DNA from: Mobula hypostoma
Lineage: Eukaryota
DNA: 64,000 nt
Direction: 5' to 3'
Assembly: GCF_963921235.1 (NCBI RefSeq)
Contig: NC_086107.1
Location: forward strand, 100,256,001-100,320,000
Shown: positions 1 through 64,000 of the stretch, one piece after another
How positions within the stretch are numbered: position 1 is the stretch's first letter
How the letters are laid out: the number at the start of each line of letters is the position of its first letter
Program-made: the position numbers and the translations under genes
The notes under the pieces: generated by a model
Databases searched by the model: none
Seen by the model: only the letters and a program-made list of their open reading frames with translations
What the model was told of the DNA's origin: nothing

Positions 1-741
1 CATGTGAGTTTTTTTTTCAACAGTGGCAACTGGTGAAGCACCCAGGCAACAGTTGTTGTATGGGCAGTCTCTCCCATCTCAGCTACTAAAGCTTGTAACT
101 CCTCCAGAGTTGTCACAGGTGTCTTGGTGGCCTCCCTCACTTGTCCCCTTCTTGCACAGTCACTCAGTGTTTGACGACCGTCTGCTCTAGGCAAATTTAC
201 AGCTGTGCCATATTCTTTTATTGATGATTGACTTAAATGTGCTCCAAGGGATATACAGTGACTTGGACATTTTCTTGTATCCATCTCCTAACTTGTGTTT
301 TTCAATAACTTTTTCCATGGAGTTGCTTGGAGTGTTCTTTTGCCTTCATGGTGTAGTTTTTGCCAGGATACTGACTCTCCAGTAGTTGGACCTTCCAGAT
401 ACAGGGGTATTTTTACTACAGTCAATTGAAACACCTTGACTGCACACAGGTGATCTCAATTTAACTAATTACATGACTTCTAAAACCAATTGGCTGTGTC
501 AGTGAAGAATTGATGTGTCATATTAAAGGGAGTGAATACTTATGCAATCAATTATTTTGTGTTTTGTATTTGTAATTAATTTAGATCACTTTGTAGAGAT
601 CTGTTTTCACTTTGACACCGAAGAGCCTTTTTCTGTTGATCAGTGTCAAAAAGCCAAATTAAATCCACTGTAATTCAGTGGTGTAGAACAATAAAACATG
701 AAAACTTACGGGGGGGGGGTGAATACGTTTTATAGGTATTG
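1..741 (-). mobile_element. Tc1/mariner transposon, left end with degraded transposase N-terminus (continues beyond the window)
   Basis: The minus strand from ATG at 349 reads MKAKEHSKQL..KVIEKHKLGDGYKKMSKSLYIPWSTFKSII (Tc1 paired-like HTH, frameshifted). The end ...gggtgaatacgttttataggtattg is Tc1-TIR-like and is followed by TA (742-743). Confidence 0.8.
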
Positions 742-1124
742 TATACAGGCAGTGAGGTAATGGAATTGCTGCATGGTGGAATGCAGACATCATAGATAGG
801 TTATAGAGCTGGAGGATGTTACAGAGATTAGTTTGGGGTAAGGCTATGAAGGAACTTGATAACTATATCGAGAATTTCAACAAGTAGATACCTGGAGAGT
901 GAATGCCACTGTAGGTCAGGAGATAGAGGGGTATTTGTGAACGAACACAGGCAGTAAAGTACTTAGTGAATTAAATGTGTGTGTGTTGAGGGAGACATTT
1001 TAGTGGAACATAGTCCCTCAATACTGAATGGGGAACAATTGAGGCTTGAGCTTCTTCTTGGTGGATTGTTGGTTTGATTTGGAAGCAGCACCAAAATGTT
1101 AACTCTCCTCTCTTCTGCCCGCAG

Positions 1125-1247
1125 AACCATGGTGTTGTGGGATTTTTCCGAGGAGCCGTCCCTCGTTCATTGCGGCGCTCACTCATGGCTGCCATGGCTT
1201 GGACAGTGTATGAACAGATGATGACCAAGTTGGGCCTCAAGTCATGA
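1125..1247 (+). CDS. SLC25A38: Last coding exon of the mitochondrial glycine transporter SLC25A38
   Basis: Acceptor ctctcctctcttctgcccgcag, then [40 protein letters not shown] (TGA 1245-1247). This matches the recalled SLC25A38 C-terminus ([20 protein letters not shown]). SLC25A38 lies upstream of RPSA in other vertebrates. Possible ATTAAA poly(A) signals at 1596, 1763 and 1781. Confidence 0.93.
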
Positions 1248-4200
1248 AAAGCCGGACAGTTAAAGGAAGAACCTTTGGATAACGGAGAGAAGAGACAATG
1301 TCACTGGAGTTTTGTGTGCTGAGACTTCAATAGGCTTGAAGCCTTTGAGTGTGAACAGTGATACTTTTTCTTTGGTTTAAAAAAAACTGGCTTCATAGCA
1401 GGGTGAAGTTTACACCGTTTCAACCAAGCCAGAGAATTCCTAGTAGTCATGCAGACATCCACAGTAACCTCGAGCCCTGTGCTGTTCCACTGAGGTTATG
1501 TAACAGCCAGAAGTCCCCGTTTGTAACTCTGGAACCTGCCTGACCTTTTCCCAATTGACCTTGGGACAGTGGAGATTAAGCAGCAAAAGAAGGTTATTAA
1601 AATACTGCAGTCAATACCATTTGACGGAAACCGTGCGTCACTCCTATTGATTGTGACCAAGCCCAGTTAACGGACAGAACAGAGGAGTATTTGTCCTTGT
1701 GTGAGATAAGAATGCAGAGATCACTGTGCCAATTGATCTATTTAAATTTTCACTTTTCCTGCATTAAAGAATCATGCTTTATTAAAGAGTACATGTGTAT
1801 GAATGCAGCGTCCTCTGACATGCCCAGTCATTCACATCAGGAATCCACAGTGTTAGGTGAATTAACTAGTGTTAGGCTGCTATTGCCTGCTGATCCCTGA
1901 ATGGAGACATGGAGAAAAATGCACCTGTTTCCTGCCAGTTAACGTTTTCTGATCCTGTCCTCTACTTATACAAGTGTGTTGGTTGTAGGATTGTCTGTAC
2001 GGATATCAGGCTCTCTAATGAAGAGCAGATGTTTGGGACGAGAAGATACTTGGTCACTCAAGGATGAGGCTGTATCATCAATGACTGCTGAGGGGTATGG
2101 AAGATGTAGTTGTGGTAGAGGTTGGATGGGTTAGTCTCTCGTACATTGTACCACTATTTTAGCATGGTGAGCACAGGAGGCCACATTCATCATTTTTATT
2201 GTGGCAGACGGTCTGATGCACAGAGGTTCATCCCTCTGATTCAAGGGCAGTTACTCTCTATCCTTCCTCCTCCCCACTTCCAAAGTACTTAACCAGAGGT
2301 CAGCAGCTCTCCCCACCCCAAAGGTTTTTTTGAAGAGTTCTAACTTTAGATTCTTGTAATTCACTCCACTCCTGCCCCAAAGCTTGGTCTTCAATGAATA
2401 GCCTGCTTTCTGAACCTACAATTTCATTTTCTTTGCTAACACTCCTTCACCTAACACTTGCCCAGAAGATTCCCACGCAGGTTTCTTGTCCCTGGGCCGG
2501 GACAACACAGAGAATCATGTTGCTTCAGTCAGACTTGGGCTGAGAGTGACAAGCGGTGGAAAACACCAAGCAGAGACCATAGACAGCAGAGTTCAGATGG
2601 AGAAGATTCAGTTTTTATCTTTGCAAATGGTGTGTTCTTATTTCATAATAATTAATCTGAATGGCATGGTGCTGAATTATGAATTCCACTACTGTTGTGC
2701 TGACTGGGAAGAGGGAAGTGGAATTATAATTGTTGCTGTGTGAGACATTTTAACTGTAGTTAATAGACTTTGGAGTATTATAGTGTTCCAGTGTGATGCA
2801 GAATGAAAGGTTCTTTTGATTGGAATCTGCTTCATCTGGTTTGGCGCCAGTGCTGGAGTGGTAGCCGACACAGAGATGGAGTGCCAACAGTGAGGGGGAG
2901 AGCAGTACTAGTGAGGGGAGGGGGTGAACTGGGGTGGGGTGGCAAAAAAGATATTGCCTGTGAGGTATTCTATAGGTGAGCGTAGGAGTAGCATAATTGA
3001 CAATAATATGGCATCACTGAGGAGACTGAGTTGCTCTTCAACGTAGTCCAGTTTTGACCTTTTAGAGGTGTGACCTTCCTGCCGTGTGTCATATCTCATG
3101 AACCTGTCTACTCCAATCCACGAACATCCAAGCAGCCCCCAGCTGATGCATGCCTTGTGTTCCTTATACTCGGGGTAAAGCGATGAGTCTGGTAGATGGG
3201 AGTGGGCTGCTTTTGGTACTGTTGCAGGTTAGGAACACCAAAACTTTGTACTAAACTTTTATTTCAATGCTGCCTCTGGGCTCCAAAATGGTCCTGCAAG
3301 TCAAAAGCTTCACAATGGGATGATGTAATGGTTTTAGCACCTCTTAAATCCTTGTTAAGTAATACTAATGTAGTGAGTCCCATTAAACCAACCCTAGGTA
3401 TTTTGTTATCCTGCACTGTGAATATTTGGTTTATTCTTGGATGGTTGTTGAACTTGATTCCAATCACCAACCCCAGCCTTCCCAAGCTCACCTGGTCAAC
3501 TATCAGTGAAGTGAGCCTGATGCCATGGGAGCTGCATGACTGAGCCTTCTGGACCTCTGTGAGGCTGCTGAGGACATTAATGCACCCAAACTAATCCTGA
3601 TCAGTACTGTCACTCAACAAACACATCTGTAACTCATGTCGTTTTAAAGATTGTTGATTCTAATGTTCAACATGTCTCGTCGTAATGTTGAATAAAAACA
3701 AAATGTGCAATAATTGTCTTTGGGATAATAAATGTGACAAAAGCAAAGGACTGCAGCTGTTGAAAATCAGAAATAAAACTATAAAATGCTGAAAATATCG
3801 GATACATTTTTGGAGAATTATTGTTCCAAGTGAGTAATCTTTGATCAGAAATGTTCACTGTTTCTTAATACTACCTGACCCGTGAGTATTTTCAGCAACT
3901 TAGATGTTTATATCAGTGAGTGAAATGAGTTGCTTAATGTCAATACAATGAAGCTGAAGGACAAGTCAGCCATTCTTATATGATCTTGCTGCAATTTCAA
4001 TATTAGGGATTGCCCCTGCTACTCTTGTCTCAAGCACTCTACTGGTGAAACTTACTTGCAACAAAGCTTAATTAGATAGGGCTCTAAAAAATGTCCTGGG
4101 GGAAGAAGATAAATGTAACCATATCTGACTTTCTTTCCCTCTACAACAATACAAAGATATTGGCAGTGCTGAATAATCCCAATTTAAATTTGGTGTATGA

Positions 4201-5088
4201 ACGGATTTGACTGATGTGTAGATGAATTGAAGTAATCATGTGCTATCCACCCTTCACCCTCTGCATCGTTGTGCAATAGCACCATATTGCCAAGAGCCCA
4301 AGGTTCAGTTGACAGAAGTAGGTCACAGGCCCATTAAAGAACGTTCAGATAATCTATTACTAGAAAGTATAGCCTTGGACTGGGCAGCAATCAGCCTTTT
4401 ATGCTGACTTCTCAATTGCAACACTCAAAAGCCAGGTTGAGGACACCTGAAAAAGTAATTTCTTGTAAACGGTATTGGGTGTAGATGAATGGGGGATTTT
4501 AGGGAGCTGTCTACGTGAAATCCGAGAGTTAATCTTACAAAGAAGGTTCAATTTAATGTCAGAGAAATGTATCCAATATACATGCTGAAGTTCTTCAATT
4601 GGATGTGAGAAAGCAAACGACCTGCTTTAATCCTCTGGCTTCACTGAGAACCTAATGCTGCCCTAACCCAGTGATCCCCTATCATCGGGATGAAAGTGAC
4701 TTTTTCTCTACTCTCTTGCAGTTCCTTTACTGGGCTAAGGAGCAGTATCACAGGAACAGATTAGAATCCTGATTGCTTTCAAAGCCGAAGTATCAAAAGT
4801 CAAATTTCTTGTCATATGCACGAGTGTATGTATGCACAGCTGCAACGAAAAACTTACCTGCAGAAACACACAGCATTAGAAACACAAAATTCACTGGAAA
4901 CATAAATTACACAAAAGAACAGGATTAGAACAATACAGGTCTATTTAGAGGTATGTTGCTGTGCTAAGGTAGTAATTAGGTTGTGCAGGTTGGTTTAACA
5001 ACCTAATGGGCACAAGGTAAATGTTAATGTGGCAAGAATGAATTTGTCTGGAAATCTAATTTCAGTAAAATAACTATCTCTGTCCCTT

Positions 5089-6488
5089 CAAGCAACACAT
5101 AAAAGTTGCTGGTGAACGCAGCAGGCCAGGCAGCATCTATAGGAAGAGGTGCAGTCGACGTTTCAGGCCGAGACCCCTCGTCAGGACTAACCGAAGGAAG
5201 AGTGAGTAAGGGATTTGAAAGTTGGAGGGGGAGATGGAGATCCAAAATGATAGGAGAAGACAGGAAGGGGAGGGATGGAGCCAAGAGCTGGACAGGTGAT
5301 AGGCAAAAGGGATACAAGAGGATCACGGGACAGGAGGTCCAGGAAGAAAGACAAGGGGGGGGGGACCCAGAGGATGGGCAAGAGGTATATTCAGAGGGAC
5401 AGAGGGAGAAAAAGGAGAGTGAGAGAAAGAATGTGTGTATAAAAATAAGTAACAGAAGGGGTACGAGGGGGAGGTGGGGCATTAGCGGAAGTTAGAGAAG
5501 TCGATGTTCATGCCATCAGGTTGGAGGCTACCCAGACGGAATATAAGGTGTTGTTCCTCCAACCTGAGTGTGGCTTCATCTTTACAGTAGAGGAGGCCGT
5601 GGATAGACATGTCAGAATGGGAATGGGATGTGGAATTAAAATGTGTGGCCACTGGGAGATCCTGCTTTCTCTGGCGGACAGAGCGTAGATGTTCAGCAAA
5701 GCGGTCTCCCAGTCTGCGTCGGGTCTCGCCAATATATAGAAGGCCACATCGGGAGCACTGGACGCAGTATATCACCCCAGCCGACTCACAGGTGAAGTGT
5801 TGCCTCACCTGAAAGGACTGTTTGGGGCCCTGAATGGTGGTAAGGGAGGAAGTGTAAGGGCATGTGTAGCACTTGTTCCGCTTACACGGATAAGTGCCAG
5901 GAGGGAGATCAGTGGGGAGGGATGGGGGGACGAATGGACAAGGGAGTTGCGTAGGGAGCGATCCCTGCAGAACGCAGAGAGAGGTGGGGAGGGAAAGATG
6001 TGCTTAGTGGTGGGATCCCGTTGGAGGTGGCGGAAGTTACAGAGAATAATATGTTGGACCCGGAGGCTGGTGGGGTGGTAGGTGAGGACCAGGGGAACCC
6101 TATTCCTAGTGAGGTGGCGGGAGGATGGAGTGAGAGCAGATGTACGTGAAATGGGGGAGATGCGTTTAAGAGCAGAGTTGATAGTGGAGGAAGGAAGCCC
6201 CTTTCTTTAAAAAAAGGAAGACATCCCCCTCGTCCTAGAATGAAAAGCCTCATCCTGAGAGCAGATGCGGCGGAGACGGAGGAATTGCGAGAAGGGGATG
6301 GCTTTTTTTGCAAGAGACAGGGTGAGAAGAGGAATAGTCCAGATAGCTGTGAGAGTCAGTAGGCTTATAGTAGACATCAGTGGATAAACTGTCTCCAGAG
6401 ACAGAGACAGAAAGATCTAGAAAGGGGAGGGAGGTGTCGGAAATGGACCAGGTAAACTTGAGGGCAGGGTGAAAGTTGGAGGCAAAGT
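5089..6488 (-). mobile_element. Penelope-like retroelement, 5'-truncated, with GIY-YIG endonuclease and 14-bp TSD
   Basis: ORF 5482-5808 VIYCVQCSRCGLLYIGETRRRLGDRFAEH is a GIY-YIG domain, with RT thumb remnants upstream. TSD TATCTCTGTCCCTT at 5075-5088 and 6489-6502. Confidence 0.92.
5153..5188 (-). ncRNA. Minimal type I hammerhead ribozyme motif in the Penelope terminal repeat
   Basis: Minus strand AGTC-CTGACGA-GGGGTCTCGGCCT-GAAA-CGTC-GACT: stem I AGUC/GACU, core CUGANGA and GAAA, GUC cleavage triplet, palindromic ACGU stem III. Confidence 0.7.
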
Positions 6489-6845
6489 TATCTCTGTCCC
6501 TTACTAGTTCACTAATATAACCAAGCCCCTTATATCATAGCTGTTGTAACACCATTCTCCTCTTTGTTAAATCTCAGCTCTTGTTTCACTTTAATCCTGC
6601 CTCTCCCCATCATCAGCTGCTGTAGCAAGTCTTGTGTCAGGGCCTCATGTCCCTGTTCTGCTCCCGCTGTGTCACTGTAATGGGCTTTGCTCAGTATCAG
6701 AAAAGAGTGAAAAAGCATTTTACATCACAAATGCCACATTGGATAAAGTAGTAATTGTTTCTGAATAATCTGCACTTCGAAATATTCTAACAGCATAACA
6801 ATGGAGATTTTCTCCTGTAATGATGTTGGCTAACAATAAATGTGA

Positions 6846-7988
6846 AACATAGAAACATAGAAAATAGGTGCAGGAGTAGGCCATTCGGCCCTTCGAGCCT
6901 GCACTGCCATTCAGTATGATCATGGCTGATCATCCAACTCAGAACCCTGTACCTGCCTTCTCTCCATACCCCCGATCCCCTCAGCCACAAGGGCCATATC
7001 TAACTCCCTTTTAAATATAGCCGATGAACTGGCCTCAACTGTTTCCTGTGGCAGAGAATTCCATAGATTCACCACTGTGTGAAGAAGTTTTTCCTCATCT
7101 CGATCCTAAAAGGCTTCCCCTTTATCCGTAAACTGTGACCCTTCGTTCTGGACTTCCCCAACATCGGGAACAATCTTCCTGCATCTAGCCTGTCCAATCC
7201 CTTTAGGATTTTATACGTTTCAATAAGATCCCCCCTCAATCTTCTAAATTCCAATGAGTATAAGCCTAGTTGATCCAGTCTTTCATCATATGGAAGTCCT
7301 GCCATCCCAGGAATTAATCTGGTGAACCTTCTTTGTACTCCCTCTATGGCAAGAATGACTTTCCTCAGATTAGGGGACCAAAACTGCACACAATACTCCA
7401 GCTGTGGTCTCACTAAGGCCTTGTACAACCGCAGTCGTACCTCCCTGCTCCTGTACTCGAACCCTCTTGCTATGAATGCCAGCATACCATTTGCCTTTTT
7501 CACCGCCTGCTGTACCTGCATGCCCACTTTCAATGACTGGTGTATAATAACACCCAGGTCTCGTTGCACTTCCCCTTTTCCTAATCGGCCACCATTCAGA
7601 TAATAATCTGTTTTCCTGTTTTTGCCACCAAAGTGGATAACCTCACACTTATCCACATTAAATTGCACCTGCCATGAATTTGCCCACTCACCTAACCTAT
7701 CCAAGTCACCCTGCATCCTCTTAGCATCCTCCTCACAGCTAACACTGCCGCCCAACTTCGTGTCATCCACAAACTTGGAGATGCTGCATTTAATTCCCTC
7801 ATCTAAGTCATTAATATATATTTATAAACAACTGGGGTCCCATCACTGAGCCTTGCGGTACCCCACTAGTCACTGCCTGCCATCCTGAAAAAGTCCCATT
7901 TATTCCCACTCTTTGCTTCCTGTCTGCCAACCATCTACATCAATATCTCTATCCACATCAATACCATACCCCCAATACCGTGTGCTTT
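6846..7988 (-). mobile_element. CR1 LINE 3' fragment (RT C-terminus and tail)
   Basis: ORF 7069-7770 DDTKLGG...LEYCVQFWSP...RRLRGDLIETYKI; (tttctatg)n tail at about 6846-6862. Confidence 0.92.
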
Positions 7989-8135
7989 AGTCATAGTCAT
8001 AGTCATACTTTATTGATCCCGAGGGAAATTGGGTTTTGTTACAGTTGCACCAACCAAGAATAGAGTATAGATATAGCAATACAAAACCATAAATAATTAA
8101 ATAATAATATGTAAATTATGCCAGGAAATAAGTCC
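7989..8135 (-). mobile_element. Short LINE 3'-tail fragment (Rex/L2-like) between two CR1 pieces
   Basis: (agtcat)3 microsatellite tail plus AATAAA on the minus strand; interrupts CR1 homology. Confidence 0.55.
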
Positions 8136-10938
8136 GTTGCATCTGAGAACTTTGAATTCTCTCCCCATTTAAATAATAGTCTGCCCATTTATTTCCTCTG
8201 CCAAAGTGCATAACCATACACTTTCCAACATTGTATTTTATTTGGCACTTCTTTGCCCATCCTTCCAATCTATCCAAGTCTCTCTGCAGACTCTCTGTTT
8301 CCTCAGCATTACCAGCCTCTCCACCTAACTTCGTATCATCAGCAAACTTAGCCACAAAGCCATCTATTCCATAATCCAAATTGTTGATGTACAACGTAAA
8401 AAGAAGGGGCCCCAACATGGACCCCTGTGGAACACCACTGGTAACCGACAGCCAACCAGAATAGGATCCCTTTATTCCCACTCTCTGTTTTCTGCCAATC
8501 AGCCAATGCTCTATCCACGTATGTAACTTTCCTGTAATTCCATGTGTTCTTATCTTGTTAAGTAACCTCATGTGTGGCACCTTGTCAAAGGCCTTCTGAA
8601 AATCCAAATATACAACATCCACTGCATCTCCCTTGTCTAGCCTACTTGTAATTTCCTCAAAAATTGTAATAAGTTTGTCAGGCAGGATTTTCCTTTAAGG
8701 AATCCCATGCTGAGTTCTGCCTATCATATGCCTCCAGGTACTCTGTAACCTCATCCTTGACAATCGACTCCAACAACTTCCCAACCACCGATGTCAAGCT
8801 AACAGGTCTATAATTTCCTTTTTGCTTCCTTGCCCCCTTCTTAAATAGCGGAGTGACATTTGCAATTTTCCAGTCCTCTGGAACCATGCCAGAATCTATC
8901 GACTTTTGAAAGATTGTCGCTAATACCTCCGCAATCTCCACAGCTACTTCCTTCAGAACACGAGGGTGCATTCCATCTGGTCCGGGAGATTTATCTACCT
9001 TTAGACTATTCAGCTTCCTGAGTACTTTCTCTGTCGTAATTGTGACCGCGCACACTTCTCTTCCCTGCCACCCTTGAGTGTCCGGTATACTGCTGATGTC
9101 TTCTTCAGTGAAGACTGATGCAAAATACTCGTTCAGTTCCTCCGCTATCTCCTTATCTCCCATTACAATTTCTCCAGCATCATTTTCTATCGGTCCTATA
9201 TCTACTCTCACCTGTCCTTTACTCCTTATATACTTGAAAAGGCTTTTAGTATCCTCTTTGATATTATTTGCTAGCTTCCTTTCATAGTTAATCTTTTCCC
9301 TCTTAATGACCTTCTTAGTTTCCTTTTGTAAGCTTTTAAAAATTCCCAATCCTCTGTCTTCCCACTAATTTTTGCTTCCTTGTATGCCCTCTCCTTTGCT
9401 TTAACTTTGGCTTTGACTTCTCTTGTCAGCCACGATTGCATCATTTTTCCATTCGAAAATTTCTTCTTTTTTGGAATATACCTGTCTTGCACCTTCCTCA
9501 CTTCTCGCGTAAACTCCAGCCACTGCTGCTCTGCCGTCTTTCCCGTCAGTGTCCCTTTCCAGTCAACTTTGGCCAGTTCCTCTTTCATGCCACTATAATT
9601 TCTTTTACTCCACTGAAATACCGACACATCAGATTTTGGTTTCTCTTTTTCAAATTTCACAGCGAACTCAATCATGTTATCATCACTGCCTCCTAAGGGT
9701 TCCTTCACCTCAATCTCTCCAATCACCCCTGGTTCATTGCACAATACCCAATCCAGCAGTACAGCCGATCCCCTAGTGGGCTCAACAACAAGCTGTTCTA
9801 AAAAGCCATCTTGCAGACATTCTACAAATTCTCTCTCTTGAGATCCAGTGCCGACCTGATTTTCCCAATCCACTTGCATGTTAAAATCCCCCACAATTAT
9901 CATAACACTGCCCTTCTGACAAGCTTTTTCTATTTCCTGTTGTAATTTGTAGTCCACATCACTGCAGCTGTTTGGAGGCCTGTATACATCTGCCATCAGG
10001 GTCCTTTTACCCCTGCAATTTCTTAGCTCAACCCATAAAGATTCTGCACCTTCCGATCCTATGTCACCTCTTTCTAATTATTTAATATCATTTTTTACCA
10101 ATAAAGCCACGCCTCCCCCTCTGCCTACCTTCCTATCCTTCCGATACACCATGTATCCTTGGACGTCCAGCTCCCAGAGACATGCATCCTTTAGCCACGT
10201 CTCAGTGATGGCCAAAATATCGTACCTGCCAATCTGTAGCTGTACGACAAGATCATCCACTTTACTCCATATGCTGTGTGCATTTAAGTATAACACCTTA
10301 AGACCAGTATTTGGTACTTTTTGCTTTGATTTCACTGCAACGTTATTGCACTGCAACTCATCCCAATGGCTACAAATTTGCCCCATCACCTGCCTGTCTT
10401 TCCTGACATCTTTATTGCTTACTACCTTAGATTTATTTCTGTTTTCCCCTTCCTCCGCTCTATCATTTCGGTTCCCATCCCCTGCCAAATTAGTTTAAAC
10501 CCTCCCTAACAGCTATATTAAACCTTCCCGCCAGGATATTGGTTCCCTTCAGGTTCAGGTGTAACCTGTCCATTTTGAACAGGTCATACTTCCCCCAGAA
10601 GAGATCCCAATGATCCAAGAATCTGAAGCCCTGCCCCCTGCACCAGCCTCTCAGCCACGCATTCATCTGCTTGACCCTACTATTCTTGCCCTTGCTAGCA
10701 CATGGCACAGGTAGCAATCCCAAGATTACTACCCTGGAGGTCCTGCTTCTCAGCTTCCTTCCTAACTCCCAGAAATCTCTCTTCAGGACCTCTTCCCTTA
10801 TCCTATCTATGTCATTGGTACCAACATGTACCAAGACAACTGGCTGCTCGCCCTCTCCCTTCAGAATATTCTGGACCCAATACGAGACATTCTGTACCCT
10901 GGCACCTGGGAGGCAACACACCATGCGGGTACCTCTAT
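8136..10938 (-). mobile_element. CR1 LINE with ORF1 (SGNH esterase) and ORF2 endonuclease-RT, frameshifted, 3' end missing
   Basis: ORF1 motifs HVGTNDI and DRLHLNLKG. Endonuclease motifs LYLNAHSI, AITETWL, VYRPPN, GDFN. RT motifs NYRPVSLTSV, YLDFQKAFDKVPH, SGVPQGS, FADDTK. Confidence 0.93.
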
Positions 10939-11234
10939 CAGATTCACAGAATCTCGGAGGCTTTTTCCCAGGGCTAAAGTGGCTAACATGAGAGGGCACA
11001 GTTTTAAGGTGCTTGGAAGTAGGTACACAGGAGATGTCAGGGGCAAGCTTTTTATGCAGAAGGTGGTGAGGGTGTGGAATGGGCTGCCGGTGACGGTGGT
11101 GGAGGCAGATATGATAGGGTCTTTTAAGAGACTCCTGGATAGATACATGCAACTTAGAAAAATAGAGGGCTATGGGTAATCCTAGGTAATTTCTAAAGGG
11201 CTTGTATTGTGGTTTAGGCTTTCTATGTTTCTAT
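10939..11234 (+). mobile_element. CR1 3'-end fragment, opposite orientation
   Basis: LFPRAKVANMRGHSFKV...VRVWNGLP and tttctatgtttctat tail. Confidence 0.8.
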
Positions 11235-11671
11235 CGAACCAAGATTGTGTGAATCAGCTTTTAATGGTCAGTTTTTCAGTTAGTACAAGGGGCTGTTAAG
11301 ACCTGAATCCGTGTTTAAAAGTAGGTAATAAAAAGAACATTTCCCCTCTGCTGCCAATTAATTTATTGGAAAAAATAACTGATGTTCCAGCCCTTAGGCA
11401 CAGAATGTCTCATGAATAGTATTACGTGCAAAAATCCAATTCAAAAACACAAGGAAGCTATTGTATGAAATTGAACTATTGCTTCAAGCAAAAGTTATTG
11501 CTATAAATACCCCAAGGAGGATGTGATGTCTCACAAAAATTGCCGAAATTATGAAACACATGTTAAGGATGATAAGATTGAATTTAATAAAAAGCATCGC
11601 CTCGAACATAAAGCTCAACAGATCAGAACCAGCCTTCTTATCAGTGGCATAGGTTGTGAAATTTGTTACGA

Positions 11672-11805
11672 ACACAGGAGATTCTGCAGATGCTGGAAAT
11701 CTCGAGCAACACACACACACAATACTGGAGGAATCGGCAAGTCAGGCAGCTCCTATGGAGAGGAGTAAGCAATTGATATTTTGAGCCAAGACCCTAATCA
11801 GAACA
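11672..11805 (-). repeat. Penelope terminal-repeat-derived short element (degraded)
   Basis: cacaggagattctgcagatgctggaaatc...caggcagc resembles the termini of the Penelope-like elements at 5089 and 24603. Confidence 0.65.
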
Positions 11806-12205
11806 CTGCCATTCCTTTGCCAGCTCTTCCAACCTGTCCAAATCCTTTTGCAGATTACCTGTCTCCCTAACACTACCTGAATCTCCACTTGTCTTTGTAT
11901 TGTCTGCAAACTTGACCACAATGACATCATTAGACAATTAACATATAAAGTGAAAAGTTGTGGTCCCAACACTGACCCATGTGGAACTCCACTAGCTACT
12001 GGCAGCCATCCTGAAAAGACCCCCCCCCCATCCCCACTCTCTATCTTCTGCAGTCAGACAATCTTTTATCCATGCCCTTGCCTCTAACACCAAGGGTCTT
12101 ATTGAGTAGTCTCTTATGCAGAACCTTCCCAACAACCTTCTGAAAATCCATGTAAGTAACTTCCACAAGCTCTCCTTTATCTAACCTGTGTGTTACCTCC
12201 TCAAA
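11806..12205 (-). mobile_element. Degraded CR1 RT fragment
   Basis: Remnants FEEVT..LDKGELVEVTYMDFQK and LGPQLFTLYVN. Confidence 0.8.
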
Positions 12206-13629
12206 GCTTTGGAGCGATGAGAAGAAATTATTTAAGAGGAAGGCATCATAGAAGGAAAAGCTTAATAGACCAATAAGGGAAAAGTGATTAGAAGAATCTG
12301 TAAATAGGGTCATCTGAGGAATGGTGGAGAAAACTCACGTGGAACACAAAAAAGTAGAAGAGATGAGTTGAAATATAAGCCCTGTATCTGTATTGTACAT
12401 TCCGTATGAAGTGTGTATAAATCTTCCGACAGATCTTGGATTTACATATCTCTAACTAAGAGACAGGAGAGATTCCATTTGAGCCTCTGTTATATCTGAT
12501 TTCAACAGTTACACTGCATGTGAATGTCGGCCAGGATCATGACGAGAGTCTTAGTGACAGTCTCCAAGTTTAATTATCAGGCTGACATTATGAAGATGTA
12601 CTTATACTTTATACTTTACACCCAGAACAATCTGTTATATAATAGGCTTGAAGATGTTATATAATAGGCCAAGAGAGTGTCGTTGACCCACTTGATTTAT
12701 TGCAATGTTGTTGACCCTTAAATGCTTCCTTCGTTCCACTGACAATAACCATCTGCATTGCCAGTGATGTCCACATCCCATGGATAAACAAATTTCTCCT
12801 CGTCCCAAAGAAATCAAAGATGAAAAGCAGTTAAGAACAGCCACTTAAGTGCAGTTCCACACAAAAAAAATTGCATACAGAATGCATGCAGTGCCTTTTA
12901 TGAACTTCATGCAATAGTGACTGTTGCAAGAGAGGCAGAGAAGAGATATTTTGAAACATGGATTTTTGGAAATGGTTGAAATGCAAATAAACAAGATGGT
13001 AATTCATAGAACAGTTTGTTGTTTCCTTAAGAGATTGAACACTTTGAAGCAGGACTCCAACTGGCAGGCATTCAAGATCAGCTGATGCATGTCACAAGTG
13101 TGGCTGGTGAATTAGTTTATCAGCTAGTCCCCAGACATAGGCACGGGATCAGAGGTTTGTAAAGGAAGCATATAAATGGAACAACCTTGCTTGAATTACT
13201 GTGCAAATTAACTAGAGAGACTATGAAGAGAAGGACTGAAGAAAAAACAGATCTTTAATTACTCATTCTAAAACCCTAATTAGCTTAAAGTGCCTAGGCA
13301 AACTTCATTGAGATATAATGTGGTGTATTAAGCAGAGAAAGAAAGAAGAATTTGAAATTAAGGACAACCCCCACATTATAACCACTTAGGTCATGGAAAC
13401 ATGTCTTTAAATAATTCACAATTGACTACCAAAAATTTGCTATATGGAATAAAATTCATTCTTTTACAAATGTAGAATTTATGTGAGAAAAGGTAAATAA
13501 ATAAATACAAAATTCATATTTTTCAACTTGGATTTCTTGACACCTGCAGAAACGTCACAGCTTCACATGACAGAAAATCCTGATGCAGTCCATCTTCTAG
13601 AAACGCACCCACCTCCCCATAGCCTGCAT

Positions 13630-13860
13630 GCAGCTGTTTTCATAAATTCAGAAAACCTCAAGGTGCTACACCAAACAAAGTTATTTTGATAAGAGGTTAC
13701 TGAGTTTCTATTGTAATATAGGTATAACAACCTGATAACCTGTTTTAGTGATCTGGTCTGAGGAATATTGATTAGGGTATCAGAATGATCTCTGCCTCCT
13801 TTCTTCAAAATAGGGCAAAAAGAGCCTCATACATCCATCTGAGAGAATAGACAATCTAAC
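13630..13860 (-). mobile_element. Ancient Deu-domain SINE relic (AmnSINE1/SacSINE1-like)
   Basis: Minus strand GGATGTA...CTATTTTGAAGAA...AATATTCCTCAGACC...ATCACTAAAACAGGTTATC resembles the recalled Deu-domain consensus; heavily diverged. Confidence 0.5.
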
Positions 13861-14245
13861 TCTTCTTCCAAAAGATGAGACAATTCGTTCCAACCTAACT
13901 TTTTCCACTTGTGTCTCTGCATTGGGAAGTGAAGTACAGAGACAAAAGTGTTACATTCTGACACCTCTTGCATCCTGAAAGGGTAACTACAGTGTCTTTG
14001 GGAATCCAGGCTTGTTTTCCACTTCAAGACTTACACAGGTTTCCATCCTGCTGTCCTAATTGAGCTTCTAGATTCTTAGCTGCTGACCTTGACCTGCTGA
14101 GTTCCTCCAGCATTTTGTGTCTGTTGCTCTGGACTCCAGCATCTGCAGAATCGCTTGTGCTTGGCTGCCAGAAGATAACGCTGACATTCATTGTACATAT
14201 AAATACATTCAGCACTCTTCAGACATTCTATTTTAGTCAGGTATT

Positions 14246-14640
14246 GGGAAGTGGCGGGCTGAAAATACGACTCCCAAGGGAGGTGTAAGGTGTTCCTTCC
14301 TTCCACAAGACTGCAGGTCACCCTTGGGCAAGGTGTAGCACCTGCTTAGCATCCCTCCCCAAACCCCCCAGCACCGCCCCCCCCCCCGCCGATCAGGGTC
14401 ACATGAAGCCATGGGACCAGGTGGTACAGATCACAAGTCCTGGTTATGCAACCACAGATGCCAGGCAGAGGATCTCTAAGGAGAATTGATAATGGCTGGG
14501 GTCACCCGTCTTGTAAAAACAATGCCTAGAAGAAGGCAATGGGAATCCACTCTGTAGAAGAATTTGCCAAGAACAATCATGATCATGGAAAGCCCATGAT
14601 CACCCACATCATACGATACCGCACATAACAAATGAGCGGA
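14246..14640 (+). mobile_element. RTE-tailed SINE-like repeat, copy 1
   Basis: Colinear with 19674-20045 (ggaggtgtaagg...gtcacccttgggcaa...gaagaaggcaatgg...ggaaag.ccatgat); BovB/RTE-like tail. Confidence 0.75.
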
Positions 14641-14907
14641 CAATTAGGTAGCAACATCATTAAACATTTCTTTTTTTTTGTTTTGAACTGGAGAAAATTT
14701 ATGAATAATCAAATACCTGTTAATCTATATGAATGACCTCAGAACATACCCTATCACAGTAGATAATCCTTGTGATCTTATTAAAGTAGACCAAAATATG
14801 CCTTTTAGGCAGTACCTTGGGATCGAAGATGATTGGCTTCCACTCTGGTTCTGTGGGTTCTCTGGTGACGTGTGATGCCATTGCAAGAACCACCGACGTT
14901 TCCACAG

Positions 14908-15218
14908 ATGCCTTGTTCTCATTGTTACCATCAGGAAGGAGGTACAGGAGCCTGAAGGCACTCAATCAATGATACACGAACAGCTTCTTCCCCTCAGCCT
15001 TCCGATTTCTGAATGGACATAGAACACATGAACACTACCTCACTACTTTTTCATTTTTATTTTCGCATTAGTTATTTAACTTAACTATTTTATATATATG
15101 TATACTTACTGCGATTCATGTTTTTTTCTATTATTATGTATTGCCTTGTACTTCTGCCGCAAAGACAAGAAATTTCACGACATATACTGGTGATATTAAA
15201 CCTGATTCTGATTCTGAT
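14908..15218 (+). mobile_element. Rex1/L2-like LINE 3' fragment
   Basis: LFSLLPSGRRYRSL-type C-terminus and (ctgatt)n tail. Confidence 0.7.
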
Positions 15219-15971
15219 AGGGCAGCAGGTGCCTGAAATCTGGCATTTTCTGCCTTTGTAAGTCTACTATTTTAGAGTGCTTCTCCTCTTACAAAACAAA
15301 GTACTTATAGATCAGACACAGTGGATTTGGGGCAAAAATGGAATTACCATATATCAGCATGTTCTGTTTTTCTGTTTCAGTTTCCAGCATTTACAGTTTT
15401 TTTTTGCTCCAGGTATTAGATTCAGACATGAATAAGGAGACAGAATTACAATCTAACATTAAAAGAACATCTTGTAAATAACAAACAGAATTTGAAGTGG
15501 ATGGGGTAACCACAAATAAGGCTTAAGGTTCAGTAAGGCGACTCTTGAGAGATGAAAAGTAAACTTAGCTGATTTGTTACTGGGTAAAAAAAAATAGAAG
15601 GAGATAATACACAATCAAGACACTTCTTTAAAAGGCAAAGGCATCTCTTACCCCAATGAGCAACTCAGTCAACAAATGAGGCAAGAGATAAGTTTAATAA
15701 GTTTCTATAAAACTTGGAAATCATGTGCACTGGAATGCAATAGATAGCAACAGAACACTCAAAAGAAGATTGTAAAAGAAAGTACTCTGTACAAAAATAA
15801 CTTGGAAGAAATATCATAGCTAACAGTGATTTTTTAAAATAAATTTATTATGTTATATCTTAACATGGGTACCACGGAAACCCAAATACACTACTGATTA
15901 CCCTTTGTCCACTCTGTTGGACCTTCAAAGAACTGTAGCAAATTTGTCAATATGTCTCTTTCATAAAACTA

Positions 15972-17600
15972 CAGGTTTCCCCCGCCATCCGAAGGTACAG
16001 CGTTCCTATGAAACGGTTCGTAAGCTGGAACGTCGTAAAGTGAAGAAGCAATTACCATTTATTTATATGGAAAAATTTGTGAGCGTTCGCAGACCCAAAA
16101 ACAACCTACCAAATCATGCCAAATAACACATAAAACCTAAAATAACAGTAACATATAGTAAAAGCAGGAATGATATGATAAATACACGGCCTATATAAAT
16201 TAGAAATACTTCTCTACAACGATTGCCTGCACTGTTCTCCGTAGCGAAAATCTCATGCAAGCGCCGTCGGCAGAAAATCTCACACAAGCGCTCTTGGGAA
16301 AAACACTCTCTCCAGTAACCTTCAGGCTATGAAGCTGCCAAATCATACCAAATAACACTTAAAAATACACAGCCGACATAAAGTAGAAATAATGTATGTA
16401 CAGTGTAGTGTCACTTACGGGAATCAGGAAGACATGGAGCATACTGATGATGGTGTGTTAGGTTGAGTCGTTGCAGGTTTGGGTGGTGCAGTGGCCCCCA
16501 CCCTCCGGGCAGCAAACCGATACCAATCCGCGAAGAATGCAGTGGCGCAGCGGTGACCGGGACACATCCAGTACATCTTTAAGAAAAAAGCCGAAATAAA
16601 CATGCTAATTAATTAGGTCCCGCCCAGCACGTAATTGTCGCCCAGATCAGAGGCTGCATCGCCTCTGATCTGAGCCGACATTTACATGCCGGGCGGCACC
16701 TAATTAATTAGGATGTTTATTTCGGCTTTTTTCTTAAAGATGTGTTGTGTGCCTCCTGGCTACCGCTGCATTCTCCACGAATCAGTATCTGTCCAGGGCC
16801 TGGGGGTTAGGGTGGTGGGACACTGGGGTGTCATCTCATCGTCGTCTGTTTCCATTAAGGCAGGCAGGTCATCTTCTTCTATGACGGCCCGCCTCGATGT
16901 CAAGGGTCAAGGTTCATCATCTGCTGTGGCTGATGTGGAAGGCTTGTTTGACTGCTGAGCCTCGTGCATTTTTCTATCATAGAGTTCTTTGTAAGCACTC
17001 AAACCATCCTGCAAATATGCCCTAAACCGACATACCCTTTCAAAATTAAAGTCGTACTTTATCATTGCAGCGAAAATCTCACGTAGTTGTGTCAGATTCA
17101 GCTCCTGGACAACTTCACCTTCGGTCCATTTGCTACTGTATTTGGTTTCGATTGTTATCCTTTCCTCTTGCAATTGCATCAGCTCTTCATCTATCAGTTC
17201 TTGGTCTTGAGATGCCAAAACTTCTTCAACATCATCTTCGTCAACTTCCACAAGCCAAACTCACTTCGTCTTTCCTTCGTTCACCACGATCGAAGTGCTT
17301 AATTATGTCTAGTTTTACGCTAAGTGTAACACCCTTACAAGTTCTTTTAGGCTTTTCCGATACCTTAGTACTCATCTTGCTAACGGCTGCTCACAGGCAC
17401 GTGTTTAAGCAATGCCAGCGAGAATGCAGTTCCGAATCCGGGGGAAAGTGGCTGCTCGGGGCGCGCGCTGCTTTTTCCGCGTGCTGCCTTTTTTCGTAAC
17501 AGTGAAAACACCTTCTGTTAGCGAAAACAGGGAACTAATGTAGGTCTTTCGTAACAGTGAGGTTTCGTAAAGCGAACGTTCGAAAAGCGGGGGACACCTG
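15972..17600 (-). mobile_element. Tigger/pogo-like non-autonomous DNA transposon, complete, internally deleted transposase
   Basis: TA on both sides; imperfect TIRs CAGGTTTCCCCCGCCATCCGAA / CAGGTGTCCCCCGCTTTTCGAA. Minus-strand remnants KGVTLSVKLDIIK.FDRGE (CENP-B-type HTH) and EVDEDDVEEVLASQDQELIDEEL; no DDE core seen. Confidence 0.88.
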
Positions 17601-18089
17601 TACATGGACTGTACTTGAATATCCTGCTATTTCCTAAAAGGTTCTGCTGTTATATTATTAATCACTTCTGGGGTAGTCATTGGATCCTCTCAAGTTACAA
17701 GGAAGGTTGGTGGGTTAATTGAAATGTTTGGGCCTATATTGTGTTTAATATTTCAATTACCTGCAAAGTAATAAATACAAAAAGACATTCATTTGATGAA
17801 TAACTTCCAGTATCTGGAAGAGGATATTCATTGGCCCTCCCATGCAAAATCAGGAATGTCAGCTTGTTTAATAGATTTTTTGCAGCTGATGACTGTTGTA
17901 ATACCAAGAGATTGTTCCCAGATAATACCTTATTACTGAAGTTTAAACAAAAGTTAAAAGTTCACAAAATGAACGTGATTGTATGAATTAAAAGAACTGG
18001 AAATCTGAAAATGAAAACAAAAACAATGAGAAATACACAGCAGAAATTGTCTAAAGAGAACAAAATTAACTTATCAGTTTTGAGCTTCT

Positions 18090-19290
18090 TCATAGAACAT
18101 AGAAATCTACAGCATATTACAGGCCCTTTGGCCCACAATGTTGTGCCAACCATGTAACCTACTCTAGAAACTGCCTAGAGTTACCCTATTGCATAGCCCT
18201 CTATTTTTCTAAGCTCCATGTACTTATCTAAGAGTCTCTTGACCCTATTGTATCCAACTCCACCACCGTCACCAGCAGTACATTCCATGCACCCATCACT
18301 CTCTGTGTGAAAAACTTATCCCTGACATCTCCTCTGTACCTACTTCTAAGAAACTTAAAAATATGCCCCATGTTAGCCATTTCAGCCCTGGGAAAAAGCC
18401 TTTGGCTATTCACATAATCAATGCCACTCATCATCTTATACACCTCTAATCCTCCAATGCTCTAAGGAGAAAAGGCCAAGTTCACTCAACCTATTCTCAT
18501 AAGGTATGCTCTCCAATCCAGATAACATCCTTGTAAATCACCTCTGCACTCTCTCTACAGTAACCATATGCTTTCTGTAGTGAGGTGACCAGAACTGAAC
18601 ACAGTGATCCAAGTGGGGTTTGACCAAGGTCTTATACAGTATAGCTGTAACATTACCTCATGGCTCTTGAACTCAGTCCTATGGTTGATGAATGCCAACA
18701 CACCATGTGCCTTCCTAACAACACTGTCAACCTGCGGAGCAGCTTTGAGTGTCCTATGGACATGGACCCCAAGATCCCTCTGATCCTCCACACTGCCAAG
18801 AATCTTGCCAGAATATTTGAAGATATTCTGTCTTCAAATTTGACCTGCCAAAATTAACCACTTAGTACTTATCTGGGTTGAACTCCATCTGCCACATCTC
18901 AGCCCAGTTCTGCATCCTATCAATGTCCTACAATAACCTCTGACAATCCTCCAGACGATCCACAAGAGCCCCAACCTTTGTGTCATCAGCAAACTTACTA
19001 ACCCATCCTTCTACTTCTTCATCCAGGTCATTTATAGAAATCACAAAAAGGAGGGGTCCCAGAATAGATCCCTGCGGAACATCACTGGTCACCGACCTCC
19101 AGGTAGGATACAAGAAAAAATAAACATCTATAACCATCCTTTGCCTTCTGTAGGCAAGCGAATTCTGGATCCACAAAGCAAGGTCTCCTTGGATCCCATG
19201 TCTCCTTACTTTCTGAATGAGCCTTGCATGGGGAGCCTCACTGAAATCCATATACTGTGCACTACATCCATTGCTCTACCTTCATCACGT
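18090..19290 (-). mobile_element. CR1 LINE 3' fragment
   Basis: ORF pieces VPQGSILGPLLFV, KFADDTKVG, QRDLGVHVH, LFPRAEMAN; ttctatg tail. Confidence 0.88.
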
Positions 19291-19673
19291 GATGTTTACT
19301 CGGCTCTGCACTGAACTGAGGCTGAGGCTATGGCCTGCTCTGTGCTTCAGGTCTGTGGACTCACTCTTGCTCTGAATGCTATTTGCTTACTTTTATTGTT
19401 TACTACATATGTTTTCTTTTCTTTCCCTCTGCACTTTGGGTGTTTGAAGGTCTTCTTTTTTAATGGGTTCTTTTGGGTTTCTTTGTTTTGTGGCTGCCTG
19501 TAAAGAGACAAACCTCAAGGTTGTACAATATGTACATACTTTGAGAGTAAATGTACTTTGAACAGTTTTACTTATGACAATAGAACACCAAATGGCCATC
19601 TTAGCTCATCAAACACATCGACCTCTCACCTTTTTTTTGAATCAACGATTCATCAATTTTGGGTGGTGGGGTG

Positions 19674-20045
19674 GAGGTGTAAGGAGGTGTAAGGCCCTTC
19701 TTCCCTCCTCTAGCCTGCAAGTCACCCTTGGGCAATGTGTGGTACCTGCTCAGCCACCACCCCCCACCCCCGATTAGGATCACGTGAAGCCATGGGTGCA
19801 GGTGGCGGATGGCCATATCAGCAGCTGGTGCATATCACAAATCCTGGTTATGTGACCACTGGTGCCAGGCAGACAATCTCTGAAGAGTATTGATAATGGC
19901 TGTGGTCACCTGTCTTGTAAAGACACTGCCCAGAAGAAGGCAGTGGCAAGCCACTTCCAATGAAAAATTTGCCAAGAACATTCATGATCATGGAAAGACC
20001 ATGATTGCCTACGTCATATCATATGGCACATAACAAACAAACAAA
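19674..20045 (+). mobile_element. RTE-tailed SINE-like repeat, copy 2
   Basis: Same sequence blocks as 14246-14640; ends in (aaac)n. Confidence 0.75.
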
Positions 20046-20757
20046 TTCATCAATATGAGTGTTCCAAGGGCTGGCCGTTCTGTAAAGAATTTCCAAATTT
20101 TGATGTTTAGAATCAAGATGATTAGGTCATGATGATGGATGGGCCTGTGTGAATTCATCCATATCTAATCATTTTAGTTCTGAAACGTGATTTGAGAGAT
20201 GGATGCTGTTGGATGGGCTATGATAGCCAGAATGGCCATCTACTGTCATAAGTAAAAATAAATCTGATGAAGGGACTTCAGCTGGATAAATTAATTCATG
20301 ACTAGAGGTCAAAGGGAGCATGTTGGGAATGGGGCTAGCAACCCCATTTCATAAAAACCCAGAGCCAGAGAAGCACCATCAGAAGCTCCAAGGACCTCAT
20401 TCCCAGGACAGAGAGGAAGGATCTTCACCTAGAAAAAGATGAGTTACACCTGGAGATAACTTGAAAGACTGACCCAGGACAGAGGACTCTGGCGAGCTGC
20501 TGTTGGTGGCCTGGGTGAAATTCACGGGCTCATAGACTGTGAATACCAGTAGTTGGTATCAGTAATAAATTTTTTAAAATGCAGAAATGTCTGGCTACAT
20601 CAGAAAGGTAGATGCATTTGATTGCACAACAGATAACTGGATGATGTACACTAAACAAACTGAGGAGTACATTGAAGGAAATGAAATAGCCAATGAAAAA
20701 TGAGTGCCAGTGTTGCTCAGTGCAATTGGTGGAAAAGCATACAGTTTGCTAAGAAGT

Positions 20758-21580
20758 TCAAGGTACACTTATTATCAAAGTATATGCAGCATACTCTGAG
20801 ATTCGTCTTCTCCAAACAGTCACGAAACAAAGAAAATCATGGAAGCCATTCAAAGAAAAACATCAACCCTCCATATACAAAAAAATACAAATTGTGAAAA
20901 CAGTAACAAGAACATTAAACCCCAAACCCTAACCCCTTACACAAAAAAACAAACCACGCAAACAGTAACAGGAACTTCAAACCCCAAACCCCCACACAAA
21001 AAAAATTGTGCAAATGCCATCAAAAACATCAAACCCTAAACTCCCCCCACAAAAAAACTGCGCAAATGGCAACAAGAACATCAAATCCCAAACCTCACAA
21101 CCCCCTGTGCAAAAAAAAAACAAATTGCACAAATGGTAACTGGAAATAATGGGTGAAAACACAGAATACAAAACATTAAACTGAAAGAATCCAATTGAAC
21201 TACAGTCCAATCCATAAAACACAGACCCAGAATTTTGGTATCATCTTCCAAAAGCATTGAGGGAGAAAGAGAGACCACTGGAACACGGGGCTTTCCCTTG
21301 GGCAGGAGCAGCAAGTCCGTCACACACAAATACCTCTTCTGACAACAGCAAACAAGAGGCTGGCAGATGGCACTAAACACTCACTCCCCTTCCACATTCA
21401 CCTCAATGTTTCAATCTTCCTCAACGCTTTAATCAGTGAGATTGGTAAGAAATGGAGTCGATCATGGGCCCACGCTCCATCTCTAAGTTTCCAGGCCTCG
21501 TGGCTGCTCGCCTCCTGAAAACAGCAAAGCGTCAGATCGCTCAGTCATTCTTCAAACTGTAGGTCACAGGCTCTAAAAGT
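20758..21580 (-). mobile_element. LINE-tail-like insertion in Gypsy gag, containing an approximately 60-bp tandem repeat
   Basis: Gag homology breaks at aagtt and resumes after aagtt. About five units of caagaacat(c/t)aaacccc...acaaaaaaa..gcaaa at 20850-21140. Confidence 0.6.
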
Positions 21581-22112
21581 TAAACTGCTTCAACTAAATC
21601 AGCCGGAATGAGCTTTGCTGATATCATGAATGTAATGAAGGAACATTTAGAACTGAAACCATTGTTGATTGTAGACACTTTAGCTTTCATGAACAAAATT
21701 AAAAGGAAGGGGTTCTGTTTACTGAGCTAAATTGAAGAAATTGGTCTAGCATTGTCAGTTCAGTGATGGGCTTAATGGTGCACTGAGAGTTGGTTTAGTT
21801 TGTGGAATCTTTCAAGAAAACATACAAAAAACACTCCTAACTGAAGCACAACTCATATTTGAAAGAGCAGTTGAAATTGCTGTACCAATGGAAACAGAAC
21901 TGAGTTGCAGTCAGGAATAAAAGTTATTGTGAGCAAAATTGCAACGTCTAAACAGAAACCTGCCTAGCCAAACAAATCGTGTTACCGATGTGGCAGGGGC
22001 TCACACAGACCAGACCAATGCAGGTTTAAAGGCAAAACTTACTGGAAATGTAACAAAGTAGGATACATAAAAAGAGCATGTCAGGTAGACAAAAATAAAT
22101 GAACTACACAGG

Positions 22113-23847
22113 AAAAAGAAATAATAATGGGGAAGAAGGAGATGGTAGATAAACTAAAGGAGTATTTTGCATTAGTCTTCACTGTGGAAGACACTAGCAG
22201 TGTACCAGATGTTGAAAGGTGTGAGGGAAGAGCAGTGGGTGCAGTTACTACTTTAAGGTGTCAAAAAGCTGAAAGACCTAAGGGTACATAAATCACCTGG
22301 ACCAAATGAACTGCACCCTAGGGTTCTGAAAGAGGTAGCAGCAGAGCCTGTGGAGGCATAAGAAATTATCTTTCAAAACTCAATGGACTCCGGCATGGTG
22401 CCAGAGGACTGGAAAACTCCACTCTTTAAGAAAGGAGGAAGGGAACAGAAAGGAAATTACAGACTAATTAACCTGACCTCAGTGGTTGGGAAGATGTTGT
22501 AGTCAATTGTTAAGGATGAGGTTATGGAATACTTGGTGTCACAGGACAAGATAGGACAAAGTCAGCATGATTTTCTTAAGGGAAAATCTTGCCTGAAGAA
22601 CCTGTTGGAATTCTTTGAGGAGATTACAAGTAGGGTAGATAAAGGGGATGCAGAGGATGTTGTACATTTGGACTTTCAGAAGGCCTTTGACAAGGTGCCA
22701 CACATGAGGCTGCTTACCAAGTTAAGACCCCATGGTATTATAGGAAAGTTACTAACATGGTTAGAGCATTGGCTGATTGGTAGGAAGCAGCAAGTGGGAA
22801 TGAAAGGATCCTTTTCTTGTTGGCTGCCAGTGACTAGTGGTGTTCCGCAGGGGTCGGTGTTGGGATTGCTTCTTTTTATGCTGTATATCAATGATTTACA
22901 TGATGGTATAGATGGCTTTGTTGACAGGTTTACAGATAATACAAAGATTGGTGGAGGGATAGGTAGGGTTGAGGTATGCTGCAGAAGGATTTAGACAGAT
23001 TAGGAGAATAGCAAGAAAGTGGCAAATGGAACACAACGTTGTAAAATACATGGTCATGCCCTTTGGTAGTAGAAATAGATGTGTAGACTATTTTCTAAAT
23101 GGGGGAAAAAATCCAAAAACCTGTGATGCAAAGACACTTGGGAGTCCTTGTGCAGAACACCCTGAAGATTAATGAAGGTTGAGTCAGTGGTGAGGAAGGC
23201 AAAAGTGATGCTAGCATTCATTTCAAGAGGTCTAGAATACATGAGCAAGGATGTGATGCTGAGGTTTTGTAAGGCACTGGTGAGGCCTCACCTTCAGTAT
23301 TGTGAATAGTTTTGGGCTCCTCATCTAAGAAAAGACATATTGGCATTGGAGAGAGATCAGAGGAGGTTCACAAAGGTGATTCCACGAATGAAAGGGTTAT
23401 TATACAAGGAACATTTGATGGCTCTGGGTTTGCATTCGCTGGGATTTAGAAGGATGAAAATGGATCTCATTGAAACTTTTTGAATGTTGAAAGGCCTAGA
23501 CAGGGTAGATGTGGAAAGGATGTTTCCCATGCTGGGGGAGTCTAGGACAAGAGGGCACAGCCTCAGGATAGAGGGGCGTCCATTTAAAACAGAGATGCAG
23601 AGAAATTTGTTCAGCAGAGGGTGGTGAATTTATGGAATTTTGTTACCACAGGTAGCTGTGGAAGCCAGATCATTGGGATTATTAAGGCAGAGTTGATAGG
23701 TTCTTCATTGGACATGGCATCAAAAGTTACGGGGAGAAGGCCAGTGAGCGGGGCTGAGGAGAGGAAAAAAAGGATCAGTCACGGTTGAATGGTGGAGCAA
23801 ACTCAGGGGACCAAATGGCCTAATTCTGCTCCTATGTCTTATGGTCT
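22113..23847 (+). mobile_element. CR1 LINE, 5'-truncated
   Basis: ORF 22524-22994 LDFQKAFDKVPH..SGVPQGSVLG; tail tcctatgtcttatggtct. Confidence 0.92.
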
Positions 23848-23852
23848 AATTA

Positions 23853-24560
23853 TTGGAGGATCAGAGGGGGAGAAGGTCAGTAACTTTAAATTCCTGGGTG
23901 TCACTATCACAGAGAACCTATCCTGGACACATCATACAAAATATAACAGCGCCTCCTAATGTCAGGAGTCTACAGAGATTTAGCACATCATCAAAAACCT
24001 TGGCAAACCTCTACAGATGTGTGGTGGAAAAGGTGCTGACTGGATGCACTACTGCCTGATATGGGAACACCAATTCCTTTGAGTGGAAAAGCCTTCAAAA
24101 GATAGTGGATTCGGCCCAGTACATCACGGGTAAATCCCTCCCAACCATTGAGCACATCCACATGAAACATTGCTGCAGAAAAGCAACATCCATCAAGAAA
24201 GATCCTCGCCACCAAGGCCATGCTCCTTTCTCGCTGCTGCCAGCAGATAGAAGGTACAAGTACCTCAGGTCTCAGACCACCAGGTTCAAGAACAGTTACA
24301 GGTTCAAGAACTCAGCCATGAGGCTCTTGAACCAGAGGATAACTACATTCAAGGACTCTTTTATCTTGTTATTTTATGCTCATTATTTACTGCTATTTAT
24401 TTATTATCTGCATTTGCACAGTTTGTTTACAGTTTACAGATCCTGTTTACAATTACTACTCTATAGATTTGCTAAGTACACTCACAGAAAAAAGAATCTC
24501 AGTGTTGTATGTGTTGAAATGTATGTACTCTGATAATAAATTTACTTTGACCTTTGAACA
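23853..24560 (+). mobile_element. Rex1/L2-like LINE 3' fragment
   Basis: TLANLYRCVVE.VLTGC, IKKDPRHQGHAPFSLLP; tail aataaatttactttgacctttgaac. Confidence 0.75.
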
Positions 24561-24602
24561 AGATTATTTGAGGCACAGATATAGTGGACAGAGAGTCCAA
24601 CT

Positions 24603-26740
24603 GCAGACAAGAGAAAGTCTGCTGTAAATTCAACCAACACTCACAAAATGCTGGGGGAGCTCAGCAGGCCAGGCAGCATCCATGGAAATGAGTAGAGTCA
24701 ATATTTTGGCCGAGACCCTTCATCAGGACTGGAGAAAAAAAATGATGAGGAGTCAGAGTAAGAAGGTGGGGTGGAAGAAACACAAGGAGATAGGTGAAAC
24801 TGGGAGGGGGAGGGGTGAAATAAAGAGCTGGATAGTTGATTGGTGAAAGAGATACAGGGCTGGAGAAGGGGGACCTAGGAGAGGACAGAAGGCCATGGAA
24901 GAAAGAAAAGGAGGTGGAGCACCAGAGGGAGGCGATTGGCAGGTAAGGAGATAAGGTGAGAGAACGAAATGGTTATGAAGAATGGTGAACGTGGGTGGAG
25001 GCATTACCAGAAGTTCGAGAAATTGATGTTCGTGCCATCAGGTTGGAGGCTACCCAGATGGACTATAATGTGTTGCTCCTCCAACCTGAATGTGGCCTCA
25101 TCGTGACAGTAGAGGAGGCCATGGACTGACATGTCGGAATGGGAAGTGGAATTAAAATAGGTAGCCACTGGGAGATCCTGCTTTTTCTGGCGGATGGAAC
25201 ATAGGCGCTCGGTGAAACAGTCTCCCAATCTACGTCGGGTCTCACCAATATACAGGAGGCTACACTGGGAGCATCGGATACAATAGATGACCCCAACAGA
25301 TTCACAGGTGAAGCGTCACCTCACCTGGAAGGGTTGTTTGGGGCCCTGAATGGTAGTGAGGGAGGAGGTGTAGGGGCAGGTGTAGCACTTGTTCCACTTG
25401 CAAGGATAAGGGCCGGGAGGGAGATCAGTGGGGAGGGACGAATGGCCAAGGGAGTCACATAGGGAACGATCCCTGTGGAAAGCAGAAATTCAGGGGAGGG
25501 AAAGACGTGCTTGGTAGTGGGATCCCGTGGGAGATGGCAGAAGTTAAGGAGAATTATATGCTGGACACGGAGGATAGTGTGGTGGTATGTGATGATAAGA
25601 GGAACCCTATCTCTGATGGTGTGACGGGAGGATGTGGTGAATGCAGACGTGCACGAAATGGAAGAGATACGGCTGAGGGCAGTGTTGATGGTGGACGAAG
25701 GGAAGCCCCTTTCTTAAAGAAGTACATCTCCTTTCTTTCTGGAATGAAAAGCCGCATCCTGAGAGCAGATGTATTGGAGACGGAGGAATTGAGAGAAGGG
25801 GATGGCATTTTTTCAAGTAACAGGGTGGGAAGATGTATAGCCCAGGTAGCTGTGAGAGTCCATGGGTTTATAATAGACATCAGTAGATAAGCTGTCTCTG
25901 GAGATAGAGACAGAGAGCTTGAGAAAGAGGAGGGAGGTGTCAGTAATGGACCAAGTAAATTTGAGGGCGGGGTGGAAGCTGGAGGCAATATTGATGAAGT
26001 CGATGAGCTCTGCAAGGGTGCAGGAAGCAGCACCAATGCAGTCATCGATGTAGCGTAGGAAAAATGGAAGACGGTCACCAGTGTAGGCTTGGAACATAGA
26101 CCGTCCCATGTAGCTGACAAAAAGGCAGGCGTAGCTGGGAACCATGCGAGTACCCGTAGCTACATCTTTTGTTTGAAGAAAGTGAGAGCAGCCAAAGGAG
26201 AAATTATTGAGAGTGAGGACAAGTTCCAGTAGACGGAGGAGAGTGGTGGTGGAGGGGAACTGGTTGGGTCTGGTGTTAAGAAAGAAACAGAAAGCTTTCA
26301 GGCCTTCCTGGTGAGGGATGGAGGTGTAAAGGGACTGGACATCCATAGTGAAAATAAGATGATCGGGGCCAGGGAACTGGAAGTTATTGAAAAGATGAAG
26401 AACATGTGAAGTGTCATGGATGTAGGTAGGAAGAGACTGAACCAGGGAGGATAAAACCGAGTGGAGGTTATGCAGATATGAGTTCAGTGGGGCAGGAACA
26501 AGTAGAAACAATGGGTCTACCTGGACAGGCAGGTTTGTGGATCTTGGGTAGGAGGTAGAAACGGGAGGTGTGGGATGAGGGAACTATGAGATTGGTGACA
26601 GTGGATGGGAGATCCCCAGAGTCAATAAGTACGGAGATGGTGTGGGAAACAATGGCCTGGTGCTCCTTAGTGGGATCCTGTTTGAGGGGTAAGTAAGAGG
26701 AAGTGTTTGACAGTTGTTGCTGGGCTTCAGAAAGGTAGAG
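24603..26740 (-). mobile_element. Penelope-like retroelement (RT and GIY-YIG), degraded
   Basis: ORF 25813-26511 FTMDVQSLYTSIP, GTRMVPSYACLFV, RYIDDC. GIY-YIG tail 25004-25350 is homologous to 5482-5808, with the same terminal repeat. Confidence 0.92.
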
Positions 26741-26744
26741 AGTA

Positions 26745-27080
26745 TCTGCTTCTCAGGGTTGAAATGAGTAATGCCAGAAGGCATGCATTGAAGGTGAGAG
26801 AAGGTAGGTTCAAGGGGGATGTGAGAGGTACATTTTTTACTCAGAGAGTGGTGGATGCCTGGAATGTGCTGCCTTGTATGGTGGTAGAGGAAAACACACT
26901 AGAGGCTTTTAAGAAGAGATGCTTGGGTAAGCACATGGACATAAGGAAAATGGAGGGCTATGGACATGGCGTAGGTAGAAGGGATTAGTGTTTGGGTGTT
27001 TTTGATCTGCTTTTTAGCTGGTTTGGCACAACACTGTGGGCTAAATGGCCTGTTCCTGTGTTGTACTGTTCTATGTTCTA
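26745..27080 (+). mobile_element. CR1 3'-end fragment
   Basis: HALKVREGRFKGDVRGTFFTQRVVDAWNVLP; ttctatg tail. A similar copy lies at 47970-48238. Confidence 0.85.
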
Positions 27081-28849
27081 TGAAGTGAAGCCTGCAGATA
27101 TCCAACTAAGAACTTACACTCGAGAAAAGATAACTCCTGTGGGAATGACATTCCTAACCGTGAAATACAACAACCAAGAAGCCACTTTGGGCTTGTATGT
27201 GGTAAAAACAGGCAGGCCCGCACTGGGGCCTTGATTGGATGAAGACAACTACAACTTGATTGGAGACCCAGCCACGATTTGCTTGCTACATCTCCTCCAG
27301 TAAAGTCAACTGAAAGCGAATTAAGAAAGGTACTGGATGATGCCACAGCAGTGTTTGAAGGATGGCATTGGAAAACTCAAAACTATCAAGGGTAAAAAAG
27401 TGTTAAGTGAAAATGTCACATCCAAGTTTTACAAAGCCCATCCGATTCCTTATACCATCCATATAAAGTAGCCAGTGAGGTTGATTGCATAGAAGCTGAA
27501 GGAATTCTTTCCAAGATTGAGTAGTGCCCATAGGCATTGCCAGTGGTTCCAGTAGCCAAGTCAGGATCTATGGTGATTTTAGGGTCGTCATCAACTGAAG
27601 ATAGATTAATACCTCTGCCCAGGATTGACTATATATTTGCAAACCTTTCTGGAGGGAATCACCTCATCAAAGTGGACTTTGCTGAGGCCTAGCTACAGAT
27701 GGAGATGGAAGAAGAGTCCAAAATGCTTTTCACCACGAAGGGCTTTATCGTATACAGTAATAGGCTTATTTTTGGAGTAGCATCTGCACCTGCACTTTGG
27801 CAGAAATCTACGGACCAGGTGCTGTAAGGCTGCCCAGGCATTCAGTGTTACCTCGATGACAGCAGGTAGGAAGACAAGGAACATCTGCAAAATTTCAAGA
27901 TAGTGTTAAAAAGATTAGAAGATTATGAGCTCCGAGCACGACACATGAAGTGTGAATTCTTTAAACCAAACATCGCTTACCACTTGAGGGTTTCTCACAC
28001 AAGGAGGTTTTATGTGTCACTCTTGGACAAGTAGTCCTGGCGAGGATCTACAAAAGTGGTTACTTGGAAAGATTAGGGACTGAACTGGACCACTCTCCTA
28101 CACAGTGCAGATTGCGTCTGATGTTACCTGGAAACAACACATCGGTCAGCTGAGGAGAGCAAAGTCAGCTGTTAGAGAATAAAGGTGACCAAAGCTGTCA
28201 GAGCTACTTCCTGCAGTCCCAGAGTCAACTCGTACAACCACCAGAGAGGAGGCCCCAAGACCTGCGATTGTTTTACAGCCACAGGTCTCACCTGCCAAGC
28301 AGACTGAACACCCCTTGTCAGGATATATGTTATCTCCCAAGAGTAAGAAACCAGCCACAGCAATTAAATCTTTAGATCAAAATTAGACAATTTAAAATTT
28401 ACTATACTGCTGATGTCTATATAGTTGTTATATTATATAGTATTGTGTGTGTATATATACTAAAATAGTATATATACTCTATGACTAGAAAGCTACATAT
28501 TACATGGTTAAGTTAAAAAATGTTCTATATTGAGCTGGAGTTTATAGCTAAGCAAGGAGTGTAGTGTATTTAATATTTCAGTAATATTGTAAATATATTT
28601 GTATGTTAAATTTAAGATGGCTTCGTTATATACGAGCCAATGTAACTGAGCGTTACATATTGTTTAAGCATTGTTTACATACTTCATTAAGGGCCATACG
28701 TAAGAAGTATGTGAATATATCATTGCACCACCACATCATATGGGAGTGCCTCGCTAAAGAAAAGGAAAGAAAAACTAGGGAGACAAATATTCTGGGCTCC
28801 TTTGTTTTTCTTTCAATTAGTTTCTCGAGTTACAGCACCCACTGGAGTT

Positions 28850-29760
28850 GATAAGTAGAAGGAAGGATCTTACTGAAACCTATCGAACATTGAAAGGCCA
28901 AGATTCTGTGGATGTGGAGAGAATGTTTCCTAAAGTGGGTGAGTCTAGAACCAGAGGACACAGCCTCAGAATAGAGGGATGTCTATTTAGAACAGAGATG
29001 AGGAGGGATTTCTTTAGCCTGAGGATACAGGAATCTGTGGAATTCATTGCTACCGATGGCTGTGGAGGCCAAGTCATTGGATATATTTTAAGCAGCAGTT
29101 GATAGTTTCTTGATTAGTCAGGACGTCAAAGGTTACGGGGAGAAAGCAGGGGAATAGGATTGAGAGGGATAATAAATCAGCCATGTTGGAATGGTGGGTC
29201 AGACCTGATGGGTTGAATGGCCTATTTCTCCTTCTATGTCTTATGGAGGAAGGTTCCTGGCCACACTAGTCAGGGCACGGAGTACAGAACATGGGATGTT
29301 ATGTTGCAGTTGACAAGATACTGGTGAGTCCACATTTGGAATATCATGTTCAATTTCGGTTGCCTGGCATTGGAAAGATGCCATTAAGCTGCAGAGATTT
29401 AACAGGACTTGAGGGACAGAGTTACAGCAAGCACATTGGGACTTTATTATTTGAAGCATAGAATAAAGGCGAGTTTTTAAGAGGCGTACAAAATCATAAG
29501 GGAATAGTTTGGCGAATGCAGAGTACCCCCACTCCCCGCCCCAGGGTTGGATAATCAAGAACTAGAGGGCACAGGTTTAAAGTAAAACGGGGGAGATTTC
29601 ACAGGAATCTGAGGGGCAACGCTTTCAGAGTATATGGAATGCGCTTTCTAGGTGAAGTGGAACTTACGGTATTAGAAAGGAGCTTGGACAGGTTGACGAA
29701 TGGGAAGTGGACTACGTTAGATGGCAATCTTGATCGACAGGGACCAGTTGGCCGAGGCTA
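28850..29760 (+). mobile_element. Two adjacent CR1 3' fragments upstream of the RPSA promoter
   Basis: DLTETY..MFPKVGESRTRGHSLRI with a tail at about 29240, followed by an older degenerate copy. Confidence 0.75.
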
Positions 29761-29882
29761 ACGATTATTATCATTAAACGATTAGAATCCCGAACCCCAG
29801 ACCGACTCCGACCCTGCCGGACAGGACTGCCGCCTACCGGGCCTCAAAAAGCCTCAGTCCGGGCGCCGCTCCGGCACTAACC

Positions 29883-29980
29883 CCGGAAGTGAACGGCCGC
29901 AGAGCTGCGAGATGATTGGCTGGAGACAGCTCCGGTCACCTATATAATAACGTCACTTCCTCCATTAGGCCTCTTTACCG
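29883..29980 (+). promoter_or_regulatory. RPSA: RPSA core promoter: ETS/GABP site, inverted CCAAT, TATA box, TCT (5'TOP) initiator
   Basis: CCGGAAGTG 29883-29891; ATTGG 29915-29919; TATATAA 29941-29947; CTCTTT at 29971, 30 nt after the TATA start, as in ribosomal protein genes. Confidence 0.85.
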
Positions 29981-30007
29981 CCAGGCCTCCACACGGCGTT
30001 ACACGGA
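29971..30007 (+). other. RPSA: RPSA non-coding exon 1 (predicted)
   Basis: Begins at the TCT motif and ends at donor GA|GTGAGT (30008). Confidence 0.75.
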
Positions 30008-31078
30008 GTGAGTGTGTGCGAACGTATTCGTTTTTCCTCAGCACATATAAATCCTTCATTGACCCGCTAATTAGGATTTAAAACGCGCATAATGACGTAA
30101 AGGCCCGATGCTAACATCAGTGATCAAAATAAATTGTGGGGTGTGCCGGACGGGTAGGCCGCAGGCTTTGGCGCTGCCTGGTGGGTTCCGGCCGAGGCCC
30201 TGCCGTCGGGTGCTCCTGGAGCTGAGTCTGTTTCCTCGAGGCCTTGGCCGGACAGGATTCAGGACGTGATGACTTCGCTTTTGGGTTCGGGGTTACTGAT
30301 GGCCTATCCCCGGGGCCTCGGTAACACGTGAACCGAACGTAGTATCAGTGTCGGCTGGTTCATCGCTCGTCAGCGTGTGGTGGTGGGCCACTCGCCAAAG
30401 CCTTTACCACTGTGCGACTAGGAGTACCAGGACTTCGGTCTTGTAACACACAATACTGCAGCAAAAAAACAGTACTGGGAAGAAATGAGTTGGTTAGGCC
30501 TAATTTTTTTTTACATTGAAGTTCAAGGTTTAGACTCGAAAAGTTTAGTTAAAACAGGGAGAAGGCGAACGTGCTTGTTTTCAGACACAGTGGTGTAGAA
30601 AGGACAGAGGGAACATATTTGGGGTAGATTGGGTTAACGTGGCAATTAATATGCTGTATTGTCTGCACTGATTGACAAATAGTGATTGGAGCTGTTTAGT
30701 GCCTGCTGCTCTCCACCTCGATGATTTTGGGTTAGGGATGTGTTGTCAAAACAAGTCTAAACTGCCCTGTGGCCTACAGAGTCTGCTCCTGCCTCTGGAA
30801 AATGTGAAGACTTCTGATTACGTTCGCGATTAGGGTTGAGCCTGGGGCTGGGAGGCAGTGGGTCTGTTTTGGCTGCATTAGTTTGGATGGTTCAGTTGGA
30901 AAAAATTCATAGCTTGGGCTGGTGGTTGTCACTTGCAAGATACATATTCTTTAATTGGAGTATGACATCTAGTTTTAACAGCAAATGCTTAACTAATTTT
31001 GCAAGTATAAGGAAAAATATGTCTTGATAGTTTGTAAACACTCAATATCATATATATGCATATTGATATAGAGGCACA

Positions 31079-31859
31079 CAGTGTACTCTGGTTTAAAAGG
31101 GACGCATCAGGGCCTGTGTGTTTTGGCCCAATTCAGTAGCTGCCCCAATTAGCCAAAGTTTCAAGGAACACTTTAAACACTTAATTAAAAAAAAGATGAA
31201 CTACGATTTTACATAGTAGCAAATTATATATTTAACTGACATGCAGAACAAATTAAAACACAATAAATACTACTACAGTATTTTAAAACTGTAGTTTGTA
31301 ATATTTATCGATAGAGAAAATCATCCAGTTTACATTACCTGGTACTTTTGATGGACAACATATCAGTGCAGATAATGGACTGCCTTAATATAATGTGTTC
31401 AACTATTACATCCTCCAAATTTTCATCTTAACATTCAAGATGATTGTCAATATCTTAATTCTTCGAAGTTTCTAACTTGTTGAAGTAGTGAAATAATTTC
31501 ATTTTCTTACTTAGTCATTTCTGGCATCTTCAAACATCAGTGCTTGAAACTGCATTGAGCAAAACAGTTCTGAATTACTGCTGATTTCTCAGCAGCTATG
31601 AGTGACAAAAATCACTGCTTTTTAAAAATCGCAACATAGGCATCTGATGCTACTTTAAGTGCTCTGTAAGCACTGTGTGGTGTCTGATGCTCACACAAAT
31701 TTGTTACTGATGCTAGTTAGAAACTGGCACCCGTCTCCTGCATAGTGTCCAAATTAAAGGGAATCCCTTCTATTGGTTGTGATTATTTTTGTTCTTTAAG
31801 AGTTGTCGCAAAAAGCAGCTGCCCTGATTGCCCAGTTAACTGGAAACTGGAATCCACTG
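31079..31859. mobile_element. Non-autonomous Tigger-like DNA element in RPSA intron 1
   Basis: Termini CAGTGTACTC.../...GAATCCACTG; colinear with a second copy at 61793-62375. Confidence 0.7.
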
Positions 31860-31996
31860 TGTGTGAGATCATTTCTCTACTGTAGTATTACGATGTTATT
31901 AATGCTAGGTATTTCTGAGTGCTCTATATTTGAGATTCTGGTGTCTATTTAACACATTGAACTCTCATCCCTCAGGTTACCCATCGTTGCTTTTAA

Positions 31997-32152
<156 letters not shown>

Positions 32153-32409
32153 TAGACTCAGTCAAAAGGGGGGGAGGGGGGAAATAGGCTGAAACCATTG
32201 CATAGTTGCCAACATGTAGAATTATTGTCAATTTACATAATAGAATGTAAAAGCACCATTTCACAGACATTTTGGGGGGAAAATATCTAATTTTTGCCCT
32301 CCTGAAGCTATAATCTGTTTATATGTTGAGATGGTGTCTGTGTTTCAGTGCTGTAATATCCTAGAAATGTCCATATAACCTAATTTTTGGTGGTGTGTCT
32401 CTCAGTCAC

Positions 32410-32564
32410 TGCACATCCTTAAAACTCAGTGCCAAGGTCAGTTTCTGGCCAATTAACTCTTGAGTGTCGGAGATGTGCTACAGTAAAAGTGGCAGGTATT
32501 TCGCTAACACCACAAGAGTCTCTGGCTCGATGAGTGGGGTTTGATAGTGTTTCCTGTCACAAGG
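32410..32564 (+). ncRNA. SNORA6: H/ACA snoRNA, SNORA6/SNORA62 (E2) family, copy 1 (SNORA6-like), intron 2
   Basis: TGCACAT...ATGTGCT 5' stem, H box ACAGTA 32480-32485, TTTCGCTAACACC..GGTTTGATAGT 3' hairpin, ACA 32559-32561. RPSA is the known host gene. Confidence 0.9.
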
Positions 32565-32890
32565 CATCACTTGAGATTGGAAATGGTGAGTATGGTGCTG
32601 TTTGCTGACAGTTGAGTTTGAGCTACAAAGAGGCAGAAGGTGTAGTTTTGAACTACTTTGCAATGTGGTTGGTGTATGGATAAGTCAAGTTTAAAACCAA
32701 CCAGCTCACCTCCGGAACTGTATGCAGTCAGCCTTATCTACTCAGACGAATGGGCTCAAATCCAGGCTGTGTGGAGCATTTTTGTAAGATTGTTTGACTA
32801 GCATGTTGTAATCAGAAAAACAAATTTTATCTCAGTGAAATGCCTCCTTACATACTGAGCACTTGTCTTCATGTCGTCCTCTGTTTAGAC

Positions 32891-32962
32891 CAGGGATTCC
32901 CATCCTGGACCCTTCAGTTAATGGTAAGGCTCATTGGCATGAAAAAGGTTGGCAGATATCTG
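32891..32962. mobile_element. hAT-like MITE (about 70 bp), degraded
   Basis: cagggattccc...aaaaaggttgg; related to 35157-35224 and 36401-36471. Confidence 0.55.
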
Positions 32963-33109
32963 TCTCCTGCAGTCCTAGTGGGAATTGGACTTCTGATTAC
33001 ATTGAATTCTTTAGCCCCTCTTCTGTAAGTGTCCCAGAGAACTGAGCTGTGTGACCTTCGTCTTAATATGTTGTTTGGCATATCAAAATTTGTATTTGAA
33101 AATTATTTA

Positions 33110-33345
33110 TGGTAGCCGTTTGCATGGCATTATTACAGCTTGGAATATCCGAGTTCAATTCCTGCATCCTCTGTAAGGAGTATCCCCATGGAATGTGTGT
33201 GTTTCCCCCAGGTACTGTGGTTTCCTACCAAAGTTCAAAGACTGTTAGTTAATTAATTATTGTAAGTTGTCCTGTGATGAGCCTGGGGTTAAATTGGGGA
33301 TGACGAGGGGTGCCGAAGGCCTAATCCACGCCCTGTCTATAAACA
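33110..33345 (+). mobile_element. tRNA-derived V-SINE (HE1-like), degraded
   Basis: B box gagttcaattcc; V-domain remnant ggtttcctacca..caaagac. Confidence 0.65.
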
Positions 33346-33959
33346 AAGGTGAACTGTAAATACACTTGGTTTTTAGGTTATGTTCTTTCCCCCAACATTA
33401 CTGCTTTTATCTCATTTTTTACATACAAGTCACTTCCTTATTAAGAGTTAATCTTGTATCTGCTCCCAGCTCCCCTTTGGGAAATGTATTCCAGATAATT
33501 GTAACTGCAGCCTTTGCAGGTGTTGTACATCTTGTGGCTTTTTGCTGCATAGGTTACTGAGTGTTTAGTAATGAACATACTGGGAATCTGCTAAGGATAA
33601 AAATGCTGGAAATTTTCGGGTCAGGGATTAGGTTCAACTTGGCAAATACTTCCAGCATTTTGTACGTGGATTTTTAAGCCAAAGCCATTGGTGCTTTTTA
33701 AGAAAAGAAATTTTTCTGCCTTTTTCAAAGTTCAGTCTTGACAGATTTATACAGGGAAAATTAGCATGTGTGAAATGAACACCAAATGGGGCTTTGAGAT
33801 AGTTGCTAGACTGCCAGCAGGTTGAAAATTATCACAACCAAAGCTTATTGGGTTCAGATAAACTCGGGGAATTGTAAGCTACAGAGATTCATGGTGTTAG
33901 ATCAATGCTTTATGTTGGTGTTGCCAGGAACTGATTCCAACTCGTTGCTTTTTGGACAG

Positions 33960-34078
33960 GTATCTACATCATTAATCTGAAGAAAACGTGGGAGAAGCTG
34001 CTTCTGGCTGCCCGTGCCATCGTCTCCATCGAGAATCCAGCTGATGTTTGTGTCATCTCTTCCAGACCATTCGGCCAG
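33960..34078 (+). CDS. RPSA: RPSA exon 3
   Basis: [39 protein letters not shown]; 119 nt; AG/GT boundaries. Confidence 0.98.
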
Positions 34079-34137
34079 GTGTGTGGCTCAGACGATTTTT
34101 CCCTCAGCTGTGTTTGAACGGAGGTCTTTTCTAGGAC

Positions 34138-34293
34138 TGCACATTTTTATAGCTTAGGAGGTAAAGCCATTACTTGGCTCATGAACTCCTAAGTGTCGGA
34201 GATGTGCTACAATAACCTGGCAGGTTTTCGCTGACACCTCGAGGGTCCGTGTGGCTCGATGAGTGGGGTTTGATAGTAAATCTTGTCACAATT
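34138..34293 (+). ncRNA. H/ACA snoRNA, SNORA6/SNORA62 family, copy 2, intron 3
   Basis: TGCACAT...ATGTGCT stem, H box ACAATA 34209-34214, ACA 34288-34290; paralogous to copy 1. Confidence 0.9.
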
Positions 34294-34545
34294 GATCCAG
34301 ATTTAGATGATGACGGTACCTCAGTATTGTTGTGTGGTTGATAATTGAAAGTATGTGAAAACTAATAGTCACAGCAGATTGAATGGCAGTTCCTACTGAA
34401 GGGGAATAACATTACTGTGTAGCCTGGGCAGGCCATTTGGCCCACTAGCTGCATGACAGAAATTTAAGATTTGTTGGTAAGGACCTTGGGTATTGAGTGT
34501 ATGTTGTTCTGAGGAGATCATTCTGGTGGTGCCTCACCGTAGTGA

Positions 34546-34902
<357 letters not shown>

Positions 34903-35156
34903 TGATTTTTAACATGAGTGAAAGCTTCTTCCCTGGGATAATGCAATGAATTCTGGTGATAATGCCCCCTGTGTTTAGTGTGTGCCAGCATTGTAAACAC
35001 TTTCCATTGATCTTTCTAACTTGAGTCAACTTCATCTGGTGGAAGGTTTTAGAGGCTGCAGTCTTAGATTGGTTAAAATATGTGAGAATAGAACTATTAG
35101 ACAAGCAGCAGTGAGGAAGGTAGGTGTTAACAGAGAAGGATTTGGAAGCTTTAGAG

Positions 35157-35224
35157 CAAAGGCTCTCATGGACACCTTGCTTAATGGTTTTTGTCCATGG
35201 CATAAAAAAAGTTGGGAACCCCTG
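35157..35224. mobile_element. hAT-like MITE
   Basis: ...ccatggcataaaaaaagttgggaacccctg, the reverse complement of the start of 36401-36471. Confidence 0.6.
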
Positions 35225-35229
35225 CTGTA

Positions 35230-35628
35230 GAGGGTGTGGAGGAGATTAGAGAGTAAGTCTTAATGGGGAAAGATTGAGCAAGCTAGGGCTTTGCTCTTTG
35301 AAGCAAAGGGGAATGTGAGGCGACTCGATGGTGGTGTACACGATGGTAAGAGCAGTCAGTGCCTTTTTCCCCAGGTCAGAAATTGCGATTACGAGAGGGC
35401 ATAATTAGAAGGTGAATGGAGAGAAGTAAAAGGTGTTTTAAACATGGTGGGTGTGTGGAATGCGCTGCCGGGGGCGGTGGTAGAGGCAGGTACATTGGGG
35501 ACATCTAAGAGTCTCTTAGGTAAGTATGTGGATGAAAGAAAAATGGAGGAAAGCTTTAGATTGGTCTTGGATTCAGTTTAACAAGTCGGCACAGCGTTGT
35601 GGGCTGAAGTGCCTGTACTGCTCTGTTC
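35230..35628 (+). mobile_element. Degraded CR1 3' fragment in RPSA intron 4
   Basis: Typical CR1 end: tggaatgcgctgccgggggcggtggtagaggcag...cctgtactgctctgttct. Confidence 0.75.
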
Positions 35629-35891
35629 TGGAGGCAGGTCTGTCTTGTATTTTTAAACGTGACTTTGGTATTGTAGGCCCATTATTTATAGGTCATAGGA
35701 TGCACTATAATATTTTGAGTATGACATCACTAAACGTTAAGGCAAAAGTGGAAAGCAGCAAGTTACTGGAGTTTTGAGGAACTGACGTGTTCTACGGTAC
35801 CTTGCCACCTAATAGCTTAACAGCCTCTAGAAGGATTTGGAGTTAGAGGGAGGTAGCATTTTAGATTGTCCCCAGTTTCAGGTGGCAGGTT

Positions 35892-36039
35892 TGCACATTG
35901 TTAGAACTCGGAGGTGAGACCATTGTGGTCGATGAACTCCGAGTGTAGGAGATGTGCTACATGATCATGCAGGTGCCTTTAACACTGCTCGAGCCTGTGG
36001 CTCAGTGAGTAAGGTTTTGTAGTAACCCCTGCTACAATG
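35892..36039 (+). ncRNA. SNORA62: H/ACA snoRNA, SNORA62 (E2)-like, copy 3, intron 4
   Basis: TGCACATTGTTAGA...GATGAACTC..AGTGTAGG..TGTGCTACATGA matches recalled E2. H box ACATGA 35959-35964; ACA 36034-36036. Confidence 0.88.
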
Positions 36040-36400
36040 CCAGTGTTTTATTATAATGTGTAGGTTCATATTAGTCAGTTTGCTGAGAATCGTTCACCTG
36101 CTCAGAAATGGTAGAATGAAAGGTCCTTTTTCCTTCATGGTATGGAACTGTTTCAACTTGATAATTTTAAAATAAACTCTTCAAATTGTGAGGGATAATA
36201 GTGATTACATATTGGATGAGCCAGCAAGTATTTAATACTTAATTTAGTGAAACACTGAGGTAGCAAATAGGGTTTTACTTTAAGCAGCTATAAAGTGCTT
36301 TGGGAGGTTCTGATGTAAAAGTCTTGGTGTTTCTCAGTTCTTAGTTCCAGGATCTCCATTTCAGTTGAGGTGAGTAGGAAACTGGCTCTGATAACTAGAA

Positions 36401-36471
36401 CAGGAGTTCCCAACCTTTTTTATGCCACGGACCAATACCATTAAACAAGGATCCCAGGTTGCGAACCTCTG
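36401..36471. mobile_element. hAT (Charlie-like) MITE
   Basis: TIRs CAGGAGTTCCCAACC / GGTTGCGAACCTCTG; 8-bp flanks aactagaa / ctctagaa. Confidence 0.7.
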
Positions 36472-36762
36472 CTCTAGAATATATATGAAAAGGTATCCTA
36501 ATAACTATCGCCAGCCTCTCATAATACCTACTGCAGCCGGTAAGTTACTGGTTCTGGTAATGATGACTGGGTTTGTTTTTGCTCTTGTGCAGTGTGTAAT
36601 GAAGGTATATCAACAATTGGCATGCTTTAAGTGATCCCATTCTCCCACGTACTATTAAAGCCCATTTATTCTGTGCACTTTTTAAAAACTGTATCAGTTT
36701 GTTGTTAAGCTGAAGAATGGCAATGAGGGATTTTCTTTTAACAGGTGTGCTTTGTATGTTAG

Positions 36763-36939
<177 letters not shown>

Positions 36940-37499
36940 TAACAGTTTGATTAAATGGCAGGGATTGCTACCTGTTTGGAGTTTTTGTCAGGCCTGCGTC
37001 GCTCAGCACACAGATCCTTAGCCACATGTGAATGTTTGCTCATATTCGGTAAGCAAGAAGATTCATTACTCCCCAGTGACAACTCCCTACAAAGTCAGTT
37101 CTGGGCCAGATAGTGTGCCATGTTTCCCTTACCTGTAGTGTTGTTGCTCAAAGTTGTCTGGATGGGTACAGTTGTAATACTCAAAACGCAACACTTTTCC
37201 AGGACAGCAAGCTTCTTGGGCATCTTACCTATCACTTGATCATTTCCTCCTTCCACCACTAGTGAGGCTGTGGTGCATCATTCAGTTACTAAACCGGACT
37301 ACCAATAGCCCAAGAATGACAAGGATAGTAAGCCCCTGACTTGGGCATATGCCTGTTCCTTCGTTTCCAGTTACAAATCCTAGAACACTCCCTCCAACAG
37401 GACCTTCAGGAAAACTAGCAGCTCTAGGGGCTACTTCCTTGTGCAGGACAGTTGGGCATGGGCAATAAAGCCTTTCCTTGCCAGTGAGGTCCACATCTT

Positions 37500-39463
37500 T
37501 TCTTTTAATATAATTTTTTATTGAGTTTTCAAGTGATACATGAGAAAAAAATATCTACCCTCCCCCCCCCCGATATATACTCCTACCTAAAAAGAAAAGA
37601 AAAAAAACAAAAAGAAAAGGAACCGCCTGAACATTGGAAGGTTTGCACATGCTCCATGGGATAAAAATTAATTTAATATATATTTGTTCCTTTCCCCCAA
37701 GGAACCCAGATCTTCATCATCGGAGCTATAAATAAGGGCTCCAAATATTCCAAAATGTTACATATTTATCTCTTAAAATCTAAAACATTATTTAGCTTCT
37801 CAACTCTCATAGTTCCCTGGGGAATCTCTTTGAACTTCACCATGTTGCTATGTGTTTCCCTCCCAATCATCCAGGCAAAAAGAAAAAAAAGATAGATAAG
37901 ATACAAAAAAAGAAAAAACAAAATACCCCCTCCCCACTAATGTTGTGAATGAAAAGATACACAACACTACCCCCCCTCCATTGTGCGGGTCGTGGCTATT
38001 GCCACGCTTGCACACATGAATAATGTAACGATTGGTCAGTGTTTCTTCCAGCTCCCCTGTAACAAAAAATTATATATATAGAAAAAAATTAATGTTGTTA
38101 TTCCCAGCTAATATTCCTCAAATTTTAACCTTTCTTCCCCTCCCTCATATAATTAATAATATATTTATATATTCACCCGCCTAAAAATTCAACAGGCCTA
38201 TCTCACTCCCCTAAGTTTGTTCTTGTATCTGGTGAATATTCAAAGAATCTCGCACAAACTCCTCCGCTTTCCGGTAATCGTCAAAAAATCTTTTTTCTCC
38301 ACCAGGCAAGAAAATCTTCAAGGTTGCAGGATAACGCAATATAAATTGATAACCGTGATCCCATAGGGCTTTTTTCACTGGATTAAACTTCTTCCTTCTT
38401 TTCAAAAGTTCATAACTTATGTCAGGGTAGAAAAATATTTTCTTCCCTTCTATCATCAGTGGCCCTTTTCTCTTCTTGGCAGCTTGGGCAGCCGCCTGTA
38501 GAATCCTTTCTTTGTCTTGAAATCTTAAGAATTTTATTAAAATTGATCGTGGATATTGGTCATCTTGTGGTTTTGGTCTTAGAGCTCTATGTACCCGCTC
38601 AATTTCAATTGATCGGTCTTCCTCTTTCATTTGCAAGGTTTTCGGGATCCATCTTTGAAAAAATTCTATTGGATTATCTCCCTCTATACCTTTAAGACCA
38701 ACAATTTTAATATTATTATGTCTACTAAAATTTTCCAACACGTCCACTTTTTCCAAGAGTCGATTTCTTTCCGTGTTCCAGACAAGCACGTCATTTCTGT
38801 TTTTTCCACTCTATCGTTAATATGCTCGATTGTTCTTTCCATCTTCTGAAGTTTCTTATCCATTTTATCCTTTTTTTTTATAGCTCTATCATAGCACATC
38901 TTCACGCCTCTAAGCTCTGTTCTTAATTTTCTTAATTCAGCTGTTAACTGCAATAAAGCCTCTCTTATGTCTCCATCGTCTCCTTTTCTTCCAGTCTCTT
39001 CCAGTTCTTCCTCCTCCTCTTCATCTGTATTCTCTGCGATATCCAATTCTGACTCTGAGTCACTTTCAGTTGCAGTGGCCGTCGGTTCTTGTAGTTTAAA
39101 TTGTGTCGATTTGTGCATGCGCAATTCCGGCATCATCTTCCGAGAGACTGCTACTGCCGCTGTTGCACCCTGTTCTTCTACACCAGAGATAAAATGCGTC
39201 TCCTCTGCAGGAGATCCAACCTGAATCCGAGGCTCCATCGCTGCACTAGGCCCTTTTTTCTTCCCATCTCGCGGCGACTTCACAACAACAGACTTCTTCT
39301 GTTGCAGTTTACGAGGCATATCGTAGAGTAGTCTTACGAAGCTTATAAGTGGTTTTCAGAAAGTATTTATTAACTTTACTCTGTTTAAACGGTACTTTGC
39401 TGATTTTTTTACGGGAGAGCTGGATTTACACGTCTCAATCCTACGTCATCATGTGACGCCCCC
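37500..39463 (-). mobile_element. L1-clade element with ORF1 and both ends but ORF2 almost entirely deleted; 15-bp TSD
   Basis: TSD TGAGGTCCACATCTT at 37485-37499 and 39464-39478. 5' end GGGGGCGTCACATGATGACG; 3' end AATAAA plus A-rich tail. Total 1964 bp. Confidence 0.9.
38211..39319 (-). pseudogene. L1 ORF1p (coiled coil, RRM, CTD) with one frameshift near 38790
   Basis: ORFs 38684-39319 and 38211-38789 carry LENFSRHNNIKIVGL, IERVHR, PRSILIKFLRFQDKERIL, IFFYPDIS and LRYPATL, all L1 ORF1/Transposase_22 motifs. Confidence 0.9.
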
Positions 39464-39509
39464 TGAGGTCCACATCTTGAAAAATAATCTATTTGGATTT
39501 CTCATAACT

Positions 39510-39712
39510 TAGGTGTCTGTACATTCTCCTGGTGACTGGATTTCTTCCGGTGCTCCAGTTTCCTCCCACAGTCCAAAGACATACTGGTTGGTAGGTTAAT
39601 TGGTATTTGTAAATTGCCCCGTGATTAGGCTTGGACTAAATCGGGGGATTGCTGGGCGTCGTGGCTCAGAAGGCCAGGAGGACGTATTCTGTGCTCAATC
39701 TCAATCATAAAT
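39510..39712 (+). mobile_element. V-SINE (HE1-like) fragment
   Basis: V domain ccggtgctccagtttcctcccacagtccaaagac. Confidence 0.8.
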
Positions 39713-40191
39713 TGTTGCTATTCTAAAAATATTCATCAGTATCCTTCCCTCTTCTGTCCCTCATTGAAGCAAAGCTAAAATACGTGGCCAGTATAAATTT
39801 GGATTTGGACTGTTTCAGTGGTTGGATGCCTTATCAGTCATAACCAATGAAGTCCATATCAGCATCTGACTTCAGTAAATAGTATGTTGGTTAATTTGCT
39901 ATGTTACTGGCTTAGTTGTGCTGCTGTAATGTGGATTACATACACTTGCATTGTTGGATGTGACCTGTATCCAGCATCCAAAGGGCTGCACTGCTGAAAA
40001 GTTTGCTCAGCGCTAGGTCAATCCGTTAAGAGTAGAGTGGCAGGCTCAGGGTTTGCCCATCACTGATGTATCCCACCATGTTTCATGGTCTTGCTAGCTG
40101 GGTGCCATGGTATACACATTTCTAGGCTTAGTGTTTGGACAACCTGAATAACCCTGACCCATTCTTGTTCTGTTTGACCTATGTCTGATAG

Positions 40192-40357
40192 ATTGAGAAG
40201 GAGGAGCAGGCTGCTGCCGAGAAGGCTGCTGGTAAGGAGGAGTACCAAGGGGAATGGACTGCTCCAGTTGCAGAGTTCGTTCAGCCGGAAGTTACCGACT
40301 GGTCTGAGGGCGTGCAGGTACCTTCTGTGCCAATCCAGCAGTTCTCTGCTGCAACTG
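40192..40357 (+). CDS. RPSA: RPSA exon 6 (166-nt form; an alternative donor at 40436 extends it to 40435)
   Basis: [25 protein letters not shown]...[20 protein letters not shown]; donors G|GTAAAA (40358) and A|GTGAGT (40436), both phase 1. Confidence 0.92.
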
Positions 40358-41282
40358 GTAAAAATCTGGCTGAGACGCTGGAGGCAGCTAATCCGTACGT
40401 CAAGCCCGCAGCATTCACCGCCGATACAGCTACAAGTGAGTTCTAGGCTGAGCAGTGTGCTTGGAATGATTGGCCTGGAGTATGGGAGGGTGTGTGCATG
40501 TTGGAAAATGTTGACTCAACTAGAAATAACTGATCTTGTATTGGTCTAAGTAAGGAGAATCATTTATTTTATTCTGATTGTCATGTAATTTTATATGAAT
40601 AGTTAGCAGCTTTAGGTGAGGTGAAGGTGTGTTGCATAGAGGACAAACCGTAATTCTGTAATTTAGAAAAATCGCTCTGTTGCAGTTGTAGATCTTTGAA
40701 CAAATGCTCTTTTTTTCCTTTCCATAATCAGTCCTGTTTATGTCGCCATGTTTCATTTATCCTAACCTCACAAACCTTTGCTGTTAAGTATGGACACTGA
40801 TTTACCTGTTTGGTTTTGGATGGTATGCAGGTTTTAAAAGAATGTTTCTCCTCCTAGCATTATGCTTGTGTTCTTTGTTTATTGACTTGTCAACTTTGTT
40901 CTATGCCTTGACCATTTTTTAATTGATTTAATGCATAGGGATTTCCCTCAGCTTCCATACCCGTAGATAGTCTTGAGGTTTGTCGCTTGGGTTTTCAGGT
41001 CTGTTTACTTTAGCCAGAGGGATGCGCCAACTATATTCTCAATTTAGAGAAACCTTGGGGTTGTGAGAGAGGCTGTGAACAACTGTAGCTATGTACTGTC
41101 TGGTGACCAGAGTACAGGCTTCATTCTGAAGTAGTTTATGCTTTAAGGTGATGTGAAACGTAATCATCCCAAGGACAAACTCAAGTGAATGTGAGTTGTG
41201 TGTTACCATTAGATTGCACTCCTGTGGTCTCGGGGGTTCTCCTTCCCGGAGGTATTTGTTAACGTTATTCTTTCTCTTACAG

Positions 41283-41377
41283 AGGATTGGAGTGCCCAGC
41301 CTGCTGCTGAAGACTGGTCTGCTGCACCGACTACACAGGCTCCCGAATGGGGTGGTGCCACAGCTGATTGGTCTTAA
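41283..41377 (+). CDS. RPSA: RPSA exon 7, coding part
   Basis: [31 protein letters not shown]; 95 nt. Total CDS 888 nt (295 aa) with the short exon 6. Confidence 0.97.
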
Positions 41378-41431
41378 GACTTAAAGCTAACTAGACACAA
41401 ACCTGTACTTCCTACATTTGGGAAAGAATGA

Positions 41432-41437
41432 AATAAA
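41432..41437 (+). terminator. RPSA: RPSA polyadenylation signal AATAAA
   Basis: 55 nt after the stop codon, followed by a T/GT-rich stretch. Confidence 0.85.
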
Positions 41438-42149
41438 AGATGCCAGTTTTTAAACGTCTTGTTTATTTAATGACTGAGAATGTTTCACCATACTGTTGGC
41501 AACAGAGTAGTATGCTAGTAACATTAGTACAAGATAGTTCATGGCTGGGGTCAGGCATGCAAAGAGTGAATAGGAAACACACCGATTTAATTGAAGCTCT
41601 ATTTCTTGATCCCAGTGGTGGGAATTCTTCCAAGATAATTCGTCTTTGGGCAGATATCACCTCAGTCTTTGCAGCCTGTCACTAGGTTTTCATTTCTGTA
41701 GGGGACATGGGCTGGTTGAAAAAGCCCACTTAGAGCAATAAGTTTATTTCTGTGTTGATGTATGATTAAGCCCCTTAGTTTTAGGATGATGGCATTTGAC
41801 TGGAGTCTATTTTGACGACTTGTTTCTGAACCGAGATAGATGAAGTTTGCACTTAATTTGACCTCAGCTGAGAACCAGTTGAATCCAGTGAGTTTGCCAA
41901 AGGTCACATGGAAACTGCTGTGTCTGATTACCAGATTCAGGGGCCATGTCCCACCTGTCCTCTTCCTCTAAAAGAGTACATGCATACAAATATAGGTACT
42001 CGGCAGCCAGCATCTGGATGTAACAGGGCCATCTCAATTACACTGGCAGATGGCTAAGCTGACTGAGTTGAAGATCATTCATAAATAGCAATGAGCATAC
42101 TCATATAGCTCAGAGCTTGATTGAATTGGTCCTATTGCATAAAAATGTG

Positions 42150-42395
42150 AGCTTGTTAGTGTAATGGTTAGCAGAATGCTTTACAGTACCAGCAACCGGG
42201 GTTCAATTCCTGACACTGCCTGTAAGGAGTGTACATTCTTTCTCCCTGTGACCGCATGGATTTTCTCCCACTGTCAAAAGACCAACTGGTTAGTAGGTTA
42301 ATTGGTAATTGTAAATTGTCCAGTGATTAGGCCAGGGTTAAATTGGGGGTTGTGGGGCAGCATAGCTATTCTGTGCTGTTACCCCAATAAATAGA
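42150..42395 (+). mobile_element. tRNA-derived V-SINE
   Basis: A box tagtgtaatggtt, B box ggttcaattcc; body shared with the 39510 and 56508 copies. Confidence 0.8.
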
Positions 42396-43112
42396 TAAGA
42401 ATATGGGTTTGCAAAAATATTTCACTGCGGTTGTGGTATTGAAAGCTTGTAAACTGGGATGCTAGGCATTTCTTGGTTCACACTGCTGCTAAAGGACCAG
42501 GTGTTTTGAGAAAATCTTCATGTTTTCCAAAGTTAAGAATCAATGCTTATTTGCATGATTTGTTGTGATTGCTGAGGGCCTGATGCTTATAAACTGCTTT
42601 TAATTTAAAACACTTCCCTGGTGTTGCCTTTGGATAAAGCTGCATTAACTCGAAGCGAACACTTGGTGCTGAGTTTGCATATTTGAAGTTTTCAGGGTGA
42701 GCAAAGGCAGGATAATGTTGGCCAACCTGCACCCCTGCTAGCACTTTTCCATTTCCATTGCTCCACCGTCTCACTGCACCCCAACATGGGATTTCTTTAT
42801 GATCAGACTTTAAAAGAATGTGTTTAGATTTTCAAATATTGTTTAGGATTAGTGCACTTTAAAGTAGTACTGGTAGTTGGGTACAGATTTGGCAAAAGGG
42901 CAAAGTAGTTAATGTATTTTCTAACCAGACATTAGTGTTAGAACTTTCAATATAGAACTGCAAAAGTCTTAGGCACATGCATATAGCTAGGGTGCCTAAG
43001 ACTGGCATGGTGGCTAAAATAGGAAAGTGGTTGGGAAACTAAAATAAGAGTACTTAGTTTTGTATTAGCTCAGCAGTATTAAGTGTTATCTGGTAACTGG
43101 AAAGACAAAATA

Positions 43113-43175
43113 TACAGTACTGTGCAAAAGTCTTGGGTACCCTAGATATATACATAAAGACTTTCACACAGTACA
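43113..43175. repeat. Tiny palindromic Tc1-type MITE (partial second copy at about 42955-43005)
   Basis: tacagtactgtgcaaaagtctt...aagactttcacacagtac. Confidence 0.55.
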
Positions 43176-43567
43176 GCACATTAGTGACTTGGATACCATT
43201 TGCAGGTATATGATTTAACAAATTTGTTTGATAGGAGAAGTTGGAAAGAAAGCAAAGTAATGAACAATTCACACCACCTGATTGAGACACAGATTGTTGA
43301 CGTTCCTTGACACCTTGTGAGATGCCTTTGGATTTCTGAATTTGGGTGCTGTCTGATCAACTTGATTTCCTCCCTCATGCCAAAGATAAGTGGGTTAATA
43401 GCTTACTGCAAATTTCATCATCTAGGTTAATGTCAAAAAAAAATGGTGGGGGTGAAAGATTACTGTGAAATAAACAATTGAATGATACTAATAGGATTCT
43501 CCTGTGAGTGTTACGGGATACCATAGGCTAATCTTTTAAATATTAAAAAGTATTGACTTGGCATTTG

Positions 43568-43700
43568 ACACATAAAATTTGCTGGTGAGTGCAGCAGGCC
43601 AGGCATCTCTAGGAAGAGGTACAGTCGTTCCAGGCAGAGACCCTTCGTCCCGACTGTACCCCTTCCTAGAGATACTGCCTGGCTTGCTGCGTTCTAACAG
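43568..43700. repeat. Fold-back element made of two inverted Penelope termini
   Basis: ctggtgagtgcagcaggccaggcatctctaggaagaggtacagtcg is inverted relative to cgactgtaccccttcctagagatactgcctggcttgctgcgttc. Confidence 0.75.
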
Positions 43701-43986
43701 TAGATAGACAAGTCATGAAGATCCCTGTGGGTAAATTGTCCAGATACCAATATAAAAGAAAAAAATGGTGGAATAATCCAATATTATACTGCTATTAAAA
43801 GGACCCAGGTGTCCTTGATTTCAAGGAACTTGATGTACACTAGGATACAAATTCCTTTACACAAAACATTAATCATTCTTTTGTATGTCAATAGGAAAAT
43901 AAACCCGACATTTCTCAAGATATAGGTTCTGAATTTATCCATAAAGAAATGCTTTACTGATTGAACTACCAAAACTGGTTAATATG

Positions 43987-44365
43987 CACTCAGTAGCCAC
44001 TTTATTAGGTACTTCCTGTATCTAATAACATGGTCACATAGTGAATGTTCATAGTTTTCTGGTGTAGCCCACCTATGTTTAGTGAACTACCACTCACTGC
44101 ATGGTTTTTGTTTTTCTAACTATTCTCTATAAACTCGAGACTTGAGTGTGAAAATCCTGGATCAGCAGTTTATGATACTTAAACCACCCGATCTAGTACC
44201 CACAATTATTCCATGATCAGTGACTTAGATCACGTTTCTTCCTCATTCTGACATTCTGTCTAAACAACAACTGTACCTCTTGAACATGTCTGCACGCTTT
44301 GATGCATTGAATTGCTGTTACATTAACAAGCAGGTATACCTAAAAAAAAGTGGCTGCTGAATGTG
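43987..44365. mobile_element. Tc1-type MITE
   Basis: TIRs cactcagtagccactttattaggtac / gtatacctaaaaaaaagtggctgctgaatg. Confidence 0.7.
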
Positions 44366-44485
44366 TATCACAGGCAAAAAAAATTTTAGTATACTGACAA
44401 CATGAATTATCACAATGATGTGAATAGGTTGAATAACTTCTTCAATAGATTCCAGATCCTAGTAGCTTTGGATTCTATTAGTATG

Positions 44486-45929
44486 CAGGTGTCCCCTGCT
44501 TTTCGAACGTTCACTTTACGAAACCTCACTGTTACGAAAGACCTACATTAGTACCCTGTTTTCGCTTTCAGAAGGTGTTTTCACAAAAAAAAAGCAGCGT
44601 GCAATAAAAGGCAGTGCGCACTCCGAGCAGCCGCTCCCCCCGATTCGGAACGGTATTGCTTAAACACGAGCCTGTGAGCAGCGTTTGCAAGATGAGTTCT
44701 ATGGTATCGGAAAAGCCTGAAAGAACTCGTAAGGGTGTTACACTTAGTGTAAAACTAGACATAATTAAGTGTTTTGATTGTGGTGAACGAAGTAAGGACC
44801 ACGTGAGTTTGGCTTGTGGAAGTTGATGAACATGATGTTGAAGAGGTTTTGGCATCCCATGACCAAGAACTGATAGATGAAGAGCTGATGCAATTGGAAG
44901 AAAAAAGCATAACAATCGAGTAATGATAAAATATGACTTTAATTTTGAAAGGGTACATCGGTTTAGGGGATATTTGCAAGATGGTTTGAGTCCTTACAAA
45001 GAACTGTATGATAGAAAAATGTGCAAGGCTCAGCAGTCAAGCAAGCCTTCCACATCAGCCACAGCAGACAACCAAACTCGACCTTCGACATTGAGGCGAG
45101 AGTCATAGAAGATGAGCTGCCAGCTCTAATGGAAACAGACGATGACGAGATGACCCACCACCCCAACCCCCAGGCCACAGACAGATACCGATTTGCGGAG
45201 AATGCAACGGTAGCCGGGAGGGGAGGCACACAGCATATCTTTAAGAAAAAAAGTCCAAAATAAACATGCTAATTAATTACGTGTCGGGCGGCACCTAATT
45301 AATTAGCTTGTTTATTTCTGCTTTTTTCTTAAATATGTGCTGTGTGCCTCCCGGCTACCACTGCATTCCTGCGTGCTTCGCGGCAATATATCGCTGGGTG
45401 ACCTGGAGGGTGGGGGCCACTGCACCAGCCAACTTGCGACGACTCAGTCTAACACATCATCATCAGTGTGCTCAGCGCTGTCTTCCCAATTCCGGTAAGT
45501 GATACGACACTGTACGTACATTATTTCTACTTTATATCGGCTGTGTATTTTTACATGTTATTTGGTATGATTTGGCAGGTTCATAGCTTAAAGGTCACTG
45601 GAGGGAGTGTTTTTGCCAACAGCGCTTGCGTGAGATTTTCTGCCGACTGCGCTTGCGTGAGATTTTCGCTACAGAGAACAGTTCAGTAATGATTGTGGAA
45701 AAGTATTTCTACTTTATATAGGCTGTGTATTTATCATATCATTCCTGCTTTTACTATATGTTACTGTTATTTTAGGTTTTATGTGTTATTTAGCATGATT
45801 TGGTAGGTTATTTTTGGGTCTGCGAACGCTCACAAAATTTTCCCATATAAATAAATGGTGATTGCTTCTTCGCTTTACAAGATTTCGGCTTACGAACTGT
45901 TTCATAGGAACGCTCTACCTTCGGATGGC
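44486..45929 (+). mobile_element. Second copy of the Tigger-like element (inverted relative to 15972-17600), right TIR truncated
   Basis: Starts CAGGTGTCCCCTGCTTTTCGAA; colinear reverse complement of copy 1; ORF remnant RKGVTLSVKLDIIKCFD. Confidence 0.88.
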
Positions 45930-47969
45930 CTTGTAGTCTAATCTGCAGTCCAGACTGAGGGAGTTGTACCTACCAGCAACTAGTCTCGGTGCCTTGCACT
46001 GGGCAAGGGAGATATTAAGTTGTTTCTGAAACTAATTGGAATCTAGCAAGTTTGGCTGGGCAACAGCTGAGGTTGGTACTTGCCTGCGATGATACCAGTA
46101 AGAGGGTGGGTTGGAAGTAGGTGGTAGAAAACACTGACAGTCACATCAAATCAGTGACTTTAGTAAACAAAATACATTCAATCCAGATTTGATCAATTCA
46201 GGATTCACTATTTTATTCTTTTGTTACAGACATCGAAAGAAAATTACAGCATGTCCATAACAGTCTGATCACAACCGACAACAGGACACCTCGCCAGTAA
46301 AATACTGGCCTTGTTGGGCAATGTAGGACAGTTCCAATATCTCAAGAGAGCAGATTAATGAGTGACATAGAATATGATTGACCTGAACTAATTGTGCAAA
46401 TGCTTTCAAATGCATCTAACACACTATTGTCCCAAATCTGAAATGAGATTTTGCCCCAAGTGTAAATTTGATTCATTCAGTAGAAAAAGCAGGTGACACA
46501 GTTGTCCGACGCTTCAGCTCCAGTCTAGTTACAGAATAATAAGTGGATTAAGGCAGCCCAATAGATCCTTACTATTAAGCACTAGAACACATGATAAAAT
46601 GAGTTATTTGCTTCCATGTGGTCAGGGTTAGAAGTCAGGGTCTCCTGTTTTTAACTGGGACACAAACCTGTCACAGACGATTGTGGAATCCTACACTGCT
46701 AGAGCCCAATTGGCTCCTTGTGCCTTTGCTGTTCTCTGAAATATACTGAGCTCTTTCCCAGAGATCGGAAAAACTTCCCCTTTTTAACCCAAATTCTTTA
46801 TCGTGAGTGAATCTGCTTCCTAGGGAGCACATTCTAGATCTAAACACGTTGCATGAAAAATCACTGGCTTTTTGCCCAGTTACCTAACATTGTAACCTCT
46901 GATCACTGATCTGCGTTACTGGAGACTAAAAGCAACATTAAGATCCTGCTGGAAATTAAAAAAAAAACAGGAAAGCCCAGGAATTCTCAGCAGGTCAGGC
47001 AGCAGAGTTAATGTTTCAGGTTGATGTTCCCATGACTGTTTCTCTTTCATGATCCATTAAACTACAAGCTAGGTGGCTCCAGGTAAACAGGGTGGATCTG
47101 CAGAGATTTAGGAGTTTTAACATTGCAATTTTCTAGAGGTCTAATAATTTATCCGACAATCCAAAAGCACTTGGACTTTGTCAAAAATGGGTTTGTGAGG
47201 GGTAGAGGCAAGGAGCTGAGAGAATTGCAGGAATCAAGAGATATTCCTGCAAATATCCAATCCCTCAGCAAAATAACCAAATCCAGAGGGAACAAATACC
47301 CTCTTACAGCTTTTCTCCTGTAGCAGAAACCGACAGACATGCGAGTATCAAGTGAATGGGTTTCAGCGTTCACTGTTTCTAAGTGGTGACAATTGAAAGG
47401 CACAAAATAACTGTTGGATGCCCAGTAGGACTTGAGAGGATTGAGAAAGAAAAGGCAACATGAGATTGGGTGCTGGGAAGCATGTGATAACAATCCTTGG
47501 TAACAACAACAGTCTGGTGTGAATGATCAAGCAACTGCCCTGAGTGAGTAGAATCCCACAGGCATCCAACCTTCATGTTGAGCCTCTCTTCCCAGAGAGG
47601 ATCTATCCACTACTAGGTGACACAATGACTGATCAAGTCCTGTACTCTGCTGCCTTTTCCTGGATACCTCCTGAACACCTGGCACCAAGTAGTCAGAATT
47701 CTGTCTCTTCACCTTTGGAGGGAACGGCCATTCCCACACATCACCTTTAAACACCCCAACAAACGTGAAAGGCAGATTCCTGTGAGAAACGGCTCCATGG
47801 CCACTTCCATCATTAAGTGTTTACGGCCCTGGACTAATCATAGAGGGGGTATCTCACCCCACTGATGGTTCCTGACCCAACTGAGGCACATTCCACAGGC
47901 CATCTGCCTGAAGCTACAGGTTCAGCAAACCTGGACAAACCAAACAAAAACAGGAAACCAGATGGCAGG

Positions 47970-48238
47970 AACTGAAGGTGAGAGGGGATGTGAGGGCTAA
48001 GTTTTTTCACTCAGAGAGTCATGGGTGCCTGGAATGTGCTGGTATGGTGGTAGAGGCAAATACATCAGAGGCTTTTTTTTTAAAGAGACATTTGGATAGG
48101 CACATGGATGTAAAAAAGATGGAGGGATATGGACATGTTGTAAGTAGGAGAGACTAGTGTTTGGGTGTTTCTGATTTGCCTTTTAGCCGGTTTGGCACAA
48201 CACGTGGGCCGAATATCCTCTTCCTGTGCTGTACTGTA
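47970..48238 (+). mobile_element. CR1 3'-end fragment
   Basis: Close match to 26785-27070. Confidence 0.8.
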
Positions 48239-48391
48239 CCAGCAAAGCTCACTAAATCAGATCATCTTTGCTGAGAGAGAAAGTATCTCCCTCTAGTGTT
48301 ATGGAAGTGAACATGTTTGACTACTAAACGTATTCTTAAATGGCCACCATGACATTAAGTGCAGGAAATACAAGGTGTTCTATCTCAGGGA

Positions 48392-48598
48392 CGAGAAAAC
48401 CTGCTGTTGCTGGAAATCCAAGCAATACACATAAAATGCTGGAGGAACTCAGCAGGACAGGAAGCATCTATGGAAAAGAGTTAGCAACCGGCGTTTCGGG
48501 GCGAGGCTCTTCATCAGGACTCGACCCGAAACGTTGACTGTTCACTCTTTTCCACAGATGCTGCCTAGCCTGCTGAGTTCCTCCAGCTTTTTGTGTGC
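48392..48598. repeat. Fold-back element of inverted Penelope termini with hammerhead-like centre
   Basis: aaatgctggaggaactcagcagg...tggaaaagagt is inverted relative to actcttttcca...cctgctgagttcctccagc. Confidence 0.8.
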
Positions 48599-51500
48599 CT
48601 TGTTCTATCTCAGGAATTAGTTTAAAAACTGTTCTGCTGATAAACTCTCTTTGGACAAGTCTGTATTTGAGAGCTTTAGAAACACAAGTGCTGTTGTGAG
48701 GTTTCACCAGAGCTGCCACTGTTGAGCAGAAACCTCTCCACTGATACTGCCCCATGACAAGCACCTCCGGCATTTTGCTTTTTATTTCGTATCTGCAGTA
48801 TTTTATTTATGCAGACACCAGTGTTGTTATTTATAAATTAAATTCGTTCGCAAACAATGCAACCACTAAAACATTGCCATGTTTTAAGAACACACTGCCA
48901 TTCTGTGTCAGGTACCTACGCTAGCTGGCTTGGGCTTGGGCAATGGATGGATTATATGATTCAGGACACTATCTAATGCCTTCAGCAAGGCCAAGGGTAG
49001 CAGACCTGGAGATTTCTTTAATTTGTTGAGAATATTGACAGTAATTTGACTTGAGGGGGTATTGGTAGTGAGCTCTGCCTGACCTCCAGTATGCATACAT
49101 GAGTTCTCTCACTGCCCTCACAGATCAAGGGCAACTTAACTCCCGGCATTGGAATATTATAACCATCAGAAAATCAGAAAGAAAGAAATCTTCATTTTAT
49201 CTAAAAATACTCAATTGTTGAAATGGTCTGGACAAAGAGAAAGGTTTCTTCAGCCCCAATGACAATGTCGAAGGGCTTCCTCCACCTCATCTCCCAAATC
49301 TTACTAATACATTATCTAACTGTGAATGTGTTAACCTCATGGTCTCAAATCAACATGGCCAGTGTTTTCTGCAAAAGATTCCTGGGTGGAACCCCATTCT
49401 ACTCTCCACCATTCCCAATCACATTCATTCTTTCGTGTTCTATAATCTAGAGCAGGAAAGTTTGTTGGGGTGGGGGTGGAGATTTAAAGGGTGGATGTTA
49501 TCACTCCCACATGGTTCTTTGTCATCTCCTCTCCTCGCTGTTTGTGTCTGGGGTACAGCATTCCTACATGGGCAGCCGCTATGATATTTCATTCGAGTGG
49601 GGTGTGTTCACAAGGTATTCAAGTAGAGGACATCAGCGAATGTTGCTGACTTTAAAAAAAAATTCTAATGCTCACGTTACAGCTGGTGTTTGAACTTTCA
49701 GGCAAAATGCCTGCTTCCTGTCTATTGTGAAGGGTTTAGGGTTGCATATAACAATTATCATTGCCTTGTCCTGTATCGGCAGAGCCACAGGACCAAGCCA
49801 GTTTGGGTCAGTTTCAAAAGGCAGGTCAAATCTCAACATGAAGACCCAGAGTTAAACGCCAACATGGACACCAGATGCTTAAAGCTGGTAGGAATGTAGT
49901 TTAATGTTTCATCTCTTTTGAAGGTGTGTACCTGTTAATCACCACACTGTATAATCTCAGCAAAGGAATGCAACTGTTTGGGTGCTGATTAATGAAAGCC
50001 CTCATCAGATTACATTAAGAAACCCAAACATATTAAAGGTATGCTGCAATATAAAGTACATGAACCTTCCATATCCAAAGGCAGGCCAGAACTGCTAGAA
50101 GACACCACAGCCTCACGTGGCCATGGAACCAGTAGCTAAATATAGTATATGTGATACAGTCTGTTTTGTCAGCAGAAGATGCACCCCACTTTGAAAGAAC
50201 AAAAAGGATTGAACTATATTGGAAGTTGATTCTGGGCTGACAAAGGCTCCACAGAGTGGTTTGTACGATTCTCACCACTCCCTGTTATCCAGCTATCAAT
50301 CAACATTTGGCCCGATCTGCAGTATTGCTAATTACACGTTATTCCAACCAATGACTGACCAACTCGCGGACCGGTTTGAATGTCAGGGTCACTGCAGACC
50401 CCTCCCGTGCCAACTGGGTTAAGGCATCCACCCCTACCCACTGTTTCCACACGCATTCAAAAACATTTCAAGCTCTCCAAACTTCATTTCAGTGTCTCAA
50501 TACTATCTGTACATAAGGCTCACTGGGTATTGGATAAATAAAGCATGTAATGAACAGTCATTTGTCTTGAGCTTCCAATTTAATGTTCAGCCTTGCCCTG
50601 CAACTCTCTTTGACATCACTCTGTTCCACATTCTACATGGGCCCATGGCTCCACTTGGCCTCAGTCTTTGCAATACTCTCACTCCAGCCCCCAATGATCA
50701 TTCGCTCTCCAGCAATCCCAACCTACTCGTACATCCCAAAGCTCAACTGCTCCACTGACCCTTCTCCAGCCTACCTTAATCTGCTTCCATATCTCAAACC
50801 AACCACCCACCCCTCCCTTGCGTGCTCCCCGACACCTAATCTTTCCTGAAGCTCCTTTGCCCAGACCTCCCTGACATCTGCCCCATCTCTCGCGTCCATC
50901 TGGTCACCCATCAACTCCATTTTCCTCACACACCACCCCCTCGATCCTCATCCTGTTCCACCACTGTTATCTTCTCCCAACCTTTCCCATGCCCCTTCAT
51001 CTTATATCGCCTTGCCTATCTTCTAGCCCTCAGGCTTGCTGGAACTCTTCCCCCCATCTCACTTTCAGCCCCTCTCCTTTGTTCTTGAGCAGACACCTTA
51101 CTCCAATCTTCTGCTCCCTCCTGCCCCTCTCCCCACCTATTTTTCACACATCATGGGTGCTGGATTCTTTCGTACTTCAAGCCTTTGGGCTTACACTCTC
51201 ACTTGATCTTGCTTGACCATCTTTCTCCCCCACCATCTTGACTATCTCTGGGATTCTGGCCCTTGACCTTCTTGGCCTCTCGCTTCCTACCCCCAACTCT
51301 AATCCTCCTCTCTGGCACCCACTCTCCCCCTTGTCTCCTCCCCTCATAGGCCTTAGACCTCTGGGCCCACCCCTAGACTGCGCTACACATATCTTGTACA
51401 ATAAATGCTGTGCTTGTTGAGTAACCTTTTGCTTTGGAATCCTCTTTCACCATTTCAGTTCATCCTCGGCTGAAGTCCTCCTGGTTAGCAGATGAGCTAA

Positions 51501-53054
51501 CGGACAGATTGGCCTGTCCAGCTCAAGCTTCGTTAGGTCCCATTTGTGAATCGACTCAGTAAAATATGTTCCCTTTCCCACAGTGCTCTGGGTCACAAGT
51601 TTTATAAACATAACGAAAGGAAAATGCCCTCAGTCATGTACCCAGCGAGAGACCTCCGAATGGAGGCAACTGGACCAATCAGGAGACTTCAATCCAACAC
51701 GTCCTGTGTCACTCCATTCCTAGAGGTCACTGTGATTTCCGCTGGACCTTTGAAGAGTCTCCCTGGTTTTGGTTGCCATCTGAACAGTAGAAGAAAACAC
51801 AAGTATTAACAGCAGTTTCCTACACAAGGTTAATTATTGATGTAATTTCATCATAATCTAAAGTAATAGACAAATTTTTCAGGAACAATGATGGTGCCAG
51901 ATCTATTGCGGCTCAGCTGATTCTGAAGGAGATTTCCAGTTAGTCCCATGGTCTTGCTCCTTTGCCACTGACCTGCATCGTCTCCCAATAGAGGCAACAT
52001 GGCCCCTTGATCATTACTGATCTACTTCAACCCTTTTTCCTCAATGTCTCTGTCCCTGCACTCATCTCCAGCAGATCCCTTGACCCCATCTCCAAAAGTC
52101 TTGCAATCTTGAAGAATTCTTCTCACCTAAGCAATTAATGGACAACTCCTGATTCTTAAAGGGTGATCCTGGACTCAACTACTTCCTTGCATCTACACAA
52201 TCAAACTCGAAGGATTTTGTACACCTCACTAGGATCATGAATATAATTACTCAGTCCCTCTTTATAGGCCATTCCTCTCATTGCAAGATAAAATTTAGTG
52301 AAACCCTGTTGCAGTCTCTGCAAGATACATCAATCTTTCAAATAAACGGACCAAAACTGCACCAATATAATAGCAGTGAGACTTCTTACTTTTATATTTG
52401 AATCACCCTGCAATAAGCTTGTGACATTTATCTCCATAGTCCCTTGTAGGTTGAGTTAGTGTATCTAGATTAAATATTAATTCAATTCTCTTTTCAATAC
52501 TTATAGTGAACCTGCTTCCACTACTTTGAGATGTGTCAGATTGTGACAAACTCAGTAAAACTCTAATCCTGCTTCAGTTTCTTTTGCTGATTTTATTGTT
52601 TTGTCCTCTGGTTTTGACCCTCCAGCCAATGGAATTTCATCAAAAGTCATGCTGTACAAAATAAAAATCCATCCTAATTTTAAGCACTGCTATGATACCT
52701 CTCTTTCTCCATTTTAAGGAATCAGAATTACTGTCATATATGATGTGAAATTTGTGGTTTTGCAGCTGTAGTATCATGCAAAAACATAAAATCACTATAG
52801 ATGACAACATTAAAAAGTACAAAAGGAACGATGAGGCAGTGTTCATGGGCTCATGGATCATTCAGGAATTTTGATGACAGAGGGGAAGAAGCAAATGACT
52901 GAACATGAATCAACCCAGCTGCAACAGTGGAGACACAAGTGTTTGTAGATGTTGGAAACTGGAGTAACACACAAAAAGCTGGAGGGACTGTTGATTCTCC
53001 ATTTCCCACCGTAAATACTGTATGACCTGTGGGTTGTTCCAGCTTTTTGCATGT

Positions 53055-54395
53055 TAGACCATTAGACAAAGGAACAGAATTAGGCCATTTGGCCCATTGA
53101 GTCTGCTCTGCCATTCAATCATAGTTAATCTTTTTTTCCCCTTGTCATCCCCACTCCCCAGCCTTCTCCCCGTAACCTTTGACCTCATGCCAATCAAGAA
53201 CCTATTAAGCTTTGGCTTAAATACACCCAATAACCTGGCCTCCACAGCTGCCCATGGTAATAAATTCCACAATTCCACCACCCTCTGACTAAAGAAATTT
53301 CTCCGCATCTTTGTTTTAAATTTATGCCCCCCTATCCTAAGGCTGTGCCCTCTTGTCCTAGACTCCCCCATCATTGGAAACCTCCTTTCTACGTCTACTC
53401 GGTCTAGGCCTTTCAACATTCAAAAGGTTTCAATGAGATTCCCCCTCATCCTTCTATCCAGTGAGTACAGGCCCAGAGCCATCATTAAGTTCCTCGTATG
53501 ATAACCCTTTCATTCCTGGAACATCCTTGTGAACCTCCTCTGAACCCTCTCCAATGCCAGCACATCTTTTCTTAGATAAGGAGCCCAAAACTGTTCACAA
53601 TACTCAAGGTGGGACCTCACCAGTGCCTTATTAAAGCCTCAGCATCATATCCCCGCTCATGTTTTCTAGGACTCTTGAAATGAATGCTAACGTTGTATCT
53701 GCCTTCCTCACCACCGACTCTACCTGCAAGTTAACCTTTAGGTTATTCTACACAAGGACTCCCAAGTCCGTTTGTATCTCAGATTTTTGGATTTTCTCCT
53801 CATTTGGAAAACAATCTGCACATTTATTTCTACAACCAAAGTGCATGACTGTGCATTTTCCAACATTGTATTTGATTTGCCTCTTTCTTGCCCATTCTCC
53901 TAATTTAAGTCCTTCTGCAGCCTGTTTCCTCAACACTACCTGCCCCTCCACCAATCTTAGTATCATCTGCAAACTTGGCAACAAAGCTATCTATTCCATC
54001 ATCTAAATCATTTATATACAGCATAAAAGGCAGTCTTTTTATAACATCAACCCTGCGGAACACCACTAGTCATTGGCAGCCAACCAGAAAAGGATCCTTT
54101 TATTCCTTCTTGATGCCTCCTACCAATCAGCCAATGCCCTAACCATGCCAGTAACTTCCCTGTAATACCGTGGGCTTTTAACTTGGTAAGCAGCCTCATG
54201 TGTGGCATCTTGTCAAAGGCCTTCTGAAGGTCCAAATATACAACATCCACTGCATCCCCTTCATCTATCCTACTTGCAATCTCCTTAAAGAATTCCAACA
54301 GGTTTGTCAGGCAAGATTTTCCCTTAAGGAAACCATGCTGACTTTGTCCTATCTTGTCCTGTGTCACCAAGTACTCCATAACCTCATCTTTAACA
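53055..54395 (-). mobile_element. CR1 LINE 3' fragment
   Basis: ORFs QHGFLKGKSCLTNLLEFF..YLDLQKAFDK..SGVPQG and ESRTRGHSLRI. Confidence 0.9.
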
Positions 54396-54544
54396 GATAT
54401 TGCCCTAGAAACATCTGTGTCCACACATTCCTTTCAGATACACAGCACAGAAAAAGGCTCATTAGCCTATTGAGTCTGTTCCGACCATCAACCACCCATT
54501 TAGATTAACCCTATATAAGTCCCATTTTTATCCTCTTCATGTTA

Positions 54545-55060
54545 TCTACATACATTCACAAGTTTGCAGATAAGAACAATGAGATGGAGTACAGTAAGGA
54601 GATAAAGAACCTACTGGCACGCTGTCAAGACAATAACCTCTCCGTCAACATCAGCAAAACAAAGAATCTGGGAACTGACTTCAAGAAGTGAAGCCGTACA
54701 CATGTCCCTGTCTGTGTTAATGGTGCTGAGGTGGAGGTGGTTGAGAGCTTCAAGTTCCTACATGTAAATATCACCACCAGCCTGTCCTAGTCCAACCATG
54801 TAAGTGAAGTTGTGCCCTCTGGTTCAGTTCAGTGGTTGAGGGGTAATAACTATTCCTGAACCTCATGGTGTGTGACCTAAGGCTCCTAAAACTTCTTCCC
54901 GATGGCTCTGGATGGTGGGCATCCCTGATGATGAACACTGCTTTCCTGAGACAGGGCTTCTTTGTAGAAATGCTCAGTGGCTGGGATGGCTTTTCCTGTG
55001 ATGGACTGGGTGGGCTGTATCCACCATCCTCTGTAGGCTTTTCTGTTCAGGGGCATTGAC
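54545..55060. mobile_element. Rex1/L2-like LINE fragments (plus-strand piece, then inverted piece)
   Basis: KFADK, NNLSVNISKTK..DF on +; C-terminal homology on - from about 54800. Confidence 0.6.
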
Positions 55061-56234
55061 TGTGATGCAACCTGTATAGACTTATTCAGTAGGGACACGG
55101 GCCCTTTTGCCCACTGCGCCATGCCAATCAGGATCCCTGTCTAAGCTAGTGATGTGGTATCATGAGTTCAAATTGCACCAACTCAGCTGATGAGTTCAGA
55201 TTTATTTAAATAAAAGAAAAAAAAACAACTGAAATTACAAGCTGGCATCATATAAACAGTGACTGCAGGACAACCAGTTTTCTGCAAAATCTATCACATT
55301 AGTGATGGAGATGTGCCATCTTTAACTGGGCAGTTACATGCAACCCCAGAGTCACAGCACCACACATACACAACTAAACAACTATACGAGTAAATGTGGA
55401 TGAAGTACCTGGCATCAGCCTAGGCAATGAATCTGATTTGGACAGAGAGGGCACACTCGTCTTGCCAGAGATTAATGGACTTTTGGACAAAAAGGAAATC
55501 ACAGAATAACGAGGACTAGGCGGGAAAATGGTAGGGAACCAGGCATTCATTGTGCCACGGCTTGAGGGGGCTTCTCTTGTTTGCATTCACGTTCCTTTGG
55601 AGTGGAGAACATTTGAGGAGCAAAGAGGAGGCGCAGACCTGAAACTACATGCATGCAATCCAGAAAAACCCACAACTAATGAGTTGGATGAAAGTTCTAT
55701 GCTCTTGCCTGGTGCATTTGTAAATGGTGGGACAAATAATATCAAATGGCTTTGTTGCCAAGCGGATAATACAGCTTGGATATTCTCTTTGGTCCCTACC
55801 GTAAGAGGAGCAAAGGTTCAGGGAATTTGATTCATTCCATATCACATCAAGAGACAGCAGAGCAAACTGGAAATACCAAAATCAACAAGGGTCCTGATAA
55901 AATACCAGTTGTGGTGAAGGTCTGTCACAAAACTGGCTGTGTATTTGAGGAAGTTGCTTCATATTGTATGTTTGATTATACCGTCAGAGGCTTGTTGATC
56001 CCAGCAGGGTTATGCTGGCTCTCAGAGCAACCTCACCCACCCCCTGCAATTACTTATCTCCAAGTAAATTACTCTCTCTCACAAGCATGACATGGAGTAG
56101 GTTACTAGGAATCAAAAGATATCACCGATTCACACATTATATTCCATTTGAAAACCTTGCCCACTTCCCTAGCCTTCTAATACAACCCATCTACGTCTTC
56201 TTCACAACTTGCTTTCTTCCAATGCCTCATACGC

Positions 56235-57880
56235 CAGGTTGCTGTCACTGACTTCAGCTCAGCTTTTAGCACGATCATCCCTCAGAGGCTGGTGGGTAAA
56301 CTGTCCTTGTTGGGACCCAACACCTCTTTCTGTAACTGGACCTTGGACTTCTTGACAGCAAGACCCCAGTCAGTCCGAGTTGGGAGCAACATCTCAAGCT
56401 CCATCGTGCTGCACACTGCTGCCCTCGGGCTATGTGCTCAGTCCATTGCTGACTCACAACTGCATGGCCAGATTCAGCTCAAACCAGATCATCAAGTTCG
56501 CTGATGATTTATTTACTTATTGAGATACAGCATGGAATAGGCCCTTCTGGCCCTACGAGCCACACCGTCCAGCAACCCCCAATTTAACTCTAGCCTAATC
56601 ACAGGACAATTTGCAATGAGCAATTAACCTACTAACCGGTACGTCTTTGTACTGTGGAAGGAAACCGGAGCATCCAGAGAGGACAACGAGACTCCTTACA
56701 GATGACGCTGGAACTGAACTCCGACATTCCAAGCTGTAATGACGTTGCGCTAACCATGACGCTACCATGGCGCCCAACACTGATGACACAGCAGTGGTTG
56801 GCCTCATCGACAGCAGTGACCAGTCAGCATACAGAGAAGAGGTAGAAAGGCTTGTCAAATGGTGAGAGAACAACAATCTGAGTCTCAACGTAGACAAGAG
56901 ATGATTGTGGACTGCAGGAAGGTGCAGGTTGACTACCATGGAGAGAGTGAAGAGTGTCCACGATTTCATATACCTCTTTTGGATCCCTGAAGAAGGGTCT
57001 TGGCCCAGAACATGGATCGTTTATTCATTTCCACAGATGCTGCCTAACCCGCTGAGTTCTTCCAGCATTTTGTGTGAACTGCTTTGAATTTCCAGCATCT
57101 GCAGAATCTCATGACCCCACCAACCTCCTCTGTTTAAAGGGAATAATCTCAGTTTCTCCAGTCTACCTGTGCACCCTCCTCCTGTTCCTCTCTGGTAAAT
57201 CTCTTCCACAGCTCCTCTTTGGATGGTTGAGAGATATAATTTATTAGGAGTAAACATCATTAAAGCCTGTCCTGATCCAACCACACTGATGCCACAAGGA
57301 AAGCACACCAGTGCCTTTATTTCCTTAGGAGGCTAAAGAAATTTGGCATGTGCCATTTGACCCACACCACTTTTTATAGACGTACAACAAAAAGCATCCT
57401 ATCTAGATGCATCACGGTTGGTATGGCAACTGCTCTGCCTGAGACAAGAAACTCAGAGAGTTATGGACATCATGGAAATCAGTCTCCCCTCCTTGGATGA
57501 TGTCAACACTTCTCAGTGCCTTGATAAAGCAGCCAACATAATCAAAGACCCTACCTACCTGAGACATCCACACCCCTTCCCTTGGGCAGAAGATACAACA
57601 GCCTGCTTCTAACCCACTGTTGTAAGACTATTGAACGCACCTCTTCTGTGAAAAGGCGGATTCTTGATGTCATGATCTACCTCATCACAGCCTTGTACTT
57701 TATTGTCTGCCTGCCCTGTACCTTCTCTATAACTTTAACGCTATATTCCGCATTCTAATATTGCTTTCCCCTTGTAGTACCTCAATGCACTGATATAATG
57801 AAATGAACTGTACGGTTGGCATGCAAAACAATCTTTCATTGTATCTCAAACTTATGACAATAATAAATCAATTTACCAAT
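56235..57880 (+). mobile_element. Degraded Rex1/L2-like LINE with nested SINE and Penelope-terminus insertions
   Basis: [36 protein letters not shown] (split by the SINE), NNLSLNVDK; tail gacaataataaatc. Confidence 0.75.
56508..56779 (-). mobile_element. V-SINE with 7-bp TSD
   Basis: TSD CTGATGA at 56501-56507 and 56780-56786; tRNA-like head; V domain gctccggttttccttccacagtacaaagac; (aaat)n tail. Confidence 0.85.
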
Positions 57881-57900
57881 CTTTACACATTTCCTACATT

Positions 57901-58194
57901 ATAGGCATCAGTTAGTCTCGTGAGACCATGGATTTGCGCCTTGGAAGGTTTCCAGGGCGCAGGCCTGGGCAAGGTTGTATGGAAGACCGGCAGTTGCCCA
58001 TGCTGCAAGTCTCCCCTCTCCACGCCACCGATGTTGTCCAAGGGAAGGGCATTAAGACCCATACAGCTTGGCACCAGTGTCGTCGCAGAGCAATGTGTGG
58101 TTAAGTGCCTTGCTCAAGGACACAACACGCTGCCTCAGCTAAGGCTCGAACTAGCAACCTTCAGGTCACTAGACGAACACCTTGCCACATACCA
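57901..58194 (-). mobile_element. tRNA-derived CORE-like SINE with 16-bp TSD
   Basis: TSD ACACATTTCCTACATT at 57885-57900 and 58195-58210; B box GTTCGAGCC; GTGTCCTTGAGCAAGGCACTTAACC block. Confidence 0.85.
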
Positions 58195-58485
58195 ACACAT
58201 TTCCTACATTGCTGAATCAGTAGTTATAAAGTGCAAAATCCAAAATTTTAAAGGTCACGTTGCTCTATAAATGTAGGAATTAGCAAAACCATCAGAAGGA
58301 AACAATTTCATTGCATTCAGCACCATGATTTAGTCCTGCAGGTGAGCCAGTATTTGTGGGGGTCCTTAGACGCATTATGGTGAAGGAGTTTTGACTGTCA
58401 TGCAGATTTGAATTGTAGTCTTAGGAGCAACAGTTGAGAGACAAGTCATGCTAGATCACAATAATCCAAGCTTGAATACCATAAT

Positions 58486-58702
58486 CACAAGGGAATCTGC
58501 AGATGCTGGAAATCCAAAGCAACACACACAAAATGCTGGAGGAACTCAGGTGGTCAGGCAGCAACCATGGGAAAAAACAGGAAAAATTTTGGGCATAGAA
58601 ACTTCATCGGGACTCAGTCTTGATAAAATGCCGACTATTTATTCTATTCCACGGATGCTTCCTGACCTGTTGAGTTCCTCTAGCATCTTCAAGGTGTGTG
58701 TT
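58486..58702. repeat. Fold-back element of inverted Penelope termini (older)
   Basis: atgctggaggaactcag...gtcagg is inverted relative to cctgac...tgagttcctctagcat. Confidence 0.7.
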
Positions 58703-59744
58703 ACTAAACCAACTTTGAAGTTTTCATTGTCCACCACACCCAACAGATTAAGTCTAGTTATTATAGAAGAAGGCACTGCCATTGTTCAATGAACCTGCCT
58801 AACAAGTCATTTATAACCAGTGTGGAATGGTACCTGTATAGCTCTGTTGTAAGTGGGCTGGTACACTCGATCGGGAAAGCTGTGCAGAACCAGACTGAAA
58901 ACCTTTCAAAATATCTGTTGGGAAAGACAAAAGTTAATTTAGGAGGCTTATCCACTCACCTTAAAGAGAAATAACCCTCCCTTATCCTAAAAGCACAGAA
59001 CAGCTTCAAAGCATTCAACCCATCAAATAGATGCTGCTTCTTTGAAACAACTATCCTATAAGTCTCAAATTCCTCTTTCCCTACAAATATTTTCTGCTCA
59101 AGTATCAAAATATCCTCTGAAAACTACTATTGAACATTTTCCCACTATACTCTCCCCCATTCTTCCTCTAATTTCCATTGTTGTTTTTTGTGGTTTCTGG
59201 TTGTCACAGTAATGATGCTCTTTATTTACTCCATCATGTCAAAACTTCCCCTTAATATGAAAGCCTCTGTTAAATGTTTCATTATCCTCCCTAATTGTGA
59301 AAATAATTCCAGCTTCTCCAGTCTCTTCACATAACAAAATCCCAGCCCAAGCATCTTTCTAGTGTATTGCATGATTCACTAGGTAAGAACATTGTGTGAT
59401 GTGCTCCAAGGCACGTAAACAAGGTAAAAGTATAATCAGTGCTTGGTTAGCTGATCTTTGCAGACAAGCAGTTGAAAATTTAATACCCTGCTACAGAGGG
59501 GAGAAATTCTGCAATCCACAGATGTCAAGGATTGTATCTGGTGCAGTGGCAACACTGTCATCTCTGGTCAAACAAGGAGGTTTCAAGCACTAAACCACAG
59601 ATTTATGTTAGGTTCGTATTTCAGTATAACAATGAGGTTTGAGATTCTGAGATGATTAACAATGTAAAACATTCCTCCAGGACCATTTTGAACAGCAAAT
59701 GACCTTTCTCAGATGTCCCAAACAACATACCTATAATCCTTTAT

Positions 59745-60050
59745 ACCAGCCTATCACCTCCCATGGGCCCCCTCCTCCTTCCCTTTCTCCCATGGTCAAC
59801 TGGCCTCTCCTATCAGATTCATTCTTCTCCAGCCCACCTGGCTTCATCTATCACCTTCTAGCTACCTTCCACCCCCCCCCCACCTTTTCATTCTGATGTC
59901 TTCCCCCTTCCTTTTCAGTCCTGAAGAAGTTTCTCATCCCAAAATGTCAACTGTTTATTAATTTCCATAGATGCTGCCTGACTTGCTGAGTTCCTCCAGC
60001 ACTTTGTGTGTGTTGCTTTGGATTTCCAGCATCTGCAGATTTTCTCATGT
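59745..60050 (+). mobile_element. Penelope-like 3' terminal fragment
   Basis: Reverse complement of the 24603-24950 terminus, with a degenerate hammerhead cagtcctgaagaag...aaaatgtcaactg. Confidence 0.75.
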
Positions 60051-60659
60051 TTATAATTATAATACATTACCTGCTCATTTATTTTTTTGCTGCCTATGCA
60101 CAGACTGGTTGTTGCATCGTCCTATGTTAGAACTTTAAATACAACAAAGCTACAGAGCTTTATGTGACATTTTGTGGATGTGAAACACCTTTAAATACAA
60201 ATTTCCTATTGTCAGGTCAGTGGATTTAACTCTGCTGCCCTGTCTTACCATGTTGATTACGAGACTACCAAGGTCACCATATGGACTACTTGGGTAATAT
60301 TCCTGAGGCTATCAGGCACAGACACCACACATCACTGTCAGGAAACACAAAGGAGGCCAGGGACCGATGGTGGAAGCTGGGAGAATACGTGCAAAGTGGC
60401 AGAATCTGGATGATATTTAAGATGCAATTCGATTGTTTTGGTGATTTGGCCACTACCTTACTCCTACCTCAAGGCTAGGGGTATCTGTCCAACTTGTATC
60501 CTTTGCCAGACTGGCTAAATGACACGACAAGATGAAAGGGCTCTGTTTTCAAGACTTCCTTCCCTCCATTCTTAGAATGGCTCCGTTCTGAACTCTACGG
60601 ATGTCTGTTCTTCATGATTCTTAATCCCTGCAGTTCAGAATTTTTGGTTCAGCAGGTTT

Positions 60660-61250
60660 ACCTAAAACTAAAAACCCTCACTAATTTTTATAGATGCACT
60701 GTAGAAAGCATTCTTCTAGGGTGCATCATAACCTGGTATGGAAGTTGTCCTATCCAAGACCAAAAGAAGCTGCAGAAGATCGTGAACATGGCGCAGCACA
60801 TCACACAAACCAATCTTCCATCCTTGGACTCACTTTACACCGCACGCTGTTGGAGCAGTGCTGCCAGGATAATCAAGGACACGGCCCACCCAGCCAACAC
60901 ACTTTTCGTCCCTCTTCCCTCTGGGAGAAGGCTCAGGAGCTTGAAGACTTGTACGGCCAGATTTGGGAACAGCTTCTTTCCAACTGTGATAAGACTGCTG
61001 AACGGATCCTGACCCGGATCTGGGCCGTACCCTCCAAATATCCGGACCTGCCTCTCGGTTTTTTTTGCACTACCTTACTTTCCATTTTTCTATTTATGAT
61101 TTATAATTTAAATTTTTAATATTTACTAATTTTTACTATTTTTAATATTTAATATTTGTAATCCAGGGAGTGGGAAGCACAGAATCAAATATCGCTGTGA
61201 TGATTGTACATTCTAGTATCAATTGTTTGGCAACGATAAAGAATAAAGTA
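60660..61250 (+). mobile_element. Rex1/L2-like LINE 3' fragment, relatively young
   Basis: Open frame KTLTNFYRCTVESILLGCIITWYG...PLPSGRRLRSL..NSFFPTVIRLLN; aataaagta tail. Confidence 0.85.
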
Positions 61251-61792
61251 TTACACGTGCAATTTTTGCGTACACCTGTTAATCCCAACTTGCTGCACAC
61301 TGACAACAACATCGCTCTTGTCGGCCTTTACTGAAGGACAGCCCTCACAGTCAAGTCAATATGAAGATAGCCCCACTCATCAGTTCATTTCCAGATTGCC
61401 CTCTCTTCCACCCGCCCCCATCCCTGGGCTCATTGGTTTTGAATGTTAGAAAAAAAACAATATAGAAACAATGGAAATCTGAAATGAAAAAAAAAGTGTT
61501 GGGAACACTATTTAGATTTCTGGATAGGGAACGAGAGATAACATTTTAGATCAATGACCTTACAACAGTACAGGGGTATAATAATGATTCATTCAACCCC
61601 TTTGCAGATATTAAAATTGCTCCTCATTAAGCAGGTAGACGAAAACTTGTGTGTTCATTACACGTACATCACTATCCTTAATGCAAAAAGGCTGCAAGAG
61701 GGGGGAGGTTGGAAGTGGTGGTACTTTCATTAGTCCTCTCCAACTGTGCAAGATATTTGGATCTATCGCCTGAATATCAAATTTTAAAAATA

Positions 61793-62375
61793 CAGTGGAT
61801 TCCAGTTAATTGAGACACACTGAGACCAGTACATACTGCCCAATTAAGTGGCTGCCCCAATTAGCCAAGTTTCATGGAAACAGTTAAAAAGGTATATAAA
61901 AGACAAACTACAGTTTAACAGAGTAACAAATTATGTAATTAAATAAAATATAGAACAAATCAGAACACTATCAATACTATAATACTATAAAACTATATTA
62001 CTTCCTAATAGTAATCAACAGAGTTCATACAGTGTACGCTGCCACATTCTTTTGACTATAAATGAACAAAATTGGTGCAGACACCTAGTGCAGATAATGG
62101 AATGCCTTCATACAGTGCTTTTAATGGCTGCATCCTCTAAGTCTTCACTTTCATTGTAACATTCAAGCTGATTGTTAATATCTTCAAACTTTTCGTAGTC
62201 GCTAACTTGCTGAAGTAGTGAAATCGTTTCATTTTCACTCCCAGCTGTTTCTGGCATCTCCAAGCCTGAATGCTTGAAACCGCAGTGAGGAAAACAGTTC
62301 TGAATTGTCTTTCTGTTTTATTTCTCACCAACTATCAGTGACAAAAATCACTGCTTTTTGAACATAAAGACAAAC
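61793..62375. mobile_element. Tigger-like non-autonomous element, truncated copy of 31079-31859
   Basis: TA-CAGTGGATTCCAGTTAA start; shared blocks gctgccccaattagcc and agtgacaaaaatcactgcttttt. Confidence 0.75.
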
Positions 62376-62394
62376 ACAGATGAGAAATAACATC

Positions 62395-63245
62395 TGACAG
62401 TCAACACTGGCACACCTCAAGGATGCGTGCTTAGCCCATCGCTCTTCTCTCTACAACCACGTGCGTGTGGCTCAACCACCATCTACAAATTTGCCGATGA
62501 CACAACTATTGTTGGCAGAATTTCAGTGAGTAATGAAGAGGTGTACAGGAGTGAGACAGAATAGATCAGCTGGTTGTGGGGTGTTGTAGCAACAACCTCA
62601 CCCTCAATGTCAGTAAAACTAAGGAATGGATTGTGACTTCAGGAAGGGGAAGTTGAGGAAACACACACCAGTCCTCATCAAGGGATCAGCAGTGGTAAGG
62701 GTGAGCAGTTTCAAGGTCCAAGGTATCAACACCTCTGAGGATCTATCCTAGCCCAACATATTGATGCACTTACAAAGAAGGCATGACAGTGGCTATATTT
62801 CATTAAGAGTTAGAGGAGACTTAGTATGTCATCAAAGACTCTCGCACATTTCTACAGATGTACCATGGAGATCATTCTGACTGGTTGCATCACCATCTGA
62901 TATGAAGGGGGCATTGAACAGGATTGGAAAAAGCTGCAGGAAGCCGCAAACTCAGCCAGTTCCATCATGAGCACTAGCCTCCCCAGCATTAAGGACATCT
63001 TCAAAAGGCAATGCCTCAAAAAGGCAGCAACTATCGTTAAGGACTCCCATCAGCCAGGACGTGCTCTCTTCTCAAATGGATAATGAACACATGAACACTA
63101 CCTCACTATTGCACCCCCCACACACTTTTTTTGCACTACTTATTTAATTTAATTTTGCATAGCATATTGTTCTTAATTATGCATTGTGATGTACTGCTGC
63201 TGCAAAGCATCGAATATCATGGCGTGTGTCAGTGATATTAAACCA
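62395..63245 (+). mobile_element. Rex1/L2-like LINE RT fragment
   Basis: NTGTPQGCVLSPSLFSL, IYKFADDTTIVG, NNLTLNVSKTKE. Confidence 0.8.
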
Positions 63246-64000
63246 TGGGTAGAGAAGGCGATGAGGTCCTGCAAAGTGAGTTCAGGGAGTTAGGTACCAA
63301 GTTAAAGGAAAGGACGTCCACAGTGATCTCAGGATCGCTACCTGTGCCATGTGCTAGTGAGGCCAGAAATAAGGAAGATAATACAGTTTAACACATGGCA
63401 AAAAAGATGGTGCAGGAGGGAAAGTGGGACCTGTGAAGATGGGATGGAACTGGAGGGGGACCAATATCTTTGCAGGAAGGTTTGTTAGTGCTGTATGGGG
63501 AATTTAAACTAGAGTTGCAGAGGGATAGGAACCAGAGCATCAGAACAGATAGTGAAGTAGCTCTAGGGAAAAATATCATTAACCCTGTATACATTTCAGG
63601 AATCGAAAGGCTGAGCATAGAGGGACTGATGTTCTAGGTTGTGTATATTCTAATACAAAGAATATTGTAGGAAAGGCAGGTGAGCTTAGGGCATGGATTG
63701 CCATGTGAAATTATGACACTGTAGCTATTAGTGATGCTTGGTTGCAGGAGGAGCAGGACTGGCAGCTCAATGTTCCAAGATTCCATTGACTTAGACGTGA
63801 TAGATAAAGGGAGAAGGCTGGCATTACTAATGAGGGAAAAAGTCATGGCAGTGCTCGTCAGGACAGACTGGAAAGCTTGGCTAGTGAGGCTATATATGGG
63901 TGGAACTGAGGACTAAGAAAGGGATGACCACATTAATGGGATTATATCATAGACCACCTAATAGTCAGCAGGATTTAGAGAAGCAAGTTTATAGAGAGAT
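63246..64000 (+). mobile_element. Degraded CR1 ORF1 end / ORF2 start (continues beyond the window)
   Basis: Homologous to 10000-10800 on the opposite strand (ISGSLPVPCASE, GTNIFAGRF, YHRPPNS). Confidence 0.75.

Follow-up and report, generated by a model that had tools for sequence, protein, structure and literature searches.

An ORF1-only L1 element with intact ends in RPSA intron 5 of the ray Mobula hypostoma, a probable member of a HAL1-type family

The window analysed in this study is a 64-kb stretch of DNA of Mobula hypostoma, in which the RPSA gene harbours an L1 element with both of its ends and an ORF1, but with hardly any ORF2. The question raised by this locus is whether the element is a single copy that lost its ORF2, or whether it belongs to a family that multiplied in the shortened form, in the manner of the HAL1 (half-L1) elements of mammals that were reportedly described by Smit in 1999 and by Bao and Jurka in 2010. 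The features that bear on this question are the following (positions are those of the window).

36763..36891, plus strand: RPSA exon 5 of the host gene, upstream of the insertion, from the exon reconstruction
37485..37499, no strand: target-site duplication (TSD) on the 3' side of the element, a direct repeat
37500..37725, minus strand: 3' UTR of 226 nt, with poly-T and poly-G tracts, AATAAA at 37522 and an eroded A-rich end
37726..37777, minus strand: ORF2 3' remnant of 52 nt, made up of 16 codons (LRDKYVTFWNIWSPYL) plus a stop codon; the ATG at 37810 lies in another frame
37777..37778, minus strand: deletion junction, at which nearly all of ORF2 is missing; loose ends in runs X4 and X10, bridged in runs X5 and X17
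37778..37810, minus strand: 33 nt that begin with an ATG and stop at the junction, either the spacer end or the first ORF2 codons
37811..38210, minus strand: inter-ORF spacer of ~400 nt, with T-rich and G-rich tracts and unremarkable folding
38211..39319, minus strand: L1 ORF1 of 1,109 nt, with a basic and acidic N-terminal region, coiled coil, RRM and CTD
39320..39463, minus strand: 5' UTR of 144 nt, in which an internal Pol II promoter is presumed; its first 8 nt are identical to the frog L1 5' consensus GGGGGCGTGGCC
39464..39478, no strand: TSD on the 5' side of the element, a direct repeat which with its flank gives the nick site TCTT/GA
40192..40357, plus strand: RPSA exon 6 of the host gene, downstream of the insertion, with a second in-frame donor at 40435

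Public contigs of four runs were aligned to 37000-40000 at a likeness of 82. By guess, X4 (organism A, with flanks identical to the window) and X10 (organism B) are DNA runs and X5 (organism A) is an RNA run; X17 is from organism C.

The element measures 1,964 bp (37500-39463) and lies antisense on the minus strand. It is bracketed by an exact 15-bp direct repeat (37485-37499 and 39464-39478), which is the sole repeat of at least 10 bp between both end regions, and the rough chance probability of such a TSD over 100 x 100 position pairs is ~3e-5. The preliminary description had given this size, orientation and perfect duplication, and all three are confirmed. The marks of unit insertion by target-primed reverse transcription (TPRT) are present, namely the 15-bp TSD, the TCTT/GA site and AATAAA with an eroded A-rich 3' end. 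TCTT/GA is listed among the human L1-endonuclease or L1-mediated insertion sites in Table 1 of PMC4859970.

The host gene RPSA is intact: its six coding exons were joined to 295 codons with zero internal stops, and a non-coding, TOP-like first exon was located near 29970-30008. Three copies of SNORA62/SNORA6 were found on the plus strand, in RPSA introns 2, 3 and 4 (32408-32564, 34136-34293 and 35890-36039 respectively), and none was found in intron 5. The exon chain, the first exon at ~30008 and the snoRNAs in introns 2-4 place the element in intron 5, where it had previously been located. As far as seen, the single RPSA copy is inert and does no harm to the gene. Two in-frame GT donors are present for RPSA exon 6, at 40357 and 40435, so that the protein would have 295 or 321 residues. 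The stretch 39551-39712, directly beyond the 5' TSD, belongs to a short repeat of very high abundance (summed depth 625,079 in X4), further pieces of which lie at 42261-42358 and 56511-56672.

Within the 64-kb window, no further copy of the element and no L1 ORF2 piece was found. Other repeats in the window include a near-complete LINE on the minus strand (~7000-11230), with an esterase (GDSL) ORF1, an endonuclease and a reverse transcriptase (RT), broken by stops or shifts, which is presumably CR1-like; related pieces lie at 22500-23850 and 53050-54430. Two pieces on the minus strand (5087-6485 and 24629-26583) are Penelope-like, carry RT and GIY-YIG domains and are 75% alike. An inverted repeat pair, 82-87% alike, was found at 15984-17600 and 44486-45929, with palindromic stretches at 16547-16769 and 45200-45368.

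The 5' end of the element reads GGGGGCGTCACATGATGACG at 39463. Its first 8 nt agree with the frog L1 5' consensus as given in section 9 of PMC5381506, and two X17 contigs end their match exactly at 39463 and then continue into other sequence, so that other insertions share the 5' start of the element. Both observations are in line with the intact 5' end claimed in the preliminary description. Also as described there, ORF1 comprises about 370 codons with one frameshift, and a spacer follows it, at 37811-38210. The shift between the two frames was placed near 38793, and the copy is one codon short near 38689. Two further claims stood in part. Of the ~85 nt that had been assigned to ORF2, the 52 nt from 37777 to 37726 are supported as the ORF2 3' end, and the 33 nt from 37810 to 37778 were unsupported as an ORF2 start; the 3' UTR was confirmed, and the A-tail reduces to AATAAA at 37522 and ~7 A-rich bases that merge into the TSD. 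From the ORF1 stop, 433 nt lead to the junction and 711 nt to the element end. Shuffled sequences fold as well as the spacer and the 3' part do (z -0.29 and 0.84), so a structured RNA signal is claimed for neither, and a 72-codon antisense frame that spans the junction matched no protein. With ORF2 down to a 52-nt end, the intact ORF2 with endonuclease and RT by which an autonomous L1 is recognised is lacking.

A profile of 16 ORF1 sequences (A3) matched human LINE-1 ORF1p structures over the coiled coil, RRM and CTD (E 2.7e-18), and this HMM match to solved ORF1p settles the family of the predicted protein as L1 ORF1p; single-sequence Pfam matches of the window ORF1 were weak and under the curated cut-off. 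The nearest named proteins are P0007 (154/175 and 50/53 identical) and P0001 (115/166 and 164/193), both of Mobula hypostoma. In a 30-row ORF1 tree, which included ray L1 ORF1s and no mammalian HAL1, the window ORF1 was sister to P0007 (100/96) and then to P0001 (100/100), within the ray L1 ORF1s. Six residues that are present in P0007 are missing from the window copy. A long basic and then acidic N-terminal region was observed at 38900-39319 (minus strand), and at ~370 codons in all the ray ORF1 is longer than those of zebrafish L1s and than the 320 aa of the Narcine L1 ORF1 model.

The ORF1 profile gave 12,320 matches against 1.84 billion representatives, and the ORF2 end motif was absent from all 172 proteins examined out of these. 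Searches of viral contigs with P0001 and of metagenome contigs with the ORF1 alignment A2 gave 13 and 598 pattern matches respectively, with zero confirmed in either. A 22-nt junction pattern had one match in metagenome contigs (L001), which has nothing else in common with the element and was rejected as chance.

The frameshift-free base near 38793 was found in 61%, 49%, 98% and 100% of the depth in the four runs. As this extra base is present in 49-100% of the depth, the frameshift is not family-wide. Twenty-six ORF1 sites were near-fixed against the window copy, 10 of them synonymous and 16 replacing (from 28 ORF1 rows among the 40 listed of 464, with 2 polymorphic rows excluded). This split did not differ from neutral at a transition bias of 4-8 (p 0.19-0.39), and gave p 0.047 without bias. 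Among the same 26 listed sites, 5 of 6 were synonymous in the RRM-CTD half compared with 5 of 20 in the N-terminal half (Fisher p 0.018, post hoc). Such a contrast may reflect past constraint on the RNA-binding RRM-CTD half, which is not assignable to the ORF2-less lineage since parent and derivative are inseparable.

Several ray gene models contain this type of ORF1. The RefSeq models P0001, P0004 and P0008, named as TADA1, ADAT1 and STXBP6 isoforms, are largely this L1 ORF1, and it seems that ORF1 exon capture, or annotation error, is common in rays. Three models, P0003 from Hemitrygon akajei and P0005 and P0006 from Hypanus sabinus, begin with a TRIM RING-B-box part, to which a complete and open L1 ORF1 is joined by splicing. 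These models form one 90% cluster over two stingray genera (161/168 and 345/364 identical), and might possibly represent a domesticated fusion or a young shared insertion. Sharks and stingrays are unmentioned in the available text of work on L1 ORF1-derived exons (PMC12129022).

The position of the deletion was read from contigs that match the 3' part of the element up to 37777 and then depart, two in X4 and three in X10. The letters of these loose ends are open in the frame leading into the 16 codons LRDKYVTFWNIWSPYL and the stop, and alone read RIPLEKITY; we take the 16-codon remnant and the loose end to resemble the end of a fish-type L1 ORF2. The loose ends behind 37777 place the junction at 37777/37778, and indicate that the short form coexists with ORF2-type elements whose 3' end is the same. 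These are likely candidates for its autonomous partner.

Evidence that the junction is shared came from one difference row, at 37791, a position covered by only two contigs in X5 and likewise two in X17. The "from_end" column of such rows was calibrated on 14 rows, of which none fell below the aligned-part prediction and eight contradict the whole-contig reading. As the column thus counts aligned letters, the X5 and X17 contigs must extend across the junction: in X5, one or both of the two contigs are aligned from 37735 to 37847, with 43 letters on the lower side of the junction and 70 on the upper, and in X17 one or both are aligned from 37759 to 37823, with 19 and 46 letters respectively. 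The base at 37791 differed from the window copy in all of the X5 and X17 depth, which was ~100 (X5) and ~8 (X17) times that of the RPSA-intron flank. These contigs indirectly support the ORF2-less structure in copies besides the one in RPSA, and the junction, whose uniqueness to this locus would have spoken against a family in the preliminary description, appears to occur elsewhere. In the DNA runs X4 and X10, the row at 37791 guarantees only 2-3 aligned letters beyond the junction, so that these runs neither show nor count junction copies.

One X17 contig jumps a joint at 37662-37735 and skips the 72-nt stretch 37663-37734 (among the 15 listed of 24 joints; joints at a likeness under 95 may stem from other repeats, and 82 was used here). 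The end of the X5 contig at 37735 coincides with this jump point, which suggests a second subfamily with a different 3' UTR stretch and the same junction. Over 37505-37706, the X5 and X17 depth drops 20- to 50-fold below ~37707, and the DNA runs continue. None of the runs that contain the sequence is recorded as RNA, and X5 is one by guess only, so no expression is claimed. A diverged 3' UTR would also produce such a drop, which probably reflects a subfamily whose 3' UTR differs over this stretch.

Summed contig depth inside the element was 4,024-19,597 in X4 (19 bins), compared to 11.3-14.3 in the unique flank, and 947-3,577 in X10, compared to 2.4-4.0; summed depth is not a copy number and is readable only as "hundreds or more". 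The depth was flat from 5' to 3', with a 3' UTR/ORF1 ratio of 0.64 in X4 and 0.49 in X10, a junction bin/ORF1 ratio of 1.09 and 1.29 respectively, and an ORF2-tail zone/ORF1 ratio of at most ~1.8. In the two anole L1 families reported in the available text of PMC3787681, 24 of 144 (17%) and 22 of 75 (29%) copies are full length, and the 3'/5' depth ratios expected from these shares are 6.0 and 3.4. The flat depth backs a family of short elements, but is supportive only, as the low-complexity 3' UTR tracts may depress the 3' depth and the full-length share in rays may differ from that in the anole. Both ends of the RPSA insertion are crossed by X10 contigs, so that the insertion is older than the split between organisms A and B.

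The shared junction, the flat depth and the coexisting ORF2-bearing 3' ends are also predicted if the short form is a recurrent by-product of an autonomous L1, generated by splicing or by an RT jump at a preferred place, with each copy derived from a 6-kb parent and no self-propagating lineage among the copies. A precedent for this exists in the SpIREs, documented in the available text of PMC5860796 as dead ends of L1 RNA splicing, and an AG 6 nt inside the 3' remnant is a possible acceptor if the 5' side has the same bases. Splicing is nevertheless poorly matched by the sequence at the clip point, where the removed stretch lacks a terminal AG and the preceding bases are A-rich with no pyrimidine tract, and the SpIREs described in PMC5860796 remove the 5' UTR or the 5' UTR/ORF1, not ORF2. 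We consider this explanation unlikely.

It is more improbable still that a full-length 6-kb L1 lost its ORF2 once, during or after insertion into RPSA, and that the depth stems from ordinary autonomous copies. Internal deletion is a known decay route of L1 copies according to the available part of PMC5872511, both DNA runs give good support for ORF2-bearing relatives that share the 3' end, and no contig piece among the 32 listed of 64,304 extends across the junction. A single loss at RPSA is difficult to reconcile with the X5 and X17 bridging contigs, given their differing base at 37791 and their depth relative to the flank, and it would require more than half of the copies to be full length, against the 17% and 29% of the anole families. 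It also predicts a loose end on the 5' side of the junction as strong as that on the 3' side, and none was present among the 24 listed of 1,007 loose-end rows. Least probable is a small family or segmental duplication, with the deleted form at a handful of loci and the depth mostly due to autonomous copies: it would fit the mere two contigs per run over 37791 in X5 and X17 and the DNA runs that give no junction count, but the unique flanks to either side are single low-depth contigs in both X4 and X10, which puts the RPSA locus outside any duplicated block, and the flat depth from 5' to 3' is left unexplained.

The element is thus probably a dead full-length copy of an amplified and independently evolved HAL1-type family of non-autonomous ray L1s, which would supply its own ORF1p and borrow ORF2p. 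An independent HAL1-like family in cartilaginous fish had been proposed in the preliminary description; the bridging contigs, the flat depth and the ORF2-type contigs with a shared 3' end make this proposal probable. The family would have originated by internal deletion of nearly all of ORF2 from a ray L1. A master copy would be transcribed from the internal promoter at its 5' end into a 2-kb RNA, which may yield its own ORF1p chaperone (coiled coil-RRM-CTD) and be coated by it, by analogy with human ORF1p. ORF2p would be provided in trans by the ORF2-bearing L1 whose 3' end is the same. Its endonuclease would nick TCTT/GA, and TPRT would then produce a duplication such as the 15-bp TSD seen here. 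The flat depth suggests that the short RNA is mostly copied to its 5' end, leaving most copies whole. The antisense insertion into RPSA intron 5 took place before the split of A and B, as its presence in both implies, and decay, seen in the frameshift, followed.

A more far-reaching and tentative possibility is that the ORF1-only form is the main 5'-complete product of its ray L1 lineage, that it outnumbers its autonomous parent, forms subfamilies that keep the junction and is still transcribed, with an ORF1 that is open and selected, and that it is the source of the terminal exons with a whole ORF1 in ray gene models, including the TRIM-ORF1 fusion of two stingray genera. If such a dominant short form were true, this would be the first non-mammalian HAL1 with a living partner alongside, and a test bed for the need for ORF1p in cis. 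The breakpoint is clean, the 3' end of the parent is kept and ORF2-bearing relatives coexist, so that parent and derivative are directly comparable; this comparison could address selection on ORF1, the share of full-length insertions and the cis need for ORF1p. An independent origin in cartilaginous fish would show the keeping of ORF1 with a borrowed ORF2p to be a route open to L1 parasites of jawed vertebrates in general, and no peculiarity of mammals.

We could not find a HAL1-type element described in cartilaginous fish, such elements having previously been described from mammals. The literature searched contained no report of an ORF1-only L1 outside mammals, sharks and rays included, and an elasmobranch entry in Repbase or Dfam, which lay outside the search, is possible. 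The available text of PMC5381506, PMC5203782, PMC5381603 and PMC5872511 does not mention HAL1, and in that of PMC4494074 the term appears only in the references. According to the available text of PMC5753468, HAL1 is an ORF1-only non-autonomous L1 derivative with several independent origins in mammals, and young HAL1 families are reported from marmoset and guinea pig in that of PMC3183009. As far as these sources and PMC5786205 describe it, mammalian HAL1 resembles the ray element in being L1-derived and non-autonomous and in encoding ORF1p only. The ray element differs in its cartilaginous fish host, with an ORF1 that nests among ray L1 ORF1s (in a tree without mammalian HAL1), in its fish-type short 5' UTR, its long spacer and the retained 3' end of its parent with 16 ORF2 codons, and in the occurrence of ORF2-bearing relatives with its 3' end in the same genomes.

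HeT-A and Ag-Sponge have insect hosts and belong to other LINE clades than the ray element. In section 23 of PMC5786205, HeT-A (Jockey clade) and Ag-Sponge (CR1 clade) are given as bipartite non-autonomous LINEs in which ORF1 is present, and the available text proposes that the ORF1 proteins of bipartite LINEs multimerise with the proteins of their partner. On that description they are like the ray element, in which the 5' and 3' parts of a LINE are kept, ORF1 is retained and the RT would be borrowed. SpIREs, as far as PMC5860796 was available, share with it an internally shortened L1 and a recurring junction; they lose 5' UTR or ORF1 sequence at splice sites and are dead ends, whereas the ray element loses ORF2 and has no evident splice signal on the 3' side. 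In layout, the ray element resembles the autonomous L1 of fish and frog as described in the available sections of PMC5381506. The 5' UTR of 144 nt and the spacer of 400-433 nt compare with 113-267 and 311-730 nt in zebrafish, and the T-rich 3' UTR, the AATAAA and the frog-like 5' terminus are likewise of this kind. In contrast to zebrafish L1, in which ORF1 is 780-1,059 nt in that source, the ray ORF1 is longer (1,109 nt), and in contrast to the autonomous L1 of fish and frog, ORF2, otherwise of about 3.8 kb, is cut to 52 nt in the ray element.
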